64,000 nucleotides of DNA from Patescibacteria group bacterium (GTDB taxonomy: Bacteria > Patescibacteriota > Patescibacteriia > 2-12-FULL-60-25), in NCBI GenBank assembly GCA_028688515.1, contig JAQTXZ010000002.1, forward strand, positions 25,791 to 89,790, written 5' to 3'. This document shows, piece after piece, positions 1 through 64,000 of this stretch. Both the position numbers and the translations under genes were made by a program. Positions within the stretch are counted from its first letter, which is position 1; each line of letters opens with the position of its first letter. The notes below the pieces were generated by a model. The model ran no database searches and was not told where the DNA came from. It saw only the letters and a list, made by a program, of their open reading frames with translations.

Positions 1-195
1 TTGACTGCACGCGCCGCTCTCACGACCAAAGATGAAGTCTGGAGCTTGGTGCACGACAGATTGGACGCGAAATTCGCCGTGATTGACGAAGATCGCTGGC
101 CTGATTTAGCCAAGATTTTTGCCCAAGATAAGCGATATATCAAGATTGGCGAAGGCGGCGGCGGTATTGCATACAGAGTCGAGGATCAACCCTGA
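1..195 (+). CDS. 3' end of a hypothetical protein (5'-truncated by window edge)
   Basis: Frame is open from position 1 to TGA at 193-195. Third codon positions are GC-rich. No recognisable motif. Confidence 0.35.
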   Translation: MTARAALTTKDEVWSLVHDRLDAKFAVIDEDRWPDLAKIFAQDKRYIKIGEGGGGIAYRVEDQP

Positions 196-208
196 AGTTC
201 TCGAGGGG

Positions 209-237
209 TTGACAAATTCGCAATTTTGTGCTATGTT
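209..237 (+). promoter_or_regulatory. sigma70-type promoter (TTGACA-17-TATGTT, extended -10 TGTGC)
   Basis: TTGACA at 209-214, 17-nt spacer ending TTTTGTGC, TATGTT at 232-237. One of four near-identical boxes (4023, 24719, 40142). Confidence 0.6.
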
Positions 238-342
238 GACGTGTTCTTTGGCTGAAAAGTCAAGAACGAAATCAACAACGCACGTCGACAAATCCCCTCG
301 TAGCTCGAAGAGCGAAGTGGGGTAGAGAAAGGACTAGACATA

Positions 343-1203
343 ATGGCGGCACCGAAGACGGCAGCACCGAAGAAGCATGTCTTGTTGGGATTCGTTGAAG
401 AGGCAGCGGAGTTTGCAACCGGCGTGGTTGCCGGCAGCGCGTTCTCGAGCATCCTCCGAGCCGGCGCATCAGGTCTGATTCGCGGTCTGAAGGGCGGTAT
501 GTTCGAAAAGCTCTTCGGCGGCACGCGTGCCAAGACCGAAGAGGCGAAGGCGGAAGACCTGGCGAAAGCGCCCAAAGATCTCGCCAAGGCGATCGAGAAC
601 GCGAGTGGTGATGCCAAGTTGGGTCAGTTGGCCCAGGAGCATCTCACCAACACGATCGCGATTCAGGTAAGCGGTCGTTCCGAGGCTGACAAGGCCAAGG
701 CGATTGAAGACGAGAAGGCTCGTTACAAGGCCGCGATCAACGAGTATCTGCTTGGCAAGAGCAAGCAGAGCATACAAAACATGATGGCCGAGCTCGCGGA
801 CATAGATGCGGACGCCGTTAGAATTGCTGCAAAGAATTTCAGAACGGCAGGTCGTGAGACCTATCGTGGGGATTTCTTTCAGTGGCTGTTCAACGAACTT
901 TCGCCCTCGCAGCGCGAGATCGTGCTTGCACGTCGTGACAAAATCACGACGGCTCGCATCATCACGGACATGCTGGACTTCAGCGAGAATTTCGCGGAGA
1001 GGTTCCAGTATCTCTCGTTTACGTTGGGCGACCCTGATTGGAAAGGAACACTCAACGAGTTGGCGCGTGCCGCGATGCACGGCTGTCTCGAAGATCATCC
1101 AGCCTATGTGGCGCTCAATGAGGCTTCGTCGCGTAACGTCGCGAGTCGCGAAGATCAAGCAGAGCTGATTGAACGCGGTTTTCGCAACCGCCGCAACATA
1201 TGA
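343..1203 (+). CDS. hypothetical protein with Ala/Lys-rich N-terminus
   Basis: 286-aa ORF in a GC-rich block with high GC3 in this frame. The antisense ORF 469..1485 looks like a shadow. No motif recognised. Confidence 0.6.
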   Translation: MAAPKTAAPKKHVLLGFVEEAAEFATGVVAGSAFSSILRAGASGLIRGLKGGMFEKLFGGTRAKTEEAKAEDLAKAPKDLAKAIENASGDAKLGQLAQEHLTNTIAIQVSGRSEADKAKAIEDEKARYKAAINEYLLGKSKQSIQNMMAELADIDADAVRIAAKNFRTAGRETYRGDFFQWLFNELSPSQREIVLARRDKITTARIITDMLDFSENFAERFQYLSFTLGDPDWKGTLNELARAAMHGCLEDHPAYVALNEASSRNVASREDQAELIERGFRNRRNI

Positions 1204-1219
1204 ATGAAAGGAGGGTCCC

Positions 1220-3175
1220 ATGGACCTATTGGGGTTTTTCGTTTGGGCGTTCATCATTCTCTTCCCGCCGCTTGCTCTGCGCGAGCAGATCCAGCAAGCC
1301 GGCATCGACATCGAGACGTTTCTGACCAACCAGGTTCCCTGGCGAATCAAGCAGCTCAAGTCGTTCTTCGTCGGACGGCTTGTTGTGCTCTCGCTCCTGA
1401 TCCTCGTGGTCAACGGAGTGTGGGCGTACACGCTGTTCCGCATGGAGCCACAGATCGCGCAAGACGCGATTCTGATGAGCATCATCGGTTACACGACGCT
1501 GATGCAGCTTGTGTTCGCGGCGTGGAACTTCACCAACGGACGTCTACGCTATCGTCCGATTGTCGGGGTGACTGTCGAACAGCGAACAGCTGCAACTTCG
1601 GCCATGGCGCAGGCGCAGGCGAGCAGGGAAACGTCCACTCGCTTGGATGCGTTGTACCAGTCGCAGTTGGACGAGTACAACCATGTGACGCCTCCGCCTG
1701 CCGCATTGGTGCTGGCGGCTCTGGCTGCCGGTGCTGCGCATGTGCGAAGGGCCGAAGCCTATGGTGAGGCAGCCGATGCCAACGCCGAAGTGCGCCGCAC
1801 CAGCAGAGTGCTGGCGTGTTCCGTGGCCGTGAAAGAATCGCTGGAGCGTGTCGCGCGCATCAGGGCAGTGGTTCCTCATCCCGTGCTTGATGCGAACTTC
1901 AATACAATACGCGACAATGTCATGCTTGCAGATCGGGCGGCGGAAGCTGCCTTGGTCGAGCAAGACAACCGCGTATTCGTCTGGGGTCCATTCGGCACGC
2001 GCTGGAGCAGGCCGGACATCTGGCTCGCTTCGGTCATCTTGTCTATGCTTGCCATGGGCATGTACGTTCACGTCTACGCTGTGGTCGTCGAAGACCGATG
2101 GCTGGCCGTGATGAGCTACGTTCCGTTCGCGCTTTGCTTCCTCATGACGCGGATCTCGGCTGAGGTGCTCGCCTGGTTGGTGCTCAAAGGCACCAAGCTG
2201 GCCGAGTTCATCTTGACCAAGACGGCGCAGCTGGCGGTTGCGGTGCTCCCGGGCAATACGCTCGCAACGGTGCAAGGTACGGTGAACATCAACATCCTCG
2301 AGGAGGACAAGAACGCCGCTGCCATCAAGGAGTGGGTCAACCTCTCCGCGGTGTTGGTAGCCCCGTACGCGGTGATCGTGTTCTGGGTCACCTGCCCGCT
2401 CGTATCCGTCATCATGGGTTCCATGACCGTGATCGGTGCTATCTTTGGACTGCTCTACATCACTCGCGGCAAAAAGACCGAGGTTGATGAGAACACCACT
2501 AAGACAATCGGCCACTTCTGGAAGTACGGCAAGCTGGCGACAGCTGTCGTGTTCCTTCTGGGAGCGTCGGTCGAGTGGGATGGGTTCATGAATCGGATCG
2601 CGGGCATCACGCCGATGATCACCGTTCCCGGGCTCGTGCGCTGGTATCTGCTCTTTGCGCTGCTCTCACTCATCGTGATGTGGGCGGCGTGGAAGGCGGC
2701 GAATGCGCTGAAGGGCAAGGCGGAAAAGGTGTTCAAGCCGATGGCCGCTGTTGCCGGCGCGATCGCGTTGCTCTTGATTATCGCACCTGCGGCACGTGCT
2801 GCGGCCGGCGGTCAGGAATCCTTCCAGCTCTCTGCGAGGAGCGGGCAGGACGCGGAAAAGCCGGTTGGGATGACGTTCCCCATCGTGACCTACGAGCCGA
2901 TGGTCAACGGCCACGAACAACTCGTCATCACGTTCTACTCCAAGGCGCGTCAGGCCAAGGGAGTGGTCGAGTTTGACCCCGCACTCGCGGCACAGCTCGG
3001 CGTTGAGCGGCAGGTGATGGTCAAGACGTACAGCGGGTACGTCGACTGCGGCGACGAACGTTGCCGCCAACACGAGGTCAGGATTCCTGAACTCAAATCG
3101 CGTCCGCATGGAACCTTTAAGGTGATCATGCGACGTCTTCTCACAACCGAGGTGGGCGAGGAGGTCGTCCTTTAG
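1220..3175 (+). CDS. large polytopic membrane protein, unknown function
   Basis: 651 aa. SD AAAGGAGGG lies 6 nt before the ATG, 17 nt after the upstream stop. Many hydrophobic helices (e.g. FFVWAFIILFPPLAL, LVVLSLLILVV, YAVIVFWVTCPLVSVIMG) and a soluble C-terminal domain. Confidence 0.7.
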   Translation: MDLLGFFVWAFIILFPPLALREQIQQAGIDIETFLTNQVPWRIKQLKSFFVGRLVVLSLLILVVNGVWAYTLFRMEPQIAQDAILMSIIGYTTLMQLVFAAWNFTNGRLRYRPIVGVTVEQRTAATSAMAQAQASRETSTRLDALYQSQLDEYNHVTPPPAALVLAALAAGAAHVRRAEAYGEAADANAEVRRTSRVLACSVAVKESLERVARIRAVVPHPVLDANFNTIRDNVMLADRAAEAALVEQDNRVFVWGPFGTRWSRPDIWLASVILSMLAMGMYVHVYAVVVEDRWLAVMSYVPFALCFLMTRISAEVLAWLVLKGTKLAEFILTKTAQLAVAVLPGNTLATVQGTVNINILEEDKNAAAIKEWVNLSAVLVAPYAVIVFWVTCPLVSVIMGSMTVIGAIFGLLYITRGKKTEVDENTTKTIGHFWKYGKLATAVVFLLGASVEWDGFMNRIAGITPMITVPGLVRWYLLFALLSLIVMWAAWKAANALKGKAEKVFKPMAAVAGAIALLLIIAPAARAAAGGQESFQLSARSGQDAEKPVGMTFPIVTYEPMVNGHEQLVITFYSKARQAKGVVEFDPALAAQLGVERQVMVKTYSGYVDCGDERCRQHEVRIPELKSRPHGTFKVIMRRLLTTEVGEEVVL

Positions 3176-3197
3176 CAGGTTTCGTTCTTACTTACTT

Positions 3198-3240
3198 AGG
3201 GCTCTCGATTGCGCAAGCGTTGAGGGCCCTCTTATTTTTC
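3198..3240 (+). terminator. putative intrinsic terminator
   Basis: Imperfect GC-rich hairpin AGGGCTCTC...GAGGGCCCT followed by CTTATTTTT. Confidence 0.4.
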
Positions 3241-3340
3241 AAAAAATAGCGGACCAAGCGGACTTGCGGACAAGGCGGAAAAAGTGCAAATACGCCTTGT
3301 CCGTTTGGTCCGTATCGTCCGTTTGGTCCGCGTAGTGAGG

Positions 3341-3369
3341 TTGACGCAAAGCGTGTTTAGTGGTATAGA
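3341..3369 (+). promoter_or_regulatory. sigma70-type promoter (TTGACG-17-TATAGA)
   Basis: TTGACG at 3341-3346, 17-nt spacer, TATAGA at 3364-3369, about 35 nt upstream of the 3403 ATG. Confidence 0.5.
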
Positions 3370-3402
3370 AAAGTCAGGCAAGAAACATGGAAGGAGAAAG
3401 CC

Positions 3403-3864
3403 ATGAGAATGTACATTTTGACACTAATCGTCGCGGTCGCGGTTCTCGCCGGCTGTACGGAAACGTTTACACGCAGAGCTGACGGGGTCGAGCGGTATCG
3501 CAGCCGCTCCACGAACTATGTCGTTGGCTCAGAGACTGTGATCGAGACCAACGACCAGGTCTATCCGGTCGCGCAGGCCAAGTACGGCCAGATGCCGGGC
3601 AACCTTCAGGACGGGTTTGCCGTCGAAGAAGCCGTCGCGGTGCACCAGCGGACAATGGATAACACGCTCTACCCAAACGGCGTCGGAATGGGCTACAACG
3701 GCTGGGCAGGCGGAGCGCCTGCCGGTTATGGCTACCGGCCATACGTGCTATCGCCTCGGCCGATGTATATGCTCAACCGCGATCAGTACGGCAATTCCCG
3801 TCTGGTCCCTGCCCCGGTCTACTACAACCCCCAGACCAGCTACCCTCTGACCCTAAGATACTGA
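3403..3864 (+). CDS. lipoprotein with Tyr/Pro/Gly-rich C-terminal half
   Basis: Lipobox MRMYILTLIVAVAVLAGC. SD GGAAGGAG upstream. Confidence 0.7.
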   Translation: MRMYILTLIVAVAVLAGCTETFTRRADGVERYRSRSTNYVVGSETVIETNDQVYPVAQAKYGQMPGNLQDGFAVEEAVAVHQRTMDNTLYPNGVGMGYNGWAGGAPAGYGYRPYVLSPRPMYMLNRDQYGNSRLVPAPVYYNPQTSYPLTLRY

Positions 3865-3883
3865 CTTGAGGGTCTATTTTTTT
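3849..3883 (+). terminator. intrinsic terminator
   Basis: GACCCT...AGGGTC hairpin spanning the stop codon, followed by a T-run (TATTTTTTT). Confidence 0.6.
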
Positions 3884-4022
3884 GCTAAAATTAGAGTAAA
3901 AGAGCATAACTCACTCTAACTCTCTCTTACTCAAGAGAGCACCTCATCATCCTCGCGTTGTTGAGCTATTCAGAACCCTCTCTTGGGTAAGAGAGGGCAG
4001 GGTGAGTTAGGCTGTCCAACAG

Positions 4023-4051
4023 TTGACAAAATGGCTAATTTGTGCTATATT
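4023..4051 (+). promoter_or_regulatory. sigma70-type promoter (TTGACA-17-TATATT, extended -10)
   Basis: TTGACA at 4023-4028, spacer ending TTTGTGC, TATATT at 4046-4051. Confidence 0.6.
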
Positions 4052-4190
4052 AGCCAGTCAACTTGGAGGCTCAAAAGGCATCCAAATGGCCTCGTTAAGC
4101 TGTAATCATTCAGCCAAACGAGCGCTCCTCGACAAACAAGGGATAAACCCTCGGCCAGGCCGAGGTAAACAATTCACCGGAGGTTTCGTC

Positions 4191-4649
4191 ATGCTCACCA
4201 ACACCTGTCGTCTGTTGTCTGTTGCCTGCTGTCTGCTGTCCGTCATCTTCGCCGGTTGCCACCAGAATGCGCCTCGGACGTCGCACAGTGTCGTCGACAT
4301 CCAGGGCAGGAAGTGCGAGGAGATGCGAACTCTTGTCGACAACGGCCGGAATCGTGACTTCGCATATTCCTACAACTGCGAAGGCGGTGGTCCGCCGTTG
4401 GGTTACATGGCGGCGACTCCGTACATGCAACCCTTCCCGCTCGTAACTCGAGCGCAAGCGGCACTGCTGAACGCGCCGTACAACCCGCCTGACGAAGTTT
4501 GTCAGGACGTGACATACAAGGAGGACGGACAGCCGAAGTTCACTGTTCCGTCGTGGTGCGTCCAGGCGAACACGATCCGCAACACACAGACTCAACCTCT
4601 AGTTCAACCGACGTCGCGCAAGAGCGCACGTGTAAGGAGTTCCCGATGA
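4191..4649 (+). CDS. lipoprotein
   Basis: Internal ATG at 4191 is preceded by CCGGAGG. Lipobox LLSVIFAGC. The longer TTG-started ORF (4023) would begin inside the promoter box. Confidence 0.6.
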   Translation: MLTNTCRLLSVACCLLSVIFAGCHQNAPRTSHSVVDIQGRKCEEMRTLVDNGRNRDFAYSYNCEGGGPPLGYMAATPYMQPFPLVTRAQAALLNAPYNPPDEVCQDVTYKEDGQPKFTVPSWCVQANTIRNTQTQPLVQPTSRKSARVRSSR

Positions 4650-5443
4650 AAAAGTACATCACGTGCATTGCGTACATCACGTTCATCGCGTTGGTTGCTG
4701 GTTGCGGTCAGGGTGCGATGCGATCCCCGGAGCTGCCAGAGTATGAGCCGTTGCAGCAGGCTCTGCCGCAGACGCAGACAACTTCGACTTCGGAGACGAT
4801 CGTGACCGGTGAGAATGTACCGCGTCAACCTCCGCCGCCGCCCGTTGTGACTCGTGAGTACGGCGATCCGTACTCCAGGTTTCCCGTCGAGTTGAAAGCG
4901 CACGATAACATGTGCGTGCAGGTGTACAACACGACGGCATTCTTCGTCTGCGCGATCTCGCCGACGTACGGAAACGGCATTCCCGTTTTCCGACTGCGTT
5001 ACGGCAATTACGCGCAGGATTTCCTTCCGGTACATCCGGAGTGGAAGGAAGTGCAATGTAACGCCGTGATCGTGCCGAATGAAACCGGCACGGATGACGG
5101 CGCACCCGAGGCATGGTTCGTCGCTGCGCATCCGGGGACGTACAGGATGATCTTCAAGATGTACACGGACGACGGAAACGGTCCGCAGTACACGGGGATC
5201 ACCAAGTCGAGCGAGGCTTGGGCATTTCCGAATGTCCACGCTTTGGACAGAACGTGCCCCAGTTGGTTCCGGCTCGGGTGCTTGCGCCACTATCCGGTGC
5301 GCGCTTCGCTCGAAGACAAGTCAGCCGGTGGTGCCTACGCTTACGTCCTGTTCCAGGACGGGCCCGGCAGCGTCGACGTGCTGTCTATGTTCGATCCCGC
5401 TCTGTCCTCGGCGCTCGCCGATGGATTCCTCGCGATGCGGTGA
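4646..5443 (+). CDS. lipoprotein
   Basis: ATG at 4646 overlaps the upstream TGA (ATGA). SD TAAGGAG. Lipobox ITFIALVAGC. Confidence 0.7.
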   Translation: MKKYITCIAYITFIALVAGCGQGAMRSPELPEYEPLQQALPQTQTTSTSETIVTGENVPRQPPPPPVVTREYGDPYSRFPVELKAHDNMCVQVYNTTAFFVCAISPTYGNGIPVFRLRYGNYAQDFLPVHPEWKEVQCNAVIVPNETGTDDGAPEAWFVAAHPGTYRMIFKMYTDDGNGPQYTGITKSSEAWAFPNVHALDRTCPSWFRLGCLRHYPVRASLEDKSAGGAYAYVLFQDGPGSVDVLSMFDPALSSALADGFLAMR

Positions 5444-5474
5444 GCAGGCTTGGCCTGCATCTTCACCCCGTCGC

Positions 5475-5512
5475 AAGCCGCGTAACTCGTTCTGAGTTAC
5501 GCGGCTTTTCAG
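5475..5512 (+). terminator. intrinsic terminator
   Basis: GCCGCGTAACTC-gttc-GAGTTACGCGGC hairpin followed by TTTTCAGTTTT. Confidence 0.6.
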
Positions 5513-5753
5513 TTTTAAAATAATATTCAGGTATCCCTCGGGATTCGGTTTTTGGGGTTCGGGTGATGAAATAGAAATCCCCCGTATGTACGGACAGGTC
5601 GAGACCTGTCTATACACACGGGGGATTACCTCCTACCGGATCAACAAGGCTTTTAACGTTGTTGAACGATCGCCGCCAAGCATGGGTGCGGCGAACGCAT
5701 CATTTTTCTCATGCCGCGAGATTATCGTCAATAGAGAACGGTGGATAAAATTT

Positions 5754-5843
5754 ATAATTAAGAATTATGAATTAAGAATTATGAATTTTGGAAGTGACAT
5801 TCGATATTCGATATTCAGCGAAGCGGATATTCGATATTCGACG
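5754..5843 (+). repeat. composite AT-rich repeat element: (AATTAAGAATTATGAATT)n + (GATATTCAGCGAAGCGGATATTC)n
   Basis: Same two-part element in inverted orientation at 13798-13911. Partial copies at 13219-13255, 22751-22806 and 36691-36723. Confidence 0.85.
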
Positions 5844-7568
5844 TCAGATTGAGAGCGGCGGTTTTGGTTCATTGTTGTTCACTTCGTTTGTACGTTGTGA
5901 CAATCCTCTGTCATCCTGCGACAGTCCGTCTTTGGAGGAAGCGGAGTCCGACGAAGTCGAAGGATCTGGATCAACTTTAATCAAATTCTCCGGTTCGTGC
6001 GCACTCGGATCATCTATTTTTTTATTCATGTCCGCAAAATTTATTTTTTTACCCAAACCCATACCCATCAGCGGCACCGTTGGCGATGAACTTGATAAAT
6101 CTTTCGAACGTTCGGGCAAAGTCGGCGTCTCTTGCCACTTAAAAATTATGAATCCGATGATGGCCAAGACTATCAGTGCGAGAATAGAAAGCAATATCAC
6201 TTGCGAGCCAAAAGACAAGTGTGGAAGTTTGTTCAGAATGCCGTTTATCGTCGATGACGCGGATGATGCAAATGAACTCGATGCCTTTTGCGGTGATTGG
6301 GTTTGATTGTTTGCAACATTCATCGGTTCGGTGCCTGCAAATCTGCCGTCCCACTGTGCGAGAAGCCGTCGGTCATTGGCAGAAAGCCTGTTGTCACCGT
6401 ACGGATCAGTATTGGTGATGTTGTTTGGATCATCCTGCAAACTGTTTTCGCCTTTTTGCGCAGCCAACTTTCGCAAAAACTGAAAATGCTTGTCGAGCGT
6501 AGATTGTACGGCAGATGACCTTTGATCAATCGGCATGGCAAGCAATTTAGCAACGGCGCCGCGATAACGTTCGGGGCGTTGTTGCATTGCGATGCACGCG
6601 GCGTTATCCCCTTGAGGGACTTGAAAACTTGCGCTGTAAAGCTCCATAGCCTGCATGTTTTGTTTATCGCCCTGCAGGGACGAAAGAATGCCGACTGAAA
6701 TCGTTTCGTACATGTTGTTCCACCAGGTTGCAAGCGGCAATACCTCTCCGTGGCATGGCGTCAGATCCAAAAGAGCGCGATGTAGTTCGATGTAGGCTTG
6801 AGGATTGGTATTATTGGCGCGCCACGCGTCCAAACCCTGTTCGTAATACGCCATGTTTTCCAAATTTGCCAATTGCCAAAAGACATCCGGTGCGGCCTGT
6901 AAATCTTTTTCGTTGAAAGTCCAAGACGTGTTTTTGCCGGAGTAAATAATTGGAATCATCGTCGGGTCGGCTTTAAGTTCGCGTAAAGCCACGTTCCAAT
7001 TGGCTGTTGTAAATGCAAAAAATGCCTCAATAGTTCCTGTGTTTATGTTTCCCGACCAGGCACGTCCGGTTTGAAATGCAAAAGGCACATTGTCTCCCGC
7101 AAGCGGCTGCAGCGCACGAACGTCCACGATGGCGTCAGCATCTTTTGCGACAGTCAAATTAAAAGAAACGGATGAAATCGGACTCGTAACGCCGAAATAA
7201 TTTTTATTTCGCATTTTACCAATAGGTTGCTCTCTGCCATTGACGTATATCGTCGTGATAACGGGAACTTCGTCTTCCGGCCCCGGGGTCGGGATCGAGA
7301 CCTCGATGTTTTGCGTCGCTGCAGGATTATGTAAACGATAAGTCATCTGCACGGGCACTGCTTGCGCACTTTTGCCTGTACCAATTTGATCAAAACGATA
7401 TGTTACGCGCATCTCGGCAACCTCGATGGGAGATTTTAGCCCGGTACCGATCATACCAAGCTGCATCAATGGCAAGCTCGTTTCCTGTGCTTTGACGGGC
7501 AGTGTGGATGCTGCTGTCAGTCCCAGCGTGAAGATGGAACAGATAAGGGCGGTGAGGATTTTTTTCAT
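5844..7568 (-). CDS. secreted, C-terminally anchored hypothetical protein
   Basis: Signal peptide MKKILTALICSIFTLGLTAASTLPVKAQ. C-terminal TM helix ILLSILALIVLAIIGFIIF followed by a Ser/Asp/Pro-rich tail. Confidence 0.7.
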   Translation of the reverse strand: MKKILTALICSIFTLGLTAASTLPVKAQETSLPLMQLGMIGTGLKSPIEVAEMRVTYRFDQIGTGKSAQAVPVQMTYRLHNPAATQNIEVSIPTPGPEDEVPVITTIYVNGREQPIGKMRNKNYFGVTSPISSVSFNLTVAKDADAIVDVRALQPLAGDNVPFAFQTGRAWSGNINTGTIEAFFAFTTANWNVALRELKADPTMIPIIYSGKNTSWTFNEKDLQAAPDVFWQLANLENMAYYEQGLDAWRANNTNPQAYIELHRALLDLTPCHGEVLPLATWWNNMYETISVGILSSLQGDKQNMQAMELYSASFQVPQGDNAACIAMQQRPERYRGAVAKLLAMPIDQRSSAVQSTLDKHFQFLRKLAAQKGENSLQDDPNNITNTDPYGDNRLSANDRRLLAQWDGRFAGTEPMNVANNQTQSPQKASSSFASSASSTINGILNKLPHLSFGSQVILLSILALIVLAIIGFIIFKWQETPTLPERSKDLSSSSPTVPLMGMGLGKKINFADMNKKIDDPSAHEPENLIKVDPDPSTSSDSASSKDGLSQDDRGLSQRTNEVNNNEPKPPLSI

Positions 7569-7728
7569 ATAAAAATAGGCAATGTTTATTGCCTACACTT
7601 TAGACTCAATGACCCAAAAGGGTCAATAACCAATAAATCAAGATTCCAATAATCCAACAAAACACAATTTGGTCATTGGTATTTGGCGTTTGGAATTTAT
7701 TTGGTTATTAGTGCTTGGTTATTGGAAT

Positions 7729-7917
7729 TTATTGGTTATCAGTGTCCCAAAGATTGGCTTCGGTTAGGGTTTTTTCGGCTAGATCCTCGGCTTCATCAAT
7801 ATCCATCATTTCATCCAAAATGAGATGGTTAATCATGGCCGCTCGGCACTCGGGCTTTGGTTTTACGGTGCCTTTTTCATCATAGCAAAGCTTGGTTAAT
7901 GTTTCTGGGGTGCTCAT
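7729..7917 (-). CDS. small acidic hypothetical protein
   Basis: First ATG (7917) downstream of a GTACAAC x3 tandem. The TTG-started 95-aa version begins inside a repeat. Confidence 0.45.
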   Translation of the reverse strand: MSTPETLTKLCYDEKGTVKPKPECRAAMINHLILDEMMDIDEAEDLAEKTLTEANLWDTDNQ

Positions 7918-8021
7918 ATTGAAAATATCGTACCACGTACAACGTACAACGTACAACGTTTGGAAAACCTCTGTCGCGTCAGACGCGACATCTCCTTTGC
8001 CAAGGAGAGGTTGCAAAGTGA

Positions 8022-8879
8022 CTACTCCCTAGGCAAAGGGAGGTAGGAGGGTTTTCGGGTTGCCGTCACGACGTTCGGTATCGGTGCGGAAGGGATTTCG
8101 AAAGTTTCGTCGTCTTTTTTGAATGACAATCCGGTCGAAGGGCCGCCATCCAAGTTGATAGCGATTTGGAATTTTTCAGGCTGATCCGCGATCCACTTTG
8201 CCGTTTCGTAAAGTGAAGTCGCGCCGCTTTCCGTTATGATTATAAAATTCGTACCGCCTGCATCTTGTGCCAAGATCGTGCGCCGCGCATATTTTTTGGA
8301 ATCTTCGCTGACCAAAGATTTTCCTTCGGCAAGCAAAGTCGGGTATGTTAAAAATGCTTGTTCATCATCTTTTGGTTTGTCTTGCGGATGAGCCGTCAAA
8401 TATGCGAGTTCCAACTTTCCGTCGTGCACGCGAGCCAGGCCGGAATAACTGGCAGGTTCATTTTGTTGTTCGCGGCTTGGCCACGTTTTTTCATTTATGA
8501 CATTTGGGCCGAAGTAATATCCCGAGGGTTGATAGTTCTCTTCAAAATAAGATCCGTTGATTACCAAATCCGCATCCAGCATCTCGCGCCACGCGCGGAC
8601 GGATTTTGGTTGCGTCGGGTCGTTGGCCAAAGACCACGCCCATTCGTCAGACTTAAACGGAATTACAATCAAACTGACTTTGCGGCCGTCCGCATAAGAG
8701 ATTTCGCGCCGTTCAAAGCCTGATGGGAGTTTTTGTTCATCGGCGATCTGCGAGTTAACCATCACTTGTCCGATGGGCATTGTTCGCGATTGATGGTCGG
8801 CCGTATTCGCAGTCGAACATCCTGCGCCAAACAGCGAAAGGATGATTAAAGTTGAACAGATGGGAACGGTGATGCGCAT
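8022..8879 (-). CDS. lipoprotein, phosphodiester glycosidase (DUF2233/NAGPA-like) family
   Basis: Lipobox LSLFGAGC. INGSYF and AINLDGGPSTGL motifs recalled from DUF2233-type proteins. Confidence 0.55.
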   Translation of the reverse strand: MRITVPICSTLIILSLFGAGCSTANTADHQSRTMPIGQVMVNSQIADEQKLPSGFERREISYADGRKVSLIVIPFKSDEWAWSLANDPTQPKSVRAWREMLDADLVINGSYFEENYQPSGYYFGPNVINEKTWPSREQQNEPASYSGLARVHDGKLELAYLTAHPQDKPKDDEQAFLTYPTLLAEGKSLVSEDSKKYARRTILAQDAGGTNFIIITESGATSLYETAKWIADQPEKFQIAINLDGGPSTGLSFKKDDETFEIPSAPIPNVVTATRKPSYLPLPRE

Positions 8880-8987
8880 AGTGGATTTTAAGTATGCAAT
8901 AAACGACGAAAAAAGTCATGCGGATACAAAACACCGTACGATGTACAGCCCCGTCAACTACTGGCGGAGCCATACACCATACGGTGT

Positions 8988-9078
<91 letters not shown>

Positions 9079-9214
9079 GTATTCAAATAACAATTAGCAA
9101 ATAACAATTAACAATTGTCGAGAGTCCGGATTGTTATTTTGACTAATTGCCCGCCAGTTTAGCCTAAAAGGCAGTTCTTGTCGAGTTGGTATGAGCGTAA
9201 GAGTTTTGATGTAT

Positions 9215-9242
9215 AAAAAATCCGGCCAGGTAGTTTGGCCGG
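9215..9242 (-). terminator. intrinsic terminator of the protease gene
   Basis: On the minus strand: CCGGCCAAACTACCTGGCCGG followed by ATTTTTT. Confidence 0.6.
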
Positions 9243-9254
9243 GGTGGTGTAGGG

Positions 9255-10490
9255 CTAGTTGGCGGAACTGAATTCGCTCAAGCGCCACTGACCGTGTTCG
9301 AAGGTCCAGAACAACTCGACGTTTTTGCCGTGAAGACTCACGTTGATGCGTACGTCTTCACCTTCGTCGAGTACGTTGTCCGAGGGGCTGATGTTGTCGC
9401 ATCTCTCGCCGGTGAGAACGCCGTTGCCGTCGTTGAAGAGCTCGAGAAGATACTTGGCCAGGGAGACCTTCATGCCCAGATACGGGTCATTGAGGAAGAC
9501 CTTCATCGCGTTTTCATCGTCGGCGTACTGATTGAATGCCGGTAACCCCTTCTGCGCCACCAGCTTGTAGGAGATCAGGGCGAGCAACATGTCAACGCGT
9601 GGCTTTGCCGATGACAGTTCGCTTACCAATTTGTAGCACGAGTCCTTGAGATGCGCGGTCATCCATTTGGCATCGGACCGGCTGGCGTGGATGGTCTCGG
9701 CGGATTGCACAGCCGCTTGGATTGCCTCGCCGGGAACGGCTACGTATACCTCGTGGTGCTGGGTGACGATAGCGGCGTTCACGCCGATGACTTGGTTGTC
9801 GGTCGTTACCAGCGGTCCGCCGCTCGAGCCGGGGTCGATCGCCGCAGTGTGCTGGATCCAGCAGAACTTTTTGCCGCTGTCGGTGATCTGATCGTCCTGC
9901 AGGCAGCGGTTGGAGACGTTGCCGCGCGTGATTTGGAAGTTGCCTTTCCTACCCATGGCGGGATAACCCACCGCGTTCACAACCTGAGACTCAGTGTACG
10001 TTGTTGTGACTTGGAGCCCGGGCACGGTGGTCGGAATCTCCAACACTGCCAGATCGTAGTTGTTGTCGATGAACAGGATCTTGGCAGTGATGTTGGTGTT
10101 TCCGCCGTCGAACGAGACCTGGGGCTTGTCGGAACCCTCGACCACGTGACGATTTGTCACCACCAGAGAATAGCCGCCGCCGGTGCGCGCCGTCACGAAG
10201 CCGCTGCCGCTCGCTTCGCGCAGAGCGTAGCTCATCAGGAACGCGCGGAACTGCTGGGAGAGGTCGCTGTCGTTGCTGATATTTAGGAACAGGTTGCGCA
10301 ACTCCATGGGAGTTGGCACCTGTATTAAGGCCGTTGAGGCCTTTGGATCTGCGGCAAGCGCGGTTGCCGCGGCCGACTGGCTGACAGTCGGCACAGGGGG
10401 CATCTCACCTCCTGTTCTCCCCGTTTTTTCGGGGCCGCAGGCAATGATCATGAGCGCGAACATCACGAACATCATTCCAAATTTCCTCAT
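9255..10490 (-). CDS. trypsin-like (S1 family) serine peptidase lipoprotein
   Basis: Start at MRKFGMMFVMFALMIIACG (lipobox) with AAAGGAAG upstream. Catalytic-triad contexts TNRHVV, DLAVLEI and DPGSSGGPLV. GC-rich gene between two tRNAs. Confidence 0.8.
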   Translation of the reverse strand: MRKFGMMFVMFALMIIACGPEKTGRTGGEMPPVPTVSQSAAATALAADPKASTALIQVPTPMELRNLFLNISNDSDLSQQFRAFLMSYALREASGSGFVTARTGGGYSLVVTNRHVVEGSDKPQVSFDGGNTNITAKILFIDNNYDLAVLEIPTTVPGLQVTTTYTESQVVNAVGYPAMGRKGNFQITRGNVSNRCLQDDQITDSGKKFCWIQHTAAIDPGSSGGPLVTTDNQVIGVNAAIVTQHHEVYVAVPGEAIQAAVQSAETIHASRSDAKWMTAHLKDSCYKLVSELSSAKPRVDMLLALISYKLVAQKGLPAFNQYADDENAMKVFLNDPYLGMKVSLAKYLLELFNDGNGVLTGERCDNISPSDNVLDEGEDVRINVSLHGKNVELFWTFEHGQWRLSEFSSAN

Positions 10491-10676
10491 CGTCTCATTA
10501 CTTCCTTTCGCTTCTAAGAGCGTCGAGAGTCTGTCATGAATAAGCTGTATCGTCAAGTGCTGTATCATTATCTGGTAAATTCATCACTCTTTACAAAATT
10601 AAGTCTTTTACATATACTTTCGGCGCGACATGTAACATATAACACGTGACATGTAACAAAAATTGTAATTGTTTAA

Positions 10677-10753
10677 GGACGGCTAGCTCAGTTGGTTAGA
10701 GCGTCACATTGACATTGTGAAGGTCAGAGGTTCAACTCCTCTGCCGTCCACCA
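10677..10753 (+). tRNA. tRNA-Val(GAC), CCA encoded
   Basis: GGACGGC/GCCGTCC acceptor stem, anticodon loop TTGACAT, T-arm AGAGGTTCAACTCCTCT. Followed by the hairpin AAATCCCCC...GGGGGATTT. Confidence 0.9.
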
Positions 10754-10793
10754 CATCAAATCCCCCACAGCGGGGGATTTTGATTTTTAAGTT

Positions 10794-12173
10794 ATGAGAT
10801 TGGCTAAATTCTTTAAATCATCTACACTGCTTGTTATGTCCATTGGCCAAGCTTGGCGCAAAACTGAAATCGCGATTTTATTTGCGCTGACCCTGGGAGT
10901 TTCCATTTTTATTTGGTGGTCAACATCCGGGGTTTTGTTGTTGAACGGCGGTCTGCCAATAATGCTGCGTTCAATCTCAAATTTGTTAGCAGTGCTGGCA
11001 GTCTTTTTTATTTTGTTGCAGCTCATGTTGATCGGCAGAGTCAAATGGATTGAGCAGGTTTTTGGTTTGGACAAATTGGCGCGCGTGCATCACGCAGTCG
11101 GTTTTAGCGTCATATTTTTTATTGTCGGCCATCCGCTTTTGCTGATCGCGAGTTCGTCATTGTTAACTCATCGAAGTTGGTATGTTACGTTTTGGAATTT
11201 TGTAAATTACATGGAAGATGTCGGAAGCGCTACAGTTGCAGTCGGACTGTTTCTCGTTTTGATCATCTTGGCCATCTTGATCGTACTGAAGAAATTGAAG
11301 TATGAGGCTTGGTATCTGACGCATCTGGCGATGTATGCCGCGGTGCTTTTGGCGTTCGGTCATCAACTGAATTTGGGAGATGATTTTGGCGCAATGTGGA
11401 CGATTGTGTTTTGGTATTTTTTGTACGTCTTTGTATTCGCGAACGTTTTGTATTATCGATTCTTTTCGCCTGTTTGGAATACTTGGCAGCATAAGTTTAT
11501 TGTCGACAAAGTCGTGCATGAAAACGATGACACGGTTTCGATTTATATTTCCGGACGCGATTTGGATAAATATAAAATCAAAGCCGGACAATTTTTCTTT
11601 TTCAGATTTTTGGACCGCAGCCGCTGGTGGCAGGCGCATCCTTTTTCGCTTTCGTGCTTGCCGAATGAAAAGTTTTTAAGGATTACGGTAAAAAATTTAG
11701 GAGACTACACGAGTGAACTCGCAAAAGTAAAACCCGGGACAAGAGTTTATATCGACGGACCGCATGGAGTTTTTATCGCAGATAAAATGAACACGGACAA
11801 ATGCCTTTTGATAGCAGGCGGTGTTGGCATCACTCCGGTCAGATCGCTGGTGGAGGATTTGCTTCAGCGCGGCAAAGATGTGATTTTGTTTTACGGCAAC
11901 CAAACGAAAAAAAGTTTGATCTTCGGCCAAGAGCTGGCGGATCTAGTCAGAAACAGCCGGCTTGAGGTCAAATACGTTTTAAGCGCAGAGCCGGAATGGC
12001 AAGGTGAAAAAGGTTTTATTGATCATGAAAAAATTCAGCGCCTTGTGCCGGATTATATGGAACGCGATATTTATGTTTGCGGCCCAAAGATGATGACTAA
12101 AATGATTCTACCCGCAATTAAAAGTTTGCACGTGCACAAAAGCCGGATACATTTTGAAAAGTTTAGTTTGTAG
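10794..12173 (+). CDS. ferric-reductase-like membrane flavoprotein (FRD TM domain + FAD/NAD-binding domain)
   Basis: N-terminal multi-TM domain with His pairs. HPFSLS (FAD) and LLIAGGVGITP (NAD) motifs. Confidence 0.75.
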   Translation: MRLAKFFKSSTLLVMSIGQAWRKTEIAILFALTLGVSIFIWWSTSGVLLLNGGLPIMLRSISNLLAVLAVFFILLQLMLIGRVKWIEQVFGLDKLARVHHAVGFSVIFFIVGHPLLLIASSSLLTHRSWYVTFWNFVNYMEDVGSATVAVGLFLVLIILAILIVLKKLKYEAWYLTHLAMYAAVLLAFGHQLNLGDDFGAMWTIVFWYFLYVFVFANVLYYRFFSPVWNTWQHKFIVDKVVHENDDTVSIYISGRDLDKYKIKAGQFFFFRFLDRSRWWQAHPFSLSCLPNEKFLRITVKNLGDYTSELAKVKPGTRVYIDGPHGVFIADKMNTDKCLLIAGGVGITPVRSLVEDLLQRGKDVILFYGNQTKKSLIFGQELADLVRNSRLEVKYVLSAEPEWQGEKGFIDHEKIQRLVPDYMERDIYVCGPKMMTKMILPAIKSLHVHKSRIHFEKFSL

Positions 12174-12525
12174 GCAAATCGTTTAACAATTTGATGATTT
12201 TTTCGTCGCCTTGCACGCAGGTTCTTCCGTCCCAAAGCAGGGGAACGCCTGCGGTTGAAAAATTTAAGTTGCAGGTTTGGATGGCTTTTACCAGCATGGC
12301 GGCGTTGTCTTGATTGTGAAAAACTTCCCTGACGTCGATGGATGAAAATTTGGGGTTGCCGTAAATTTTGTCCGCCACTATTTCGCAGTGCGTGCAACCT
12401 TGACCGACAAAAACAATCGTCTTGTCGTTTGGCAACTGAACATCTGGCTTGCTCTGACTGATTTTTGTGTTGCATCCCGCGCCGATCATCATCAGTCCGA
12501 TTGCGACGATTATCATTTGCTTCAT
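12163..12525 (-). CDS. thioredoxin-fold lipoprotein (CxxC)
   Basis: Lipobox LMMIGAGC. GQGCTHCE active-site-like motif. ATG overlaps the upstream stop (ATGA). Confidence 0.6.
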   Translation of the reverse strand: MKQMIIVAIGLMMIGAGCNTKISQSKPDVQLPNDKTIVFVGQGCTHCEIVADKIYGNPKFSSIDVREVFHNQDNAAMLVKAIQTCNLNFSTAGVPLLWDGRTCVQGDEKIIKLLNDLPTN

Positions 12526-13898
12526 ATTGTTGCTAAAGCCGCTAAAATCCAAAACTGCATGGCCAGATCATTTTTAAAATAAGGCATGTCAATCATTCCG
12601 TGCACCAAGATGACGATTAGCGGGATGACCCACAACCAGCGAGGCGGGTCCATGGTCCCGGGTCCATGGTCCTGGTTACTAAGTTGCTTGTAGGCCAGGA
12701 CTACGTACCTAGGACGCTGTACCATTTTCACCCAAGCCACGCAGATCCAAATAAACGCCAGCAAGCCGAGCAGACCCGTTTCTATCCAAACCATGAGAAT
12801 GATATTATGCGGATGAGGAAAAATTTCCATCCAGGTTGCGGTGTGATACGGAGCGATCGCCGTCTGATAACTGCGCAGACCCGTACCAAGCAAGGGATGA
12901 ACTTTGATGATTTGAATCGACTCTTGCCAGATGACAGTCCGAACCATACTCGACCAGCGTTTGGTCGAGAAAATTGTTGCGTCGATGTTCGTCGAATTTA
13001 ATTGCGTGCTAAGAATTTGATATCCGACAATTGCGGCGACAATTAGTCCTAAAGCGGACAGGGCGGCTCCAACACGTCGAGTTTTTTTGTTGATGATGAG
13101 CGTCAAAACGATACCGATTCCAAACGCGATTATCCCTCCCATCGATTTTGCCAAAACAACCGCCGTTCCCGCCGCAATCGTCGCCGATAAAAATAATATA
13201 GAATAAAAATTAACTCCGAAATTCTTAATTCTTAATTCATAATTCTTAATTTTTAAGAGTTCCATCCAACAGACGACTCCAAACGGTACAACAAAAAGCG
13301 ACAGCCCGTTTGGAAAACCAAACACTCCCGTAGCCCGTCGTCCCGGCCACGCATCCCACGGATGCGGAATGCCCCAGCCTGTCGCGAATTGCACAATCGC
13401 ATATAATCCAAGCATGATCGTCACTGCAGAGATGCCATACATCAACCACTGTTTTGTACCTCTCTTATTAAGGGGGGCAGGGGGGATCAAGTTCGTCAGC
13501 ATGACGAAAATCAAAATCGGTTCCAGCATGAAAGCGCGCCAATGACCGAACGCGCCCCATTTGTCTTGCGCAACAAGGGCTGCGATGAGCGTCGCAACCA
13601 GCCACGCCGTAATCGGCCACACCCAGCGGCGCAGCGCGGCGTTGTTCTGTAGAGACGCAAAATCTTGCGTCTTGCTCACCAGCCAAATCGCAAACGAAAC
13701 CAACACAAACACCTCCAACGCAGTCGTCGGCAGCGGTCCGATGTTGAAGCGAATGACGTATAACGGAAGAAAGATGGGCAACAAGAAAGCCCACACGTCG
13801 AATATCGAATATCCGCTTCGCTGAATATCCGCTTCGCTGAATATCCGCTTCGCTGAATGTCGAATATCGAATTTCGAAAATAATTTTCCAAAATTCAT
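12522..13898 (-). CDS. O-antigen ligase/polymerase (Wzy-like) family membrane protein, start uncertain
   Basis: About 12 TM helices with a large loop. Lies directly downstream of a flippase gene. The N-terminus and two internal segments are encoded by repeat elements. An alternative GTG start is near 13796. Confidence 0.55.
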   Translation of the reverse strand: MNFGKLFSKFDIRHSAKRIFSEADIQRSGYSIFDVWAFLLPIFLPLYVIRFNIGPLPTTALEVFVLVSFAIWLVSKTQDFASLQNNAALRRWVWPITAWLVATLIAALVAQDKWGAFGHWRAFMLEPILIFVMLTNLIPPAPLNKRGTKQWLMYGISAVTIMLGLYAIVQFATGWGIPHPWDAWPGRRATGVFGFPNGLSLFVVPFGVVCWMELLKIKNYELRIKNFGVNFYSILFLSATIAAGTAVVLAKSMGGIIAFGIGIVLTLIINKKTRRVGAALSALGLIVAAIVGYQILSTQLNSTNIDATIFSTKRWSSMVRTVIWQESIQIIKVHPLLGTGLRSYQTAIAPYHTATWMEIFPHPHNIILMVWIETGLLGLLAFIWICVAWVKMVQRPRYVVLAYKQLSNQDHGPGTMDPPRWLWVIPLIVILVHGMIDMPYFKNDLAMQFWILAALATI

Positions 13899-13911
13899 AA
13901 TTCTTAATTTT
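13798..13911 (-). repeat. composite repeat element (inverted copy of 5754-5843) with 3 tandem GAATATCCGCTTCGCT units
   Basis: Direct reading. Fills the spacer between the flippase stop (13913) and the ligase-like gene, and is read through as coding. Confidence 0.85.
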
Positions 13912-13912
13912 G

Positions 13913-15367
13913 TTAGATGACGTCGATAGTTGCTTCTCCGCGGCGCATGGCGAAAATTTCTTTGAGTGTTTCTTTGGAAATTGCGCCGGTAATAACAGTT
14001 AAGGCGGCGTAGACGATCACGCCGACGGCGATCGGGATCGGCAGCCAAAGATTCTGCAGCGGAAGGATCGTGAGCGCCATCACGAGTGATGCGAAAAGTG
14101 ATTTAAGAGTAACGCTCCACGAAAATCCTTTGGGGGATGCTTCAAGCGCAATCAAAGTCGATGCGACGGCAACTGCGGTTTCCGAAGCGACGGTCAGCCA
14201 GGCCGCAGCAACCATGCCGTACTGCGGAATCAGCGCCACATAACCAATAACCGTTAAAACTGCGACGATGATATAAACCGGCAGCATCTTCATCTGTTTA
14301 TTGACGGCGACCACGACGTGCGAAGATATTGTTCCAAAGTATATAACAGCGGTCGCGATGGCGAGAATCTTCAAAATTTGACCCGAAGCGGCATAGTCTT
14401 GTCCGGAGATAAAAATCATGGCAGGCACGCCCATTACGATAATGCCGATTGCCATCGGTATGGCGATTAAAATCATGACGTTGTAACTTTGCCGCAAAAG
14501 ATGCGCAAAACGGTCAGCGTTCTTTTTGGCCCAAGCGTGCGCCAAAAGCGGCAGCATAACCCCTGCAAGCATGAACGGAAAAGTCACCAGGATTTCCAGG
14601 ACGCGATAAGCTGCGCTGTAAATGCCGACTTCCGCAGCCGGTCGAACGAGTGAAAGAATAAGCGTGTCAGCTTTGAAATATGCGAGATTAAAAAAAATCG
14701 AAACGCCGATGGGCCAGGATCGCGTTAAAAGTTCTTTCCAAAAAGCCGTGTCCCAGTTCCATTTGAAAGATGCGTAATGTCTGGCGACCCACCAGTTTAT
14801 TATCAAATTGCAAGCGCTGCCGATCGAAACAAAAATCACGATGGGGATCAATCCGAGATTCAGCGCAATGGCGACAAGCAGTCCGATGAGCAAAATTGCG
14901 CGGCCCAAAACTTCGCTGATCGCAACGATGTGCATCTTTAAGTGTCTTTGCTGCACGCCGATGACGACCTGATTCAACGACGCGGAAAAGAAAGATGCCC
15001 ACAAAGCAAAGATGGCGAGTTTAACTTCCCATGCGTACGGAAACAACAAACTGATAAAGGGTGCGATGCCCAAAATCAAAATGCCGGTGGCAATCCGGAA
15101 CGTCATAGTTGCGCTCACCGCGCGATTTTCGTATTTTTCGTCTCCTTTGTGTTCGCCCAGCATCTGTACGAGCATCACGTTGATGCCAAGATCGAGCATG
15201 ATGGCAAAGATTTGAAAGAAAGCGTTTGCCGTGGAATAATACCCAAAGCCGATCAGGCCCAGATGCCTTGTCATGATGGCAATGCCGGCAACTCCAAGCA
15301 AAGTTGAAATAACTTTGCCCACGGCCTGCGAACCTGTGTTCCATGCAATCACGCGAGTTTCACTCAT
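13913..15367 (-). CDS. MOP/Wzx-type polysaccharide flippase
   Basis: 484 aa, about 14 TM helices. N-terminal GKVISTLLGVAGIAIMTRHLGLIGFGYY is typical of polysaccharide-biosynthesis (Wzx/MurJ-like) proteins. Confidence 0.7.
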   Translation of the reverse strand: MSETRVIAWNTGSQAVGKVISTLLGVAGIAIMTRHLGLIGFGYYSTANAFFQIFAIMLDLGINVMLVQMLGEHKGDEKYENRAVSATMTFRIATGILILGIAPFISLLFPYAWEVKLAIFALWASFFSASLNQVVIGVQQRHLKMHIVAISEVLGRAILLIGLLVAIALNLGLIPIVIFVSIGSACNLIINWWVARHYASFKWNWDTAFWKELLTRSWPIGVSIFFNLAYFKADTLILSLVRPAAEVGIYSAAYRVLEILVTFPFMLAGVMLPLLAHAWAKKNADRFAHLLRQSYNVMILIAIPMAIGIIVMGVPAMIFISGQDYAASGQILKILAIATAVIYFGTISSHVVVAVNKQMKMLPVYIIVAVLTVIGYVALIPQYGMVAAAWLTVASETAVAVASTLIALEASPKGFSWSVTLKSLFASLVMALTILPLQNLWLPIPIAVGVIVYAALTVITGAISKETLKEIFAMRRGEATIDVI

Positions 15368-15551
15368 AAGCTGTATTCTGTCACAAACCGGCTAACATGT
15401 CATCCTCGGGCGTAGTTCGACGACGTAAAGTCGCGTGGCGACCACGTCGCTTTACGCGAAGACCCGGGGATCTAATAAAATCAATTTGTTTCAATTTAAT
15501 GTTATTGGATTCCCGCCTCAACTAACCGCGGGAATGACAGAAAAATAAATT

Positions 15552-15803
15552 ATGTCCAAAAAGATTTCTCCCGGCGGCGACCATATGTCGGATGCCTCAC
15601 AACAGCCTGCGCAACAGATGATACAGGCCTCCAAAAACCAAAGACCGGCAGATGATACTTCCGGCGGGCTTTCGGCTAACCCGCGTATGAAACTTGCGGT
15701 TAATAAAATCGTCCACACGCCCGAAACTCCGGCGGATTACGAAAAAAGAGTTAAACTTGATCGGGAGTTAAGGAGTATCAAGGGCGATCAAGATATCAAA
15801 TAA
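15552..15803 (+). CDS. small hydrophilic hypothetical protein
   Basis: 83-aa ORF followed by a long AT-rich hairpin (15795-15860). No clear RBS. Confidence 0.35.
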   Translation: MSKKISPGGDHMSDASQQPAQQMIQASKNQRPADDTSGGLSANPRMKLAVNKIVHTPETPADYEKRVKLDRELRSIKGDQDIK

Positions 15804-16105
15804 CAAATAGCAAGAGCAACTAAGCGACTCTTGTTATTTGCTATTTGATATATGTTATTTGTTCCAGTCGCTTAACCGTCATGTTTTTGACCGAAGCCTC
15901 AAAAAATGCTATACTTAAATAAATAACCAAGAACCAAAAACACAAGAACCAATAATGACCGTACGTTTTATTCTCGCTATTATTTCTTGGAATTTAATTG
16001 GATATTGGCACTTGGTTATTGGAACTTAAAGATTCTATGCGGTTCTTAGCCCAAATATTCGGACAAGAGGCCAAACTATTTAATGTCTCTATTCGGAGAT
16101 ATTTG

Positions 16106-17944
16106 ATGGTTTGGCCTTTTTTAGGTCTTTTTTTATTGGCGGCTTTACCGGTGCAGGCTTATACCATTGTAGAAAAATCCAAAGTTCAACTGTTACCGGG
16201 AGAAGTTAAGCGTATTTTTGTCTCAATAAATAATCAGACGGGTCAAGTTTGGACGGGAGGTAATGGAAAAATCGCGCTTTATCTTTACGGCAGTTCCAGC
16301 GTTTTGCGCGACAGCAGTTGGAAGACGGCTGATTTGCCGGCCAATATAGATCAAAAAACAGTCTTGCCCGGGCAAGTGGCGACAGTATCGTTTAATGTAA
16401 AAGCGCCAGCTAAAGTCGGTACGTACATGGAACGGTTTTTGCTGGGCGATGGCAAAACATGGCAAAAAGATACGGTTATCGAAATATCTTTCGTTGTGCA
16501 GGGAGCTGCTGCATCTGTTGCGCCGACGGCAACCACTCAACCCTCTGCCGGCACGCCGGTCAATACGTCTAACAACGCCGCTGCGAGCGGCGCATCGGAT
16601 AGCGAGGCGTATGCCGCCAAACTTTTGTTAAAACCGAGCGGACCGTTTTCGATTTCCGGCAACGGTACATTGTCGGTGAACTTTGGAATAAAAAATATCG
16701 GCTCGGAAAGCTGGAAAAAACAAACCATTGTTTTAAAAGAAGTGATTCCCAATTTGGGAGTAAGACTTGCGAGCGTGCGCCACGATTCTTGGGTTTCGGG
16801 TACAAATGTCGTCGATGTCAGCAATCCTGTGGCACCAGGGACATTGGGTCTTTATGGTTTTAAAATTAAAGCTCCGGCCAAAAGCGGAACGTACACCGTG
16901 CGCTTTGCTGTACGAGCAGACGATCAAGAGGTTGATGGAGGAGAGATCGACATTCCTGTAACAGTCACGGCGGATGGCTACATCGCGCCCGAGCCGACAA
17001 CTCAAACTACAACTCAGACAACAAATTCGCAGCCGTCGGTCGTTACAAATGCAGATCCGGCCAACTTGCCTTCAGAGCCGATTATTCGAGTTGGTCTTTA
17101 TGCCACAACTGACGACGCATCTGTTCTTCGCGGGATTATTACCGGCATGAACTTGACGCAAAACGGCAATACTATTTGCACTGTTGGAGTCGGGCAAGAA
17201 ATCAGAATCGTTTTTGACCGCGCCAACAAAGTCTATAAGGCTACAGGCAGCGGTTGTACGACTCAATCCGGCAATTTTTACGTTGCTGTTGCTACGGACG
17301 GAGTTTCGCCACTCGAAGTTACGGATTTTTCACGCCCCGTTTCTTGGCTGCCGGGCGCAAATGACAATAAATTCCGCGGCAAACTGGAACTGCGTTATGC
17401 GCCAAAAACGGATACGGTTTGGTTAATCAACGAGCTTCCGGTCGAGACCTATCTTAAAGGCATTGCGGAAACGTCAGATGTGAGTCCCATGGAATTTCAA
17501 AAAACATTGCTTACAGCTGCACGTACTTATGCCATGTATCACGTGCAGCGTGCAACGAAACATGCAGACGAATATTATATTGTAGATGCCAAGTATGACC
17601 AGGTTTATAGAGGCTACGGACAAGAGGCCCGCAGTCCGCATATTGTCGAAGCGGTTGATGCTACGCGCGGTTCAGTAGTCCAGTATCAAGGCAAAATCGC
17701 CATCACGCCATACTTTTCGCGTTCGGATGGCCGCACTCGCGATTGGAGCGAGGTTTGGGGCGGGGAAGTTGCTTGGTGCAAAGGCGTGTCTGTTCCCCAA
17801 GATATCGGTAAAACTCTTTGGGGCCACGGCGTCGGCTTAAGCGCATCGGGGGCTTTGCAGATGGCGGCGCATGAAGGCAAAACCTACGATCAAATTCTAA
17901 AATATTTCTATACGGGGATAGAGCTGGTGAGGATATACAGGTAG
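16106..17944 (+). CDS. SpoIID/LytB-domain protein with N-terminal Ig-like repeats
   Basis: Signal peptide MVWPFLGLFLLAALPVQA. C-terminal ETYLKGIAE, ARTYAMYH, YDQVYRGY and ITPYFSRSDGRT motifs of the SpoIID family. Confidence 0.75.
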   Translation: MVWPFLGLFLLAALPVQAYTIVEKSKVQLLPGEVKRIFVSINNQTGQVWTGGNGKIALYLYGSSSVLRDSSWKTADLPANIDQKTVLPGQVATVSFNVKAPAKVGTYMERFLLGDGKTWQKDTVIEISFVVQGAAASVAPTATTQPSAGTPVNTSNNAAASGASDSEAYAAKLLLKPSGPFSISGNGTLSVNFGIKNIGSESWKKQTIVLKEVIPNLGVRLASVRHDSWVSGTNVVDVSNPVAPGTLGLYGFKIKAPAKSGTYTVRFAVRADDQEVDGGEIDIPVTVTADGYIAPEPTTQTTTQTTNSQPSVVTNADPANLPSEPIIRVGLYATTDDASVLRGIITGMNLTQNGNTICTVGVGQEIRIVFDRANKVYKATGSGCTTQSGNFYVAVATDGVSPLEVTDFSRPVSWLPGANDNKFRGKLELRYAPKTDTVWLINELPVETYLKGIAETSDVSPMEFQKTLLTAARTYAMYHVQRATKHADEYYIVDAKYDQVYRGYGQEARSPHIVEAVDATRGSVVQYQGKIAITPYFSRSDGRTRDWSEVWGGEVAWCKGVSVPQDIGKTLWGHGVGLSASGALQMAAHEGKTYDQILKYFYTGIELVRIYR

Positions 17945-18016
17945 CTCACAACTGACAACTGACAACTGACAAGAGCAACTAAGCAACTCTTGTTAGTTGT
18001 TAGTTGTAAGTTCGAG

Positions 18017-18637
18017 TTACGGCTCCAAACCTCTTGCCGTTTTTTCTTTTATCGCGTTGTGATGTTCGATTTCTGTAGACTCGATGGCTTCCATCGCTTC
18101 GTCCAAATGTTCTTTGCGGTCAATTTCGGCAAGCTCGAGGATTTTTTTTGCGATTTCATTCGGATGATGGACGTCTTCAAAAGTAAAATATTCTTTTTCA
18201 CCGGCTGTCTGTACAAAGACCATGCCAAAATCCAGCATGGTGCGTACAAAACCGTCCACTTTTGCCGTCACGTCTTGCACGCGATAGAGACGAAGTTCAG
18301 AAGTCGTTCGTGAGAACAGGCCGTTTTGTTCGATATTCATGATGCGGCGGTTGGTGACGATCCACATATCCAGCCAATAATCCAAAAAGTTTTGATAAAT
18401 GAACATGATGACGAATAAAAAGAAAAGTCCGCCAAACATAACAAAAACGGCCATTAACTGTTGATTGAGATAGTATGTCGGATGCAAAATAAGAATAAAG
18501 AGATACGCGGCAAAAGGTAAAACTATGACAATTACAAAAGAAATAATCAATGCAAGAATCGTTATCGGATGACGGCGGTACAGCCCTATCGGTTTTTCGT
18601 CTGGAAGCGCGCCGGGTAATTTATTCACATGAAACAT
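18017..18637 (-). CDS. membrane protein with bacterial PH (YdbS/YdbT-like) domain
   Basis: Two TM helices, then a domain resembling bPH_2 (NRRIMNIEQNGLFSRTTSELRLYRVQDV). Confidence 0.5.
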   Translation of the reverse strand: MFHVNKLPGALPDEKPIGLYRRHPITILALIISFVIVIVLPFAAYLFILILHPTYYLNQQLMAVFVMFGGLFFLFVIMFIYQNFLDYWLDMWIVTNRRIMNIEQNGLFSRTTSELRLYRVQDVTAKVDGFVRTMLDFGMVFVQTAGEKEYFTFEDVHHPNEIAKKILELAEIDRKEHLDEAMEAIESTEIEHHNAIKEKTARGLEP

Positions 18638-18696
18638 ATATTTGTCGTGACGGATGACTAACGACTAATGACTAATGATGAACGATTGATGATCAA

Positions 18697-18951
18697 TTAG
18701 AACAGCGGGGTTTGGCCGACGTTTAACAGCGCGCTAATGTCCAATCCGGACTTGAGGTCAACGCCCGAAAGATATCCGATTGTTCCGACAATAACCACAG
18801 CTACGATAAGTGCGAAAACCGCAGTCGAAATTTCCGTGACCGGATGAGCTAAGCCAAAGCGCAGCATTTGCAAAACGCTAAAACCGGCGAGTATGAAAAA
18901 CAGGCCAAGCACAATCACCCAGAGGATAAGAAAATAAATGAGAGGGATCAT
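18697..18951 (-). CDS. small 3-TM membrane protein
   Basis: ATG at 18951 (MIPLIYFLILWVIVLGLFF). The longer ORF upstream runs through REP-like repeats. Confidence 0.5.
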   Translation of the reverse strand: MIPLIYFLILWVIVLGLFFILAGFSVLQMLRFGLAHPVTEISTAVFALIVAVVIVGTIGYLSGVDLKSGLDISALLNVGQTPLF

Positions 18952-19060
18952 GTGGCTATTATAGCATCTGCTTGTCATTCCTGCGAAAGCGGGAATCCAG
19001 AAAAATAAACAAAAAGAAAATCGGATGGATCCTCGCATCCGCAAGGATGACAGAAGGGCG

Positions 19061-20074
19061 TTATAAAAGTTGTAAGTTTTCCGGCAGCGGATATCCCAGA
19101 TGCTTGTAAGCGAGTTCTGTGGCGACTCTGCCGCGCGGCGTGCGGGCGATAAAGCCTTCTTGTAATAAAAACGGCTCCAACACGTCTTCGAGCGTGTCGG
19201 TTTCTTCTGCCATGGCAGCGGCGAGGGTGGAAAGCCCGGCTGGTCCTCCGTTGAATTTTTCAATTAAAAGTTTGAGTGCGCGGCGGTCCGTATCATCCAA
19301 TCCGCGGTCATCGATGTTTAATGCTTTAAGCGCTCCAGTGACAGCCGTTTCATCAAAAACTCCTTCGTTTCTGACTTCGGCAAAATCGCGCACGCGTCTT
19401 AAAAGTCTGTTTGAAATGCGCGGCGTACGTCTTGATCTTGTCGCTACGCTGTTCGCTGTCGCTTTATCGATATTGATTCCCAAAAGTCCGGCGCTGCGTT
19501 CCACGATTGCCGTCATCTCGTCCGGTCCGTAGAATTCAAGGTGAAAAATGGAGCCAAAGCGGTCGCGTAACGGGCCGGAGAGCAGGCTGAGGCGAGTTGT
19601 CGCGCCGATCAAAGTAAAGTGTTTAAGGTCGAGTCTTAATGTCCTTGCCGCAGGACCTTTGCCGATTACCAAGTCCAGCGCATAGTCTTCCATTGCGGGA
19701 TAAAGTACCTCTTCGATGTTGCGGTTCATGCGGTGAATTTCATCAACAAACAAAATGTCGCCTTCCTCCAAGTTAGTCAGAATCGCCGCCAAGTCGCCGA
19801 CACGCTCCAGGGCTGGTCCGCTGGTGACTTTTACATGCGCTCCCATCTCATTTGCGATAACGTGCGCCAAAGTTGTTTTGCCCAAACCAGGCGGGCCGTA
19901 AAAAAGTACGTGTTCGCAGGGTTGGCCGCGTTTTTTAGCCGCTTCCAAAAAAATGCCCAGGTTTTCTTTAACCATTGGCTGGCCGATGAACTCCGCCAAA
20001 CTTTTTGGCCGCAACGAAAGGTCGATCCTTTCTTCGCCCGCAAGCTCCCCGGGTGCGATGATGCGTTCTTCCAT
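19061..20074 (-). CDS. ruvB: Holliday junction branch migration ATPase RuvB
   Basis: [11 protein letters not shown] Walker [10 protein letters not shown] Walker B, full-length RuvB-like sequence. Confidence 0.95.
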
Positions 20075-20241
20075 ACTCCAACAGATTAGTCCATAAAGTC
20101 CTTAAAGTCCATAAAGTTGTCGGAAAACCTCAGTCTCGTCGAACTCGACAGCTCCTTTGTCAAGGAGCTGTTTTGAGTAACTTAGCAACAAAGTAACTCT
20201 TGTTAGTTGTCACTTGTCACTCGTTATTTTATAATGTCCCC

Positions 20242-20538
20242 ATGCAACCGCGCATGAATCCTTTCAGACTTCAAACTCCCGTACAGCCAAAGTCGGCCGC
20301 TTTGCCGTCCGTCCCGGTTCAGGCTGCACCCAGAGCGAGCGGCGTGCGCGGACAAAGCGGGGAGGAACGCGCCAAGGTTTTAAGTTCAATGTCGCAAGAT
20401 CCGGCAGTGATGGCGTCGCGTATTCATTATCTCAAAACGTTGGGCAAGGAGATTTATAACGAACTTCAAGACGGAGAAGACGTCGGCTCATCACGTCTTA
20501 ACTGGCTGCACAATAAATTGACTCAACAAGATATATGA
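20242..20538 (+). CDS. hypothetical protein
   Basis: ATG at 20242. The stop overlaps the next ATG (ATGA). Confidence 0.45.
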   Translation: MQPRMNPFRLQTPVQPKSAALPSVPVQAAPRASGVRGQSGEERAKVLSSMSQDPAVMASRIHYLKTLGKEIYNELQDGEDVGSSRLNWLHNKLTQQDI

Positions 20539-20759
20539 TCAATCTTTTCGAAATGCCAGCGCAATCTCCGGACAGGTTGCCGTCATCTGAGCTGGTAAAG
20601 TTGGAGTCGCTGGAAGCGCAAAAATATTTTAGCCGCTTGTCCAATGCCTTAGATACAAGAGTCGCCGAATCCGTCAAACGCTCTCCGGAACGGTTGAGGC
20701 TTCTCGAACAAGTCAAAGAAGAGGTTGAGTCGATTCAAGAGGAGCTTTTGCGACGATGA
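20535..20759 (+). CDS. hypothetical protein (helical, acidic)
   Basis: Translationally coupled to 20242..20538. Confidence 0.45.
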   Translation: MINLFEMPAQSPDRLPSSELVKLESLEAQKYFSRLSNALDTRVAESVKRSPERLRLLEQVKEEVESIQEELLRR

Positions 20760-20793
20760 TAAAAACAGGAGAAATTAGAACATGAGAGAGCCT

Positions 20794-23340
20794 CTAAGCT
20801 CTCATTTTTTTATAGATATCGCTGCCGATTGCGGGGATCAGACCGAGTGCGACGGTCATCAGGAAAAGGCTGACGGGAATGGAAGTTAGGCTTAATTTAA
20901 AGTTTATGTGCGGTAGGTAAATCATGCCGACAAAGGCAACGAGCATCACCGTGTAGACGACGAGAAAAGTTTTGTTTTTTAGAATATCGCCGGTCAACAA
21001 TTCCGGTTTGCGGTAAGAGGCGGCAGTGATGACGTTGAAAAGATTGCTCCAAAGTATTACGCTAAAGCCGAGCGTACGCGCAGTTTCCACGCTGGCCCCG
21101 TATTTTAAAGCTAAATAATAAGTTGCAAAAGTCAAAGCAAAGATACTAATGCCTTGCACCAGTATGCGCAAAAATCTTTTGATTGAGATAATGGGTCTTT
21201 TTGGATCAAGGGGTTTGCGTTTGGCGATATCCGCCTCTGCGGGCATTGCCTCAAACACCAAAGAACAAGTGGGGTCTATAATCAGTTCTATCAGAACGAT
21301 GTGAATCGGTAAAAGCAAAGAGGGCATGCCCATAAGCGGAACGACCAGAGCAATTAAAATCACGTAAATGTGAATGCCGAAAATGTAAGAGATTCCTTTT
21401 TGTATGTTGTCATAAATGCGGCGCCCGTCGTGGATGGTGCTTACGACCGTATTCAATTGATCGTCCATCAAGATCATGTCCGCGGCTTCGCGTGCCACGT
21501 TCGTGCCGCCTAAGCCCATGGCAATACCAACATCGGCTTCTTTAAGCGAGGGTGCGTCGTTGACTCCGTCGCCGATCATGGCGACGATTTCTCCCGCCGC
21601 CTGCAGTGCGCGTACGATCTTGAGTTTTTGTTCCGGTTGAACGCGTGCAAAGATTTTGATGCCGTGAATTCGCGATGTCAGTTCCTCGTCCGTCATAGCA
21701 TCTATTTCCAGGCCGGTCATTATTTTATTTTTGTGATTGATGCCAACTGCCGTTGCGATGTGCAGTGCTGTTTTTGGATGGTCGCCGGTTATCATTCGCA
21801 CGGCGATTCCGGCGCGTTCGCAGGCCAATACAGCTTGTTTGGCTTCGGTTTTTGGAGGATCGCGAAACGCAAGCAGAGAAATGAATTCAAAATTATCGGC
21901 TTTTGATAAAGTCACCGGCAAAGCGCCGCGAACGTTCTTTTTCGCCAAAGCCAGAACGCGCATGCCGCGTGCAGAAAGTTTATCGACGTTTTTAAGTAAG
22001 AGCTTCTTTTCTTCCGCGGTCAGTTTTGATCGTTCGATGATTTGTTCTGCGCCGCCTTTGGCGTAAAGAGTCGTTTTGCCGGCATTCTTCCAAGCGTAAC
22101 CTATAAACTTCAATTTGTTGTCAAAACCGTATTCGCGCGTCAGGGCATTTTTTGATTGAAGGCTGTCGATATCAACGCCGGATTGTTTTGCTGTTTCAAA
22201 GATGGATAGATCTGCCGGATCGAACGGCTCCGACGGACAGGCGAGCATCGCATCTTTCAAAAACTCCTCACTCTTCATGTTCCGCCCCTCGCTGCCAATC
22301 ATGTCCTGCAGTTCCATTCGGTTGACTGTCAGTGTCCCCGTCTTATCAGTACAAAGCGTCGTTATACTGCCGAGCGTTTCGATGGCGTTGATTTTTTTTA
22401 TGAGGGCATTCTTTTTTGTCAGGCGATAAGCGCCGAGCGCGGCAAAAACAGCCAATACGACCGGCAGCTCTTCGGGAATTACGGAAATGGCAAGGGTAAG
22501 CCCTTTTAGCAGGCTGTCGATGAGATTTTTTGTGTTGGCAAAATTAATAAAAAATAGGGAGATGCAGGAAAACAAACCAATAATGCCGAAGATCTGCACG
22601 AGTCTTCTTGTTTTTTTCTGCAGGGGAGTGGGCGATTCGTTGATCTCAGCCAACGACTCTCCAATGCGTCCGTACTGCGTTTTGGTTCCAACGGCGGTGA
22701 CTTTTATTACAGCTTGACCGGTCAGGCATAGCGTTCCCGCGAATACGGAGTTCGAATCTCGAATATCCGCTTCGCTGAATATCCGCTTTGCTGAATATCG
22801 AATATCACTTTTGGTTGATTCCAAATCGAGTTTAGAGTTTCGAGTTTCGAAATTCGCTTTATGTATTGAACCGGATTCGCCGGTCAGCATCGATTCATCG
22901 ACCGAAAAGTTGGATGAGTCCAAAATCATGCCGTCGCCTGCGATGCGCTCACCCTCGCGAACAACCAGCGCGTCGCCTACAACAAGCTCATCGTTATTGA
23001 TGGAGATCAGTTTCTCGTCGCGGATAACGCTTATCTTTGGGGTTGAGAGTTCTTTTAGCGCGTCCAAGGCTTTGTCAGTCTTCGCTTCTTGATACAGATC
23101 AATGCCAATCATCAGCAAGACGCCTATCAGCATCAAAAAACCATCCCATGCTTCGCCGACCAAAAAGTAAATGAGCGCGGTCGCGAGAAGCAGCAACAAC
23201 ATCGGCTCGTTAAAGATTTGCATGACGTAATCAAAAAAGCCCTTCTTTTTCTTTTTAAAAAGAACATTGCCGCCGTTTTTTTGTCTGCGCACGGCTTCTG
23301 ATGTTGAAAGACCTTTAAAATGATCGTACTGCAACGACAT
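20794..23340 (-). CDS. P-type cation-transporting ATPase (P2, Ca2+/cation type)
   Basis: CTDKTGTLT, MITGDHPKTA and GDGVNDAPSLKEADVGIAMG motifs. Carries an in-frame repeat insert (DIRYSAKRIFSEADIR). Confidence 0.93.
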   Translation of the reverse strand: MSLQYDHFKGLSTSEAVRRQKNGGNVLFKKKKKGFFDYVMQIFNEPMLLLLLATALIYFLVGEAWDGFLMLIGVLLMIGIDLYQEAKTDKALDALKELSTPKISVIRDEKLISINNDELVVGDALVVREGERIAGDGMILDSSNFSVDESMLTGESGSIHKANFETRNSKLDLESTKSDIRYSAKRIFSEADIRDSNSVFAGTLCLTGQAVIKVTAVGTKTQYGRIGESLAEINESPTPLQKKTRRLVQIFGIIGLFSCISLFFINFANTKNLIDSLLKGLTLAISVIPEELPVVLAVFAALGAYRLTKKNALIKKINAIETLGSITTLCTDKTGTLTVNRMELQDMIGSEGRNMKSEEFLKDAMLACPSEPFDPADLSIFETAKQSGVDIDSLQSKNALTREYGFDNKLKFIGYAWKNAGKTTLYAKGGAEQIIERSKLTAEEKKLLLKNVDKLSARGMRVLALAKKNVRGALPVTLSKADNFEFISLLAFRDPPKTEAKQAVLACERAGIAVRMITGDHPKTALHIATAVGINHKNKIMTGLEIDAMTDEELTSRIHGIKIFARVQPEQKLKIVRALQAAGEIVAMIGDGVNDAPSLKEADVGIAMGLGGTNVAREAADMILMDDQLNTVVSTIHDGRRIYDNIQKGISYIFGIHIYVILIALVVPLMGMPSLLLPIHIVLIELIIDPTCSLVFEAMPAEADIAKRKPLDPKRPIISIKRFLRILVQGISIFALTFATYYLALKYGASVETARTLGFSVILWSNLFNVITAASYRKPELLTGDILKNKTFLVVYTVMLVAFVGMIYLPHINFKLSLTSIPVSLFLMTVALGLIPAIGSDIYKKMRA

Positions 23341-23506
23341 GCGGACATTATAACATGGAACATGTAACACGTAGCACATAACATGGAACAAAGAACATGG
23401 AATAGTTTGTCATTGCGAGCGGAGTTGGACGGAGCGCGGCAATCTGGGCTGTCATCTTGAACGCAGTACATTTCTGTCGAGACGACGGAAGTTGTATAAT
23501 GTATTT

Positions 23507-24439
23507 ATGCCTAAAATTTTAAAGATGCTTTCTGAGTCTTATCTTGCGGTGATGGTCGCGTCCCTGCTTATCGGACTGTTCGTTCCGTTTGCGAGGTACT
23601 TGATTCCGTTGAATACATTGTTGTTGCAAATCATCTTTTTTTTATCTTGTCTCAAAATAGATCTCAAACAAATGAAAGGATCTGCCAAGGATTGGCGCTT
23701 TTTGCTGTTGTCTAATTTTTTGATGCTTATCGCTTTTCCGATTATCGTTTGGTTTTTAATCGGTTCGCTGTATCCGGAAACGGGTCTCGCTTTGTTTTTG
23801 CTCGCCGCCATGCCGGCCGGCACGACAACGCCGTTGTTGGTTGAGATAGTCGGCGGCAAACAGGCGACGGCAATGGTACTGACTGTCACCACCGCTTTGC
23901 TTGCACCGATAACGATTCCGTTGCTTACAAAGTATCTTTACGGCGCAACAGTCAATGTCGACGCGTTCAACATGTTTAAACAACTTGCTTTGGTGATTTT
24001 TGTGCCTTTTGTTTTGGCGTTACTGGTCAGGCGACTGAATCTATCGTTCGTCAATAAAATCAAATCCAAGACAAAACCGATTTCCATTGCCATGCTCGGT
24101 TTGCTGATTATCGGCGCGGTTTCAAAAGAATCAGCATCAATAATCTCCATGTCAAAAGATTGGTGGCAACTTTTTGTTTTGATCGGCTCACTGTTCGTCT
24201 TTTTTCTTTTCACGCATTTCGTCGGTTACTATATTTTCTGGTGGAAAAATCACGACGAGAAAAATACGGCTTCCATCACTCTTACTTACATGAATTTTAC
24301 TTTGGCCATTTATCTGGCCTCGCAATTTTTTCCACGCCCCGGAGTTCTGTTGCCGTTAGTCCTCTGTATTTTGCCGTGGGCGACTTTGTTGCCACTTTGG
24401 AAGCAGGTTTCGGAAACTTTTTTAAAGCCGGGTAAGTAA
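23507..24439 (+). CDS. bile acid:Na+ symporter (BASS) family transporter
   Basis: Multi-TM protein. AAMPAGTTTPLLVEIVGG...LLAPITIPLL resembles the BASS signature region. TATAAT at 23495-23500 lies only 6 nt before the ATG. Confidence 0.65.
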   Translation: MPKILKMLSESYLAVMVASLLIGLFVPFARYLIPLNTLLLQIIFFLSCLKIDLKQMKGSAKDWRFLLLSNFLMLIAFPIIVWFLIGSLYPETGLALFLLAAMPAGTTTPLLVEIVGGKQATAMVLTVTTALLAPITIPLLTKYLYGATVNVDAFNMFKQLALVIFVPFVLALLVRRLNLSFVNKIKSKTKPISIAMLGLLIIGAVSKESASIISMSKDWWQLFVLIGSLFVFFLFTHFVGYYIFWWKNHDEKNTASITLTYMNFTLAIYLASQFFPRPGVLLPLVLCILPWATLLPLWKQVSETFLKPGK

Positions 24440-24460
24440 GCGATCGACCGGCCGTTCCCA

Positions 24461-24656
24461 CCCTCTATCCACCCCTCATTTTGATAATATTGCGGGGGAG
24501 CCTTTCCCCCGTCGAACAGGGGAAAGGCGGTTATAGGTTAATTAGTTAAACGCAAGATTTTGCGTCTCTACAGAACGGCTCACTAACTCCTTTCCCTCGT
24601 CTGACGGGGGAAAGGTGTCACCGCAATAAGATGTAGTAGAGGTGACGGATAGAGGG
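24461..24656. repeat. ~200-bp composite palindromic element
   Basis: Outer arms CCCTCTATCC/GGATAGAGGG. Inner arms GGGGGAGCCTTTCCCCC.../...GGGGGAAAGGTG. The centre carries a copy of the ACGCAAGATTTTGCGTCTCTACAG hairpin. Confidence 0.75.
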
Positions 24657-24718
24657 TTTTTCAGGCCGTTAACTAAGCCAATTTGGCTAATTTAAGCCAA
24701 AATACTTTCTTGAGGGGG

Positions 24719-24747
24719 TTGACAAAACCCTCGTTTTGTGTTATAGT
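24719..24747 (+). promoter_or_regulatory. sigma70-type promoter (TTGACA-17-TATAGT, extended -10)
   Basis: TTGACA at 24719-24724, spacer ending TTTTGTGT, TATAGT at 24742-24747. Confidence 0.6.
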
Positions 24748-25448
24748 ACTCGGTCAAACTCGAGATCAACGCAAACAGGAAGCGCGTTGCCGAGATGACG
24801 ATTCATCGCTTAAAAAGCGATTGGGCTTACACGGGGCATCCGTGGATGATTCTGCAGGGAGGTTCGAATGAACTATCTGTGGGACGGACCACTATTACAA
24901 AGTTTCAAGTGTTAAATGCGTGCCAGCTCGCACAAGGGCGAGCGGAAAGCAGGTGGTTGAGAATCACAGAAATACACCCAGCTCAAGGCGTCAGAATACC
25001 GACAACTCCAGCAAAAGGAGGAAGCTATGAGAAATTGGCAAGTGCCACATAGACGATAGCGTCGGAAATACGATAGGGCGCGTCACCTGCCCCTCGGCGA
25101 AAAGTGGTGAGATCTGTGAGACGAAAGCATCGTCTCCGCCTTCCAGGTAAGGCGTGAATCCTGGAAAATTCCATCGGGTTTGGAATTCTCTGCTTCACCT
25201 AGGACGTGACCCGACACGTTCCTGGGCAGTTATAAAATCATAAGTCTCTTGTGACTTTGTAACTGCCCTTTCTGTATAAGCGCTCACCGGCACCTGCAAA
25301 GGTGACCGGAAAGAGGCGAATCAGCCGACACGAGCCCAAACGGATTAGGCCATTGCGGTCGTAATTCGATGAACTAAAGGCGTATGGAAGCTGAAAATGG
25401 AATAGGGCAGACAATTCAACCGACGCGAGAAGCGTCAAAGGAGCTACA

Positions 25449-25730
25449 GTGGAGAACTTCAATCACGTCATCGCGATCGCCAGTGTCAACAACGTCAACC
25501 TGATCACCGTCCTGCGCAGCGATCGTGCCGCTCAAGTCAATATGTCGCGGAACGATGGCGAACGGTTCATGCGTCGCGTGGTGAGCGTCAAGCAGTTCGG
25601 CGAGTTCCTCGTCGATGCCACGCTGGACATGGATGAGCTCATCGAAGAGGGCTGGAAGATCGAGATCGGAAGCGAATCGATCATCTGCACCCGTCGTTCC
25701 GAGCTCGTCGACGTCGCCATCGCGGCCTAG
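25449..25730 (+). CDS. small hypothetical protein
   Basis: GTG start 6 nt after AAAGGAG. G/C strongly enriched at third positions in this frame. The antisense ORF 25416..25745 has its third positions on this frame's first positions. Confidence 0.6.
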   Translation: MENFNHVIAIASVNNVNLITVLRSDRAAQVNMSRNDGERFMRRVVSVKQFGEFLVDATLDMDELIEEGWKIEIGSESIICTRRSELVDVAIAA

Positions 25731-26181
25731 TCGCTCATTCATCACCTGCCCATTCTGGGCAACTCACCCCGATTTTCTTTCGGGGGTGGAACCGGAAGCG
25801 TGACAAAAAATTCATGCTTCCAGACCATTAAACAAAATTGCAAAACCTCGCTTACGCGGGGTTTTGTGTTTGGAGTTGATCCCCTGCATTGATGCTGCGC
25901 ATCTAATGCCGTCCCCTTAACAAGGGGACGGCAGAAGTCAGTACCCCTTTTTGTAAAGGGGGACATTTGACGCGCGGCGTTGAATTGGGGGAATCAACTT
26001 AACAACCCGTCTCCTCCTGGCGTAGGAGGAGCGGCGGGCGCGTAGCAAGCCGAGGTGGTAGACAGCTCTTGACGTCATCCTCTTGCCGTGGATTATTTTA
26101 TATTGTATCTTGTCGGTGCGTGACACTTTGGGTCACGTTGGCGACTTAGGTCGGTATCAAACCCGACCAAGGAGGAATCCC

Positions 26182-26289
26182 ATGTGTGTGTTGAACGGTA
26201 GCGTGAACGGAACGTCGATGGCAGCGCGGATGGGCGCAACGAGGACGGCGAAGGACGGCGTGCGTGGCACGCGAGCGATGGGCCGATGA
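26182..26289 (+). CDS. possible 35-aa Arg-rich peptide
   Basis: ATG is 6 nt after CAAGGAGGAA. Otherwise unsupported. Confidence 0.25.
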   Translation: MCVLNGSVNGTSMAARMGATRTAKDGVRGTRAMGR

Positions 26290-26819
26290 AGATCGAACAC
26301 CGTGCAAGATTGAGGTGGATCCTGCCTCAGTCGCGCCTCCCCAGGCAGTAGTTGGGGAGGCGACACGTGCAGCGCATCCAACTCGGCTGTCGCGTGAGAC
26401 GAGGGGTCTGTTCGACCCTCGACTCCGCGCGGTCACTCGCACTGAAAAACGGCAACTGTGGAGAAGATGCCAATGCGGGCTATGGCAAACGTCGTCAGGT
26501 AGCACCAGGGCGTCAGGGGCGCGCCAGGAGAACTAAGGAGTGGTTTCCAAACTTGCTCCTAGCACTCTTTCAACCGGCTTGACCGGTTTACCGACGGAGT
26601 GCGTTCTTTGTCCGCGCGTTTTCCCGGGTCGAACCGGCATGTCTGAAGATGGTGATGGCTATCGTAAGGCTGCAAGGCGCTCGGGGAATTCTTCTGAAGG
26701 AGACGTGACTAAGCGGCTCCTCTTTTTTTTGGGGAAGACGACAGACGTCCGTCGTCTGCTGTCTGCCGTTGCAGTTTTGTAAAAAATCCAGTACTCTTTT
26801 GCAGTCGCAGGCAATTGAT

Positions 26820-26906
26820 GCGCAAGTGGCGGAACTGGTATACGCGTTGGCCTTAGGAGCCAATGCCCGCAAGGGCTTGTGGGTTCAAGTCCCACCTTGC
26901 GCACCA
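26820..26906 (+). tRNA. tRNA-Leu(TAG), type II, CCA encoded
   Basis: GCGCAAG/CTTGCGC acceptor stem, anticodon arm TTGGC-CTTAGGA-GCCAA, long variable arm, T-arm GTGGGTTCAAGTCCCAC. Terminator hairpin at 26914-26938. Confidence 0.9.
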
Positions 26907-27023
26907 CGTAAAGGCCGTGAATAAAAGCACGGCTTTTATTTTTACGGCGGGGCGCGTCGTTAAGTGCTTGAGAATAAAAAAGCCGGCTAACTTGCCGACT
27001 CTTTTTAGTTTCCAGTTTCTAGT

Positions 27024-27587
27024 TCATTTCGCTCGTTCCACGTACTCTCCCGTATCCGTATTGATGATCACCGAATCGTCTTGATTGATAAAAAGCGGAA
27101 TTTGCACCATAAAACCGTTGTCGGTTTTGGCCTCTTTGGTGACGTTGCCGCTGGCCGTATCGCCTTTAACCGCAGGCGTTGTCTCCGTAATTTTAAAAGC
27201 CATCTTTTTTGGCAATTGCAAAGAGATGGGGCTGCCGTCATGCATCGAGATGGTAACTTCCAAACCTTCGCGCAAATATCGCGCCATATCGCCGACTTCG
27301 TCATCAGCCATCGTAACCTGGTCGTATGATTTTGAATCCATGAAAGTGTAACCCGTGTTGTCATGAAAAAGATATGACATGTTGTGGTATTCCAAATCCG
27401 CAAAAGTGATTGACTCGGATGTTTTGTAAGTCGTTTCCAAGGTTTTGCCGGTCTTTGCATTTTTGATGCGCGTGCGTACAAATGCCGCGCCTTTGCCCGG
27501 GTTTACGTGTTGAAATTCGGTGACGATCCAAAGCTCGTTGTTCTGCACGATGACTGCGCCTTTTTTGATTTCGCTTGTACTGCTCAT
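27024..27587 (-). CDS. efp: translation elongation factor P
   Basis: Full-length EF-P-like sequence (KKGAVIV...PGKGAAFVRTRIKN...). Confidence 0.95.
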   Translation of the reverse strand: MSSTSEIKKGAVIVQNNELWIVTEFQHVNPGKGAAFVRTRIKNAKTGKTLETTYKTSESITFADLEYHNMSYLFHDNTGYTFMDSKSYDQVTMADDEVGDMARYLREGLEVTISMHDGSPISLQLPKKMAFKITETTPAVKGDTASGNVTKEAKTDNGFMVQIPLFINQDDSVIINTDTGEYVERAK

Positions 27588-27885
27588 ACTTTACTCAATT
27601 ACGAATTACGAATGCCAAATTACGAATTCAGGAATTGCGCCGCAATACTATTTTATATTGCCGCAAGCCTCATCAATTTGGCATTACCTATAAGTGCGCC
27701 CATTATTGTTGAATCTGGAGGATTAGTCAAGTATGCAGAGAAAGTTAAAAGCAAGATGATTGAGGATCATAATTAAAGCAAATAGCAAGTGGCAAGAAGC
27801 GAAATAATTGAGGCCGGCACTTTGCTTCTTGCTTTAAGTTAACTTGCTTAAAGCTTTAAAAAAAAGAGTCGTCGTCAACTGCGTG

Positions 27886-28314
27886 TCAGTTGACGGCGAC
27901 GAGCGAGGGGGAGGGTTGGGCGGAGACGTGGGGCTTCGAGGCGGGCGCGAGAGCGGGAACGATGGTCGAGACGGAGACATGGTTGCGTTCGCGTTCGGTG
28001 GACGCGTTGATCGCCGCCGCCAACTGGGCGATGAGATGTTTCGTGCGCTTGGTGTCTTCGCCACGTGGGAAGGAGAGCATGATGAGCGCTCTACGAGCGT
28101 GGACGTGTGGCCCGGCGGCGATCAGGTCATGCCGCACGACCGCCTTCGCTGCATCTGCCAACATTTGGCGTGTATGAGACCATGCCAGATTGTTCGGTTC
28201 CATGCCGATCATCTCGATGAGTACGGAATCCAGGTAATCCAGGCCAGGCAGATCGCGGTGTCGCGCATTCTCGTGGATGATAAAAAATTGTCTACTGATC
28301 TCTGAAAGAGCCAT
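27886..28314 (-). CDS. hypothetical protein (GC-rich)
   Basis: ATG is 5 nt after GGAGG. Its own promoter lies at 28383-28411. The overlapping plus-strand ORFs look like shadows. Confidence 0.6.
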   Translation of the reverse strand: MALSEISRQFFIIHENARHRDLPGLDYLDSVLIEMIGMEPNNLAWSHTRQMLADAAKAVVRHDLIAAGPHVHARRALIMLSFPRGEDTKRTKHLIAQLAAAINASTERERNHVSVSTIVPALAPASKPHVSAQPSPSLVAVN

Positions 28315-28382
28315 TCAAACCTCCATTGGGGGAATGCCTGCCCGCGATGTTGCTGATTGCGGGTCAGACGGTGGGAGGCTAC

Positions 28383-28411
28383 AAAATACAAAAAAAGCCG
28401 GAGGGTGTCAA
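28383..28411 (-). promoter_or_regulatory. sigma70-type promoter (TTGACA-17-TATTTT) on the minus strand
   Basis: Reverse complement reads TTGACAccctccggctttttttgTATTTT. Confidence 0.5.
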
Positions 28412-28554
28412 CTTATCAGCCTGAATTCAACTTAATGACCAACCTCTTGCCTAACTTGCATCTATTTGTTAATCTATTCGCCGTCAGTCACGTAACACAT
28501 AACATCGGTCACCCAAATTGTTAATTGTTATTTGTTCATTGTAAATTGAATTAA

Positions 28555-28629
28555 GCGGGTATCGTATAGTGGCTATTATGCGACCTTGCCAAGGTCGAGA
28601 GGCGGGTTCAATTCCCGCTACCCGCTCCA
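28555..28629 (+). tRNA. tRNA-Gly(GCC), CCA encoded
   Basis: GCGGGTA/TACCCGC acceptor stem, anticodon arm CGACC-TTGCCAA-GGTCG, T-arm GGCGGGTTCAATTCCCGCT. Confidence 0.9.
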
Positions 28630-28743
28630 ATCCAGAGGCCGGCCGAATGGCCGGCTTTTGCGTTGGTTGAGAGAGGATTCCTCGGGAGCCTTGGTGACCG
28701 CTTTCTTCCTGTTACCCGCCTTGGTGGCCATTAGGTGACCATT

Positions 28744-31700
28744 TCAGTTTCGAATCTGGCCAGATCGCGGCTCGTTCGCTCGCGTCGAGTCCGTGTGCGC
28801 CGGACCCTCGGATGCACTCTTCGCGACCCGCTGCTGGGCACGAGGGCGTATGACCCCATCGCAGTCGTCGTCAACGACGCCGTCACATGTCTCGGCGGCG
28901 CCGGGGTGGACGCTGGTATTCCCGTCGTGGCAGTCGGCGCTGTTCGCTACGTAACCCGCTGGCGCGGAGCACGCGGCGTAGGGCTTCGTTGGATCGCCGA
29001 ACCCGTCGCTGTCTGCGTCTCGGTAGAAGGTCAGGGTCGCGCCGTCGTCGATCATGCCGTTGCAGTTGTTGTCCAAGCCGTCGCACTGCTCCGACGCCGG
29101 GAACACAAGCTGCGTGCAGACGATCGCCCCGATCGAGCATGATGACGTCCCTTTCGCACACTCCCCGAGTTGCTGGGTAACTGTGCAGGGGCTGCCGCCG
29201 CCGGGGTCGCCTTCGTCAGCGTTTCCGTCGCAGTCGTCATCGAGACCGTTGCACGTCTCCTGTCCTGGTGGCTTCGGGGTACACGGTTGGACTACGCCGC
29301 CTACGCAGTCGTCTTGGGTCACCGCGCACTGACCGATGCCGCACGCCGTAGATCCGAGCCCTTCGTCGATCTGCCCGTCGCAGTCGTTGTCCTTGCCGTC
29401 GCAGACTTCTGGGTCGGTAGGGACACAGACTAACAGGCAGCCGTCCAATCCCGAGCATTCTGAGTCCGCGCAATCCACTACGCCGTCGCAGTCATCGTCG
29501 ACGTCATTGCCGCACCGGCCAGCTACCCCTTCCGTCGTCGGGTAGCCCGTGAACGGGAGCTGGATTCCGCCACGGAAGCACGGACCCCAGGCTCCAGCCT
29601 GGCAAAGCTGACTCCCACCGGCACAGGCATCAAAGCCACAGCTCTGCGAGAAGGCGTCCACCTGCCCGTCACAGTCATCATCAACGCTGTTGCACGTCTC
29701 GGCACCGCAGCACTTCCCGCCGCTGCACCACTGCCCCTGCAGGCACTTGTGGAGACAGGCGCCGCAGTTCGCCCAGTCCGCCGACAGGTTGAACACCTCG
29801 TCAACTGCGCCGTCGCAGTCGTCGTCGAGACCGTTGCAAAGCTCGGTTCCTCCAGGGTGGACGCCCCAGATGGAGTCATCGCAGTCGGTCCCGCCGCAAG
29901 CCGCGTCTTCGATCCCGTCGCCATCCGCGTCGGGACATACAGGACCCGCGGGTCCGCATTTGCCGTTTGACACGCAGGTCGAGTCCTCAGCCGCGCATGT
30001 ACTGCCAGGGCAGCATGGCTCGCCGTTCTTCCCGCAGTACGTGCAACCCGTGCCCGGCACGCACACCCGGCCAGGATCGCACGTGTGCGGAGAGACCTTC
30101 ACGTTGCAGTAGCCAGAGAGGGTGCAGGAATACTCCTCGGTCTCGGAGTTGCACTGCCAGGTGTTCGAGGGGGAGCACTCGTCCGTGCAGGCAGTACCGC
30201 CCGAGCCTCCGGCACCACCCATTCCGCCGGAGCCTCCTCCGGCACCTCCACTACCCGAACTCTGGCACGACGATCCGTTGCACGACAAGCCTTGTTTGCA
30301 AGCGCTGGGGGAGTTCGAGCCGCAACACGGTCCATTCTCATCCCCGCAGGCAGTATTGCACGTCCCGTTTGGGGCTGTACACAGCAGCCACGAACCGCAG
30401 TTCGCTAGAGTCGTAGCGTCGCTAAGGCAGCCAGTGGGAGGGCAGAGGTAGATTTTGCCTTCGTCGGCACCGCAGGTCGTTATCCCTGGACTACACCCGT
30501 CGGAGCAAGAACCACCTGCTCCACCGCCCCCGCCGCCACTCCCACCCATTCCCTGACTGATGCACTGGCCGTCCACGCATTTCGTGTCGTCAACGCAAAG
30601 CTGGTCGGGTGACATCGTATAACACGGGTTGCTCCCGAATCCAGTCCCGCAGAAGCTCCTACTGTCCTGACTCGTGCATTCAGCGTGTCCCGGGGTGCAG
30701 TTATCCATACACGCGTCGGGACCGGGTTCGTTTTCTACAACGACCAAGTCGTGGCAATCCGGGTTCAGGGTGGGAATGTATCCTGGTAAATGCAGGTGAA
30801 CGCACGGCTCGCTCGGCGTCGGGCATTTGTCCCCCTTGCCCCACCACATATGACCATTCAAGAAGTTCTGTCGCGTCACGCTCTCGCTGTTGCCCAGGTT
30901 GACCTGACGCTCGTCTTCCACCGGCGGACCAAGCAGCCTGGGGCCCGCGGAGTCAGCTAGGCACTTGTAGGTACCCCAGAAGGCGCCCTTTACTACGTAT
31001 GCCTTCCGGTCGTTTGCCAGGATGGCCCAGGTGTGGGTTTGATCGACTGGACAGTGCAAAGATGGGGCGAAATCTTGAAGAAAGACACCGTGCCAGCTAT
31101 GCACGCCAACGCCGCCTCCGTTGTCAAAGGGATAACCCGGTGGAACGGTCTTGCCATAGTCCGTAGCAAAGAAACGCTCCCGAATCGCTCTGTCAGACTC
31201 GCCACAATCCGAAATGCACCTTCCGATGCACCAGGATCTTCGCAAGCGGCCCACGGAACTGTCGTCGCAGTCGAATGCAGAATCGCAAGCAGTGCTAAAC
31301 GGTTGTATGAGAGACGTATACGGGGACCTGAACTGGTAGACAGCATCCACGCGGAGTCGGATCTCGAAGTGAAGATGTCGGGTCGTATAAGGCTCTCCCG
31401 TGTTTGCGTCCAGGTTTGATACTTTAGCGATTCTTTGTCCCCGAGCGATGTGTGAATGTAATTTGAGACCCAACGCGGGATCGGTAGCAACATGCCCATA
31501 ATGATATTCTGCTGAACCATCGTCGGCTCTTAGAATGATCCATCCGTCGTGAAAAGTAGTAAGCGACCCATCCACCACCGCTACGACCCAATGGAGCTTG
31601 TCGCGGCAAGTCGGAGGTCGGACATCTTGGCCTTGATGCCCCGTTCCAGCCGGACAGGCTGGGTTCTTCCAAGAGCGAGGCTCGCAGAAGTTGTCCCACC

Positions 31701-31983
31701 ACGGGAAGTCGTAGTTTCCCGGATCGCATTGGAGCCCGTTCCCTCCGTCGGGAAAGAAGTAGTGATCTCCGCCAGGATTATAGTTCTGCGAGTTTGCAAA
31801 CCCGCCCCCTTCAACAGGGAACAGGATGCCAGGCGCCCAAACGATGTCATCCGAGACGCCCGCAGTGCCGGACAGGTTCTCGAGATCCCCTGGGTCGTGA
31901 TACTCGACTGGCGAAGCGTGCGCCGCGAGCGATGAGGCGCAAATGGAAGTCACCGTCGCGAGGAGTATGCGTGGTCGTATCAT
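28744..31983 (-). CDS. large secreted M23 metallopeptidase-domain protein with Cys-rich CxxxDDDCDGxxDE repeats
   Basis: Signal peptide MIRPRILLATVTSICASSLAAHA. M23 motifs HQGQD and RHLHFEI. More than 10 repeats of the type CNGLDDDCDGAVDE/CDGKDNDCDGQIDEG. Gly-rich linkers. Confidence 0.8.
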   Translation of the reverse strand: MIRPRILLATVTSICASSLAAHASPVEYHDPGDLENLSGTAGVSDDIVWAPGILFPVEGGGFANSQNYNPGGDHYFFPDGGNGLQCDPGNYDFPWWDNFCEPRSWKNPACPAGTGHQGQDVRPPTCRDKLHWVVAVVDGSLTTFHDGWIILRADDGSAEYHYGHVATDPALGLKLHSHIARGQRIAKVSNLDANTGEPYTTRHLHFEIRLRVDAVYQFRSPYTSLIQPFSTACDSAFDCDDSSVGRLRRSWCIGRCISDCGESDRAIRERFFATDYGKTVPPGYPFDNGGGVGVHSWHGVFLQDFAPSLHCPVDQTHTWAILANDRKAYVVKGAFWGTYKCLADSAGPRLLGPPVEDERQVNLGNSESVTRQNFLNGHMWWGKGDKCPTPSEPCVHLHLPGYIPTLNPDCHDLVVVENEPGPDACMDNCTPGHAECTSQDSRSFCGTGFGSNPCYTMSPDQLCVDDTKCVDGQCISQGMGGSGGGGGGAGGSCSDGCSPGITTCGADEGKIYLCPPTGCLSDATTLANCGSWLLCTAPNGTCNTACGDENGPCCGSNSPSACKQGLSCNGSSCQSSGSGGAGGGSGGMGGAGGSGGTACTDECSPSNTWQCNSETEEYSCTLSGYCNVKVSPHTCDPGRVCVPGTGCTYCGKNGEPCCPGSTCAAEDSTCVSNGKCGPAGPVCPDADGDGIEDAACGGTDCDDSIWGVHPGGTELCNGLDDDCDGAVDEVFNLSADWANCGACLHKCLQGQWCSGGKCCGAETCNSVDDDCDGQVDAFSQSCGFDACAGGSQLCQAGAWGPCFRGGIQLPFTGYPTTEGVAGRCGNDVDDDCDGVVDCADSECSGLDGCLLVCVPTDPEVCDGKDNDCDGQIDEGLGSTACGIGQCAVTQDDCVGGVVQPCTPKPPGQETCNGLDDDCDGNADEGDPGGGSPCTVTQQLGECAKGTSSCSIGAIVCTQLVFPASEQCDGLDNNCNGMIDDGATLTFYRDADSDGFGDPTKPYAACSAPAGYVANSADCHDGNTSVHPGAAETCDGVVDDDCDGVIRPRAQQRVAKSASEGPAHTDSTRANEPRSGQIRN

Positions 31984-32516
31984 CACGGTGCTCCTTTGCC
32001 TCCCACGAATACCGAAATCGACGCCAAGGACCGGGCATGCTGAATCGAAGCCGTACATTGTTGTGCACAACTTTCGATTATCTCGTACGCGGCACCGAAC
32101 TGCGTCCAACTGAACGTGAATCTACCATCGTCACTCTCGTACTCAGACGTTGATTCCTCGACGACAGGAGTACCTGGTACGTGGAATCCGACCTTCGTCG
32201 CGCTGATGTAAACGGAGCGGCCTTGGTAGTCCGCCGCGAAAGCGTACCCGCCCGCGTCCGAAATTAGCTTTCCGTTCCTGAGTAGCTCGACTTGTCTTGG
32301 GAGCAGTACCGGTACCGGCGACATGGCAACTGCCGCTTGACTCTCCGGAGGCAGCAGCGCGAAGGCGAGCTCATCCGGCTTGTCAGCCGGCCAAGTTATG
32401 TCAGCCTGAAATCGCTCAGGCGTCACCGGGCGTTGAAGGACGTCACTTGGTCGATTGTCGCTCCTCCCGCAGCCAGTCAAGACCAGTGCAATAAGCCCAG
32501 CTAGCACGAGCGTCAT
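31983..32516 (-). CDS. lipoprotein, unknown function (alternative start 32564)
   Basis: Lipobox LIALVLTGC. The TGA overlaps the ATG of the M23 gene by 1 nt (TGATG). Confidence 0.6.
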   Translation of the reverse strand: MTLVLAGLIALVLTGCGRSDNRPSDVLQRPVTPERFQADITWPADKPDELAFALLPPESQAAVAMSPVPVLLPRQVELLRNGKLISDAGGYAFAADYQGRSVYISATKVGFHVPGTPVVEESTSEYESDDGRFTFSWTQFGAAYEIIESCAQQCTASIQHARSLASISVFVGGKGAP

Positions 32517-32658
32517 CGGTTCGAAGGGTGCAACGCGCCTGGGGAGCGAATGGAGTGGCGGCATAGTACCCAATATGGAATACCAATCGCGACCAATAGT
32601 CAACAGGCAGGGATTGCCGGCTCGTAGGCCACGTGTTACGTCCAGACTGCAAGATCGC

Positions 32659-32845
32659 TCAGTCAGGGATAGTTGGTGCGCCGGCCTCGAGGTCAGCTTC
32701 GCGGATGCGCACCAGGCGCCCGATTGCGGAAGTGTGCCATGTCGCCTCGGGCGAGCAGGGCGTACACGCCGGAGGTCGCCATGTTGAGGCGACGGGCGAC
32801 ATCCGAGGCTGTGAGCAAGCGCGTGGATTGAATAACAGTTTGCAT
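32659..32845 (-). pseudogene. frameshifted excisionase/MerR-type HTH gene
   Basis: MQTVIQSTRLLTASDVARRLNMATSGVYALLARGDMAHFR continues in another frame as IGRLVRIREADLEAGAPTIPD. The span is 187 nt, i.e. one extra base, near 32721-32727. Confidence 0.6.
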
Positions 32846-33252
32846 ATAGTATTGTAGAGATAGGAATCAGGCCCCTCCTTCCTCCTCGCCACGCGCGGGT
32901 GGCGCACGACAGCGGGTGGCGCACGACTTGACGGCGATCGCCGCGTGCGGTGAAATATCGGCATCGGATGCATAATGCCGCGTACATTAACACCAATTGC
33001 GCCCCTGAAAAGGGACGCTGGCGGTCGCCAATATTTCAAGATGCCGCCCTCGCGAGGGGGTGCTCTCATCTCGAAACCATGGTGACCGCTTTGGTGACAG
33101 GAATGTCGCGCACGAGACGTTTTGTAAACCGACTGGCCAGACGGTGACCCTGGCTGAAAGCCGCTCTGCTGCGTGCAATCAGTGCGTCTCCGTCGTGCTC
33201 GATCGGGCACGACGACGCGCTTCGGCAAGTTCAATTCCCGCTACCCGCTCCA

Positions 33253-33286
33253 CGTAAAAACAGCTCCACAAGAGCTGTTTTTACGT
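33253..33286 (+). terminator. intrinsic terminator, probably the original tRNA-Gly terminator
   Basis: CGTAAAAACAGCTC-cacaa-GAGCTGTTTTTACG immediately after attR. Confidence 0.6.
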
Positions 33287-33440
33287 GTCCCGTGGCGCAT
33301 AGTATAAATTAGTTCTGCGCTTTACGGGACTAAATATTTCGCTGTTCACGTGGCGCCGCCAAAAAACTCCCACCGGGGAGTTTTTTGAATTTTCAATAAT
33401 CAACATTCAATATTCAATAGCCGATCAATCTCGTTAGCTA

Positions 33441-33469
33441 TTGCCCACTGCAAATCATCGCGCTACAAT
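33441..33469 (+). promoter_or_regulatory. sigma70-type promoter (TTGCCC-17-TACAAT)
   Basis: Direct reading, about 35 nt upstream of the 33503 ATG. Confidence 0.45.
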
Positions 33470-33502
33470 CCGTTCGTCCATAATTATTAATTATTAATTG
33501 TT

Positions 33503-33925
33503 ATGTCCCACACATGTTCCTCTCTCTTGATGCACTGCATGGATTTTCGCTTTGGATCAAAGATGAAAGAGTTTATGGCTGAAAAAGGTTTGATGAATGA
33601 CGCCGATATGGTGGCTTTTGCCGGGTCGGCCAAGAATCTTGTCAATCCGGAGACCCAGGCTTTTGCCTTGCGCCAGATTGAAATCTCAAAAACCCTGCAC
33701 GAGATGAAAGTCGTCCACCTCATGAACCACACGGATTGCGGCGGTTACGGCGGTAAAGCAGCTTTTGCGGACGAAGCGGCGGAGTACGACGAGTTGACGG
33801 GCGACCTTAAGGAGGCTAAAAACGTTGTTTTGGCAAAATGGCCCGATTTGGAGGTAAAACTTTGGCTGGCGCACATCAAAGAAGATGGTCATGAGGCCGA
33901 AATCAGTTTCGAAGAGATAGCCTAG
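33503..33925 (+). CDS. beta-carbonic-anhydrase-like small protein
   Basis: HCMDFR (CxDxR) and HTDCGG (HxxC) Zn-ligand-like motifs. Short (140 aa), so the family call is tentative. Confidence 0.4.
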   Translation: MSHTCSSLLMHCMDFRFGSKMKEFMAEKGLMNDADMVAFAGSAKNLVNPETQAFALRQIEISKTLHEMKVVHLMNHTDCGGYGGKAAFADEAAEYDELTGDLKEAKNVVLAKWPDLEVKLWLAHIKEDGHEAEISFEEIA

Positions 33926-33977
33926 CAGGGCTTGTTTGAGGCAAAATAATTAAATTCCCGGCAACACGTCCGGGAAT

Positions 33978-34006
33978 TTGACTTTTTGCCTTATTTCTGC
34001 TATATT
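33978..34006 (+). promoter_or_regulatory. sigma70-type promoter (TTGACT-17-TATATT)
   Basis: Direct reading. Leaves a ~115-nt 5' leader before the RRM gene. Confidence 0.5.
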
Positions 34007-34129
34007 ATTAGAGGATAGTTTAAGCGAATGCCGCCTGTTACCCGAAGTTTTAACGTAGGGTGATCGCAAAAAGTCGAAGGGAAAGGTCATGCGCAGCAAC
34101 ATCCGTGTTAATTCTTTAGTGTCAAACGC

Positions 34130-34399
34130 ATGCCTACGAAGTTGTTTGTTGGTGGCATTCCTTACCGCGCTACGGAAGACGAGCTTTCACAGCTTTTCTC
34201 CCAGTTCGGCGAAGTCGTTTCCGTGTTCATTCCGATGGACCGCGAAACTCATCGCCCTCGCGGTTTCGCGTTCGTCGAAATGGCTGATGATGCCGCTGCA
34301 GAAGAGGCCATCTCCAAACTCGACGGATCCGACATGGGTGGCCGCCGCATCGCGGTCAACAAAGCCCGTGCCATGGAAGAGCGCGGTCCTCGCCGCTAA
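34130..34399 (+). CDS. RRM-type RNA-binding protein
   Basis: RNP-2 LFVGGI and RNP-1 RGFAFVEM motifs. Confidence 0.9.
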   Translation: MPTKLFVGGIPYRATEDELSQLFSQFGEVVSVFIPMDRETHRPRGFAFVEMADDAAAEEAISKLDGSDMGGRRIAVNKARAMEERGPRR

Positions 34400-34484
34400 G
34401 TAACCTTGGTTACAAAAAATCCCCGCATTTTGCGGGGATTTTGATTTTACAATCGACTTGCCACGTGGTAATTTGTTGTTCTAT

Positions 34485-37280
34485 ATGTCATATCCGTATA
34501 AAGACTTTGAATCAAAATGGCAGGCTTGGTGGGAGGAACAGGGCGTTTACCATGCCAAAGAGGCGATCGATGCGGAAGGTGAAAAATTTTACGGCCTTAT
34601 TGAATTTCCATATCCATCGGGCGAAGGTTTGCATGTCGGGCATCCGCGTTCGTATACGGCGATAGACATTATGATGCGCAAAAAGCGCATGGAAGGAAAA
34701 AATGTTTTGTATCCGATAGGCTGGGATGCATTTGGTTTGCCCACGGAGAACTTCGCCATCAAAACAAAACAGCCGCCGGCACAAGTTACTGCTAAAAACA
34801 TCGCGAATTTTACGCATCAGATAAAAATCCTCGGCGTTGGTTTTGATTGGTCGCGCGAGATAAACACGACGGATCCCAAGTATTATCATTGGACACAATG
34901 GATGTTCATCAAGTTTTTTGATTCGTGGTTTGATGAAAAGTCGAACAAAGCACGTCCCATAAATGAGCTTATAATTCCAAAAGAAGTTGAAGAACAAGGT
35001 ATTGATGCAATGCGAAAATACCGCGACGATCGTCGCATGGCGTTTAAGCAGAAGACGGAAATCAATTGGTGTCCCAAAGATAAAATAGGACTTGCCAACG
35101 AAGAGGCTGCCGGCGGAGTTTGCGATCGCTGCGGCGGTCCTGTTGAAAAGCGCGAAAAAGAACAATGGATGTTGCGCATCACAGATTACTCGCAACGGCT
35201 CATCGACGAACTCGGGCAGGTCGACTATTTGGATAAGATAAAAACCTCGCAAGTAAATTGGATTGGGAGAAGCGAAGGCGCATCCATTCGGTTTGTCATT
35301 TCGGTTTCTTCTGTCATTTCGACCGAAGCGGAGAAATCTCAGAACTTAAAACAGTATACCAGCAAAGAGATCTCTCGACTGCGTAGGACTTCGCTCGAGA
35401 TGACAAAAGAGGATGACAATGCGGTCGAAGTTTTCACCACGCGCCCCGACACAATCTTTGGCGCAACCTATCTCGTTCTCTCACCCGATCATCGACTCAT
35501 CGCGCAATGGTTGGAAGACGGGACGATTGAGAATGCGAAGGATGTCAAAGCCTATCAAACTAAGACGAAAAAGAAATCTGATCTTGAACGTCAGGAGAAT
35601 AAGGAAAAAACAGGTGTTGAGCTCAAGGGCGTGACAGCCATCAACCCCGCGACAAAAAAAGAAATTCCAATCTGGATTGCAGATTACGTTCTCTCGGGCT
35701 ACGGCACCGGCGCCATCATGGCTGTGCCTGCGCATGACGAGAGAGATTTTGAGTTTGCCAAGAAGTTTAAGTTGCCTGTAATTAAAGTTGTTGAACCGCC
35801 GATTTTGGATACGATGTTCAGTCAAGACGTCGCAGTGTCCAAAGGATTGCAGGGAAACGTCAAAGTCAAAGCAGAATGTTGGATAGGAGACGGTGTCGCG
35901 GTTAACTCCGACTTCCTCGACGGACACGATACGTCCAAAGCCACGGAAAAAATTATAAGTTGGCTTGAGAAGAATAAAGTCGGGGAAAAGAAAGTCACGT
36001 ATAAACTTCGCGATTGGGTTTTTTCTCGTCAGCGTTACTGGGGCGAGCCGATTCCGATGGTCAACTGCGATCATTGCGGTTGGGTGCCGCTAGATGAATT
36101 CGAATTGCCGTTATTGCTTCCGGAAGTCAAGAATTATGAACCGACTGACACGGGCGAATCGCCGCTGGCGACAATGACGGATTGGTTAAAGGTCAAATGT
36201 CCGATTTGCGGAGCGAAAGCCAGACGAGAGACTGATACCATGCCTAACTGGGCTGGTTCATCTTGGTACTTCTTGCGTTACTGCGACCCGCACAATGAAC
36301 AAGAGTTTGCATCAAAGCATGCGCTTAAATATTGGATGCCAGTCGACCTCTACAACGGCGGCATGGAGCACACGACTTTGCATCTTTTGTATTCGCGATT
36401 TTGGTACAAAGTGCTTTTTGATCTTGGTTACATTCCGTCATCTTGCGGCAACGAGCCTTATTCGATGCGTAGGTCTCACGCCATGATTTTGGGCGAAGGT
36501 GGAATCAAAATGTCCAAGTCAAAGGGCAATGTGGTCAATCCGGATACAATGGTAGAGCAATATGGCGCCGATGTTTTTCGCACTTACGAAATGTTCATCG
36601 GTCCGTACGAAATGGATGCGCCGTGGAGCACAAAAGACATCCTCGGCGTCCGTCGCTTTTTGGATAAAGCATGGAATTTATCGCTAACTCAAATTAAGAA
36701 TTATGAATTAAGAATTAAGAATGACGGCGAGTACGCGTTGAGGGCGCCAAAGGACGTTGCAGGACGCGTTGAGGACGTTGTTAAGACGTTGAGCCTTCCC
36801 GGTATCGACTCGGAAGACGTTCAGCCGTACGATTATATTTTGAATTACTCGATCAAAAAAGTCGGTGAAGACATCGACAACATGCGATTTAATACCGCTG
36901 TCTCGCAGTTGATGATTTTGACCAATGAGCTGCAAGGTAAGCCGATGCGCTCGCGCGATGTCCGATCTTATTTGAAGCTCATCGCGCCTTTTGCGCCGCA
37001 TATGGCGGAAGAACTTTGGCATCAACTCGGCAACGACTCGTCGATTCATCTGGAAGCTTGGCCGCAGTTTGATGCGACAAAGATTGTTGAGACGGAAGTT
37101 ACGATTGCGGTGCAAGTCAATGGCAAGTTGCGCGGCAGCATCAAAGCCCCATCCGGCGCGGACGAGACGGTTGTGCGCAAGACGGCCGAATCAGAACCAA
37201 ACGTCCAAAAACATTTGGAAGGCAAAACAATCAAAAAAGTCATTTACGTCAAAAATAAAATTTTGAATTTTATAGTTTAA
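34485..37280 (+). CDS. leuS: leucine--tRNA ligase
   Basis: PYPSGEGLHVGH (HIGH) and KMSKSKGN (KMSKS) motifs with a CP1 editing region. Carries two in-frame repeat-derived inserts. Confidence 0.97.
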   Translation: MSYPYKDFESKWQAWWEEQGVYHAKEAIDAEGEKFYGLIEFPYPSGEGLHVGHPRSYTAIDIMMRKKRMEGKNVLYPIGWDAFGLPTENFAIKTKQPPAQVTAKNIANFTHQIKILGVGFDWSREINTTDPKYYHWTQWMFIKFFDSWFDEKSNKARPINELIIPKEVEEQGIDAMRKYRDDRRMAFKQKTEINWCPKDKIGLANEEAAGGVCDRCGGPVEKREKEQWMLRITDYSQRLIDELGQVDYLDKIKTSQVNWIGRSEGASIRFVISVSSVISTEAEKSQNLKQYTSKEISRLRRTSLEMTKEDDNAVEVFTTRPDTIFGATYLVLSPDHRLIAQWLEDGTIENAKDVKAYQTKTKKKSDLERQENKEKTGVELKGVTAINPATKKEIPIWIADYVLSGYGTGAIMAVPAHDERDFEFAKKFKLPVIKVVEPPILDTMFSQDVAVSKGLQGNVKVKAECWIGDGVAVNSDFLDGHDTSKATEKIISWLEKNKVGEKKVTYKLRDWVFSRQRYWGEPIPMVNCDHCGWVPLDEFELPLLLPEVKNYEPTDTGESPLATMTDWLKVKCPICGAKARRETDTMPNWAGSSWYFLRYCDPHNEQEFASKHALKYWMPVDLYNGGMEHTTLHLLYSRFWYKVLFDLGYIPSSCGNEPYSMRRSHAMILGEGGIKMSKSKGNVVNPDTMVEQYGADVFRTYEMFIGPYEMDAPWSTKDILGVRRFLDKAWNLSLTQIKNYELRIKNDGEYALRAPKDVAGRVEDVVKTLSLPGIDSEDVQPYDYILNYSIKKVGEDIDNMRFNTAVSQLMILTNELQGKPMRSRDVRSYLKLIAPFAPHMAEELWHQLGNDSSIHLEAWPQFDATKIVETEVTIAVQVNGKLRGSIKAPSGADETVVRKTAESEPNVQKHLEGKTIKKVIYVKNKILNFIV

Positions 37281-37286
37281 TGTTTT

Positions 37287-37403
37287 CTGTAGAGACGCAA
37301 AATCTTGCGTCTAACCTAAAACATTAAAACGGTTTGTACGCATGATTGTTATGCGGTGGTTTGTTTGCATGCGAGTTAGACGCAAGATTTTGCGTCTCTA
37401 CAG
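37287..37403. repeat. inverted pair of the 26-nt hairpin repeat CTGTAGAGACGCAAAATCTTGCGTCT
   Basis: Copies at 37287-37312 and 37378-37403 (reverse complement). Further copies at 13647-13672 and 24549-24573. Confidence 0.85.
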
Positions 37404-37489
37404 CGGGTTTGTAAAAAACGAGTGTCGTTGACGCCCGTTTTTGTTTATGGCAACATGGCTCTCGTCTTTGAAACACCTGGGAGGTGAAC

Positions 37490-37948
37490 ATGACGAACGC
37501 AGTGGTAATCGATGACACGAAACAGGAAATTGCCCAGACCGGAACCGACAGTGTCAACGCGGTGTGTCTGCACTGCCGCGGCGAACTGACCGAACTGCAA
37601 CCCGAGGACAGGTTGGTGTGGGACTCCAAGCACAATACTGTGGAACTCACTCGCCGCAACGGCGAACCGATCGTCCTCGTGCTTTCGCCGAAAGTGAAAC
37701 TGACGCAATGGCCTGCCGATCAGACCAACGACATCTTCGGGCTTGGCGCCTGTGGCACCTTGCAGGCGTTCGAGAGGCTCGCCACAAAGGCAGGGTTCAG
37801 ACTGCGCAAGCTCACAAGTCCCGCGCCGGTAAAGCCGAAGAGGTGGAAGACCAAGGAGGAAGAAGAGGCGGAGAAGAACGCTCCCGTCTACGTCTGTTTC
37901 ATGTTCCAGAACATGGGGTCTTCGCCCGCCATCTCATCCCGTCGCTGA
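37490..37948 (+). CDS. hypothetical protein (GC-rich)
   Basis: ATG is 5 nt after GGGAGG. No motif recognised. Confidence 0.55.
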   Translation: MTNAVVIDDTKQEIAQTGTDSVNAVCLHCRGELTELQPEDRLVWDSKHNTVELTRRNGEPIVLVLSPKVKLTQWPADQTNDIFGLGACGTLQAFERLATKAGFRLRKLTSPAPVKPKRWKTKEEEEAEKNAPVYVCFMFQNMGSSPAISSRR

Positions 37949-38000
37949 AAACTCCAGCTGACGGGTCTTTTTTTACCGCTTGTGATACTTTATTTACCGT

Positions 38001-39287
38001 ATGAAAATTACTATCATTGGCACAGGCTACGTCGGATTGGTCTCCGGCGCATGTCTTGCAGAACTTGGGCATCAAGTCATTTGCCTGGATGTTCAAGTCG
38101 AAAAGATTGAGATGTTGAACCAAGGTAAGATGCCGATTTACGAGCAGGGCTTGGACGAGCTTGTCCATCGTAACGTAAAAGCCGGGCGTTTGAGCTTTAC
38201 GTCATCTTACGAGCAGGCGATTCCAGGCATGGAATTGATTTCCATGGCCGTCGGTACGCCTTCGGCGGATGATGGGTCTGTTGATATGCAATACGTCTGG
38301 TCTGCGGCGCGTGAAATCTCCAAGCACTTGACCGATTATGTCGTGATTGCGGACAAAAGCACTGTGCCTGTCGGTACTGCGGAAGAAGTAGAAGAGATTG
38401 TTCGAGAGGGGTCGGGGATTCTGTGCGATGTTGTTTCCAATCCGGAATTTTTGCGCGAGGGACACGCCGTGTTTGATTTTTTGCAGCCGCCGCGGATAGT
38501 TATCGGCTCAAATTCAAAACGCGCCACGGAAACAATGCTGCATGCATACGAGCATGTCGATTGCCCCAAGTTTGTCATGGACAGGCGCAGCGCAGAACTG
38601 ACAAAATATGCGGCCAATGCTTTTTTGGCGACCAAAATCAGTTTTATAAACGAGATGGCCATGCTGGCGGAAGAATTGGGAGCTGATGTCACTCAAATCG
38701 CGGCAGGCATCGGTTCTGACCCGCGCATCGGCAAAGATTTTTTGCGCGCCGGGCTTGGCTGGGGAGGCAGTTGTTTTCCAAAAGACGTGCGCGCCATCCG
38801 CAAGATGGGGGAGAGCCTCGGCGTGCCGCTGCCTATAGTTAATGCAGCTTTTGAGACAAATGCGGGGATACGCAAAAGAGTCATTGATAGGCTGGAAAAA
38901 GCTCTCGGCAGTCTTAATGACAAAAAAGTTGCGGTTCTCGGCCTTGCGTTTAAAGACAATACGGACGACACGCGCGAGTCCGCGGCGATTGATTTGATTC
39001 GCCACCTAAAATCACGCGGTGCAGATGTGCGAGTCCACGATCCTGTTGCAAAAGTTTGTTCTCGCGAGACAGACGGCCACGAGCTTGAACATATCGCCTG
39101 CCCTTACGAAACTTGCCGCGATGCGCACGCCGTCATCATTGCAACGGAATGGGAACAATTCAGGACTTTGGATTTGGCGCGGCTCAAAGAAATCGCCGAG
39201 GGCAACATCTTGGTTGACGCCAGAAATCTTTTTGATCCCGCTCGCGCGCTGGAATGCGGCTGGCGTCACATCTCGGTGGGGAGATGA
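38001..39287 (+). CDS. ugd: UDP-glucose 6-dehydrogenase family protein
   Basis: N-terminal MKITIIGTGYVGLVSGACLA Rossmann motif. GWGGSCFPKD catalytic Cys region. Confidence 0.9.
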   Translation: MKITIIGTGYVGLVSGACLAELGHQVICLDVQVEKIEMLNQGKMPIYEQGLDELVHRNVKAGRLSFTSSYEQAIPGMELISMAVGTPSADDGSVDMQYVWSAAREISKHLTDYVVIADKSTVPVGTAEEVEEIVREGSGILCDVVSNPEFLREGHAVFDFLQPPRIVIGSNSKRATETMLHAYEHVDCPKFVMDRRSAELTKYAANAFLATKISFINEMAMLAEELGADVTQIAAGIGSDPRIGKDFLRAGLGWGGSCFPKDVRAIRKMGESLGVPLPIVNAAFETNAGIRKRVIDRLEKALGSLNDKKVAVLGLAFKDNTDDTRESAAIDLIRHLKSRGADVRVHDPVAKVCSRETDGHELEHIACPYETCRDAHAVIIATEWEQFRTLDLARLKEIAEGNILVDARNLFDPARALECGWRHISVGR

Positions 39288-39292
39288 CACGC

Positions 39293-40057
39293 TTAGCTTG
39301 TCAGTTTCCACATTTCCGCAAAAACGGTTCTTAAGTTTTGTGCCAAGGCGGGATCGCGCATTTCTATCAGATAGTGCGGGGACTGACGCACGTTGACGGT
39401 GATAACGTATTCGCCGACAATCCAAAGACTGCCCGTGAAAACATGTTCGCCTTTCCAGAATCTGATTTCGCGTCTTTCGGGCATGCGATTTTTTAATTCG
39501 TGTTCAATTTTTTCGTCATTGCTGAAAAGTTTTAACAGAATTTCTTTTGGCGCCAGTTCCCAATACCAGCTCAACCACTCGGTCGAATATTGTTTGATGA
39601 AATCGATGTCATTGTAACCCCACCAGGTTTTATCGGTCGCCATCAAGCTCGCATTCCAAACGTCGTTACGTTGTTTAAAATACTGTTGGATTCTTTGCTG
39701 CGGAATATAAGTAATGGCAGGCGCAACATAACCCGCGGCCGAAGGAGCGGAACGGATTTCTTCGATGGCTTCATTGACCAATTGCTTTTTCTTTTCCAAA
39801 CGAGTTTCTTCCTCCGTGGCCATAGCAGCCAAGGCTTCCGGGGGAGCGGCTACCAGGGCTTTGACCGGAGACGAGAAATCTTCCTGCAACATGCCGTTTG
39901 AGAGCAGCTCTTGTGCCACGCTATAAGTAGTGGTTCTGTTTAAACCGGTTTTTTTGGAAAGATCGGTGTAACTCAATCGTCCGTGTTCAAGTACTGACGT
40001 ATAGACGGTTATTTCTTTTTCCGACAGCCCGATTTTGGCAAGTATGTCTTTAAGCAT
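39293..40057 (-). CDS. TrmB-family transcriptional regulator
   Basis: N-terminal wHTH LGLSEKEITVYTSVLEHGRLSYTDLSKKTGLNRTTTYSVAQEL. Confidence 0.7.
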   Translation of the reverse strand: MLKDILAKIGLSEKEITVYTSVLEHGRLSYTDLSKKTGLNRTTTYSVAQELLSNGMLQEDFSSPVKALVAAPPEALAAMATEEETRLEKKKQLVNEAIEEIRSAPSAAGYVAPAITYIPQQRIQQYFKQRNDVWNASLMATDKTWWGYNDIDFIKQYSTEWLSWYWELAPKEILLKLFSNDEKIEHELKNRMPERREIRFWKGEHVFTGSLWIVGEYVITVNVRQSPHYLIEMRDPALAQNLRTVFAEMWKLTS

Positions 40058-40141
40058 GGGCTAATTATAGTAGTTTGTTGGAATTTCGTCAACAATATTA
40101 TAAATTTTGCTAATTTTAGATAAAATAATGACGTTTTTGTA

Positions 40142-40170
40142 TTGACAAATTTGCCATTTCGTGTTATTAT
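40142..40170 (+). promoter_or_regulatory. sigma70-type promoter (TTGACA-17-TATTAT)
   Basis: TTGACA at 40142-40147, spacer ending TTTCGTGT, TATTAT at 40165-40170. Confidence 0.55.
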
Positions 40171-40238
40171 TTGATATTGCACAAATGCAATCAGATCGAC
40201 TCAAGTCGATTTGTCACTTTGGACAAAAGGAGAGGGCC

Positions 40239-40946
40239 ATGTCGGACAAAAGATTTGAAGGTGTGCTCGGTGATGAATATGAGCTCTTTAAGCTCGCACT
40301 ACCTTACTACGACGAGCTGGAAGAGACGATTGGCCGAGCGGTGCGTGAACACTCCGCTGGTCTGACGGCATCTTCCATTGTGGTCGTCGAGGGCGGATGT
40401 GGAACCGGACTTACTACACGGCAGCTTTTGCAAGCTGATCCGCGGGTTCACGTTCTGGCCATCGACAATGAACCGATCATGCTTGTGCAGACGTGCGACA
40501 ACGTCAAAGACGAATGGAACAGGATCGAATTTCGTCGTCGCGATTTGCTGATGGTCTTGCGTGAATTGCAAACCGGGTCGATGGACGTTTTTGCGAGCGG
40601 ATATTTGATTCACAATCTCACGCCGCAATATCGTCGCGACCTGTACGCAGAAATTTCGCGCGTACTCAAACCGGGTGGTTTATTCGTCAACGGCGACAAG
40701 TGCGTTCGTGATGATCCCGTCAGTCAGGTCGAGGATTATCGAATGACGATCGCCGCGTATGATATATATGACACGATTGGCCGTTCCGACTACAAGGCTG
40801 AGTGGATCGAGCACTACGAGGAAGACGAATTGGTACGTTTTACCGAAGCGGAGCAGCGAGGGTTGCTGTCGGCTAATGGTTTTAGCGACGTTCGTCTCGT
40901 GAAACGGTTTGGTATGGATTCTGTCATGACGGCCATGAAGGCATGA
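40239..40946 (+). CDS. class I SAM-dependent methyltransferase (GC-rich paralogue of two cassette genes)
   Basis: ATG after AAAGGAGAGG. Motif I VVVEGGCGTGLTT. C-terminal W..HY..D...L..NGFSDV is shared with 50088..50792 and 51691..52383. Confidence 0.75.
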   Translation: MSDKRFEGVLGDEYELFKLALPYYDELEETIGRAVREHSAGLTASSIVVVEGGCGTGLTTRQLLQADPRVHVLAIDNEPIMLVQTCDNVKDEWNRIEFRRRDLLMVLRELQTGSMDVFASGYLIHNLTPQYRRDLYAEISRVLKPGGLFVNGDKCVRDDPVSQVEDYRMTIAAYDIYDTIGRSDYKAEWIEHYEEDELVRFTEAEQRGLLSANGFSDVRLVKRFGMDSVMTAMKA

Positions 40947-41515
40947 GGAGAATGAACATGAGAAACATCGTCACGATTCCGGTTGTTGTCGCGTGGGCGT
41001 TGGTCGCCGGTGTCGCTACTGCACAGCCGTTCGCTTTGGTGGACGCGGGGCGTAATTCATTCGGCGCAGGTGCGGGTTCAGCCTTTGGTGATGGCAAACT
41101 TCAGCCCGGGTTTCTGGTTGACGTCTTTCATTCGTACGACATGGAGCGTGTTCGTCCTGACACGGAAGCATACGGGGAACTCGCTTGGACGTTGCCGTCC
41201 AACTGGTACTTCATGGGTTTCCTTGGCGGGGGCGCGACGTTCAAGGGTGAGCGAGCGGACGTCGACTGGTCGGCGCGTTCCTTTCTGGTGCTGACGCAGA
41301 CTACGCCCGTTGCGTTTCGTACAAGTACATTCGTGATGTGGACGCCGCGTCATGAAAGTTGGCTCATCGAACAGCGCGTCGGACCGAGCGTCAAACTGCA
41401 CGACACGAGCCATCGACTCTTCCCGTATCTCGCACTCGATGTTACAACGCCTGGCATCAAGCACCGTGCCGACGTCGGTGTCAGTCCTGGTTGCACATTC
41501 ATCATGAATTTCTAA
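40943..41515 (+). CDS. secreted beta-rich protein ending in Phe (outer-membrane-barrel-like)
   Basis: ATGA overlap with the methyltransferase gene (alternative ATG at 40958 after GAGGAG). Signal peptide VVVAWALVAGVATAQP. Alternating hydrophobic pattern. C-terminal ...TFIMNF. Confidence 0.55.
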   Translation: MRRMNMRNIVTIPVVVAWALVAGVATAQPFALVDAGRNSFGAGAGSAFGDGKLQPGFLVDVFHSYDMERVRPDTEAYGELAWTLPSNWYFMGFLGGGATFKGERADVDWSARSFLVLTQTTPVAFRTSTFVMWTPRHESWLIEQRVGPSVKLHDTSHRLFPYLALDVTTPGIKHRADVGVSPGCTFIMNF

Positions 41516-41524
41516 CTCAACCTG

Positions 41525-41572
41525 CCGTCTGATCGTTCGCGTGCTCGCGACATGGTCAGACGGTGTTTTTTT
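41525..41572 (+). terminator. intrinsic terminator
   Basis: CCGTCTGA...TCAGACGG hairpin followed by TGTTTTTTT. Confidence 0.6.
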
Positions 41573-42803
41573 AAACAGATTCGACTGGTTGCGTCTGTAC
41601 TCGCGGTTTCTTCTCCGGCTTCGTCACATGGTAGTATCTCGCGGCCAGATATGTGGCGATAGGCATGGAGAGCGCCAGGCCGATGCTGCCGACAAGCGTG
41701 CGGACGATTTCGGTGGCGATTATTTCGTTGTTGATGACTTGCGAATAAGTCATGAACGGCGGTTGTTTGATGCTGAAGAGCAATAAGAGCGGCATGGCGG
41801 CGCCGGCGTAGGCCAGAAAAAGGGTGTTGACCATTGATCCCATGTGCGAATTACCGACGTGCAGCGCCATGCCAAAAACTTTTTTCCAAGGCAGATAAGG
41901 ATTGGCGTTTTTTATTTGAATGACGGCTTCGATTTGTCCGATGATGATGTCGTCGAGCACGCCCAGTGTGCCGATTAGGATGCCGGTCAGTAAAAGTCCT
42001 TTAAAGTTTAGAGCTTGTTTTGTAATGCCGATCAAAAACATTGTTTCTTCCTGCGCCGTTCCGGTTAATCGCGTGACGCTGGTAAATATGATCGATACGA
42101 CGCCGACAACGGTCAAACTGATAAACATTGTTAAGATCGCCAAGTGAGATTTTTTGTTAAATCCTTCCGTAACGTAGATCGTGAACGTAAAAATGATGAC
42201 CGACCCCAAGATTCCGATGGGTACGGGCGACCAGCCGTTTAAGATAAGCGGCACGATCATCATCATGATGATCAAAAAGCTGAATGCAAGACCGAGTAAG
42301 GCGCGAAAGCCTTTGCCGCGTGATATGAAAATGATAATGAGTACGAAAATTATTGCTAATGCATACAAATACGGACGACGAATAAAGTCCACGACATAAA
42401 ATACGTCCTTGCCATCCGGATTGACGGCATGTTGCACCAAAACGCGATCGCCTTTGTTGTATTTGTTGGAACCGAAAACGCTGATGTCGGAAATGCCGAC
42501 GTATTCAAAAGTCTGATTTTTCCAAGCCCCGTCCAATCCTTTTAATTGCAGATTTTGTTGAATCGCTCCGTTGGCGTTCGTGTCCGTTGAATGTCTTTCG
42601 TCCAAAACTTGCAGAATTTTTGCTTCAAACGCATCTTCCGTGTCGTTGGCCAGTGAACCGGTTTGAGTCGTACTGGCGGAGTTGGCAGTTGCAACGTCGC
42701 CGCTGGAGTCGACTTCGTCTTGCGCCAAAGCTTGAGAAAGCGGAACAAACGTCGAAATCGCAATAAAGGCAACAAGAGCGAGAGATGCTAAAAACTTACG
42801 CAT
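41571..42803 (-). CDS. YibE/F-family membrane protein
   Basis: Signal/anchor sequence, an extracellular domain, then about 8 TM helices with GVLDDIIIGQIEAV as recalled for YibE/F proteins. Confidence 0.55.
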   Translation of the reverse strand: MRKFLASLALVAFIAISTFVPLSQALAQDEVDSSGDVATANSASTTQTGSLANDTEDAFEAKILQVLDERHSTDTNANGAIQQNLQLKGLDGAWKNQTFEYVGISDISVFGSNKYNKGDRVLVQHAVNPDGKDVFYVVDFIRRPYLYALAIIFVLIIIFISRGKGFRALLGLAFSFLIIMMMIVPLILNGWSPVPIGILGSVIIFTFTIYVTEGFNKKSHLAILTMFISLTVVGVVSIIFTSVTRLTGTAQEETMFLIGITKQALNFKGLLLTGILIGTLGVLDDIIIGQIEAVIQIKNANPYLPWKKVFGMALHVGNSHMGSMVNTLFLAYAGAAMPLLLLFSIKQPPFMTYSQVINNEIIATEIVRTLVGSIGLALSMPIATYLAARYYHVTKPEKKPRVQTQPVESV

Positions 42804-42868
42804 AGAGAATCAGGTTAGCCGTCTTGATAAGTCCTGACAAGACCCGCACCGTTTGGTATATTACGCGC

Positions 42869-43825
42869 ATGCTTATATTGTTTTTCTTTGTCATCGGGAT
42901 GGTTCTGCTGCTTAAAGGCGCGGATTGGCTGGTGGACGGTTCGTCGGCGCTTGCCAAGCGGCTCAAGATTTCCGATATTGTCATCGGTTTGACTGTTGTT
43001 GCTTTTGGGACTTCCGCACCGGAGTTTGTAGTAAATCTCGTATCGAGTTGGCAAGGCCACACGCAGCTTGCAATCGGAAATATTTTGGGCAGCAACATCG
43101 CCAACATGCTTTTGATTTTGGGGGTCGCCGGCACCATCTATCCGTTAACTGTTAAGAGACAAACCATTTGGAAAGAAATACCTTTCAGTTTGTTGGCCGC
43201 GCTGGTTGTTTGGATTCTAGCCAACGACGTTTTATTGGATCATGCGGGCTTGTCTGCGCTGTCCAGAATAGATGGATTGATTTTGCTGTGTTTTTTTGTG
43301 ATTTTTCTTTATTACGTGGTCAACGTCGCATTAAGTTCAAAGTTCGAGAAAGCTGATGATATAAAAAGTATTTCGCTTGGCAAATCGTTTGGTCTCACTC
43401 TGATCGGTTTGATCGGTTTGACGCTTGGCGGCAAGTTAGTGGTTGATCAGGCGGTTTCGATGGCTACCGCGCTTGGCATAAGTCAGTCGATCATCGCGCT
43501 GACGATTGTCGCGTTGGGAACTTCACTGCCGGAATTGTTAACGTCCGCAATCGCGGCTTACAAGCATAAATCGGACATTGCAATCGGCAACGTTGTCGGT
43601 TCAAATATTTTTAATATCTTTTGGGTTTTGGGAGTCAGCGCCGTTATCCGCCCTTTGCCTTTTGATCCGGCAAGCAACATCGACGTGCTGGTCGGCGTCG
43701 GCGCAAGCGCACTGCTGTTTGCATTTATGTTCATCGGCAAAAGACATGTGCTGCAGCGTTGGCAGGCGGGATTATTTGTCGCACTTTACATGGGATATTT
43801 AGCCATGGTCGTGGGGAGGCTGTAG
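42869..43825 (+). CDS. Ca2+/Na+ antiporter (CaCA/YrbG family)
   Basis: Two alpha-repeats: GTSAPEFVV...GNILGSNIANMLLILG and GTSLPELLTS...GNVVGSNIFNIF. Confidence 0.85.
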   Translation: MLILFFFVIGMVLLLKGADWLVDGSSALAKRLKISDIVIGLTVVAFGTSAPEFVVNLVSSWQGHTQLAIGNILGSNIANMLLILGVAGTIYPLTVKRQTIWKEIPFSLLAALVVWILANDVLLDHAGLSALSRIDGLILLCFFVIFLYYVVNVALSSKFEKADDIKSISLGKSFGLTLIGLIGLTLGGKLVVDQAVSMATALGISQSIIALTIVALGTSLPELLTSAIAAYKHKSDIAIGNVVGSNIFNIFWVLGVSAVIRPLPFDPASNIDVLVGVGASALLFAFMFIGKRHVLQRWQAGLFVALYMGYLAMVVGRL

Positions 43826-43884
43826 GCCTTGCTAGATATGTTTTAATTTGCCACAATAGCGTGACAATAATTAAAGATACAAAT

Positions 43885-44820
43885 ATGCCAGAAAACATGT
43901 TAACCGCCGATATCGGCGTGATTGGGGCGGGGCCTGCGGGTTATAGCGCGGCGGTTTATGCGGTGCGCGCCGGTTTTAGCGTTGTGTTGTGGGGCGGTCC
44001 GGAACCGGGAGGGCAGTTGATGACCACTAACGAAGTCGAAAACTTTATCGGTTTTCCGGATGGGATAATGGGTCCGGAGTTGATGGAGCGCAGCAAGCAG
44101 CAAGCGATTCGTCTTGGAGTCAAATTCATCTGGGACAGTATAACCGGCATAGAAAAACAAGCTGACGGGTTTTTGCTTAAAGCGGATAAAGAACCGGGCA
44201 AGGTCAAAGCGGTTGTTATTGCCACTGGTGCGGTTGCCAAATGGCTCGGCACGGAATCGGAAACAAAGTTTCGCGGCAAAGGAATTTCCGCCTGTGCAAC
44301 TTGCGACGGATTTTTCTTTAAGGGCAAAAAAGTCGCGGTTATCGGCGGGGGAGACGTGGCTATGGAAGATACGAACACGCTCACGCAGTTTGCGGAGTCG
44401 GTTTCCGTCTTTGTTCGCGGAGAGGAGGACAAAATGAAGGCGAGCAAAATAATGTACGAACGCGCCAAAAACAATCCAAAAGTTAAATTTTATTTTAACA
44501 CCGAAGTTGATGAATTTTTGGGAGATGACAGATTAAAATCCGTGCGCATTAAAAATCGCACGACGGGTGAAACGCAGGAGTTGCCCATGGAGGGCGCATT
44601 TGTTGCCATCGGCCACAAGCCGAATACGGATGCGTTTAAGGATTTTGTCGAATGTGACGATGGAGGCTGGATAAAGGTCAACGTAACGGCAACGTCTGTT
44701 GCGGGTGTATTTGCTGCTGGCGATGTGGCCGACAAAGTCTACCGCCAAGCCATCACTTCCGCCGGCACGGGATGTATGGCGGCGTTGGATGCGAAGAGAT
44801 ATCTTGAACATCAAAATTAG
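43885..44820 (+). CDS. trxB: thioredoxin-disulfide reductase
   Basis: GAGPAGYSAA FAD motif, CATCDG redox centre, GGGDVAMED NADPH motif. Confidence 0.92.
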   Translation: MPENMLTADIGVIGAGPAGYSAAVYAVRAGFSVVLWGGPEPGGQLMTTNEVENFIGFPDGIMGPELMERSKQQAIRLGVKFIWDSITGIEKQADGFLLKADKEPGKVKAVVIATGAVAKWLGTESETKFRGKGISACATCDGFFFKGKKVAVIGGGDVAMEDTNTLTQFAESVSVFVRGEEDKMKASKIMYERAKNNPKVKFYFNTEVDEFLGDDRLKSVRIKNRTTGETQELPMEGAFVAIGHKPNTDAFKDFVECDDGGWIKVNVTATSVAGVFAAGDVADKVYRQAITSAGTGCMAALDAKRYLEHQN

Positions 44821-45491
44821 AGACTTAAAACTAGAAACTGGAAACTGGAAAGAGTAAACATTAGTAAAACACCCCTATGCAAATTTGCACCGGGGTGTTT
44901 TGTGGTACTCTGGACATTTTTATCTAGATATGCTTGAATTCCAGCGTTGGGTTAGCAATTCATGCGCTGGCTGCGCGATCACATGCAGCTAGGAGGTCGG
45001 TATGTTCATTATTCTGAAGAGAGACTGGACGGTTTCCGATGGTTCGACAAAGGTCAAGGATGGAATCATAAAAGCCGGAAGGCATGAGATCGAGCGGATC
45101 GAGAATCCTCGTGGCCATGCCGCTCCCCTGGCTTGTTCTCAAGGGTACCAAACTGGGCGCGGCTGAAGGCTTCTGGCGTCAATGGATCGGCCGCGAGTAT
45201 GACGACTTTGAGGTCGTCATCGAGGAATAGTCTGGGTTTTGCTAAGATTGGAGGACTGCCACGGCCACTCTCCTTAGGCCGTTCGCGTCAAAAGATGCGG
45301 GCGGCTTTTTTTATATATTCCAATTCTTTTTTGCTCCCCGAGATGATGTTTCTATTTTGCAACACAATCGTAGCAGTAAGTTTGACGCAGCTTGGTAGAT
45401 CTATTATTGATTTCATAATTCCGGCGTTATTTTATCAGCAACATGAGGGGCAACAAAGTGTGAATGACAATGTCGGCGGGAAAGTGTGCGA

Positions 45492-46010
45492 TTATCGCAT
45501 TAGCTTCATGCTTATGGTCGGCAAAAATTTTCCATCAATAGTTTCATACTTGCCCTCGCTCTTTGGCACAATCTGAAAGCCTGCCTTTTTGTAAAAATTG
45601 ATGGCGCTGGTATTATACGAGGCAACGTCCAGCCAAAGTTCTTTTGAGTCTTTGCGAAACTCCAGAATTTTTTGCAACAACATCGTGCCGATGCCTTTGC
45701 CTTGATATTCCGGTAGAACGTAGATAGCGCCTATGGTATCGTGTCCGTCTTTTTTGCGCACAATCGAGAATCCGATGATTTTCCCATCAGACTCCGCAAC
45801 CCAGCCTTGGCTGTCAGCGCCGTATTCCTCGATGCGCTGCCGGGTCTTATCAATCAAACTTTCTGTATCCGAGAATTTTTTGACAATGTCTTCGCGTCTA
45901 ATGTCGTATTCTTCGTTGGGATAAGTGTCCAACCAGGTAATTCTGTTGACGTTATATATTCCTTCAGCATCTTCTATTGTTGCAGGGCGGATTTGCATAT
46001 CAATCCTCAT
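45492..46010 (-). CDS. GNAT family N-acetyltransferase
   Basis: QGKGIGTMLLQ acetyl-CoA-binding motif. Confidence 0.75.
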   Translation of the reverse strand: MRIDMQIRPATIEDAEGIYNVNRITWLDTYPNEEYDIRREDIVKKFSDTESLIDKTRQRIEEYGADSQGWVAESDGKIIGFSIVRKKDGHDTIGAIYVLPEYQGKGIGTMLLQKILEFRKDSKELWLDVASYNTSAINFYKKAGFQIVPKSEGKYETIDGKFLPTISMKLMR

Positions 46011-46636
46011 ATGATACCACGATTGAAGTTGTTATAACTTAATTCAAAATCATAAATTGACTTGAATAGATGTGCGAAGGCATCTTTGGAATCAGATTCA
46101 CTGGCTCTTTTTAGCAGCTCGAGGATTTTTTCTTTTCCGTGTTTTTCAACCAAAAATTCAACAACAAAACCGGCTTCCGAATAAACTTCCGCTCCGCCGC
46201 TTTCGTAAAAATCGATGAATTTTAAATACTGTTCCGGTTTTGTCTTAAAATCCAGTTGGCCGGATAAAAATATGGCAATACCTTCTAGCAGCCACACCGG
46301 TTTTTGAGCAGACTTGCTGATGAGATGGGAAAAACAATGCGCCAGTTCGTGTTTTAGCAAGGCAAAATATTTGTCGTCGGAATATTTGTGGCTGCTCTCT
46401 TTTTCAAAATTTTTATCAGAAAGAATATAAACGGTCTTTCCGTTACCCCAACCCACAACCCAAGCCTCCGTAGCTTTGCCTTTTAAAGCGTTTATGGTTT
46501 TTCTGTCTGGCACTATAACGACGTTCGGTTTGCCATGCTCCCACCCCAAATCAAAAAAAGAATCCAATTCCCGCATTGATTTCTCGTAAACTGCATTCAA
46601 TTTTTTGTCGGTGATCCCATTAATCTTAAAAAGCAT
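46007..46636 (-). CDS. HExxH metallopeptidase-like protein
   Basis: LLKHELAHCFSH motif. 4-nt overlap with the downstream GNAT gene. Confidence 0.45.
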   Translation of the reverse strand: MLFKINGITDKKLNAVYEKSMRELDSFFDLGWEHGKPNVVIVPDRKTINALKGKATEAWVVGWGNGKTVYILSDKNFEKESSHKYSDDKYFALLKHELAHCFSHLISKSAQKPVWLLEGIAIFLSGQLDFKTKPEQYLKFIDFYESGGAEVYSEAGFVVEFLVEKHGKEKILELLKRASESDSKDAFAHLFKSIYDFELSYNNFNRGII

Positions 46637-46671
46637 AAGCGGTTTTTAAGGGTTTTTGGCAGAGGCATTAA

Positions 46672-47088
46672 TTATCCTTTCAGTTTCTTATACAAACATC
46701 TGTATTTTCCGCCTCGAAGGTAGCCGCGCTTCTCGTAATATTGCTGGAGCCCCGCATCATCTTCGTTAACGAAGATGGCGACTTCATCTTCGCTGTCTTT
46801 TTTCAACATTTCTTCTGCGTGTGAAATCAGCGAAGATCCAATGCCTTTGCCACGTTGGTCTTCTATTACGGCAAGACGAAATAAAAAACACGTCCATTTA
46901 TCTTTAATAATAAGTATGCATCCAAGCACCCCATCATCATTCTCGGCAATGAGAATGCTGTTGCTGTCGTTTTCACTTTTTGCTTTCCAATGCGAACGGC
47001 TGTCCCAAACATCATCAAAATGCCCGCCTTGCTGCAGGATGACTTTTACCTCGTCGTAATCCTTATCTTGATATGGCCGGATGTTCAT
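46672..47088 (-). CDS. GNAT family N-acetyltransferase
   Basis: QRGKGIGSSLISHAEE motif. Confidence 0.75.
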   Translation of the reverse strand: MNIRPYQDKDYDEVKVILQQGGHFDDVWDSRSHWKAKSENDSNSILIAENDDGVLGCILIIKDKWTCFLFRLAVIEDQRGKGIGSSLISHAEEMLKKDSEDEVAIFVNEDDAGLQQYYEKRGYLRGGKYRCLYKKLKG

Positions 47089-47095
47089 AGCCGAT

Positions 47096-47506
47096 TTACA
47101 ACCACAAAGAAAACTTTTTGGTCAGCTCGTCCAGTTCGTCTTTTTCGCCGATCAAACAAATACCGTAATACTCAAGATCCGCCTCTGGCGCGGCTTTTGA
47201 TCTTTCAACTTGATCCTCCCAGCTTCCAACCGTCATGCGGTCGGTAAACGAGGCGAAGGGAATATTCTTTTCAATGCAGGCGTTTCTCAATGTCCTGATT
47301 TTGTTGGAATTGTCCGCGCGAAGAATTATGAACGGAAATTTTGATGCCAGATGCGCGCCTCCGTCCTTGTCTTCATAATTGACCACGCCAAAATCTTGTC
47401 CGGGATTTGAACCAACCAAACCGATTGTCATGTGCGCCAAAGCGTTCATGATTTTGCCCGTTTCAATTTTTTTATTGAGCACCGCCACGAGTTTTGTGGT
47501 TGTCAT
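47096..47506 (-). CDS. DUF2000-like protein
   Basis: N-terminal KLVAVLNKKIETGKIMNALAHMTIGL resembles DUF2000 proteins from memory. Confidence 0.4.
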   Translation of the reverse strand: MTTTKLVAVLNKKIETGKIMNALAHMTIGLVGSNPGQDFGVVNYEDKDGGAHLASKFPFIILRADNSNKIRTLRNACIEKNIPFASFTDRMTVGSWEDQVERSKAAPEADLEYYGICLIGEKDELDELTKKFSLWL

Positions 47507-47727
47507 ATCGTTACAGGCATCTTGCCGCTTTGCTCAAGCTTTGTCTAGCACGTCGGTTTTATTATCCCGCCCGCCGGGCTAAGTAAAACGGGGGAGGGAG
47601 CCATTGACGGATCGGGTTGGATGCGTGTAAGTTTGATGTCACGTGTCTAACCGGCAAGCTGTCACGGTTGCGTCGGCGAACGCGAGTCGTACGCTAGTCG
47701 ACATTGTTGCGTGCCAAGGAGGATTAG

Positions 47728-48120
47728 ATGAGTCTCGAGCAACATACAAACGCTTTGCTGAAAGGCTTTCAACCGCCGGTATTTCCCAGTTCCCTCATGA
47801 GCTTGGCGCAAATGCTTGTTCAGATCAATGGATCTGAGCTTGGAACTATTGGCAGAGAACTGCCAGGCTGTACCTGTGTTAAGTCGTTCCTCGAAACATC
47901 CGATGGCTATAGTTGGTACCGTTGCATGTTTTTCGGGTCCGGGGGCGAGATTTGTATCGCCATACCATGGTGTCAGGATTGGGAGAAAACTGACGGATTC
48001 CAATCCGACCGTTCGCCCGCGGTTTACGTCTCGCGCCCGGATGTTCCTTTGGAGAAGATCGATGGCATCATCGAACGTCTCGTTGACAGGCTGGTAGAGT
48101 ACAAAAGAGTAGGTCGATAA
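47728..48120 (+). CDS. hypothetical protein, possibly SMI1/KNR4 (SUKH)-like
   Basis: ATG is 6 nt after AAGGAGG. FPSSLMSLAQMLVQINGSEL fits the loose LPxxLxxLLxxxNG pattern. GC-rich. Confidence 0.35.
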   Translation: MSLEQHTNALLKGFQPPVFPSSLMSLAQMLVQINGSELGTIGRELPGCTCVKSFLETSDGYSWYRCMFFGSGGEICIAIPWCQDWEKTDGFQSDRSPAVYVSRPDVPLEKIDGIIERLVDRLVEYKRVGR

Positions 48121-48223
48121 GCCGCGGCAGGTAAGCTCTCAGTACACCTAGAGCGTCTGGCTCACGGGCAGCTTTTTCTCACCGCTTTTTCTGATCGTTA
48201 CGAGGTCGGGAAGGCGGATTTTT

Positions 48224-48697
48224 TTATTGTTTGCTTTGCTCTGTCATCTGCAATATCGCTTGTTCTAACTTTTCAGGTTCATCGGTTCCTACTCTGTACG
48301 TTCTGCCGTTTTTCAGTTTTATTTCAACCGCATCAAAACCGGAAACATTGTAGATCCACATTTTGGGCCACAGCCATCCTCTGATTCCCCATCCATAATA
48401 CCAATGATTCTTAACGGTATTAGCGGATGTTATTTCATTGAGTAAAAATTTTTTTCGATATATGCCGTAGCCAAATTTGATGCGCAAATATTCTCCGTCA
48501 ACAATCACTTGCAGAGACGCAAAGGAAGCGAGAATAAAGATGATTAACGCCATGACGGTTGTAACGGCAAAATTAGTACCTGAATCAACCGAAGGGGGTT
48601 CGGCGGAAGTTGTGATGTAAGCCCATGCGAAAAGCACAAGTACGACAAGCGTCACAACAAGCATCAGATAGCCGATTTGAGTGTGTTTGTAGCTCAT
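48224..48697 (-). CDS. 2-TM membrane protein with PH-like C-terminal domain
   Basis: Two N-terminal TM helices followed by a beta-rich domain. Confidence 0.5.
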   Translation of the reverse strand: MSYKHTQIGYLMLVVTLVVLVLFAWAYITTSAEPPSVDSGTNFAVTTVMALIIFILASFASLQVIVDGEYLRIKFGYGIYRKKFLLNEITSANTVKNHWYYGWGIRGWLWPKMWIYNVSGFDAVEIKLKNGRTYRVGTDEPEKLEQAILQMTEQSKQ

Positions 48698-48758
48698 AAG
48701 GTTGTGATTTTTGTATTCTTTGTTTATAAAGTACGCCGATGGGAGGAGTTACGCAAAT

Positions 48759-49361
48759 TTAATCGACAACCGTGCCGGTTTTGACTTTTCCGGCTCGCTT
48801 GTAATGAGACATGATTAATCCGCTTGGCGTAACGGTGCTCTCCAACAAGGTAAACGCTGCCGGAATCGCGCCGCCGTCAAACAGTTTTTTGCCTTTGCCA
48901 AGAGTCAATGGATAAACGTTGAGCCAAAGTTCGTCCACCAAGTCGTTCTTAAGCAGAAGTTGGATAAGTTTGCCGCTGCCCCAAACTTTAATGTCAGAGC
49001 CTTTTGAATTTTTTAACTTTTTTATATCCGCCAAACTTTTGAGGAAGATGGAATTTTGCCACGGGGAACTTTTCATGGTCTTGGACATGACGTATTTTGT
49101 TACATCATTAATGCCCGGCCAGGAGTCTGCGTGTTTAGGCCAATAGGAGGCAAAGATTTCGTAAGTTTTTCTGCCCAAAAGAAGATCGGCGGATTCCATT
49201 TGTTTTAACATGACCTTGTTGGAAACTTCGTCTGCAAACGGCGCCGTCCAGCCGCCGTACTTAAAGCCGCCCGAAGTATCCTCATCGGGTCCGCCCGGCG
49301 CCTGCATAACGCCGTCTAATGTGACCATTGATAAAACGATGATTTTTCTCATATCTTTCAC
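48759..49361 (-). CDS. dihydrofolate-reductase-family (RibD C-terminal domain) protein
   Basis: GTG start after GGAG. RKIIVLSMVTLDGVMQAPGGPDED...GGW is typical of this family. Confidence 0.7.
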   Translation of the reverse strand: MKDMRKIIVLSMVTLDGVMQAPGGPDEDTSGGFKYGGWTAPFADEVSNKVMLKQMESADLLLGRKTYEIFASYWPKHADSWPGINDVTKYVMSKTMKSSPWQNSIFLKSLADIKKLKNSKGSDIKVWGSGKLIQLLLKNDLVDELWLNVYPLTLGKGKKLFDGGAIPAAFTLLESTVTPSGLIMSHYKRAGKVKTGTVVD

Positions 49362-49566
49362 CTCCTTGCGTAAACATCGTGTATGCCTAATTTCAGCTTG
49401 CCACTTTGCGATAAAATTGTACAGGGTTGAATTTTTGTTTAACGTTGGTTCTGTCGTCCCCCCGCCGATTGAAGTAAAACGGGGGAGCTGTTAGATTTAA
49501 TATTAATCGTATAATGCAATTGCTTTATTGCGACCATTCGCACTTTGCCTCTAAAGGGAGGGCAAG

Positions 49567-49830
49567 ATGAAAAAGGGTGAATTTGTTGCCGAATACGGCA
49601 CATGCGTACTGATTATCGAGGAAGACGATTTTCCTCTGGATGCGGACAATGTGATGCAGGTCGCTTGGGACTTGGGTGCCGCAGAGCACAACGAAGATCC
49701 TGACAATCCGGACAGCTTGCTCTGGATCCGCTTTCCCGGCAAAGAGGATGAACTGTGCGGCAGCCTTCTTGATTTGCGTAACGCCATCTATTTTGAGGAG
49801 AACAGGCGGTCTCATGCGCGCAACGGCTAA
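49567..49830 (+). CDS. small acidic hypothetical protein
   Basis: ATG after AGGGAGGG. Terminator-like hairpin at about 49852-49878. Confidence 0.5.
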   Translation: MKKGEFVAEYGTCVLIIEEDDFPLDADNVMQVAWDLGAAEHNEDPDNPDSLLWIRFPGKEDELCGSLLDLRNAIYFEENRRSHARNG

Positions 49831-49929
49831 GCCGTGTTCGTAAGCTTCTCCGGTCGATCTCCAAGATCGGCTTTTTTTGTAAAAATAGGAATGAATTTTG
49901 CGTGGATTTGTCGGTTGTTATCTGATTTC

Positions 49930-50065
49930 GTATACCGTCTAGGTATATGTGAAGTCGGCTGAAGTGAAGGCGGTAAAATTGAACTGTGCTCTACCGCCGT
50001 AACGGAAGCCGATTTGGGCGTAGCTGGGCGTTAGCCACAACGCAGGCACATATACCTTGTTGTAC
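49930..50065 (-). repeat. attC-like site A (distal, partly degenerate)
   Basis: Plus strand: ATTTCGTATACC-G-TCTAGGTATATGTG...CACATATACC-TT-GTTGTAC-GATGT. Confidence 0.55.
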
Positions 50066-50087
50066 GATGTTGTTGTGAAAATTTATT

Positions 50088-50792
50088 TCATTTCTTTGCA
50101 ATAATAAGTGCAGTGTTCAAATGCTCATAAGCAACACTAATTTCCGAAAAGCCTGCCTCCTTCAGCCAGTCAATTTGATCCTCAATCGGGGCAAGCAAGT
50201 TCAGAAATTTATGATGATAAGCCCATTCTTTAAGTGATGGTTCGTTGCGAGCATGTTCGACTAGGTGATGAAAATGCTGAGCATCATTAATGGCCGCCTT
50301 GGTTTTAGCTTTGTACGTGACTAAATCACCAAATATGAACACACCGCCAGACTTTAAAGAGCCGTAGATTTTTCTGAACAATTTTTTCTTACCTTCGTCT
50401 TTCTGATGATGGATACCAATAACAGATATAACCATATCGAAGTCGTCATCCAGGTTAATTTCAGCATAATCACCTAGGATATATGCGACGTTGTATTTTG
50501 ATAATCGCTTTTTTGCTCCGTCCATCATTTTTTCAGAAAAATCTACAGCCGTTAATGATGCGGTCGGGATAAGTTTCAGTATCTTTTCTGAAGTAAGCCC
50601 GGTTCCAATACCAAGCTCCAATATTCTTTCAACCTTGTTAGAAGCAATATACTCACGGGCGACCTCCTCAAATTTTTTATGCAGCTCATCATGACCTGGT
50701 ATTGAACGGCGAATATCATCGTCATAAATTTCTGACTCATACGAATCATAATTTAGATCGCCCGCAGCAACATTTGTGGTTCGATCATCCAT
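50088..50792 (-). CDS. cassette gene: class I SAM-dependent methyltransferase
   Basis: Motif I ILELGIGTGLTS and post-I AVDFS. Paralogue of 51691..52383 and 40239..40946. Confidence 0.8.
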   Translation of the reverse strand: MDDRTTNVAAGDLNYDSYESEIYDDDIRRSIPGHDELHKKFEEVAREYIASNKVERILELGIGTGLTSEKILKLIPTASLTAVDFSEKMMDGAKKRLSKYNVAYILGDYAEINLDDDFDMVISVIGIHHQKDEGKKKLFRKIYGSLKSGGVFIFGDLVTYKAKTKAAINDAQHFHHLVEHARNEPSLKEWAYHHKFLNLLAPIEDQIDWLKEAGFSEISVAYEHLNTALIIAKK

Positions 50793-50844
50793 ATTGTTAT
50801 TGCAAAGAAATGAATTGATAAGAGTAAATTTTCACAACAATTTC

Positions 50845-50983
50845 GTACAACGTTTCTGAATATCTGAAGTTTGCCAAAATTCCTTTAAAAATCAATTAGT
50901 TTTGGCAAATTTGGGTGAAGATATTTTGCATTCCTTAGCTTTTAATTGTGAAAAATTCCTGAACCGGATATGCCGTGTTATGT
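50845..50983 (-). repeat. attC-like site B
   Basis: ATTTC-GTACAAC-GTTT-CTGAATATCTGAAG...CCGGATATGCC-GT-GTTATGT-GATGT. Confidence 0.65.
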
Positions 50984-51007
50984 GATGTAGCCAGAAATTT
51001 CTATTCC

Positions 51008-51394
51008 TTAATTATTTTTGGTTTCTTTGTTTCTGTATGCATATAAATACAATGCAATAAATAATGGGATAAAAATAACAATATTAATTGTGGCAATAAC
51101 AGGTTGAGACAAGCCGCCCATATCTTTCTCTACTGTCTCTTGAACGACTTGTGACAATGGCAAAATATATTGTTGAAAAATATTCCAAACTATATATCCG
51201 CCAAAGAATATTTTCCAGAACATTAAACTAAACCATCTTTTTTGCCAACAGAATGCAAATAGCCCCACCATGGCTACCAACATAAGAGCAACATCAATAA
51301 CTTCCCAAACTCTTGAGAATCCTTGCCACAAATATGTTGGAATTATAGCAATTAAAAGAAACCAAAAATAAATTTTCCAAAAAGTTTTTTTCAT
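51008..51394 (-). CDS. cassette gene: 4-TM small membrane protein
   Basis: 128 aa with four hydrophobic helices. Confidence 0.6.
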   Translation of the reverse strand: MKKTFWKIYFWFLLIAIIPTYLWQGFSRVWEVIDVALMLVAMVGLFAFCWQKRWFSLMFWKIFFGGYIVWNIFQQYILPLSQVVQETVEKDMGGLSQPVIATINIVIFIPLFIALYLYAYRNKETKNN

Positions 51395-51500
51395 AATGTT
51401 ATTTGGTTAAAAATTAAATATATTTCATTATACACAAGTTATACCGACCACGAAATAAATTACCAAACAAATCTTAAAAAAAGAAATTTTTGGCTATTTC

Positions 51501-51600
51501 ACTTAACGTATCCGAATAAACGAAGTTCGTTTGAAACGCAGTGAGAACGAATTTGCGAAAATGCCGAGCCGAGGCATTTTCCGTTTATTCGGTGTTAGAC
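51501..51600 (-). repeat. attC-like site C
   Basis: ATTTC-ACTTAAC-GTAT-CCGAATAAACG...CGTTTATTCGG-T-GTTAGAC. Confidence 0.75.
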
Positions 51601-51690
51601 GAGGGTTTGTTTCGTCCTCCTATTATATCAATATTCAAAGGCAAAACAAAAGCGCAGCGTCCCCTTGCGTATGCCACAAACATAAATTAT

Positions 51691-52383
51691 TTACTTTTTA
51701 GCAAAGAATACAGCATAATTCATATATTCCCAAGTACTTCTCGAGTCAGAAAAGCCAGCGTCCCTTAGCCATTGCAATTGCTCATTAACCGAACTTGGCA
51801 AGTCCTCCTCTTTGTAATTATCAAACCAATATTGACCTTCTTTTGTCCCGAGATTTTTGATGAGAAAAGCCCTCCACTCTTCCTCTTTTGCAATAGTTTC
51901 TTTTTCTGAATCAAATTTGACAATATCCCCCAATACAAAGATACCACCACTTTTAAGATGATTGAAAATTTTCTTGAACAATTCTTTCTTTTGTTCACCA
52001 GTAAGATGGTGAACGGAGAGTACGGCCACACCAGCGTCGTAATGTTTTTCCTTAAGTTCAAGGTCTTTAATATCTTGCTCGATAAAATGAACATGACTCA
52101 GATTATCCCTTAAGCGAGTTTTGCCCTGTTCAATCATCTTGGGGGATATGTCAAATCCATCAATTACCGCTTGAGGATATTTGTTTAACAAGTGGAGGGC
52201 GGTTTTTCCAGTACCGATACCGAGATCCAATAATACTGGCTTTTCTGACGTTGTATTCACAAGGTCAATTACACTTTGATGCATTTTCTCATAATTTGGA
52301 ATGAGCTTTTTTATTAAAGCATCATAATCATGGTATTTCGCTTCAAAGTGTTCCTTGACTAAACTGCTGTGTTCATTTTCCAT
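51691..52383 (-). CDS. cassette gene: class I SAM-dependent methyltransferase
   Basis: Motif I LLDLGIGTGKTA. Same C-terminal extension ending FFAKK/IIAKK as 50088..50792. Confidence 0.8.
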   Translation of the reverse strand: MENEHSSLVKEHFEAKYHDYDALIKKLIPNYEKMHQSVIDLVNTTSEKPVLLDLGIGTGKTALHLLNKYPQAVIDGFDISPKMIEQGKTRLRDNLSHVHFIEQDIKDLELKEKHYDAGVAVLSVHHLTGEQKKELFKKIFNHLKSGGIFVLGDIVKFDSEKETIAKEEEWRAFLIKNLGTKEGQYWFDNYKEEDLPSSVNEQLQWLRDAGFSDSRSTWEYMNYAVFFAKK

Positions 52384-52414
52384 GAAAATTAATTTAGTTT
52401 TTGTGGCATATTTC

Positions 52415-52491
52415 GCCTAACGTTTCCGAGTATCTGATGTTGCGAAGCAATATGGGTGGAGCGAAGCGGAACCAGATACTCGGTGTTGTAC
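52415..52491 (-). repeat. attC-like site D
   Basis: ATTTC-GCCTAAC-GTTT-CCGAGTATCTG...CAGATACTCGG-T-GTTGTAC-GATGT. Confidence 0.8.
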
Positions 52492-52618
52492 GATGTAGAT
52501 TTTTTATCGTCGTCTTTAGTGGTACTTACGATATTTATTTTAAAAGAAAATTTGATTTTTTGTTTTGAAAAATTAAAGAGGGGTAGGGGGTGAATTTCAT
52601 TTTTCAAAGCTTATTATT

Positions 52619-53545
52619 CTACTTCTCAAGTAAGGGTCTTTGAAGCTCTGGGTTATTTTCGTCGATTTCGGCCATTTTATTTACTGGTATCAAATCAGCT
52701 ATAGATTCTTCACGTTTCCAATTTTGTAAAATATCCCAAATATTTCCTTCGCCAATGTAATCCATAGTTAGCTCACTTCTTTTTGCTTCATATTGCGGAT
52801 AAAGTACACTTTGCGGGTCTTTGATAAATCTTTCAGCAAAATCTTCTGTCCCATTGTAAACATCAGTAATCCATTCGGGTCTCAAGTCTAGTGTGTTTAC
52901 TTCTTTTTCCATTTCAATATTCATAGTTTTGAAGAGAGGATGAACTATTACATCATCGGAAGGTATAGAAAATTCAACAACAGGAAGTCCCTCTTTGTGA
53001 CCAGTGCGTGATTCAGCGGGATTGTGAGGGGGTTGATAAGAAGCTCCGACTGAGACTGAATTAAGTCCTGTCAAGCCCGGAAAATCACCACCGGGACCAA
53101 TATGCAGTTTGAATAATTTAATTCGAGGTATTTTGTGTTGAACAAAATTTCGATAACTATCTAATGAAAAATTGTCTGATAATTCAGCAAAGTCTTTTTC
53201 AAGTTGTGCGTAAATATCCTCTTGTTCAAGAAAACTTCGTAACGCATCTTTAATTCGTTTCGAATTTTTTTGAAAAGATTCTGCCGCATTAGGATTCTCC
53301 AAAACTGCATTTTGGGGATGGTTTAAAATTGCATTCAGTTCTTCATAACTAACCAATCTAAAATATCTGACAGGATTACCTTTGCTATCCTTGTCGGCGG
53401 CGGTTAGTATTTCCCGCTTACGTTCCTCTGGAAATAGATTGCGGGTTAACGATATTCTTTCTTCAATTGATGTGTCGGTAGCAGTAAGGCGAGAAATTAG
53501 AACATTTCGATTAATGTTTTCTGGCGTTGGCATTGCTTCGTTCAT
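52619..53545 (-). CDS. cassette gene: hypothetical protein
   Basis: 308-aa ORF bounded by sites D and E. No motif recognised. Confidence 0.6.
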   Translation of the reverse strand: MNEAMPTPENINRNVLISRLTATDTSIEERISLTRNLFPEERKREILTAADKDSKGNPVRYFRLVSYEELNAILNHPQNAVLENPNAAESFQKNSKRIKDALRSFLEQEDIYAQLEKDFAELSDNFSLDSYRNFVQHKIPRIKLFKLHIGPGGDFPGLTGLNSVSVGASYQPPHNPAESRTGHKEGLPVVEFSIPSDDVIVHPLFKTMNIEMEKEVNTLDLRPEWITDVYNGTEDFAERFIKDPQSVLYPQYEAKRSELTMDYIGEGNIWDILQNWKREESIADLIPVNKMAEIDENNPELQRPLLEK

Positions 53546-53638
53546 AAACCCCTTTATTATATTATTAAAAAAATGAAATTTTCTGTCTTTTTAAAATCAT
53601 TTAAACCCTATTTTACCACGAGATAAAAAATTTATTTC

Positions 53639-54256
53639 GTACAACGTTTCCGAATATCTGAAGTTGCGCCCGTGTTTATTGGTTAAAACTTCAAACATTC
53701 TACTATCTTAATTATATCACTAAACTTTGTTTTATCACAGCGCAATTTGAGTGGAACAGAAAAGAAAATCACAAATATTTTCCTTATTTTAAGCCCTTTT
53801 TTTGAATTTTTTGAAAGTGCTATGGACAAAGACTGAAAAATATGCTATAGTCTAGTGTCCAGTGGATTTCCCGCTGGCATACCTTACAAAGGAGGACATT
53901 ATGAGGATCGCTTTTCTTCTGGTAGCATTGTGGAATACGGTGGTGGCAGCAATTAACGTCAATATATTGCCGTTGTATATGTCACCGGAAGCCATGGTAT
54001 ATGTAACACCGTTATCACAGCTTCTTCCAATCTGTATACCACTCGTAATTGCGGCAGCATTGCCAAGTGGAGGCAATTCAATCACGCTCAACGACCTTCG
54101 CAAATGTTTGTCGTAAGCAATTCACGACTTACCCCCTGGTGGAATCTATTTCTACCAAGGGCTCTTTTTTTCAAAAAATTCAAAAAAAGGGCCATATAAA
54201 TTGTAAAAAATATTTGTGATTTTCTTTTCTGTGTAACCAGATATTCGGTGTTAGAT
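53639..54256 (-). repeat. attC-like site E, interrupted or expanded by a 477-bp IR-flanked module
   Basis: Left half ATTTC-GTACAAC-GTTT-CCGAATATCTG. Right half CAGATATTCGG-T-GTTAGAT-GATGT. The two halves are 590 bp apart. Confidence 0.55.
53901..54116 (+). CDS. small 2-TM hydrophobic protein inside site E (reverse orientation, own promoter and SD)
   Basis: ATG is 6 nt after AAAGGAGGA. TGGACA-17-TATAGT lies upstream (about 53823-53850). MRIAFLLVALWNTVVAAINVNILPLY.... Confidence 0.5.
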   Translation: MRIAFLLVALWNTVVAAINVNILPLYMSPEAMVYVTPLSQLLPICIPLVIAAALPSGGNSITLNDLRKCLS

Positions 54257-54355
54257 GATGTTTTGCCGACTCTGCAAGCTACAAATTACTTTATTGGAAC
54301 AAACTTTTTATCTGCACGAACATTTTTTAGTTTCTATATTACAAGGCGAAATTTC

Positions 54356-54422
54356 ATCTAACGTCATCGCGATATCTGACGTTTTAATGTGGCGAAGCCC
54401 TTGCAGATATCGCGTGTTAGGC
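54356..54422 (-). repeat. attC-like site F
   Basis: ATTTC-ATCTAAC-GTCAT-CGCGATATCTG...CAGATATCGCG-T-GTTAGGC-GATGT. Confidence 0.8.
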
Positions 54423-54439
54423 GATGTAAAGCCCAAAAA

Positions 54440-55309
54440 TTAATTTATAACCGCCATTAATGTTCTTTCTTTGCCAAATTTATTATAATCTTCTTTTGCT
54501 AAGGATAGACTATACGGAACGAAGGCTTGATCAATTAAACTTTCTGTTTTTTGATAAATGGTTTCAAAAAATTTTTTGTGTTGCACCGTGGCTTCAAAAC
54601 CATCCGTGTAAAAAACCACCAAATCTCCCTTGCTTAATCCGATTTCTCCAAAATTCATAAACTTTTCAGCTTCATTTTCACCGGTTAATGCGCCGTAAGA
54701 AACACATTTATTTTCAACGATTTTTTTGGCGTTGTTTCTATATTCAGACCTGATCATCTTGCGGTACTTAGGCATGGCAAAATTGAAATCGGATTTTTGC
54801 AGATTTGATTTTTCATATTCTTCAAACGTCTTCATCCAATTCGGTGTCTGAAATTTAATTTTGCCATTTTTATCATAAACAATAATTCCACAGTCACATA
54901 TTCCAGCCCAGAATAGTTTGCCGTTATAAATAATTCCACCACTGGCAACGCAGCCAAAAAAATCATTTATCAAGTAATCAACTTTTTTAGTATTGTCTTT
55001 GTTCAACTCGGCAATCTTTTTATTTCCAAAAATAAATGCGTTTCTGATTGTTTTTAATGAAGGAATTTTGTTATCTAGAGATTTTACAAACGATTCACAA
55101 AAAATATCAGCTGAAAAACGGGCACCACTTGGATTTGGATAATTTTTCAGAGAATCTTCTATGGACAAGTTTGTAAAATCTTTTGGAGAAATTGGATCTC
55201 GTGTAATTCCATCGGCAACACAAAAAATTTTTCCATCAACCATCATTGAATCTTCCGGAGGCATTAGATGTCCGTATAATAAATTTGGCAAAGATACTTT
55301 ATAAATCAT
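54440..55309 (-). CDS. cassette gene: PP2C/SpoIIE-like phosphatase-fold protein (tentative)
   Basis: FCVADGITRD and VVFYTDGFEA resemble the two Asp-containing PP2C motifs. Confidence 0.4.
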   Translation of the reverse strand: MIYKVSLPNLLYGHLMPPEDSMMVDGKIFCVADGITRDPISPKDFTNLSIEDSLKNYPNPSGARFSADIFCESFVKSLDNKIPSLKTIRNAFIFGNKKIAELNKDNTKKVDYLINDFFGCVASGGIIYNGKLFWAGICDCGIIVYDKNGKIKFQTPNWMKTFEEYEKSNLQKSDFNFAMPKYRKMIRSEYRNNAKKIVENKCVSYGALTGENEAEKFMNFGEIGLSKGDLVVFYTDGFEATVQHKKFFETIYQKTESLIDQAFVPYSLSLAKEDYNKFGKERTLMAVIN

Positions 55310-55333
55310 AAATTAATTTTTGGGCTTTATTTC

Positions 55334-55451
55334 GTCTAACGTTCCGGGCTATGCGAAGACCGCCTCAAGCGGTTTTGGGTGAGCGTCCTAATTCGCTTTA
55401 GCTACCTAAATACTAGCAAAACCGTCGCGAACCGCATAGCCCGAGTTAGCT
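55334..55451 (-). repeat. attC-like site G
   Basis: ATTTC-GTCTAAC-GTTC-CGGGCTATGCG...CGCATAGCCCG-A-GTTAGCT-GAAGT. Confidence 0.75.
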
Positions 55452-55673
55452 GAAGTATTCCTTTTCTTTTTTCCTTGATTTTACTGTTAAAATTTTTAAA
55501 TTTCTTTTTCTTTTCTGTGTGGAGGGCAAGAGGGGAAATAAAGGGGTGAATTGCCCGGAGCTACTAAAAAACTTTACTACATATAAAAAGGAAGGGGTTT
55601 AGGTTGGGGGTGGGGTGGGGTGGGGTGCTTTTTATTTAGGTTTGATTCCTAAAATTTTAATGTAAACTTACAG

Positions 55674-57929
55674 TTACTTATCAAATGTAACTATACCCTG
55701 TGCCTTGTTGTAAATATCAATTTTATTATCTATATCTACACGATTTACCAACCAACCAAGTAATTCGCATTGATGCACAAAATCATTAATTCTATTAACA
55801 CCATTAATCTCTTTTAATGTCACAACCAAACCAAAATTAATATCATTACTGCGCCTACTCAATCTTTCTTTTGATTTAACGCTGAGTCCCCACATGCCTT
55901 TATCGTAAACATCGCGTGCAAGAACTCTATCTGTAAAAATTTCATTTATATGTTTAGTGTTGTCCCATTTTCGGTAAAATTTCCTGGCGTTACCTTCGTA
56001 TATATAATGTTTTTCACCGTCATTATTATTTTGACAATTCTTGTTTATAGACTTGATGCCCTTGCCTTTGATTCTACCAAAATATATATCTAGCTCCGTG
56101 TTTGTGTAATCAACTCCTTGATTAATAGAGCAACTGGGGAAATAACATAAGGTAGCTTTAGCAACAAAAGGGTGTTTATTGTTATTTATTGGAACAGGTA
56201 AATTATAAGCATATGTATCCCATTTTTTAGAGATACCACTAATAATAAACTTTATTTCATCATTATCCGCTTTTATAATGTTTTCTATATTTTTAGGTAC
56301 TACACCATGACCCACAAAGGGTGCTAATTTAGTATTATTACCAATGCTATTCCACCCAGCAGCAGCATCTATAATTAGTGCTTTTGCGACTTCTCGGTTA
56401 AGCCCAAGGACTTCTATTAAATAAGCAATTTTTCGTGTTACCCATGGAGCTGCGTATGAAGTACCACTACATAAGCCTTCGCCAGTTGGCGTGCACACCC
56501 TAAGATAATCGCCTTTATCACCGCCATAACTGCTAACGTCTGGTTTATTAAAAAATGATAAAACTAACCCCTTTCTTGAATAGGTTGCTGGAGACCCCTT
56601 ACTATTTACCGAATTTACAACTATAGCGTTAATTGAATCGGCGGGTGAGCCAATCATTTTTTCCACTCTACTTTCATCGTCGCGTTTATTAGTACCTGCT
56701 ATTACAAAAATAACATTATTTTCGTATTGAATTTCGTCTAATATAGCAGCTTCTGGTGATATAAAATTGGGATTAATTTCTCTATCGGATCCCAAAGATA
56801 GATTCCATACTGTTATATCGGGATTTGAAGTAACTATCTCTCTTATGGCCTTCATAATAGAAAAAGCACTATACTGTCCTTGTGCGGCTACGCCAAAATG
56901 CCTAACTTTAAATCTACCACACCCATCATCTAGCTCTGGGTGAATAGTTGGCCCATCAACAATAATTGAACTTACCGATGTTCCGTGAACATAATCTTTG
57001 GATTCCGTAGGTATCTCCTCATTGATCATTTTTCTAAAATCCACCCATTCAGAAAAATATACTGATTTATCAAATAAAGTATCTATTACCCCTACAATAG
57101 GTTCGTCTTTTGGTGGGTCTATTGTTTTTATAGTCGCATCGCTGCTTGCGTCATCAACAACCTCCTCAAAACTTAGTTTAGATATATCTTCTGTCGACAT
57201 TGCAATAAGATAAGGAGCCTTGTCTGACAAGAGTTTAATTTCGTCTGGATATAAAAGTAAGGTGGTTTCACTTAGTATTTTATCAGGCTGAATATTTATA
57301 CCGATCCCTTTCATCAATTCAGTTAAATCGACATTTGTTTTATATACTGTAATTATCGATCTATTGTTTGTATTCGCGCTATTATTAGGAACCTTAAAAC
57401 CTTCTATATAATGTGAATCTACAATTATATTTCTAAAATTTGTTTTTGTGACCCCATATTTTTCATACTTAATATTTTTATCATTTAAACCACTAATCAA
57501 ATCGTGGGTTATCTTTCCGTTAAATATTTCATCTAATAGCTTTATACAGCCTTCTAATTTTTTAATTGTATCCTGAATTACTTTTTCGCTAACATGATGC
57601 GTAATCACATGTTTTCTTGTCACTTCATTAGCAAATCTCGCACCAACAACAGAATCATTTACAGAGCCACTATTTGATAATAGCCCACTTATCCTATTGC
57701 TCTTAGCGATGACGTCGATATAACAAACATCAACTAGGCAACCTTTGATAATACTTTGTCTAGTCCAATAATCAGCTAAGGCATTAAGCTGACTAACAAA
57801 AGACTTTAGTTTATCAGAATCTATAGATGGGGAATTTTTAGGAATGTTACGAGAGCTTGGCCGGATATCATGCGAGCGTTCCTGAAGAGTTCCTTTTAAT
57901 TGAAGTATGTTATTCATAATTTTAGACAT
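55674..57929 (-). CDS. S8 (subtilase) serine peptidase with ~290-aa unknown N-terminal domain (IetS-like)
   Basis: Catalytic contexts VGVIDT (D), HGTSVSSII (H), WNLSLG (N) and GTSYAAPWV (S). Confidence 0.85.
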   Translation of the reverse strand: MSKIMNNILQLKGTLQERSHDIRPSSRNIPKNSPSIDSDKLKSFVSQLNALADYWTRQSIIKGCLVDVCYIDVIAKSNRISGLLSNSGSVNDSVVGARFANEVTRKHVITHHVSEKVIQDTIKKLEGCIKLLDEIFNGKITHDLISGLNDKNIKYEKYGVTKTNFRNIIVDSHYIEGFKVPNNSANTNNRSIITVYKTNVDLTELMKGIGINIQPDKILSETTLLLYPDEIKLLSDKAPYLIAMSTEDISKLSFEEVVDDASSDATIKTIDPPKDEPIVGVIDTLFDKSVYFSEWVDFRKMINEEIPTESKDYVHGTSVSSIIVDGPTIHPELDDGCGRFKVRHFGVAAQGQYSAFSIMKAIREIVTSNPDITVWNLSLGSDREINPNFISPEAAILDEIQYENNVIFVIAGTNKRDDESRVEKMIGSPADSINAIVVNSVNSKGSPATYSRKGLVLSFFNKPDVSSYGGDKGDYLRVCTPTGEGLCSGTSYAAPWVTRKIAYLIEVLGLNREVAKALIIDAAAGWNSIGNNTKLAPFVGHGVVPKNIENIIKADNDEIKFIISGISKKWDTYAYNLPVPINNNKHPFVAKATLCYFPSCSINQGVDYTNTELDIYFGRIKGKGIKSINKNCQNNNDGEKHYIYEGNARKFYRKWDNTKHINEIFTDRVLARDVYDKGMWGLSVKSKERLSRRSNDINFGLVVTLKEINGVNRINDFVHQCELLGWLVNRVDIDNKIDIYNKAQGIVTFDK

Positions 57930-58968
57930 TTAGTTCTCTCGAAACTTGGCTTTTAGAAACTCCTGTTAATATTTCTATTTCTCTAACCGTAAAACCGCTG
58001 TGTTGTAATTTTTTTAAATCTATCTTGTTGTCTTTAGTCCGTATAGATTCATATAATTTTTTTAAGTAATCGTATTCATTATTTGGATCACTAAACGCTA
58101 GTGCGGTTTTAATTATATTTTTTAAATCACCGGGATAAGGAATATGATCTAATGTTAAAAATATTTTTTTAAATAGCCTCATATTGCGACTAGCGAATTT
58201 AAATTTTGTTAAAAACTCATTTAACATTGATTCTGCGACTTCAATCAATTCTTCTTTGTTATATCTATTAAAATTTATAGTTGAATCAAATCTTCTAAGT
58301 AACGCCTTATCGAATTGCCCAAAAAGATTAGTGGTGGCTATAAGTACGATTTCATCACTTAATCCATCCAACCCTTTTAAAACAGAAGATGTTACTCGAC
58401 CCATTTCTCGTAAATCATTAGAATTAATTCTATCTAGAGCTATTGCGTCTATCTCGTCAAACAAAATAATCACTTTTTCTGGGTGAGGTAATCTACTTAA
58501 CTCTGTAAAAACGGAAGCAATGTTTTTGGACGTTTGGCCAAGCTTGCTATCAATAACACTATCAAAATCTATCGCATATAAATCACGTTCAAGAATACGA
58601 GCAATCTGTTTTGCGGTTTCAGTTTTACCTGTTCCAGGATCACCCTCAAATAAGAACTTACTAACTCCAATTTTATGTCCAATTGAATTTATAATGCCCA
58701 CTATATCGTTTTTTATAAGAGTGGGGAGGGGGAAGGAGTTACTACTATCTAAGTTCACTCTCATAAAAAATGGAAGGCTGTATTCGTTGTCCTGTGGTAC
58801 AAAAGTATTAGCACCAGACAGCAAAGCCATAATATATTGAGCCAATTCAGAATCTCCAGTAGAATCGAAGTACCTAGCTATATCATAAGCTTCATTTTTA
58901 AAACCCGCCTCATTTTTTTCCGCATGGTATTTAATTAAATTTAAAATATTTTTTTTGCGCATATACAT
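57922..58968 (-). CDS. AAA+ ATPase with C-terminal HTH (IetA-like)
   Basis: Walker A GDPGTGKTETA, Walker B ILFDEIDAI, ATTN sensor-1. C-terminal FTVREIEILTGVSKSQVSRELN. 8-nt overlap with the S8 gene. Confidence 0.88.
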   Translation of the reverse strand: MYMRKKNILNLIKYHAEKNEAGFKNEAYDIARYFDSTGDSELAQYIMALLSGANTFVPQDNEYSLPFFMRVNLDSSNSFPLPTLIKNDIVGIINSIGHKIGVSKFLFEGDPGTGKTETAKQIARILERDLYAIDFDSVIDSKLGQTSKNIASVFTELSRLPHPEKVIILFDEIDAIALDRINSNDLREMGRVTSSVLKGLDGLSDEIVLIATTNLFGQFDKALLRRFDSTINFNRYNKEELIEVAESMLNEFLTKFKFASRNMRLFKKIFLTLDHIPYPGDLKNIIKTALAFSDPNNEYDYLKKLYESIRTKDNKIDLKKLQHSGFTVREIEILTGVSKSQVSRELNV

Positions 58969-59231
58969 TTTTTTAATGAAATGAATTTATGTTATCCATA
59001 CTTTATATTAACATATTTGGGACACCAGTACAACAAAATGGGACACAATAATAAAAAATTGCGATTTCATTGATGTTTTGCCTTTCATATATTTAATCCT
59101 ATTAATGCAAAAAACGCCTTAACTAGGCGTTTTCCGTTGCTGTCTTTAGCTTAAACAATATATGAAATTTCACTTTTTCCATTAGAACCACATTTTTTGT
59201 GCATTTTCCATGCTGGTTTTGATTTATTTAG

Positions 59232-60395
59232 TTACCGATTTCCCTTTGCCCTATTATGCGTCTTACACAACATCTGACAGTTTTTTGTTGCAGTTTTACC
59301 GCCTTTGCTCCAAGCGGCAACATGATCTGCATCCATATCACTCAAGCTCCAAATTTTATCTATGTTTGCATCGTGGCCTATTGCACAATGTGGGCAGTTT
59401 GAAACACCTTTTTCCTTTGCAGTAGCGGTTTGAACTTCGTAAACTGACCGCTTAGTCGGGTCATCAAATACACGCACCTCCAGTAATTTTTTATCAACCT
59501 CACCACCTAAAACATATTCGAAAATCCCTCGTCGATTCTTTACGTAAGCATCACCGTACAGCTTCTGTACTGAAGCGGACACTTTAGCCGGGTCGTATTT
59601 TTTCTTGTGGTAAGTTTTGTAAAGCCTGTTCCACTCAAGACCTTTCATTTCGCTTTCAACGTCTGTGAACGTGGTTGAAACCCAGTCGATAACAGTATTA
59701 AAATGCTTTTTTAATTCGGTTATATTTTTATCATTACGGTGCATGCTCATATAATTGTCGATCGCACCATCAGAAACCCAATCCAAAGCACGCTCCAAAT
59801 ATGCTTGGCGCTTAATGTCACCAGCAATGTACGTGCTCCACTTCTGTACGTTTGCGTTTTGGCTATTACTAAACTCTTCGCGCGCCTTGGTAACAAAAGG
59901 CCCTGAATAAACAGCGTTCAAGATTTCTTGCTCTGTCAGTGGCACACCAGCGATATTGATAGTTTTAAACCAATCCTTAATTTCAGGTTCGTCACCTTCA
60001 CATACATACACTAGTAATTTAGTGTCCATTATTTGCTCACGCTGACTACTAGCCATGCCACTGAAATACTGTTCATGGCCATTTTTATCTTTGACAGCAA
60101 ACTTACCTGCCACAAACCGACCAATACTTGTGATGCGTTGCTGTCCGTCGAGCACTTCAAATATATCAGTACCTGCTTGGTTAAAATAAATTAAACCTAT
60201 CGGATAACCTTTCAAAATTGAATCGATCACCGCAACGTCTCTTTTACCATCGGCATAAATGTAATTACGTTGGTACTCTGGCTGAATAGTTAACTTGCCT
60301 GACAAGCCAAACAAGCCTTTTCCTTCCAGTTCGTTATAAACAAAACCGTCGCAAATTTCTTTTATAGTGATGTCTTTTTTTAGGGTTGTTTTCAT
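59232..60395 (-). CDS. DUF262 (ParB/GmrSD N-terminal-like) + HNH nuclease fusion
   Basis: [12 protein letters not shown] motif. C-terminal CPHC...DADHV...[18 protein letters not shown]/zinc-hook. Confidence 0.8.
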
Positions 60396-60397
60396 AA

Positions 60398-61552
60398 CTA
60401 TTTTTGCAGTTGTTTAACTAATAATCGCGGAAATGTTTGACGATAAAGTTTTTCATTTACAATGTAATAAGTTTTGTTTTTAAGTGGTTCACTAATTTTT
60501 AAAACTGCACCATCATTTAATTTAGTTACCTTACTTTTTTCATTATTTTCTCCGACCTGTATTTGTTCAGGATAGGTTTTGGTAGCAGCACCGAACCAGG
60601 TTTTAGTTAAACCCAGAATTTCAAATTGATCAGGATTGTACTTATCTAGAAACGAAACAGGAACCCCCATAACACCATTGTAATTGCTAGGGATAGCGTC
60701 GACAAAAGGAACTTCAATTGCGTTAAAATTATCATATTTTTCGTACGCTTGTTTTCCTTGCAGTTTTTTGTTGAATTTTTTGTTATCACTCATAGACATC
60801 AGACTCATGGGTTGATGGCGACGACCGTGATCAAGATTAGTGAACCAACCCACGTTTCCAAACGACTGAGTTGAGCCATCGGGTTTATTAAATACTTTGA
60901 CTTTACTATATCCAAACCATATTTTATTGTCCTTAACCAACGGAAAGATTTCTTTTAGAGTAATAGAGTTTTGATTACCTATAATAAGAAAATTCCTTTT
61001 ATATTCTACTAGCTGTGCCACGTACTCACGAAATAAACTAAATGGTGGATTAGTCACCACAATATCACTTTTCTTAAGAAGTTCTATACATTCGTCACTA
61101 CGAAAATCACCGTCGCCGTCAAGAGGAGTCCATTCGTTATTTTTATTCGCTCGAAGTTGTTGTGCAATATCTTCTAGTGTAAAGGACCCGTCGCCGTCTA
61201 TATCGCCAACTTCGTTGATAATAAATTTGTTAGCAGTGATTTTAGGTCTCCCCTTTGATTTGGTAAGAGTTTTGTCATCGCCAAATAATCCCAGTTGTGT
61301 ATTGGCTACGGGTGAGGGTTTGTAACTCGTTGAAATAAGTTTTTTTAGGCCCAAACGATCAAAGTTTAATACAAAATAACGAAAGAAATTGCTTTCGTAT
61401 GGGTCGTCGCAGTTGCTGTAAATTACCTTATTTTTAAAAGTATTTGGGTTATACTCAAGATAAGATTCAATTTCTTTCTGAATATCTGAAAATTGCGTAT
61501 AGAATTCATCATTTTTTGCTTTTTTTGCTTTTGTGAGGTTTTTGTTTGCCAT
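60398..61552 (-). CDS. N6-adenine DNA methyltransferase, EcoRI-methylase-like family
   Basis: NDEFYTQ N-terminal motif and TNPPFS (NPPF) catalytic motif. ATG at 61552 (the TTG at 61573 is an alternative). The stop is 2 nt from the DUF262-HNH start. Confidence 0.8.
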
Positions 61553-61863
61553 ACATTCAATATATTCCTCCAATTACATTAATAAATCAAGATATTAATA
61601 TAAAATTAGATTTTCGTAGAAACTCCTTATAACCCCCTCTAAAATTAAATCCCAACATTATGAAAAGAAAAAGAAATTTGAAAATTTTACTAAATGGCTT
61701 TGTTCGTAGCTAAGAAAAAAGAAAAGGAATATTTCAGCTAACTCTTTTTTATACGAAAACACTTCGTATAGCTATCCACATCTTGCCACTTAGGCGAAAA
61801 AATGTATAGAATGGATTAGGTGTGAAGAGTTGACGGCCTCACTAATTATTAAAGTGAGGTTTT

Positions 61864-62679
61864 ATGTTAGATGAACAATTGAAGCGGACGTCGGACGAGA
61901 TGGTTTTGCGTAATTACAGTCAAAAAACGGTTAAGGCGTATGTTGGTTGTATTGAGGATTATCTAAGTCAGAATCAAGCGGACTTATATTGGTGTGATAT
62001 CGAGGCGATCCGTCAATTTTTGCTGGAGAAGCAGTCAAGAGGGTTGGCGCCGCAGACTATCAATCTATATCTAAACGCCATAAAGTTTTATTATCGTGAT
62101 GTTTTGCATTTAGGCGACACGATCAATCTAAAATTCGCTAAACGCTCGAAGAAGCTACCGGTTGTTCTGTCGAAAAGCGAAGTTTTACGAATCATTGACG
62201 CTGTCAGCAATCCAAAACATAAAGCGATGATCGCTTTGGCATACGGTGCCGGCCTTCGTGTTAGCGAGGTCGTTAAATTGCGGATCGGGGACTTGAATTT
62301 GGAGGAGTTGACCATCCATCTCAAGCAAGCAAAGGGAAACAAAGATCGGATTACCATCTTGTCTGCATCTATAGTAAATGATTTAAGACGGTTGATGACT
62401 GGAAGGTTGGTCGGCGATTTTGTGTTTGCCAGTGAACGCGGAGGGAGATTGACGGAGAGGACGGCGCAAAAGATTTTTGAACATGCCCTTAAAGCCGCCC
62501 GAATCGGTCGGGGAGCGACATTTCATTCGTTGAGGCACAGCTTCGCGACTCATCTTTTGGAAAATGGAGTTGATGTCAGGTACGTTCAGGAACTTCTTGG
62601 TCACCAGAATATTCGGACTACGCAGATTTATACGCACATAACCAATCCGGCGATGCGGCGGATTGTAAGTCCGCTATGA
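61864..62679 (+). CDS. tyrosine recombinase, IntI-like but without the IntI-specific insertion
   Basis: N-terminal SAM-like YSQKTVKAYVGCIEDYL. Catalytic contexts AGLRVSE (R), HSLRHSFATH (H-x-x-R) and LLGHQNIRTTQIYTH (H...Y). C-terminal ...RRIVSPL resembles IntI1 ...GVRSPL. Confidence 0.9.
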   Translation: MLDEQLKRTSDEMVLRNYSQKTVKAYVGCIEDYLSQNQADLYWCDIEAIRQFLLEKQSRGLAPQTINLYLNAIKFYYRDVLHLGDTINLKFAKRSKKLPVVLSKSEVLRIIDAVSNPKHKAMIALAYGAGLRVSEVVKLRIGDLNLEELTIHLKQAKGNKDRITILSASIVNDLRRLMTGRLVGDFVFASERGGRLTERTAQKIFEHALKAARIGRGATFHSLRHSFATHLLENGVDVRYVQELLGHQNIRTTQIYTHITNPAMRRIVSPL

Positions 62680-64000
62680 AGTTTACAGATTTCGCTGCCA
62701 AGCAAAAACCCGCAGTTATAATGCTTTCATTCTTGTCCGGCATCGCTATCCATTCCTTTTTCCCGCTGACGCCGGTTCCGACATTTGTTTGGTGGGGGAT
62801 TGCAGGTTTGATGTTGGTCGGTCTCATATTCAGAAAGCCCCTCTCCTGCTCGTGTGGGAGAGGGGTTGGGGTGAGGGCGCAGCGGTGGGACAGCGATGAT
62901 GTTGTTAAACAAGGGATTCCTCGACTGCGTGCCTTTAGTTTGGGCACTACGCTCGGAATGACAATGAGTTTTTTAGTGATAGGTCTCCTCCGTTTCGACA
63001 TCGCAATTCCTCGCGCGATCGACATCAAAGAGTCGCAAACTTTTGTCGGCGTTCTGACCGACGTCAACGACGGACTCTTCGGCAAACAGGGCACTATTGC
63101 CATTCAACCCCCCTTTTCCAAAGGGGGCAGGGGGAATCAACTTATAACAATTAACCTCAAAACCTCCCTCCCTCTCGGTTCCGCTATTAGCTTCTCGTGT
63201 GCATTAAAACCGGTTGCGCAAAAACCTGACGAGCTTGATCGACGGTTTGCGTATCGTCTGCATTTTTCTCAAGCAACCTGCTCGCCGAAAGATTTGACCG
63301 TTATCAAGCCGCCTGCGTGGTGGGATGTGCGGCAAAGTTTTGTCGAGCTGCGCGCGTGGACGAACTTGCGCATCAAATCCATATTGCCCGGCGACGAAGG
63401 TGCATTGATTGCGGGGATGCTTTACGGCGAACGTGGCATGTCGCAACAATCGAATAATCTTTTTCGCAACGCAGGTCTCACTCACTTGATCGCCGTCTCC
63501 GGTTCAAACATCACGATCGTCGCGTCGATCGTTTTTGCAATTTTGCTCGGCATTGGGCTTTGGCGCAGACAGGCGTTTTGGGTTACGACCGTGACGCTGC
63601 TCGCGTATGTGACGTTTACCGGCTTTTCTGCTTCGGTCGCGCGCGCGGCCGTGATGGGTTGGCTGGTTTTGTTTGCGCGCTACATCGGGCGTCGTCCAAA
63701 AACTTGGCATGTGCTGCTCGTGTCCGCATTTGCATTGTGTCTGCTGGACCCGTGGATGCTGGCATTCGACGCGGGATTTGCGCTTTCATTTTTGGCGACA
63801 ATCGGTCTCATGAGCTGGTCGCCGATATTCAGTCGTCTCTTAAAGTTTTTACCCGAGATTGGCGGTCTGCGTGAGGCTGCAGCGACGACAATCTCTGCGA
63901 CATTGATGACGACTCCTTACATGGCTTTTGCTTTTGAAAAGATATCGCTCGCCGGACTTGTCACGAACTTGATCGCTGTTCCTCTCGTGCCTTGGGCCAT
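62676..64000 (+). CDS. comEC: DNA internalization competence protein ComEC/Rec2 (3'-truncated by window edge)
   Basis: Frame is open from ATG 62676 to the window end (absent from the ORF track because there is no stop). GLTHLIAVSGSNITIV and SASVARAAVMG competence-domain motifs. ATGA overlap with the recombinase stop. Confidence 0.85.
   Translation, partial: MKFTDFAAKQKPAVIMLSFLSGIAIHSFFPLTPVPTFVWWGIAGLMLVGLIFRKPLSCSCGRGVGVRAQRWDSDDVVKQGIPRLRAFSLGTTLGMTMSFLVIGLLRFDIAIPRAIDIKESQTFVGVLTDVNDGLFGKQGTIAIQPPFSKGGRGNQLITINLKTSLPLGSAISFSCALKPVAQKPDELDRRFAYRLHFSQATCSPKDLTVIKPPAWWDVRQSFVELRAWTNLRIKSILPGDEGALIAGMLYGERGMSQQSNNLFRNAGLTHLIAVSGSNITIVASIVFAILLGIGLWRRQAFWVTTVTLLAYVTFTGFSASVARAAVMGWLVLFARYIGRRPKTWHVLLVSAFALCLLDPWMLAFDAGFALSFLATIGLMSWSPIFSRLLKFLPEIGGLREAAATTISATLMTTPYMAFAFEKISLAGLVTNLIAVPLVPWA

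Follow-up and report, generated by a model that had tools for sequence, protein, structure and literature searches.

Integrons combine an insertion site beside a divergent tyrosine recombinase gene with a unidirectional array of mostly single-gene cassettes, which lack evident promoters of their own, include defence genes and are of foreign base composition. Their sites carry ..AAC and GTT.. boxes on imperfect hairpins, folded preferentially from the non-coding strand, and crossover occurs between AA and C (between G and TT on the opposite strand); the 3′ part of the terminal box therefore belongs to the next cassette, which generates a chain rule. The I2 helix of the integrase IntI is held necessary for single-strand attC recombination (PMC7790495). 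Other elements rely on Xer recombinases. CTX-phage-type IMEX use host Xer, dif and a folded single-stranded attP, and form tandem arrays by successive insertions at one site. The XerS/difSL, XerH/difH and archaeal XerA/dif systems have one recombinase, and in the xerS/difSL module an inverted-repeat core site directly adjoins the recombinase gene (PMC5357621). In the pdif modules of Acinetobacter plasmids, inversely oriented Xer-type sites bound gene modules, and the kinds of arm alternate.

Here we analyse a 64-kb stretch of DNA from a Patescibacteria group bacterium (hereafter the window). Its array shares every integron trait listed above except the I2 helix, and with a probability of roughly 0.7 we read it as an integron-like gene-capture platform built from Xer/dif-type parts, with an I2-less Xer-type recombinase. 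No description of such a platform was found in the literature. The arrangement is found again across the phylum (Patescibacteria, CPR), and its recombinase is without the domain thought to define integron integrases.

Hairpin sites and core site

One common layout is seen at seven hairpin sites (49925-55456) and at a junction (61731-61742). Site extents are given from outer 5-mer to outer 5-mer.

55329-55456, + strand: Site G, ATTTC-GTCTAAC-GTTC-CGGGCTATGCG...CGCATAGCCCG-A-GTTAGCT-GAAGT
54351-54427, + strand: Site F, left box ATCTAAC, arms CGCGATATCTG/CAGATATCGCG, right box GTTAGGC
53634-54261, + strand: Site E, arms CCGAATATCTG/CAGATATTCGG, 570-nt loop
52410-52496, + strand: Site D, left box GCCTAAC, arms CCGAGTATCTG/CAGATACTCGG, right box GTTGTAC
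51496-51605, + strand: Site C, left box ACTTAAC, arms CCGAATAAACG/CGTTTATTCGG, right box GTTAGAC then GAGGG
50840-50988, + strand: Site B, left box GTACAAC, imperfect arms, right box GTTATGT
49925-50070, + strand: Site A (terminal), left box GTATACC, arms TAGGTATATGTG/CACATATACCT, right box GTTGTAC

These positions, first proposed in an initial annotation of the sequence, were borne out within a few bases. In Sites C to G the inner arms are fully complementary over 10-12 bp; complementarity is good at A and imperfect at B, which folds weakly (z = -1.2). Site E folds strongly (z = -10.8), and within its loop another long inverted repeat (53756-53830 / 54150-54232) flanks a small + strand gene. 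At Site A the left box is degenerate (GTATACC instead of ..AAC), and GC content rises to its left. The six copies of ATTTCNNNYAACGT in the window are all within the array and on the + strand (0.12 copies in shuffles); GTTRNNNGATGT also has six copies, five of them within the array (1.08 in shuffles).

Between the array and the recombinase gene lie the following elements.

61731-61759, + strand: attI-like core site, an 11-7-11 inverted repeat recognised from the consensus of 23 loci
61731-61741, + strand: R arm of the core site, ATTTCAGCTAA
61742-61748, + strand: 7-nt centre, CTCTTTT
61749-61759, + strand: L arm of the core site, TTATACGAAAA
61731-61742: junction box, with the layout of the hairpin sites
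61763-61812, + strand: accessory elements beside the core site
61763-70: inverted copy TTCGTATA, an accessory element
61790-99: second half-site-like repeat TTAGGCGAAA, within promoter-like TTGCCA-18-TAGAAT
61864-62679, + strand: tyrosine recombinase, 271 aa, Xer/XerA-like ('Cand' group) by Pfam, NCBIfam and PDB alignments

The consensus of the 23 related loci, ATTTCATATAA-CTCGTTT-TTATACGAAAT, is dif-like, and the core site is kept 105-130 nt upstream of homologous recombinase genes in Patescibacteria. The cassette/backbone boundary falls after 61741/61742, between AA and C: to the right of AAC the sequence is conserved among the window and two related loci (L001 and L006), to the left it is not. 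The promoter-like sequence (61783-61812) points toward the recombinase gene, and most related loci have another TTATRCGAA copy ~45-60 nt downstream of the first. The repeat ATACGAA-N5-TTCGTAT noted earlier in this spacer was found at 61751-61769 as given, and the divergent recombinase gene does start 121 nt from the junction box.

Cassettes and cargo

The boxes delimit seven cassettes.

55340-61741, − strand: Cassette 1, 6.4 kb, restriction-modification pair and IetA/IetS (Pfam, NCBIfam, PADLOC)
60398-61573: EcoRI-like methylase of the type II restriction-modification pair, Cassette 1
59232-60395: GmrSD_N+HNH nuclease of the same pair, Cassette 1
57922-58968: IetA AAA ATPase, Cassette 1
55674-57929: IetS S8 peptidase, Cassette 1
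54362-55339, − strand: Cassette 2, PP2C-like protein (54440-55309), 33-nt inverted repeat at both ends
53645-54361, no strand: Cassette 3, gene-free between its boxes, cargo in the loop of Site E
53862/53901-54116, + strand: small hydrophobic peptide gene inside the Site E loop
52421-53644, − strand: Cassette 4, 308-aa protein (52619-53545)
51507-52420, − strand: Cassette 5, SAM methyltransferase of 230 aa (51691-52383)
50851-51506, − strand: Cassette 6, 128-aa membrane protein (51008-51394)
49941-50850, − strand: Cassette 7, SAM methyltransferase of 234 aa (50088-50792)

Several cargo genes are anti-phage defence genes, and genes are located either between sites or inside a hairpin loop. The 308-aa protein had no family match in Pfam or NCBIfam; the methyltransferase of Cassette 7 is 63% identical to a gene of the L010 array, from another genome. 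In agreement with the AT-richness remarked on initially, GC content is 0.31-0.39 in the array and 0.46-0.53 in the flanks. For the window, L001, L006, L007 and L016, array GC is 10-17 points lower than that of the host flank.

Pairing across genes and within hairpins

The right box of each site is the reverse complement of the next left box toward the recombinase. This chain rule, already put forward in the initial annotation, holds exactly for 4 of 7 pairs and with a single mismatch for the other 3, a score matched by just 8 of 5040 partner permutations, and it is statistically real. Boxes of the same site match at 1-2 of 4 variable positions. In 5 of the 7 pairs, complementarity across the gene runs 10-21 nt past the 12-nt box, which had been missed earlier and was equalled by 2/5040 permutations only. 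For example, 55445-55474 matches the reverse complement of 61713-61742 at 29/30 positions, these inverted repeats bounding Cassette 1, and 54416-54448 pairs with 55308-55340. Counting Watson-Crick or G·T pairs, the rule also holds in other genomes (4/4 in L001, 3/3 in L007 and 9/9 in L092).

Covariation was scored on 18 sites from 11 genomes. In the L stem 98.5% of cells are paired, a value that is partly circular because arm complementarity was a selection criterion for the sites; double (compensatory) changes occur in 9 of its 11 pairs. At variable R-box positions, 86% of cells pair across the gene, versus 65% within the same site. Of the 18 sites, 16 and 17 keep the two G·T wobbles, respectively, and 13 keep a T·T mismatch. 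Together with a 3-nt bulge, these asymmetries favour folding of the non-coding strand. Virtual excised junctions gave long rods, the + strand being the more stable in 5 of 6. Folding both strands had been suggested at the outset, with a search for conserved extrahelical bases: the strand bias was seen, and in place of extrahelical bases in the L stems a central bulge and the T·T mismatch were found. Loops and gene modules span 0.4-6 kb, so that folding would require long-distance pairing, a point against the favoured explanation.

Occurrence in other genomes

The same sites were found only upstream of the recombinase and in a single orientation; about 20 Patescibacteria lineages have them, as do nearly all of the ~20 loci with at least 2.5 kb of upstream sequence. 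They were seen in 0 of ~50 non-CPR loci anchored on recombinase homologues 31-44% identical.

Only two cassettes common to different genomes were found among ~40 arrays; they bear out the expectation that cassettes recur elsewhere in another order, occupying other array positions and ending at ...AAC. Cassette 5 is 81% identical (aa; 80% nt) to the first cassette of L010, where it sits at attI rather than fifth, the two recombinases being 59% identical; nucleotide homology stops at GCCTAAC. Besides the window, L183, L184 and L185/L186 have the PP2C cassette, its neighbours being different each time and its homology always stopping at ..AAC; in L185, whose recombinase is 41% identical, it is first at attI. 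The inner (L) hairpin beside a shared gene is not the same between genomes. In these alignments the unit conserved between genomes runs from box to box across the gene, and because the inner hairpin varies, the 'attC' is not carried with the gene, unlike in integrons. Of the initial proposal, the integron-like array, the chained sites, the GTT/AAC crossover and the divergent tyrosine recombinase stand. Differing inner hairpins beside shared genes are not predicted by a simple integron-type circle model. Between recombinases 84% identical, cassette content is wholly different although the right flank is syntenic. No circles, empty sites or strain-level array polymorphism were seen, L001 to L005 having one common array.

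The recombinase

The 271-aa protein matches Phage_integrase (Pfam, 2.9e-45), ends in ...SPL and has its catalytic residues R132, K157/K160, H221, R224, H247 and Y256 all intact (motif positions, PDB alignments). It aligns over its full length with archaeal XerA and scores 215.9 bits against XerA_Arch (cut-off 220); with IntI TIGR02249 it reaches 206.7 bits (cut-off 265) in an alignment split into two stretches. An integron integrase was considered and rejected, since ~43 aa are missing at the position of the IntI-specific insertion of VchIntIA (I2 helix region) and both NCBIfam IntI cut-offs lie above its score. Residue W157 of VchIntIA is aligned with K. The absence of the I2 helix, given the role ascribed to it at attC, counts against our favoured explanation.

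Proposed mechanism and related systems

The core site of the recombinase would be the dif-resembling inverted repeat ~120 nt from its gene, with new gene modules entering where AA meets C at the edge of the outer (R) arm. Growth of the array would therefore be directed away from the recombinase, and its genes read outward. Both module ends carry inverted R-arm copies plus a private inverted repeat of 10-100 nt. Between modules, second hairpins have stems (L arms) sharing the TATNCGAA motif with the inner arm of the core site. In single-stranded DNA every gene module and every L hairpin could self-fold, adjacent R and L stems forming a duplex-like site of arm, centre and arm. Of the two strands, the non-coding ('bottom') one is predicted to fold best, with the pair of conserved G·T wobbles, the conserved T·T mismatch and a central bulge of 3 nt; it might be chosen through these asymmetries, which would take the role of the extrahelical bases and I2 helix in integrons. 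For the far end of a module, the exchange could involve one strand and be completed by replication, the route taken by integrons and CTX phage, or it could be a two-site cassette swap in which L hairpins stay resident. Crossover within the GTT/AAC core is supported by the cassette boundaries, and each unit may plausibly have entered as a circle; we infer that the adjacent recombinase catalyses the exchange on folded single strands.

Compared with integrons, the recombinase lacks the IntI-specific insertion and has K for W157, L stems have the bulge and mismatch instead of extrahelical bases, cross-gene pairing reaches 25-100 bp, a hairpin loop can hold genes, the gene does not bring its inner hairpin along, and attI is a clean dif-like palindrome. 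As in CTX-phage-type IMEX, an I2-less Xer-type enzyme would use a hairpin mimic with arms and an irregular centre, and tandem arrays arise at one site; however, each unit is a small cassette with one to four genes rather than a phage, an array may have 10 or more units, the site is apparently away from the terminus, and the recombinase gene is physically linked to it. With XerS/difSL, XerH/difH and archaeal XerA/dif the locus shares a single recombinase, whose closest solved relatives are XerA structures (4a8e, 5hxy; PDB alignments), and, with xerS/difSL, the adjoining core site; cassette arrays and hairpin partner sites are not described in those systems.

Alternative explanations

The recombinase could instead be a housekeeping dimer resolvase, the single Xer of Patescibacteria, the palindrome chromosomal dif, and the cassettes IMEX-like Xer exploiters inserted in tandem. 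Across the phylum the family is numerous and highly conserved (homologues of ~270 aa run to thousands, at 60-65% identity), the published 'Cand' group gathers Xer-related recombinases of candidate phyla (PMC8138268), the core-site arms are dif-like (the difH arm is AGTTATGAAAA; PMC5357621), a site beside its own recombinase gene is known from xerS/difSL (PMC5357621), and no second tyrosine recombinase was found within the window. The outer arm, however, is variable and comes from the last-entered cassette, and GC skew shows no switch across the locus (left flank +0.045, right flank +0.077, homologous right flank of L001 +0.075), so that the core site is probably not at the replication terminus. 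We consider this explanation unlikely. Under it, cassettes would use a folded dif mimic, like CTX phage, and it differs from the gene-capture platform only in the primary role of enzyme and site.

Duplex recombination between alternately inverted, pdif-like sites, with two crossovers swapping genes and hairpins as a by-product, is considerably less probable still. R-arm-flanked and L-arm-flanked segments do alternate, either kind may hold genes, the R-flanked segment is the unit conserved between genomes while the L hairpin is host-specific, and by our own reading the right-hand half-site has classical 11-6-11 geometry as duplex DNA, which leaves room for duplex recombination. Half-site spacing nevertheless differs by a conserved 3 nt (9 versus 6 as duplex) between orientations, unlike in pdif modules. 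The conserved wobbles and mismatch are meaningful solely for one folded strand, L arms and private R-arm extensions covary strictly, as hairpin stems do, which duplex sites would not need, gene orientation is single throughout with no inversions seen, and these arrays lie on the chromosome, tied to a recombinase gene and attI-like site. As to dispersed REP/BIME-like repeats or intergenic terminators in an ordinary fixed gene order, hairpins between convergent gene ends and the weak fold of Site B would fit, but terminator-like T tracts were not found, site polarity is fixed relative to the recombinase, and the motifs are missing both in the remaining 52 kb of the window and, at related loci, in 10 kb of downstream flank. 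A genome-wide REP family or fixed synteny, named initially as what would speak against an integron-like array, was not seen in the window and related loci. This reading is effectively refuted by array-confined motifs, the chain rule across genes, cassette turnover beside a syntenic flank, and shared cassettes that end at AAC.

An AT-rich array of genes separated by hairpin sites

The array forms a block of 11.8 kb (49925-61742) with a GC content of 0.31-0.39, against 0.46-0.53 in the flanks. Ten of its genes lie on the minus strand, and an eleventh, which is small, on the plus strand. Seven intergenic sites, A to G (49925-55456), have one layout in common, which reads on the plus strand ATTTC-NNNYAAC, 4-5 nt, an arm of 10-12 nt, a loop, the complementary arm, 1-2 nt, and GTTRNNN-GATGT. 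At 61731-61742, adjoining the spacer to the divergent recombinase gene, only the left half-site (ATTTCAGCTAAC) is present. The shared layout of the seven sites, the AT-richness of the array and the placing of all cassette ORFs on the minus strand, except one in site E, had been proposed in the initial annotation, and all held. In what follows, R designates the outer ..AAC and GTT.. boxes, and L the arms of the inner hairpin. Features referred to by position are the following.

61864-62679, plus strand: gene for a tyrosine recombinase of 271 aa, divergent from the array genes
53756-53830 and 54150-54232: inverted repeat of about 75 nt in the loop of site E
53862 (GTG) or 53901 (ATG, after AAAGGAGG) to 54116, plus strand: gene for a small hydrophobic peptide in the loop of site E
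50866-50925, 52436-52465 and 55355-55385, with 2292-2335 and 8859-8900 of the related locus L001: loop substructure AAGTT/ATGTT..AWTTGGGTGRAG..GAAC

Two motifs were enriched: ATTTCNNNYAACGT, with 6 copies in the window for 0.12 expected, is confined to the array, and GTTRNNNGATGT, with 6 copies for 1.08 expected, has 5 of them there. AAC and GTT were invariant in 18 of 18 sites, and four of the seven window boxes fit GTTRRRY. The boxes are those of attC R''/R' sites (RYYYAAC / GTTRRRY, crossover falling within the conserved AAC/GTT), and the whole has the organisation of an integron platform: a divergent recombinase gene, an attI-like site beside it, and a row of cassettes that run in one direction, with recombination sites at their limits. 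A search of Rfam (E-value mode) over 49-62 kb gave no match, and no tRNA was found near the array. Dispersed palindromes of the REP/BIME kind were considered and rejected, the motifs being confined to the array and the sites lying, in the window and in the related loci scanned, only upstream of the recombinase gene.

Many site loops open with AAGTT or ATGTT, followed by a short private hairpin and by AWTTGGGTGRAG, and end in GAAC, immediately ahead of the returning arm. Several positions a little downstream of cassette genes share a G-rich element, GAGGGG..GGGGTGAAT (window 52570-52600 and 55520-55625; L001 2455-2480), and a run GGTTGGGGGTGGGGTGGGGTGGGGTG lies at 55590-55625. In the window alone neither the GGGGTGAAT motif (2 copies of the G-rich element for 0.55 expected) nor TTGGGTGRAG was significant.

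Boxes pair across the intervening gene

Read towards the recombinase, the right box of a site and the left box of the following site, which lie on the two sides of a gene, are reverse complements of each other. This chain rule is exact for 4 of the 7 pairs and one base off for the other 3, and 8 of 5040 partner permutations do equally well; within a single site, the variable box positions match at only 1 or 2 of 4. The chain claimed in the initial annotation is borne out by these counts, and it proved larger than claimed. In 5 of the 7 pairs complementarity runs 10-21 nt past the 12-nt conserved box, a total reached by 2 of 5040 permutations. Flanking complementarity is 29/30 for cassette 1 (6.4 kb, nearest the recombinase) and covers 33 nt for the PP2C gene of cassette 2; by direct reading, the inverted repeat around cassette 1 can be traced over about 100 nt, with indels. 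Extensions of at least 9 nt were found for 14 of 24 gene-bearing segments of related arrays, mismatched controls averaging 0.7 nt.

At the distal end of the array, the outer box of terminal site A (49925-49941) reads ACC and not AAC, a one-base change by which the last crossover point would be lost and this end fixed.

Cassettes are shared between arrays as box-gene-box units

Cassette 1 carries a type II restriction-modification pair and IetA/IetS; the remaining cassettes encode two SAM methyltransferases, a PP2C-like protein, a membrane protein and an unknown protein. A similar mix of defence and accessory genes is described for sedentary chromosomal integrons (10.1101/2024.07.02.601686).

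Fixed synteny among relatives had been named in the initial annotation as an argument against mobile cassettes. L001 does not show it: this locus, whose recombinase is 84% identical, has the same right flank and wholly different left-hand genes, separated by the same type of site, with a chain rule that is exact, junction included. Finding the same cassettes in another order or context had been proposed as a check, and two of them did occur at other positions in other arrays. The cassette for a 230-aa SAM methyltransferase (MT230), fifth in the window, is 80% identical in nucleotides and 81% in amino acids to the cassette that stands first in the Uhrbacteria genome L010, whose recombinase is only 59% identical to that of the window. 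Homology stops exactly after GCCTAAC, and is followed by a hairpin site in the window and by attI, the dif-like core site beside the recombinase gene, in L010. For the PP2C-like cassette, a database search gave homologues 75-93% identical in many Patescibacteria. In L183 its neighbours are different cassettes and its GCCTAAC/GTTAGGC boxes are perfect; in L184 it belongs to another array, and in L185/L186 it comes first, beside a 299-aa recombinase 41% identical to the window's. Its leader (..GGGCTTTATTTCGCCTAAC) is conserved in these loci, and similarity stops at ..AAC each time.

On the far side, both cassettes lose similarity where the R box meets the inner arm, and each genome has an unrelated inner hairpin of its own. 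We concluded from these unrelated inner hairpins that the unit conserved between genomes is box-gene-box, rather than gene-plus-attC. The organisation of integron attC sites, as initially proposed, was recovered in part: AAC/GTT boxes, crossover core and chain are present, but extrahelical L-box bases are not, nor does an attC move with its gene, as MT230 and PP2C keep their boxes and leaders while the inner hairpins differ. In an all-against-all comparison of about 30 arrays, only the two methyltransferases were shared at the protein level.

Inner arms are similar within some arrays (GCGTGTNTRC in 4/4 sites of L010, 1338-9083; C[CT]GA[AG]TATCTG in sites B, D and E of the window) and differ between genomes beside the same gene, which hints at concerted evolution or at independent exchange of inner hairpins. 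Genes for proteins 71-81% identical to that of the PP2C cassette also occur among housekeeping genes in L179, L181 and L182, with no hairpin site nearby. In L179 (9960-10000) a remnant of the leader and box persists (..TTTATTGCGCCTAAC), which could mark a secondary-site insertion or the chromosomal source of the cassette.

The L loop, too, often contains genes: numerous ones in L016, L027 and L092, the cupin gene of L001 and the small peptide gene of site E. They are likewise framed by private inverted repeats. The cupin of the L001 loop has no nucleotide match with the cupin beside PP2C in L181. The site E gene is the only one of reversed orientation in the array and has, by eye, promoter-like and terminator-like sequences of its own, recalling the reversed toxin-antitoxin cassettes of chromosomal integrons; its peptide had no family match in PADLOC.

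Covariation of the sites and a probable folded single strand

Covariation was examined in 18 sites from 11 genomes. The L stem was paired at 98.5%, a value that is partly circular since sites were chosen by arm complementarity, while the diversity of arm sequences is not; compensatory double changes were seen in 9 of 11 pairs. Variable R-box positions were paired with their cross-gene partner in 86% of cells, versus 65% with the same-site partner. G·T wobbles are conserved at two positions (16/18 and 17/18), as is a T·T mismatch (13/18), and three nucleotides separating the R stem from the L stem stay unpaired on one side in every case. The two wobbles would be A·C mismatches if the other strand were folded. 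Reconstructed junctions of excised cassettes fold as near-continuous rods, with the plus strand more stable in 5 of 6.

It had been suggested initially that both strands be folded and extrahelical bases sought. The strand difference is there, located in the 3-nt central bulge, the two G·T wobbles and the T·T mismatch; the L stems of the 18 sites have no conserved bulge to match the extrahelical bases of the attC L box. The plus, non-coding strand of the window cassettes has the same polarity as the 'bottom' strand recombined in integron attC.

As a single strand, the array would fold along its length into hairpins that are in turn of R type and of L type, and the neighbouring bases of the two types would rebuild arm-centre-arm sites. 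We infer this mechanism from sequence comparison. Exchange on duplex DNA is a possible alternative, and in our own reading of the alignments duplex half-sites can be drawn, 11-6-11 on the right and 11-9-11 on the left. Such alternating inverted sites recall pdif modules, which are flanked by inversely oriented 28-bp XerC/XerD sites with equal 6-bp spacers; here the duplex spacers would be 9 and 6 bp, and the stems covary as hairpins. It is also possible that cassettes are swapped at two sites, leaving the L hairpins resident.

A Xer-type recombinase beside a dif-like site

The recombinase is the only one in the 64-kb window. Pfam recognises an integrase catalytic domain (PF00589, 2.9e-45) and a SAM-like N-terminal domain, and alignment to XerA, XerD and IntI4 shows the R-K-H-R-H-Y set as R132, K157/160, H221, R224, H247 and Y256. 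Among NCBIfam models the best was archaeal XerA (XerA_Arch), at 215.9 bits for a cut-off of 220; both IntI models remained below cut-off, TIGR02249 with 206.7 bits for 265, in two stretches, and NF011946 with 127.6 for 435. Alignment to the XerA structures 4a8e and 5hxy is essentially continuous from end to end. Against VchIntIA/IntI4 (2a3v) it falls into two blocks, 11-175 to 11-178 and 195-271 to 241-317, and the approximately 43 residues missing correspond exactly to the IntI-specific insertion (I2 helix region near patch III). A lysine is aligned with W157 of IntI4; MacDonald et al. reportedly found, in 2006, that the extrahelical bases of attC are held by two tryptophans of the I2 region, W157 and W219. 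The C-terminus ends in ..SPL, as in IntI. Judged by its sequence, the recombinase is of the Xer type and not an IntI. Homologues of about 270 aa at 60-65% identity number thousands, almost all in Patescibacteria; in a published scheme this family is the 'Cand' group, the Xer-related recombinases of candidate phyla (PMC8138268).

Regions upstream of homologous recombinase genes were aligned over 23 loci, giving the core-site consensus ATTTCATATAA-CTCGTTT-TTATACGAAAT, an 11-7-11 inverted repeat with arms complementary at 10/11, 105-130 nt from the recombinase start codon. This is the format of a dif site, two inverted arms of about 11 bp around a centre of 6-8 bp. Sequence to the right of ..AAC is conserved among the window, L001 and L006, and to the left it is not. 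A second copy of TTATRCGAA lies about 45-60 nt nearer the gene, within a promoter-like element in the window. The TATNCGAAG motif is common to the inner arms of hairpin sites and to the inner arm of the core site.

The palindromic site, its linkage to the recombinase gene and the abundance of the family suggested that the core site might be the chromosomal dif itself; xerS/difSL offers a parallel of a site beside its recombinase gene (PMC5357621). GC skew, however, has the same sign on both sides (+0.045 left, +0.077 right, +0.075 for the homologous flank of L001), a weak test as the right flank spans only 2-10 kb. With no change of sign, the locus is probably away from the replication terminus. 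Gene orientation was uninformative on this point, because orientations are mixed.

The recombinase stop codon and the start codon of a ComEC-family competence gene overlap in the sequence ATGA (window 62676-62679, L001 10813-10816, also L006), which suggests co-translation in this lineage. A general coupling of the recombinase to uptake of single-stranded DNA was rejected, as other members of the family lack this gene order. Homologues were also present in archaeal bins, at 63% identity in an Altiarchaeales record (P0107) and 34-38% in Woesearchaeota and Pacearchaeota contigs; either spread between domains or mis-binning could account for them. Two such loci, L030 and L045, showed no hairpin sites.

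Distribution of the arrays and relation to integrons

About 45 Patescibacteria loci came from scans of species-representative genomes and metagenomes. Of those with at least 2.5 kb of upstream sequence, nearly all have hairpin sites, always upstream of the recombinase and in one orientation; L092 has at least 9 in 8 kb, with an exact chain throughout. None was found in about 50 loci with homologues 31-44% identical (Bacteroidota, Bacilli, Acidobacteriota and others). In several hosts of differing GC, arrays are 10-17 GC points below their flank, and this composition suggests a shared cassette pool.

The likeness to integrons comprises an anchored array, crossover in an AAC/GTT core, the chain rule, hairpin sites and a bottom-strand bias. 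The differences are a recombinase that lacks the IntI-specific insertion and scores below the IntI cut-offs, and the lack of an attC borne by the cassette. Single-recombinase Xer/dif modules and the folded dif mimic of the CTX phage come closest to the parts of this system. We put at about one in two the probability that the phylum Patescibacteria has a natural 'I2-less integron', in which a compact Xer-type recombinase and a dif-like site capture and shuffle modules via folded single-stranded mimics of that site. In the literature searched, no description of such arrays in Patescibacteria was found.

Gain of the I2 helix is held to have turned a Xer-like recombinase of duplex DNA into an enzyme for folded single strands (PMC7790495). 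If our reading is true, single-strand cassette recombination would not need the IntI innovation, and the system would be either the ancestral state that gave rise to integrons or an independent reinvention. Widespread integron-type arrays with a recombinase devoid of the insertion would make the origin of integrons directly testable, and offer a simpler enzyme to study. The same logic could explain the many attC arrays without IntI reported in archaea and uncultivated lineages. Little is known of mobile elements in the ultra-small Patescibacteria, and the arrays would probably be a main way in which these bacteria gain genes, restriction-modification and Iet anti-phage systems among them. A whole phylum of platforms would escape integron surveys in which the IntI-specific domain is required; for comparison, attC arrays were found in 75 archaeal genomes, and IntI in only six (PMC9668308).

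Related sites on viral contigs

The relatives found in a plasmid search were all 36-40% identical and bore the name 'tyrosine recombinase/integron integrase', an uninformative outcome; a search of viral contigs with the recombinase protein gave one partial match. The same type of site is present in IMG/VR contigs classed as viral, L176, L170, L167, L169, L172, L173 and L175, with at least five closely spaced sites in each of L169 and L172. In L176 (12127-13699) and L170 (1063-2632), two chained sites and an attI-like TGTATAAC-TATTATA-TATACG lie directly upstream of a gene for a 266-aa recombinase, only 34% identical to that of the window, among many small phage-like genes. The platform may, on this evidence, also be carried on phages or other mobile elements. 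In both contigs the cassette ORFs point towards the recombinase.

Follow-up and report, generated by a model that had tools for sequence, protein, structure and literature searches.

How can the two ends of each gene cassette in a bacterial chromosome be complementary to each other far beyond a 7-bp core, and what might such a stem do? This question is raised by the present window, a stretch of 64,000 nucleotides from a genome of the Patescibacteria (candidate phyla radiation), in which seven cassettes (C1 to C7) lie in the same orientation, divergent from a tyrosine recombinase gene. The GC content of the cassettes is 35%, versus 48-55% in the flanks. C5 has 113 bp and no ORF, and C7 has 6.3 kb with four defence-type genes found by NCBIfam and Pfam scans. 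We consider it reasonably probable that this part of the Patescibacteria chromosome carries a cassette array of the integron type, whose outer hairpin stems are split by a crossover at AAC/GTT. In the literature that we searched, no description of this cassette and stem system was found.

The six complementary end-pairs listed in the initial annotation are all present with the match counts given there. The left (GTT-side) arm of C1 (50059-50107) pairs with its right (AAC-side) arm (50794-50851), with 25/27 matches between 50059-50085 and 50825-50851 and a second segment of 21 nt. The arms of C2 (50977-51002 and 51482-51507) match at 20/24 between 50977-51000 and 51484-51507, and this stem reaches position 26; those of C4 (52485-52508 and 53622-53645) match at 21/24, including 18/21 between 52485-52505 and 53625-53645, and those of C5 (54250-54267 and 54345-54362) at 15/18. 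The left arm of C6 (54416-54487, composed of 54416-54448 and 54466-54487) pairs with 55275-55340 over 33 nt at 91% and then over 20 nt at 100%, including 27/30 between 54416-54445 and 55311-55340. The arms of C7 (55445-55515 and 61662-61742) pair over 31 nt at 97% and 28 nt at 96%, including 28/30 between 55445-55474 and 61713-61742. C3 (51594-52421; arms 51594-51715 and 52365-52421) had been described as the one cassette lacking an extension, which has to be corrected: its core (51594-51602) pairs with 52413-52421, an insert of 67 nt (51603-51669) follows position 9, and complementarity resumes between 51670-51715 and 52365-52410. This displaced extension has 14/18 matches at an offset of +65 and a gapped score of 38 against a shuffled maximum of 28, and it folds as a branched stem. 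In C1, C6, and C7, gapped complementarity extends to 49-72 nt.

These extended stems are real and far beyond chance, and they are reproducible in other genomes. At positions 13-30, which lie beyond the conserved 12 nt, the own ends of the seven cassettes match at 16, 15, 3, 11, 8, 18, and 17 of 18 positions, respectively, versus 5.6 ± 2.1 of 18 for non-self end pairs, and the observed sum of matches is reached by two of 5040 re-pairings of the ends. Among 23,905 GTT/AAC pairs of the array, at least 15/18 matches are found only in the four true pairs. Against the shuffled background, which had been named as a possible source of such matches, gapped local scores are 38-90 versus maxima of 28-38 in six of the seven cassettes; C5 alone, with its 113 bp, is not significant by itself.

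In related Patescibacteria arrays, private stems were found in 33 of 46 cassettes. Nine of the remaining 13 show none, and four are mini-cassettes of 43-113 bp, which are too short to score and three of which show stems to position 15-18; the cassettes without a counted extension possibly represent missed sites or decay. In a set of 24 cassettes picked for a visible stem, 91.5% of cells are paired, versus 63% after shuffling and 41-50% when the partner is slid, and compensatory changes are present in 22 of 26 stem pairs. Since it had been suggested that homologous arrays might keep the position of the mismatch while the stem covaries, we note that the stems of these arrays are indeed cassette-private and covarying (mean identity between cassettes of 0.34 at positions 13-24) and that the position of the imperfection is fixed across genomes. 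In the window, it was correctly placed at positions 10-11 in five of the six listed pairs (the GTT side reads GATGT, and the AAC side, once reverse-complemented, reads GAAAT), position 11 alone differing in the 55445/61742 pair. At this outer edge of the arm, the AAC side keeps the consensus TT and the GTT side always has TG; therefore, T·T and T·G are formed on the + strand, and A·A and A·C on the opposite strand. The supposed 2-nt bulge is thus, on the strand that apparently folds, one T·T mismatch and one T·G wobble. Among the 24 cassettes, position 10 is T·T in 15, and in 23 the + strand has T·G at position 11 where the - strand has A·C. Inserts of 39-79 nt occur only at this spot and only on the GTT-side arm, and the insert-bearing cassettes fold as branched stems; the imperfection may also be a hinge where such extra DNA branches out.

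It is conceivable, though on balance rather unlikely, that the private extension has no function of its own. It would then be a by-product of hairpin replication, namely of intramolecular template switching, which would correct the quasi-palindrome while the cassette is an excised circle, so that the palindrome grows outward from the 12-bp arm and selection protects the TG/TT imperfection alone. Stem sequences unrelated between cassettes agree with this, as does a stem length that is not fixed (17-33 bp when continuous, followed by interrupted blocks to approximately 70 nt), and in C6 the complementarity appears to enter both ends of the ORF, which copying explains more easily than selection. 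Maintenance is suggested, on the other hand, by the near-universal presence of the stem in distant genomes, where 92-100% of pairs are formed at positions 12-22, and its resumption beyond the 39-79-nt inserts also speaks against a by-product. This explanation is compatible with the split-hairpin model and not exclusive of it.

The cassettes are separated by junction hairpins on the + strand, with the form AAC-GTTT-(11-bp stem)...(stem)-T-GTT. With a covariance model (R1), A0 (49934-50061), at the distal end of the array and with ACC in place of AAC as the left triplet, was detected at 55.7 bits, A1 (50849-50979, AAC and GTT included) at 56 bits, A2 (51505-51596), which has a perfect 11-bp L stem, CCGAATAAACG, at 88.6 bits, A3 (52419-52487) at 83 bits, A5 (54360-54418) at 53.9 bits, and A6 (55338-55447) at 61.3 bits. 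A4 (53643-54252) has an interior of 604 nt, and its loop contains a small ORF on the + strand, which runs from an ATG at 53901 to a stop at 54116 and is enclosed by perfect inverted repeats (53756-53781/54207-54232 and 53793-53816/54169-54192). The covariance model finds 38 hairpin copies in 14 related Patescibacteria loci, all on the recombinase-sense strand and upstream of the recombinase. The hairpins are a conserved family with covarying stems, and they differ from those of classical integrons in that the inner stem has no L-box extrahelical bases and the spacer has a 3-nt bulge, that the sequence of the interiors is conserved from genus to genus (ATTTGGGTGAG and GNA mini-hairpins), and that some loops carry genes. 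A complete ORF sits in the loop of roughly one in five junction hairpins, where a further private inverted repeat encloses it, and our model leaves these gene-holding loops without explanation.

Small transposons and MITE-like elements, whose ends are read by a transposase, can usually be identified by their terminal inverted repeats of 20-30 bp. This interpretation of the cassettes is hardly credible here, since no transposase family was matched among the ten proteins scanned, target-site duplications are absent, and the repeats are private past 12 nt, unlike the ends of transposons, which the members of a family have in common; each end, furthermore, adjoins one of the conserved hairpins, always oriented the same way with respect to the tyrosine recombinase gene.

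In the model that we prefer, strand exchange would occur at the AAC/GTT triplet, and insertion would cut the outer (R) stem of the hairpin. Because such a crossover would split one long hairpin, every cassette would keep both halves of the outer stem, one at each end, and the junction element would be the inner part of an attC-like hairpin. At core positions 4-7, a cassette end matches its own partner at 6-7/7 and the end of its neighbour at 3-5/7. Homology between two related loci (L003 and L008) comprises a hairpin plus a cassette and stops at the right-end AAC, and that between C3 and a third locus (L006) stops at AAC+5. In the array, a distance of 0.1-6 kb separates the two halves of a private stem, and therefore the stem cannot aid excision in any simple way, which this model leaves without explanation. 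Neither excised circles nor empty sites were observed. In the excised circle, the halves would be reunited, lengthening the hairpin by 18-33 bp, and discontinuously to approximately 70 bp. Folding of circularised cassette junctions, as had been proposed, gave a single uninterrupted hairpin, with a gain in stability of 10-25 kcal/mol over the array context.

The right arm of C7 directly adjoins an attI-like site (61743-61801, + strand), where the AAC of the first cassette is joined to TCTTTTTTATACGAAAACACTTCGTATAGC (61743-61772) and an extra arm-like copy, TTAGGCGAAAAA, lies at 61790-61801. AAC followed by T(C/G)GTT..TAT(A/G)CGAA is kept beside the recombinase gene in most related loci, and in most loci the same arm sequence lies 8 nt from the junction. 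The sequence TATACGAAA of this site is identical to the consensus R arm at the right ends of the cassettes. Positions 1-12 (GTT-RNRY-GATGT versus ATTTC-RYNY-AAC) would be the 11-12-bp binding arm of the adjacent Xer/IntI-like recombinase, recurring in the putative attI site in double-stranded form, and the part beyond position 12 may be a sequence-independent clamp, its complementarity kept by selection or palindrome correction.

Acinetobacter plasmids carry pdif modules, which are bounded by 28-bp double-stranded XerC/XerD sites. The present array resembles them in its chain of gene modules bounded by inverted Xer-type sites, and it might contain no functional hairpins, the repeats being double-stranded Xer sites in alternating orientation. 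The Xer-like recombinase without an I2 domain and the conserved arms of 11-12 bp, the same as in dif sites, are in keeping with this, and genes are found in the cassettes and also in some hairpin loops, both of which start with GTT and end with AAC, so that the array is readable as alternating inverted sites. We regard it as quite improbable, since double-stranded sites need neither arm-to-arm covariation of the 11-bp inner stems nor private complementarity past the arms, and pdif modules have no short-range hairpins, arm covariation, or private extensions. G·T pairs and GNA triloops confined to one strand (49 versus 9 and 62 versus 7, respectively) are not required by such sites, and the two inverted "sites" differ systematically, by the 3-nt bulge and by TG versus AA.

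Three features, namely the wobble at position 11, the other G·T pairs, and the GNA triloops, favour the + strand, which is antisense to the cassette genes and corresponds to the "bottom" strand of classical integrons. The base after AAC forms a G·T pair with the base before GTT in 37 of 45 sites, and G·T versus A·C is 14:4 in the rest of the stem. The + strand hairpin is the more stable one in 30 of 38 cases (p = 1e-4), with 62 versus 7 C-GNA-G triloops and 49 versus 9 hairpin G·T pairs. In classical attC sites, likewise, G:T is enriched on the bottom strand, and G·T and GAA loops are enriched on the gene-antisense strand (PMC5027507). The earlier suggestion of a strand-choice signal is consistent with these asymmetries, and the imperfection, together with the crossover-adjacent G·T and the GNA triloops of the same strand, may bias folding and recognition to one strand. 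Action of the repeats in RNA, where the 5' and 3' untranslated ends of a transcript would pair and control stability, termination, or translation, is very improbable, because the conserved wobbles exist on the gene-antisense strand only and would be A·C mismatches in mRNA. In most cassettes the arms do fall within untranslated ends, the second block of C1 adjoins the start codon and overlaps the stop codon, and many extensions are A-rich and T-rich on opposite sides, resembling the flanks of bidirectional terminators; however, ORF-less mini-cassettes of 43-113 bp retain the arms, and the inner 12 nt are the attI arm.

The recombinase (61864-62679, + strand, 271 aa) is Xer/IntI-like. It scores 216 bits against NF040815 (XerA/"integron integrase"; cut-off 220) and 207 bits, split into two stretches, against TIGR02249 in NCBIfam, and it matches Phage_integrase in Pfam. 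The IntI-specific I2 domain is absent: in the alignment with VchIntIA, 19 residues span 62 residues of the structure 2a3v, and in comparison with IntI1 (32% identity) approximately 45 residues are absent at the extra domain. The family is very large (more than 5,500 relatives, all of approximately 270 aa), and the protein beside the array may be nothing more than the Xer that these bacteria use for housekeeping. In IMEX of the CTX phage type, the substrate of an Xer-type recombinase without I2 is a single strand folded into a hairpin, which imitates a site with two arms; the exchange involves one strand, and the resulting junction is resolved by replication. The present system is similar in its I2-less Xer-type enzyme, in its conserved arms of 11-12 bp, and in its attI junction (arm, 7-8 bp, arm), and differs in having arrays of many small gene cassettes instead of phage genomes, hairpins that belong to one conserved family and carry a long private clamp, and a site without evidence of being the dif of the chromosome. 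Use of Xer/dif by single-stranded mobile elements has been discussed previously, and the I2 helix has been reported to confer single-strand recombination (PMC7790495); this role conflicts with the single-strand chemistry proposed here, because the recombinase lacks I2. A different substrate geometry, the other possibility raised in the initial annotation, fits this lack together with that of the L-box extrahelical bases. The "Cand" subgroup (PMC8138268) likewise consists of simple Xer-related tyrosine recombinases of approximately 270 aa from candidate phyla; chromosome maintenance has been proposed for it by analogy with Xer, and no association with cassette arrays was described there.

The array shares with classical integrons co-oriented cassettes divergent from a tyrosine recombinase, a conserved insertion site beside its gene, and imperfect palindromes with covarying stems between cassettes, bounded by ...AAC and GTT.... 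In both, the two ends of a cassette complete an R box, which is the classic argument for a crossover between G and TT, and there are cassettes without an ORF as well as a defence cassette of several genes. The array differs in the I2-less recombinase and in the T·T/T·G imperfection, whose place at positions 10-11 is fixed and doubles as an insertion point. Classical cassettes had been assumed to have no more than the 7-bp core in common with their own R'', which is not supported, since the own ends of the class 1 cassettes compared here pair over 12/12 (aadB, aadA2, and aacA4), 11 (VIM-2), and 8 (arr-3) positions before stopping. Own-end pairing thus spans 6-12 bp in this class 1 set, versus 18-33 bp in the present array, or approximately 70 nt with gaps.

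A low-GC block (about 35%, against 48–55% in the surroundings) is located at 49.9–61.75 kb of the window, and all of its sizeable ORFs are on the minus strand. The block contains seven cassettes, C1 to C7 (50059–50851, 50977–51507, 51594–52421, 52485–53645, 54250–54362, 54416–55340 and 55445–61742, respectively), bounded by junction hairpins, and the last AAC of the array is joined to TCTTTTTTATACGAAAACACTTCGTATAGC, with the gene of a 271-aa tyrosine recombinase (61864–62679, plus strand) coming next. Because the ORFs of all seven cassettes are on the minus strand and the recombinase gene is on the plus strand at the proximal end of the array, the cassettes are co-oriented and divergent from that gene; this is the layout of an integron, and it is also found in related loci. 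Protein family scans assigned to the cassettes two SAM methyltransferases, several unknown proteins and a set in C7, which is one 6.3-kb cassette with four anti-phage-type genes, encoding an IteS-like S8 peptidase (55674–57929), an IteA-like AAA ATPase (57922–58968), a GmrSD-N/HNH protein (59232–60395) and an EcoRI-like adenine methylase (60398–61573). The ends of C7 (ATTCCTTTTCTT...) were found again in two loci around relatives of the recombinase (loci L001–L041), namely L002 and the Nomurabacteria locus L023 (3482–6735).

The two ends of one cassette are complementary to each other far more than to those of its neighbours. Counting from GTT, positions 1–7 match the own partner at 6–7 of 7 nucleotides and neighbours' ends at 3–5 of 7. 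Positions 8–12 read GATGT on the GTT side, except for GAAGT in C7 and GAGGG in C3, and GAAAT on the AAC side (reverse-complemented) in every cassette. At positions 13–30, past the conserved 12 nt and in the usual range of the private stem, own-partner matches in C1 to C7 are 16, 15, 3, 11, 8, 18 and 17 of 18, respectively, against 5.6 ± 2.1 for non-self pairs. The observed total was reached by only 2 of 5040 re-pairings of the window ends, and among 23,905 GTT/AAC pairs in the array, at least 15/18 was found only in the four best true pairs. When gaps are allowed, complementarity extends to 49–72 nt in C1, C6 and C7, and local scores are 38–90 in six of the seven cassettes, against shuffled maxima of 28–38. 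The six extended end-pairs reported in the initial annotation are all present with exactly the scores given there, and its two refuting outcomes, non-significance of the matches and their absence from homologous arrays, are contradicted by these statistics and by the related loci. It had also regarded C3 as lacking the extension, which proved incorrect: a 67-nt insert (51603–51669) follows the 9-nt core, and 51670–51715 then pairs with 52365–52410. C3 as a true exception was therefore dropped once an insertion was allowed in the alignment.

More than 550 relatives of the recombinase are encoded in species-representative genomes, and the closest (50–84% identity) are all from Patescibacteria MAGs. 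Since low-stringency hairpin scans, exact-stem or mismatch-tolerant, gave many false positives, a junction covariance model was built from 23 junction elements; it detected 38 copies at E < 0.01 in related loci, all upstream of the recombinase gene and on its sense strand. Cassette boundaries in these loci were set by consecutive junction sites, and the terminal repeats themselves were not used. Among the 46 cassettes obtained, the private stem starts from position 13 in 23 and after an insert of 39–79 nt in 10 more; the rest are four mini-cassettes of 43–113 bp and nine in which no such stem was seen. For the covariation set, 24 cassettes were chosen for a visible, uninterrupted stem, and 33/46 is therefore the less biased figure. 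Standard pairs occupy 91.5% of the 624 pair cells of this set (63% when shuffled, 41–50% with the partner slid), changes on both sides were observed in 22 of 26 pairs, and mean identity between cassettes is 0.34 at positions 13–24 versus 0.75 at positions 1–12.

Distant loci L024–L041 (mostly Bacteroidota, plus two DPANN archaea) have no comparable long terminal repeats and give weak model matches only, on the opposite flank of the recombinase gene, and we therefore do not generalise the feature beyond Patescibacteria. In five Bacteroidota loci (L025, L027, L029, L036 and L040), such matches (E 0.003–0.17) are on the opposite strand, downstream of relatives lacking the integron-specific I2 domain (35–44% identity), and L027 has tandem units of about 650 bp, also downstream of the recombinase gene. 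These may represent another, related kind of array whose recombinase gene is inverted; the five loci showed no long private terminal repeats.

On the plus strand, which is the sense strand of the recombinase gene, T stands opposite G at position 11 in 23 of the 24 cassettes, and at position 10, 15 cassettes have a T·T mismatch, 4 a standard pair and 3 G·T. The initial annotation had described a conserved 2-nt mismatch or bulge at positions 10–11; the position is correct, but on the plus strand it consists of a single mismatch and an adjacent wobble, and on the other strand of A·A and A·C. In 37 of 45 sites, G follows AAC and T precedes GTT, and other non-standard stem positions are G·T in 14 cases versus A·C in 4. 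The plus-strand fold has the greater stability in 30 of 38 junction hairpins (mean 1.5 kcal/mol, p = 1e-4), and the same strand is favoured in G·T pairs (49 vs 9) and in C-GNA-G triloop motifs such as GCGAAGC (62 vs 7). Mini-hairpins of the GCGAAGC type are very stable DNA triloops. Since the plus strand is antisense to the cassette genes, it corresponds to the "bottom" strand of a classical integron. Classical attC sites have an excess of bottom-strand G:T mispairs and a GAA loop, which have been linked to strand selectivity (PMC5027507). In the light of these published signatures and the G·T and GNA bias found here, it is reasonable to read the imperfection as a strand-choice signal that lies beyond the R box of classical sites. 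The bias in G·T pairs, GNA loops and predicted stability also supports, indirectly, recombination of a folded bottom strand.

Junction elements on the plus strand have the form AAC-GTTT-(10–12-nt stem)...(complementary stem)-T-GTT and lengths of 49–667 nt; AAC and GTT are invariant, and the 11-bp inner stems covary. Their R-box letters fit RYYY/RRRY only partially, and the inner stems are perfect or near-perfect duplexes of 10–11 bp where L-box extrahelical bases are absent. The hairpins are made asymmetric by two bulges, one of 3 nt where the R stem meets the L stem and one of 2 nt on the distal side of the L stem. The halves of each private stem lie well apart in the array. If one cassette's right end, the hairpin next to it and the left end are joined as in an excised circle, the plus strand is predicted to fold into one uninterrupted hairpin, whose stability exceeds that of the hairpin in its array context by 10–25 kcal/mol; position 10 forms a 1×1 loop, and a bulge of three nucleotides (TTT) separates the outer stem from the inner one. 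The private stem may partly be a by-product of palindrome correction.

Interiors of the hairpins are not variable and have the order AAGTT, first stem-loop, ATTTGGGTGAG, second stem-loop and GAACC (e.g., window 52440–52476); they are rich in GCGAAGC, GCGTAGC and GCCGAGC mini-hairpins. Nine of 47 junction hairpins have a loop of about 370–640 nt with a whole ORF of 71–175 aa (window 53643–54252; L001 1984–2456; L004 9197–9846; L011 135–766; L012 3587–4000, 4745–5215 and 5820–6217; L023 361–1027 and 2995–3484). Each loop ORF is closed by a private inverted repeat of 15–30 bp in place of the second inner stem-loop. The ORF in the window encodes a 71-aa hydrophobic peptide on the plus strand with a promoter-like and Shine-Dalgarno-like lead, and the other loop ORFs are on the cassette-sense strand. 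These loops, present in about one in five hairpins, are unaccounted for by a simple cassette model.

Every insert is located in the GTT-side arm, directly after its position 9. Besides that of C3, inserts of 39–79 nt are located at L003 6126–6178, L008 3980–4032, L006 9081–9121, L012 2718–2772, L014 5650–5705, L020 6254–6292 and 7210–7265, and L005 513–591 and 1028–1073. Aligned with each other, homologous cassette ends of three genomes read GTTATACGC-TG-TTCAAAAAATATTTTTC in L006 and GTTATACGC-(53 nt)-TTCAAAAAATATTTTTC in both L003 and L008. According to fold prediction, insert-bearing cassettes fold like the others with a side branch added. Each insert begins with GGGTGAG, CCCGA or TCCGAG, and GCGCAGC or a near variant occurs in most of them; junction hairpins likewise have GGGTGAG as their conserved motif. 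Window hairpin A2 together with the C3 insert is homologous to L013 2010–2186, and the C3 body is homologous to L006 9103–9878; because these are different loci, a breakpoint is indicated at the border between insert and extension. As to the nature of the inserts, self-folding hairpins appear unlikely in view of the weak predicted energies (−3 to −7 kcal/mol), and so does a group II intron or IS origin, for which 39–79 nt is too short and no family matched.

Own-partner specificity begins directly after the triplet. The homology of L003 and L008 spans a hairpin and the cassette on its right and is lost 7 nt past the right-end AAC, and that between C3 and L006 stops 5 nt past AAC. Since own-end specificity starts just past the triplet and inter-genome homology ends near AAC, these comparisons support a putative crossover in the conserved triplet, where the start of the cassette would complete its own R box. 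Own-end pairing would then be an extended form of the classic argument that the first bases of a cassette complete its R box. At the recombinase-proximal end, most related loci have a conserved site, AAC followed by TCGTTTCTATACGAA..., and the pattern of AAC followed by T(C/G)GTT..TAT(A/G)CGAA is kept in most of them. Three arm-like copies are present in the attI-like site of the window (61743–61801), namely TATACGAAAA at a distance of 8 nt from the junction, the inverted TTCGTATAG and one more; the AAC-side arm, when reverse-complemented, reads TT(A/G)TA(C/T)GAAAT. Because the arm sequence recurs in the attI-like site and the pattern is conserved in most loci, we infer that positions 1–12 are a putative recombinase binding arm of 11–12 bp, which would place the imperfection at positions 10–11 at its outer edge. 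A motif resembling that of the arm, TAT-N-CGA(A/T)G, lies in the inner stem of the hairpin, with a 2-nt irregularity after it; this inner stem would be the second recombinase arm, and the stem beyond the imperfection would be free in sequence and serve as a clamp.

The recombinase scored 216 bits with the NCBIfam archaeal XerA/"integron integrase" model, just under its cut-off of 220, and matched the integron-integrase model TIGR02249 in two separate stretches, below cut-off. Compared with the VchIntIA structure (2a3v), residues 176–194 of the query (19 residues) stand where the structure has 179–240 (62 residues), and relative to IntI1 (32% identity) the protein is shorter by about 45 residues at the place of the IntI-specific domain. 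Its close relatives all measure about 270 aa, and their source annotations call them tyrosine recombinase, XerD or "recombinase/integron integrase". Because archaeal XerA and XerC/D models and structures match it best, and neither an arm-binding domain nor I2 is present, the enzyme is classed as Xer-type. The I2 domain has been described as the hallmark behind single-strand recombination (PMC7790495), and integrons of both bacteria and archaea have been defined as requiring it (PMC9668308). Candidate phyla have Xer-related enzymes that have been placed in a "Cand" subgroup, which is assumed to substitute for Xer (PMC8138268), and the recombinase beside the array may be the ordinary Xer of the cell. 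Reading the raw sequence by eye, we noticed an apparent ComEC/Rec2-like membrane protein downstream of the recombinase gene (62679–64000), and this neighbour is kept in L001 and L002 (72–80% DNA identity); the gene is thus in a conserved chromosomal context with no obvious mobile element.

As a control, cassette starts in class 1 arrays from four plasmids were compared with the reverse complement of their own R″ flank. The own-end match is 12/12 nt in aadB, aadA2 and aacA4, 11 in VIM-2, 8 in arr-3 and 6–7 in two others, and it ends abruptly past those 6–12 nt. The statement in the initial annotation that classical cassettes share just the 7-bp core with their own R″ is therefore too narrow, and pairing past this core is not new in itself. 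New here are the extra private clamp of 6–20+ bp, the fixed wobble/mismatch and the insertion point. The array resembles classical integrons in layout, AAC/GTT-bounded covarying palindromes, own-end R-box completion and bottom-strand bias, but its recombinase lacks I2 and its hairpins lack L-box extrahelical bases. In classical integrons, the I2 domain recognises these bases, and the two belong together functionally. Judged from its sequence, the array would be integron-like in working, yet it cannot be filed as an integron under the current definition. For an enzyme without I2 acting on a folded strand, the closest mechanistic precedent is Xer-mediated integration of CTX-type phages, in which such an enzyme uses a folded single strand. 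With regard to Xer/dif, in which the target is a chromosomal dif site near the replication terminus with a pair of inverted 11-bp arms flanking a 6–8 bp centre, the attI-like junction can be read as an arm (11), 7–8 bp and an arm (TATACGAAAA); cumulative GC skew within the window shows no clear switch. A chain of pdif modules, whose inverted Xer sites act as double strands and need no hairpin, is not supported: stem covariation, private extensions and single-strand-specific features argue for folding. A literature search, with few subscription journals, found no cassette arrays with such enzymes, no integrons or attC in Patescibacteria/CPR and no extended R-box pairing, which does not prove novelty.

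IntI is thought to have gained recombination of folded single strands by acquiring the I2 helix, with no natural intermediate or alternative known (PMC7790495). We tentatively propose, as a possible but somewhat doubtful reading, a natural integron-like gene capture in Patescibacteria, in which an I2-less Xer-type recombinase would act at a dif-like site by its own gene and folded single-strand cassettes would be read through the private clamp and the fixed wobble/mismatch hinge, instead of I2-docked extrahelical bases; this could be a surviving pre-I2 stage or an independent solution. This functional reading of the array and the recombinase is predicted from sequence. Since DNA-side hallmarks of integrons stand beside a close IntI/Xer relative without I2, the evolutionary question becomes directly testable, and the private stems and fixed hinge provide concrete mutable features for strand choice and hairpin stability without recognition of extrahelical bases. 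This bears on the reading of attC-type sites and on the design of structure-specific recombination sites. Tools demanding the IntI-specific domain would probably miss gene-capture platforms of candidate phyla; the one in the window carries methyltransferases and the 6.3-kb anti-phage cassette.

An Rfam scan of the whole window found four tRNAs only, with no match in the array. Short repeats of 35–71 nt (83–100% identical, some inverted) at 5770–5844, 13795–13909 and 22752–22806 are unrelated to the array. At its distal end (49934–49945), there is a relic right-end arm, ATTTCGTATACC, with ACC replacing AAC; this last site is probably dead. In otherwise unlike cassettes of four genomes, a module of about 75 nt, AAATTTGATTTTTT..TTTGAAAAATGAAAGAGGGGTTAGGGGTGAATTTCATTTTTCAAA, is conserved 3′ of the ORF (cassette sense) with 88–94% identity (window 52548–52620, weaker at 55520–55560; L003 6234–6308; L006 3798–3868; L008 4090–4162). 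The right ends of cassettes (5′ in cassette sense, 100–180 nt) are near-identical among different cassettes of one array, with 96–100% identity in L013 (625–794, 1864–2042 and 2798–2967), and are kept between genomes at 85–88% (L003 8081–8233, L008 5075–5229, L006 5698–5861 and L028 9–102), which suggests a common leader or promoter module.

Follow-up and report, generated by a model that had tools for sequence, protein, structure and literature searches.

A small membrane-protein gene within the hairpin of an attC-like site in an integron-like array of a Patescibacteria group bacterium

The cassette, its attC-like site and the nested gene

The DNA analysed here, a stretch of 64,000 nucleotides from a Patescibacteria group bacterium (the window), harbours an integron-like array of cassettes, and one attC-like site of this array, site E, holds a gene for a 71-aa protein on the plus strand. 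All ORFs of the neighbouring cassettes lie on the minus strand, so that the nested gene runs opposite to the array, as the first-pass annotation of this DNA had it. The source genome is a metagenome-type assembly of 1.29 Mb in 4 contigs. At the head of the array, outside of the cassette, lies the gene for an Xer/IntI-like tyrosine recombinase of 271 aa (61864..62679, plus strand; PF00589 at 2.9e-45). Its best curated match was NF040815 with 215.9 bits (cut-off 220), and the match to TIGR02249 (206.7 bits, cut-off 265) fell in two stretches, which implies that the IntI-specific insertion is missing; the protein is not an IntI integrase with the extra domain specific to that group. Since the recombinase is without this insertion and scores under both curated cut-offs, the term integron is used here by analogy. 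A literature search found no paper describing integron arrays in Patescibacteria.

Similarity to 7–10 other loci breaks precisely at the R-box crossover at both ends of a unit of 717 bp (53645..54361, minus strand in the array direction), namely at ..AA|C on the left (53644/53645, 8 loci) and at ..TAA|C of site F on the right (54361/54362, 7 loci). This unit, a leader followed by site E with the nested gene module, occurs as one block beside varied neighbours and behaves as a mobile cassette, since the similarity to its neighbours ends at the R-box crossovers. R-box complementarity chains site E to the neighbouring cassettes (sites D and F). The R box GTACAAC (53639..53645, plus strand), which is R' GTTGTAC in the array direction and holds the crossover between 53644 and 53645, has its own sequence at each locus, the sequence on its right being conserved, and in the window it is complementary to GTTGTAC at 52485–52491 in site D. 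The other R box, GTTAGAT (54250..54256, plus strand), is R'' ATCTAAC in the array direction. Site E is thus bounded by attC end boxes, ATCTAAC (54256–54250) and GTTGTAC (53645–53639), the latter fitting GTTRRRY imperfectly. A reading of the array on the plus strand, with a 308-aa gene and site E as one cassette, was rejected because the left neighbour switches exactly at the R box with site E unchanged, and because the recombinase gene is on the right-hand side.

The leader (54257..54361, minus strand) is non-coding and about 95–105 nt long, and its ends are formed by an 18-nt imperfect repeat (54250–54267 and 54345–54362). This cassette body contains no conserved ORF. The leader sequence TTTTGCCGA...TAAATTACAAA...ACAAGGCGAAATTTC is conserved in seven loci (L050/81, L052, L061, L068, L083, L045 and G137); related sites beyond these seven have a different short leader.

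Site E follows an attC-like layout found in this Patescibacteria lineage: R box, L box, AAGTT, a first hairpin (hp1), a AATTTGGGTGGA linker, a second hairpin (hp2), GAAC, L box and R box. It measures 628 bp, or 151 bp once the module is taken out, both above the attC range of 57–141 bp. The L-box half CCGAATATCTG (53650..53660, plus strand) is complementary in 11/11 positions to the half CAGATATTCGG (54238..54248, plus strand), with spacers of 4 nt and 1 nt, and the stem pairs with a probability of 0.99 in the single-strand ensemble; over eight aligned sites of this architecture 98.9% of cells are paired and 3 pairs have changed on both sides. Extrahelical bases in the L stem set strand choice in canonical attC sites. 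In site E the pairing of the L boxes is perfect and leaves no such base, and the related site of the sister genome G018 possibly has one bulged base in its L stem. Next to the left L box, hp1 (53661..53748, plus strand) folds with the stem AAGTTGCGC / GCGCAATTT, and its core TGATATAAT is almost invariant in the eight aligned sites; the columns of the hp1 stem are invariant and hence carry no information on compensatory change. Within hp1 a promoter-like site, GTGATA-16-TATAAT with TG and 10/12 matches (53738 to 53711, minus strand), faces the gene of the next cassette (52619–53545) and may act as its promoter. The linker between the hairpins is GAGTGGA (53749..53755, plus strand), an instance of the lineage-wide motif. 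In the minimum-free-energy fold of either strand, the L boxes, hp1 and both repeat arms described below are all paired.

In site E the second hairpin is formed by long inverted repeats. The left outer arm (53756..53781, plus strand) has 26 nt that are 100% complementary to the right outer arm (54207..54232, plus strand), and the inner arms (53793..53816 and 54169..54192, both plus strand) match each other completely over 24 nt. Outer and inner arms are separated by an unmatched stretch of 11 nt on the left and 14 nt on the right. The left one, the bulge CCTTATTTTAA (53782..53792, plus strand), is specific to the left arm and kept in every related module, and it is present also in the hp2 loop of a site devoid of a nested gene (TTTCCTTAATTTTATC in G018). 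The A/T-rich left inner arm occupies about −40 to −65 relative to the promoter of the nested gene and may serve as its UP-element. Within the window the 26-mer arm occurs in two places only, and 100 dinucleotide-preserving shuffles gave 0 matches.

Homologous sites without cargo, one from the sister genome (G018) and one from a metagenome contig (L058), have an hp2 stem of just 10–11 bp (AAAATTTCAC/GTGAAATTT and GGGAAAATCAC/GTGATTTTCCC, respectively) and likewise contain the CCTTA..TTTTA loop motif. The comparison with homologues lacking the insert, which the first-pass annotation had called for, thus gives a native counterpart to the repeat: the outer repeat of site E is the lengthened native hp2 stem of the attC loop, now a bipartite structure of 61/64 nt. 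Across eight aligned sites the outer arms are paired in 100% of cells with 9/26 pairs changed on both sides, and the inner arms in 88% with 5 such pairs. Both-sided changes hold the outer repeat at 100% pairing across its subtypes, although they stem from about 2–3 lineages and two-sided protein binding to terminal repeats would look alike. Under equilibrium folding the pairing probability of the L stem was 0.99 in the native sequence, 0.94–0.98 with the right arm shuffled and 0.97–0.99 with the module removed. The L stem has no need of the repeat to pair at equilibrium, so that thermodynamics gives no support to a role of the repeat as a clamp, which would have to act kinetically.

The loop of this stem is occupied by what reads as a complete transcription unit. 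A promoter, TGGACA-17-(TG)CTATAGT, is predicted at 53823..53851 (plus strand) with 10/12 matches plus the TG extension. It is followed by the Shine-Dalgarno sequence AGGAGG (53890..53895, plus strand), 5 nt ahead of the ATG at 53901, and by the gene of 71 codons (53901..54116, plus strand), whose product is a small membrane protein with two long hydrophobic helices. A terminator-like hairpin, CCCCCTGGTGGAA...TTCTACCAAGGG and then CTCTTTTTTT (~54132..54171, plus strand), was read from the sequence and is present in the fold; a scan for the intrinsic-terminator consensus gave no match and did not flag the hairpin at 54132–54171. A GC-rich hairpin with a T-run is found at the equivalent position in L014, L045 and L058 and in the listed right arms of the other modules. 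The L-box halves, the 26 + 24 nt repeat, the TGGACA-17-TATAGT promoter, the strong Shine-Dalgarno sequence and the 71-aa ORF had all been placed by the first-pass annotation where we find them, and its description of a self-contained expression unit nested in an attC-like site is borne out and can be sharpened to a promoter-gene-terminator unit in the loop.

The 71-aa protein has two direct homologues and belongs to a family of 27 representative clusters, sharing in the alignment the motif A-WNT-V-A-IN-..LP...E....TP-SQ-LPI-IP with conserved polar residues. Relatives range from 55 to 120 aa, some of 115–120 aa having an extra C-terminal extension. In comparison with the gene of its closest relative, L038, the ORF has a pS of 0.69, a pN of 0.30 and a dN/dS of about 0.2, a substitution pattern which shows it to be a real gene under purifying selection. 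The AlphaFold2 model (pLDDT 90.9) has helices at residues 2–21, 29–32, 37–53 and 63–70, that is, two long hydrophobic and two short ones. No match was found for this high-confidence model in a PDB fold search (best E-value 9.5), nor for the sequence in Pfam, NCBIfam, PHROGs or PADLOC, and no paralogue was found in the genome or among 60 relatives. Other family members are chromosomal singletons amid housekeeping genes, with their own promoter and terminator, and have FtsEX/RF-1, Mur ligase, ScpAB and phosphomannomutase-like hydrolase genes as neighbours. The product is a small and conserved integral membrane protein, encoded elsewhere by an ordinary chromosomal gene.

Recurrence of the hairpin frame with other cargo

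The surroundings of the nested gene recur as a frame, composed of a leader of about 95 nt, R and L boxes, hp1, a GGGTGGA linker and the bipartite repeat. This frame is present in 19 metagenome contigs, which are the true frames with other cargo among the 45 matches of a metagenome pattern search, and in two reference genomes (G001 and G137). The 16 distinct cassettes, including those of the window and L038, carry at least 13 unrelated cargo genes of 48–125 aa. The first-pass annotation had allowed for repeats that are unique and an ORF that is conserved nowhere; the repeats instead recur in more than 20 other contigs, and the ORF belongs to the family of 27 clusters with a dN/dS of ~0.2.

The closest case, L038, has the same site and module as the window, shares its unusual TGGACA −35 element, keeps the AGGAGG and encodes a cargo protein that is 60% identical. 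Between the two, identity is 93% for the left inverted repeat, 83% for the left half of the attC-like site and 67% for the ORF, synonymous sites being near saturation, which suggests that the hairpin frame is under constraint. In G001 an equivalent architecture contains an unrelated cargo gene of 87 aa, and in G137, from another family of the same class, the frame holds a 53-aa cargo. The module lengths are 444–561 bp, with the exception of one of 1485 bp (L049), which is longer because an IS481-like insertion sequence sits inside. An exact-pattern scan of reference genomes matched G001 only, and an hp1 motif search in 400 genomes of the class gave one match, G137, with a pattern so strict that it missed the window's own site. 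Viral contigs gave 3 pattern matches and 0 frames.

Intact cargo without exception has a predicted TTGACA-type promoter and is directed opposite to the array, and in every intact frame other than those of the window and L038 the −35 element is TTGACA itself, 8–13 nt past the inner repeat. Most of the cargo units also show a Shine-Dalgarno site and a terminator, in a check that took in part of the set. About half of the cargo genes encode small membrane proteins and six cargo families are soluble; for 12 other cargo proteins Pfam yielded no hit that passed its cut-off. Sharp boundaries, GAAA| and |TTTC in the inner repeat, delimit the variable region, and each cargo with the right boundary read ends in a GC-rich stretch followed by a T-run. 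The subtype of the repeat co-varies with that of the L boxes across the frames, and L045 is chimeric, having the left arm of one subtype and the right arm of another.

Homologues of the recombinase (44–76% identity) are located to the right of the module and on the same strand in five other arrays (L050/81, L075/80, L045, L052 and L028), and in L052 and L057 the frame directly adjoins an attI-like site. In a second and unrelated case, a Cupin_2 gene is situated between different 26-nt repeats in the hp2 of another attC, and the recombinase adjoining it is 76% identical over the first 119 residues. Nothing resembling a gene nested in an attC hairpin was found in the papers searched, and the nested-gene hairpin, which recurs, is apparently an undescribed way to package a mobile gene cassette.

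Origin and working of the nested module

We consider it probable that 53645–54361 makes up a single mobile cassette in an integron-like array, with its sole gene inside its own recombination site instead of upstream of that site. The hp2 of site E is stretched into the 61/64-nt repeat, whose loop houses a complete transcription unit opposite to the array, in the order of a sigma-70-type promoter, a 5' UTR with AGGAGG, the 71-aa gene and a hairpin with T-run. The recombinase would move the entire unit by way of the folded single-stranded R/L stem, the long repeat serving to keep the 477-nt payload in a self-folded state. This payload would be expressed by its own promoter whatever its position in the array. 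Read-through RNA from the array would run antisense to the payload and fold into a hairpin of 60 bp, such that the module could double as an insulator; beyond it, the promoter-like site in hp1 might start transcription anew for the next cassette.

How the loop acquired its gene is a separate matter. The 13 cargo genes in one frame, their sharp boundaries, the −35 elements at an almost constant 8–13 nt from the repeat, the T-run ends, the hp2 without cargo and the L045 chimera could reflect a docking position in the hp2 loop, which captures and exchanges whole monocistronic units from just upstream of the −35 element to the T-run of the terminator; we offer this only tentatively, as a possibility on which we would not rely. 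If true, it would represent a second-order arrangement, a cassette within a cassette, in which genes are loaded into ready-made gene-less attC cassettes, and it would provide a testable route for the birth of new integron cassettes, a long-standing open question.

Two other explanations, both raised by the first-pass annotation, are unlikely and about equally so. In one of them the module is an addiction module, where the 71-aa protein would be a type I-like membrane toxin checked by an antisense RNA, and the array would be stabilised because cells that lose it, or lose the cassette, would die. Self-promoted toxin-antitoxin cassettes do stabilise chromosomal integrons (PMC8876359), yet the relatives of this protein are the chromosomal singletons beside housekeeping genes described above. 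About half of the sister-frame cargo also are small membrane proteins, but six soluble cargo families occupy the same frame. Type I toxins are usually shorter than 60 aa and have one transmembrane helix. The 71-aa protein is small and hydrophobic, with its own predicted promoter and an orientation opposite to the array, but its length, its two long helices and its conserved polar motif make it look unlike such toxins, and it has no PADLOC match. As for the antitoxin, read-through of the array would give a full-length antisense to the gene, but the leader and frame RNAs are cargo-independent and cannot therefore serve as a cargo-specific antitoxin. A promoter scan predicted no antisense promoter inside or 3' of the ORF, and Rfam over 53500–54450 gave no match at E ≤ 1 and none at the gathering threshold, which rules out any RNA described so far, group II introns and known antitoxin RNAs included.

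The second of these explanations takes the module for an independent, non-autonomous MITE-like transposon that targets the hp2 loop and is mobilised in trans by a transposase. Elements that target attC sites exist, for example group IIC-attC introns (PMC8876359), and the long perfect terminal repeats with a distinct 24-nt inner pair would suit a transposon. There is, however, no target-site duplication, neither here, where the flanks are ...GAGTGGA|ACAG and CTGT|GTAACC, nor in 12 other complete modules. IS1111-attC elements likewise target attC sites. The sites without cargo resemble empty targets, but the outer arm has its homologue in the native hp2 stem, and the part of the proposal that stands is that the insert occupies the loop of a pre-existing hairpin. 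The cargo varies within the same repeats and L045 mixes two arm subtypes, while the repeat subtype tracks the L-box subtype, as would be expected of one co-evolving unit. Copies of the 26-nt repeat ends, which were to be sought elsewhere in the genome, are absent: across 1.29 Mb no further copy of either arm was found at up to 4 mismatches, which leaves a single genomic locus. All frames found are in hp2 of the same attC family, with none outside attC or elsewhere within it, no transposase with matching ends was found, and the three viral-contig matches include no frame. The lack of duplication, the single copy, the fixed site and the co-variation of subtypes make the module look like a part of the cassette and not like an independent transposon.

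Far less probable is an invertible switch, in which a DNA invertase flips the promoter-gene segment at the repeats. A promoter segment flanked by inverted repeats with a tyrosine recombinase gene nearby would fit such a switch, but 16/16 distinct cassettes keep the promoter end against the arm with the CCTTATT bulge (in L049 an IS481-like element is found there) and no flipped form was seen; flipping would also leave expression unchanged because the unit contains its own promoter and terminator. That nothing here is functional, the site being a decaying long attC loop or a repeat-caused assembly artefact with a chance ORF, is least credible of all, for although repeats can mislead assemblers and this is a metagenome-type assembly in 4 contigs, independent assemblies from at least 15 datasets show the same architecture in more than 20 contigs, purifying selection has kept the ORF conserved, and promoter, Shine-Dalgarno sequence and terminator are correctly ordered and spaced.

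Significance and relation to known systems

Integron cassettes are defined as a gene followed by attC, and search tools assume short attC sites. Cassettes with the gene within attC, as in the frame that many different genes share across environmental Patescibacteria, would escape detection for this reason, and the cassette inventories of uncultured lineages are probably incomplete. If a mobile cassette with its gene inside its own site is the correct reading, a folded recombination site may tolerate a payload of about 0.5 kb, or 1.5 kb with an insertion sequence, provided that a long stem brackets the payload. The architecture would couple a reverse-oriented, position-independent gene with a promoter that is likely to restart transcription for the next cassette, and the sharp and conserved boundaries of the cargo offer a handle on gene loading into cassettes. 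The 71-aa protein represents a conserved and uncharacterised family of small membrane proteins.

The module shares with MITEs its small size and long terminal inverted repeats, and differs from them in carrying a gene, in the lack of a target duplication and in being single-copy at one fixed location. Group IIC-attC introns and IS1111-attC elements also place extra reverse-oriented DNA within attC, in contrast to which the module contains no ribozyme, reverse transcriptase or transposase and has 477 bp within long repeats that extend a native hairpin. Group IIC-attC introns have been reported to have an outward promoter that restarts downstream cassettes (PMC8876359). Like reverse-oriented toxin-antitoxin cassettes (PMC8876359), the nested gene is directed opposite to the array with its own promoter and a predicted position-independent expression; unlike them, it stands alone, neither an antitoxin gene nor an antisense RNA having been detected, it lies inside attC, and the cargo of its frame comprises many unrelated genes.

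Gene-less promoter cassettes are known from Vibrionaceae superintegrons (Blanco et al. 2024, PMC11014356). The cassette described here is similar in that the ORF position is empty, being taken by the leader of about 100 nt, and that promoter-like sites are found on both strands (10/12 matches on each, by sequence score), one of them facing the downstream cassette. It differs in that the predicted promoter on the opposite strand serves a conserved protein gene with a terminator, and that both promoters are inside the attC loop and not in the body of the cassette. Integron attC sites as described are 57–141 bp long, with the gene upstream of the site and a variable terminal structure ranging from 3 nt to branched (PMC5371416). 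Site E resembles them in its chained RYYYAAC / GTTRRRY-type boxes, complementary L boxes, asymmetric 4/1-nt spacer and branched loop, and the array resembles integrons in its position beside a divergent tyrosine recombinase, its attI-like site (about 61736–61790) and cassette boundaries at the G|TT crossover. What sets site E apart is its length of 628 bp, its L boxes without an extrahelical base, its patescibacterial host and, within the variable terminal structure, the sole gene of the cassette.

Array, recombinase and layout of the attC sites

An integron-like array occupies ~49.9-61.8 kb, where G+C is 35% against 45-60% in the rest of the window. Its seven sites (A-G, at 49925, 50840, 51496, 52410, 53634, 54349 and 55329) share a single design and separate ORFs that all lie on the - strand. 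A divergent tyrosine recombinase of 271 aa (61864-62679), followed by a ComEC gene, stands at the head of the array in this small genome, which is 99% complete. The recombinase is Xer/IntI-like and scores under the curated cut-offs of both NF040815 (215.9 bits, cut-off 220) and TIGR02249 (206.7 bits, cut-off 265). The TIGR02249 match falls in two stretches, which indicates that the IntI-specific insertion is missing. Homologues with 44-76% identity are found on the right side and on the + strand in five other arrays. The recombinase of a related array (L075, 5884-6792) has 308 aa and aligns to the window's enzyme over 303 columns; its ~35 extra residues could be the IntI-specific insertion absent from the latter. 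Since the recombinase lies on the right and the array genes on the - strand, the array runs right to left, and the small + strand gene of site E thus runs opposite to it, as the first-pass annotation had stated.

Read on the + strand, attC-like sites in this lineage consist of ATTTC, R box, 4 nt, L box, AAGTT, a first loop hairpin (hp1), AATTTGGGTGGA and a second hairpin (hp2), followed by GAAC, L box, 1 nt, R box and GATGT. GCGAAGC is a classic, very stable DNA mini-hairpin, and in short sites such as site D both hp1 and hp2 are of this type. Such mini-hairpins serve as hp1 and/or hp2 in site D (52410-52496), site F (54349-54425) and contig L028 (~1093-1200), and the linker between them in short sites is a conserved AAT(A/T)TGGGTGGA. 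Site E has an hp1 of 88 nt, and its hp2 is a 477-bp module; L boxes, hp1 stem and both repeat arms of the module are paired in the predicted single-strand fold of either strand.

Long terminal inverted repeats are also found in ordinary cassettes of the array, where they extend the R-box stem outward by 27-73 nt (55443-55515 and 61662-61744; 50059-50107 / 50794-50851; 54416-54448 / 55308-55340); array genes therefore lie in hairpin loops to either side of the R/L stem. A 15-nt string, TTTTCTTTTCTGTGT, is common to the right end of the module (~54222-54236) and the inner repeat end of the 6.3-kb cassette (~55507-55521).

The module of site E and its gene

The L-box halves CCGAATATCTG (53650-53660) and CAGATATTCGG (54238-54248) are perfectly complementary. 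The module is bounded by a bipartite inverted repeat, composed of outer arms of 26 nt (53756-53781 / 54207-54232) and inner arms of 24 nt (53793-53816 / 54169-54192), both pairs perfectly complementary, with unmatched spacing of 11 nt on the left and 14 nt on the right. The + strand between them carries a promoter-like site detected by promoter scan (TGGACA-17-TATAGT with a TG extension), a Shine-Dalgarno AGGAGG 5 nt ahead of the ATG, an ORF of 71 codons (53901-54116) and a terminator-like hairpin followed by a T-run (~54132-54171), the last readable in the sequence and not flagged by a simple terminator scan. Repeats, L boxes, promoter, Shine-Dalgarno site and ORF were thus all found where the first-pass annotation had placed them. 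The search that it proposed for further copies of the repeat gave no other match to the 26-mer in the window at <=3 mismatches (nor any in 100 shuffles) and no other copy of either arm in the 1.29-Mb genome at <=4 mismatches.

The 71-aa ORF is a real gene. A word-based search with the protein gave two homologues, and a profile search of 1.84 billion representative proteins gave 27 clusters at E <= 0.001 (13 at E <= 1e-10), all with members of 55-120 aa and sharing the motif A-WNT-V-A-IN-..LP...E....TP-SQ-LPI-IP. Comparison with the closest relative, in metagenome contig L038 (60% identical; pS 0.69, pN 0.30, dN/dS ~0.2), shows purifying selection, and the earlier reservation that the ORF might be conserved nowhere is thereby removed. 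The protein matched no family in Pfam, NCBIfam, PHROG or PADLOC, and no solved structure was found to resemble its AlphaFold2 model (pLDDT 90.9; helices 2-21, 29-32, 37-53 and 63-70). Other family members are single genes amid housekeeping genes in other contigs, with RF-1 and FtsEX, a Mur ligase, ScpAB and AspRS, or a phosphomannomutase-like hydrolase as neighbours, and at least one chromosomal member has its own promoter and terminator. The single copy in this genome and the absence of the family from the 60 relatives searched indicate that it was acquired here as an accessory gene. In a groundwater Patescibacteria contig (L039, 2780-3207), a 61-aa protein with two CxxC pairs (zinc-ribbon-like) is encoded directly ahead of a family member; the two are apparently co-transcribed, making the former a possible partner.

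Recurrence, boundaries and origin of the frame

The frame, comprising leader, R/L boxes, hp1, linker and bipartite repeat around whatever cargo, recurs elsewhere, so that the repeats are not unique as the first-pass annotation had considered they might be. Site E and its module are both found again in L038, of 846 bp. In G001, which belongs to the same genus, an attC loop shows this architecture around a different gene, of 87 aa, and one frame is present in G137, a genome of another family within the class. Of 45 metagenome loci retrieved with a degenerate left-arm pattern, 19 were true frames. Once near-duplicates are removed, 16 distinct cassettes remain. Their 13 unrelated cargo genes encode products of 48 to ~125 aa, seven of them small membrane or lipoprotein-like and six soluble, and none reached the cut-off of any Pfam family. 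All intact cargoes begin with a TTGACA-like hexamer 8-13 nt beyond the inner repeat, most have an AGGAGG-type site, and the right boundaries examined have a GC-rich stretch and T-run abutting the other inner repeat. Complete modules measure 444-561 bp, the one exception of 1485 bp (same state in L049, L051 and L076) being due to an IS481-like element (314-aa transposase with rve and HTH_28 domains) inserted in the cargo promoter region. One cargo family, 42% identical, was found in two different frame subtypes. The L045 frame is a chimera of two subtypes (module ~5449-5905 in the orientation used), with L box CGGCATCATGCG and a type-2-like outer arm in its left half, L box CAGATATTCGG and a type-1 arm in its right half, and L-box pairing lost, as if two frames had recombined within the module.

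Left of the frame, sequences switch exactly at the R box (GTACAAC, ACATAAC, CGATAAC, ATCTAAC and others) and frames align from the base just after it onward, while right-hand similarity ends at the R box of the next site. These two breaks define the unit as leader plus attC. A non-coding stretch of ~95-105 nt between sites E and F (54257-54361) accompanies the frame in conserved form at seven other loci and is most plausibly the leader of the site-E cassette. From these alignments, the cassette in array direction is read as 54361 down to 53645 (717 bp), and its sole gene is the one inside the attC. In L052 and L057 the frame directly adjoins an attI-like palindrome, and it is beside attI that classical integrons take up new cassettes.

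Synonymous sites are nearly saturated between the window and L038, yet identity at the nucleotide level varies sharply by segment: 93% in the left repeat arm, 83% in the attC left half, 76% in promoter and 5' UTR and 67% in the ORF. Across eight frames, 98.9% of cells in the L stem, 100% in the outer repeat and 88% in the inner repeat were paired, and both sides had changed in 3/11, 9/26 and 5/24 pairs, respectively, values reached by 0/500 shuffles. No more than two or three lineages account for these changes, and protein binding on both sides would produce the same covariation.

Three cargo-free sites show the outer repeat to be the native hp2 stem lengthened. The comparison with insert-free homologues advocated at first pass found a short hairpin, AAAATTTCAC-TTTCCTTAATTTTATCATAATAG-TGTGAAATTT, in place of the module in the sister genome G018, whose site is 81% identical over the first 116 nt; a neighbouring cargo-free site in L058 has GGGAAAATCAC...GTGATTTTCCC, and site B of the window a degenerate version. 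The left-arm bulge of the module, CCTTATTTTA, matches the loop motif of empty hp2 hairpins. A second case, unrelated to the site E module, is a Cupin_2 gene (113 aa) that occupies hp2 of a different attC with the common layout, in G018 (L029, 960-1420; G018:C3) and G051 (L028, 580-1070; G051:C27). This gene lies between the arms of another 26-nt inverted repeat and runs with the array; neither a promoter nor a Shine-Dalgarno site is obvious, and the attC that contains it adjoins a recombinase 76% identical to the window's over the first 119 residues.

It is improbable that the module is a toxin-antitoxin system with the 71-aa membrane protein as toxin, as first proposed: no antisense promoter was predicted and no RNA family matched in a prediction-only search for an antisense RNA, relatives occur in housekeeping contexts, and sister frames hold soluble cargo. 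The alternative then offered, an independent MITE-like transposon, is likewise doubtful for a single-copy unit of fixed position, with no target duplication and with repeat subtype linked to L-box subtype. An inverton is rejected by 0/16 flipped forms among the distinct cassettes, and an assembly artefact by recurrence in >20 independent assemblies.

Proposed working and relation to known integrons

For a cassette whose gene lies within its attC, the recombinase would move the unit through the folded R/L stem and the long repeat would keep the payload folded on itself; the payload's own promoter would drive its expression at any position in the array. Transcripts reading through from the array would run antisense to the payload and fold into a 60-bp RNA hairpin, which should make the module an insulator. 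A promoter-like site in hp1 (53711-53738, - strand; GTGATA-16-TATAAT with TG) is aimed at the next cassette gene (52619-53545), toward which it may restart transcription. Its core, TGATATAAT, hardly varies among the aligned frames, which suggests that a restart promoter serving the cassette downstream is a feature of attC loops in site E's family. Equilibrium folding gives no support to the repeat as a clamp, the L stem pairing with a probability of 0.99 natively, 0.94-0.98 with one arm shuffled and 0.97-0.99 without the module; any benefit would have to be kinetic.

The attC sites described so far are 57-141 bp long, and their variable terminal structures range from 3 nt to branched forms (PMC5371416); cassette-borne promoters, toxin-antitoxin cassettes, ORF-less promoter cassettes, group IIC-attC introns and short ORFs within attC sites are all on record (PMC8876359; PMC11014356). 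In the literature searched, of which coverage was incomplete, we found no description of a variable terminal structure that contains a whole promoter-gene-terminator unit, nor of integron arrays in Patescibacteria. We regard the unit as an integron-type cassette, with caveats on membership: unlike in integrons, the recombinase is without the IntI insertion, and in contrast to described attC sites, site E far exceeds the known length range and has no extrahelical base. [quoted passage not shown]
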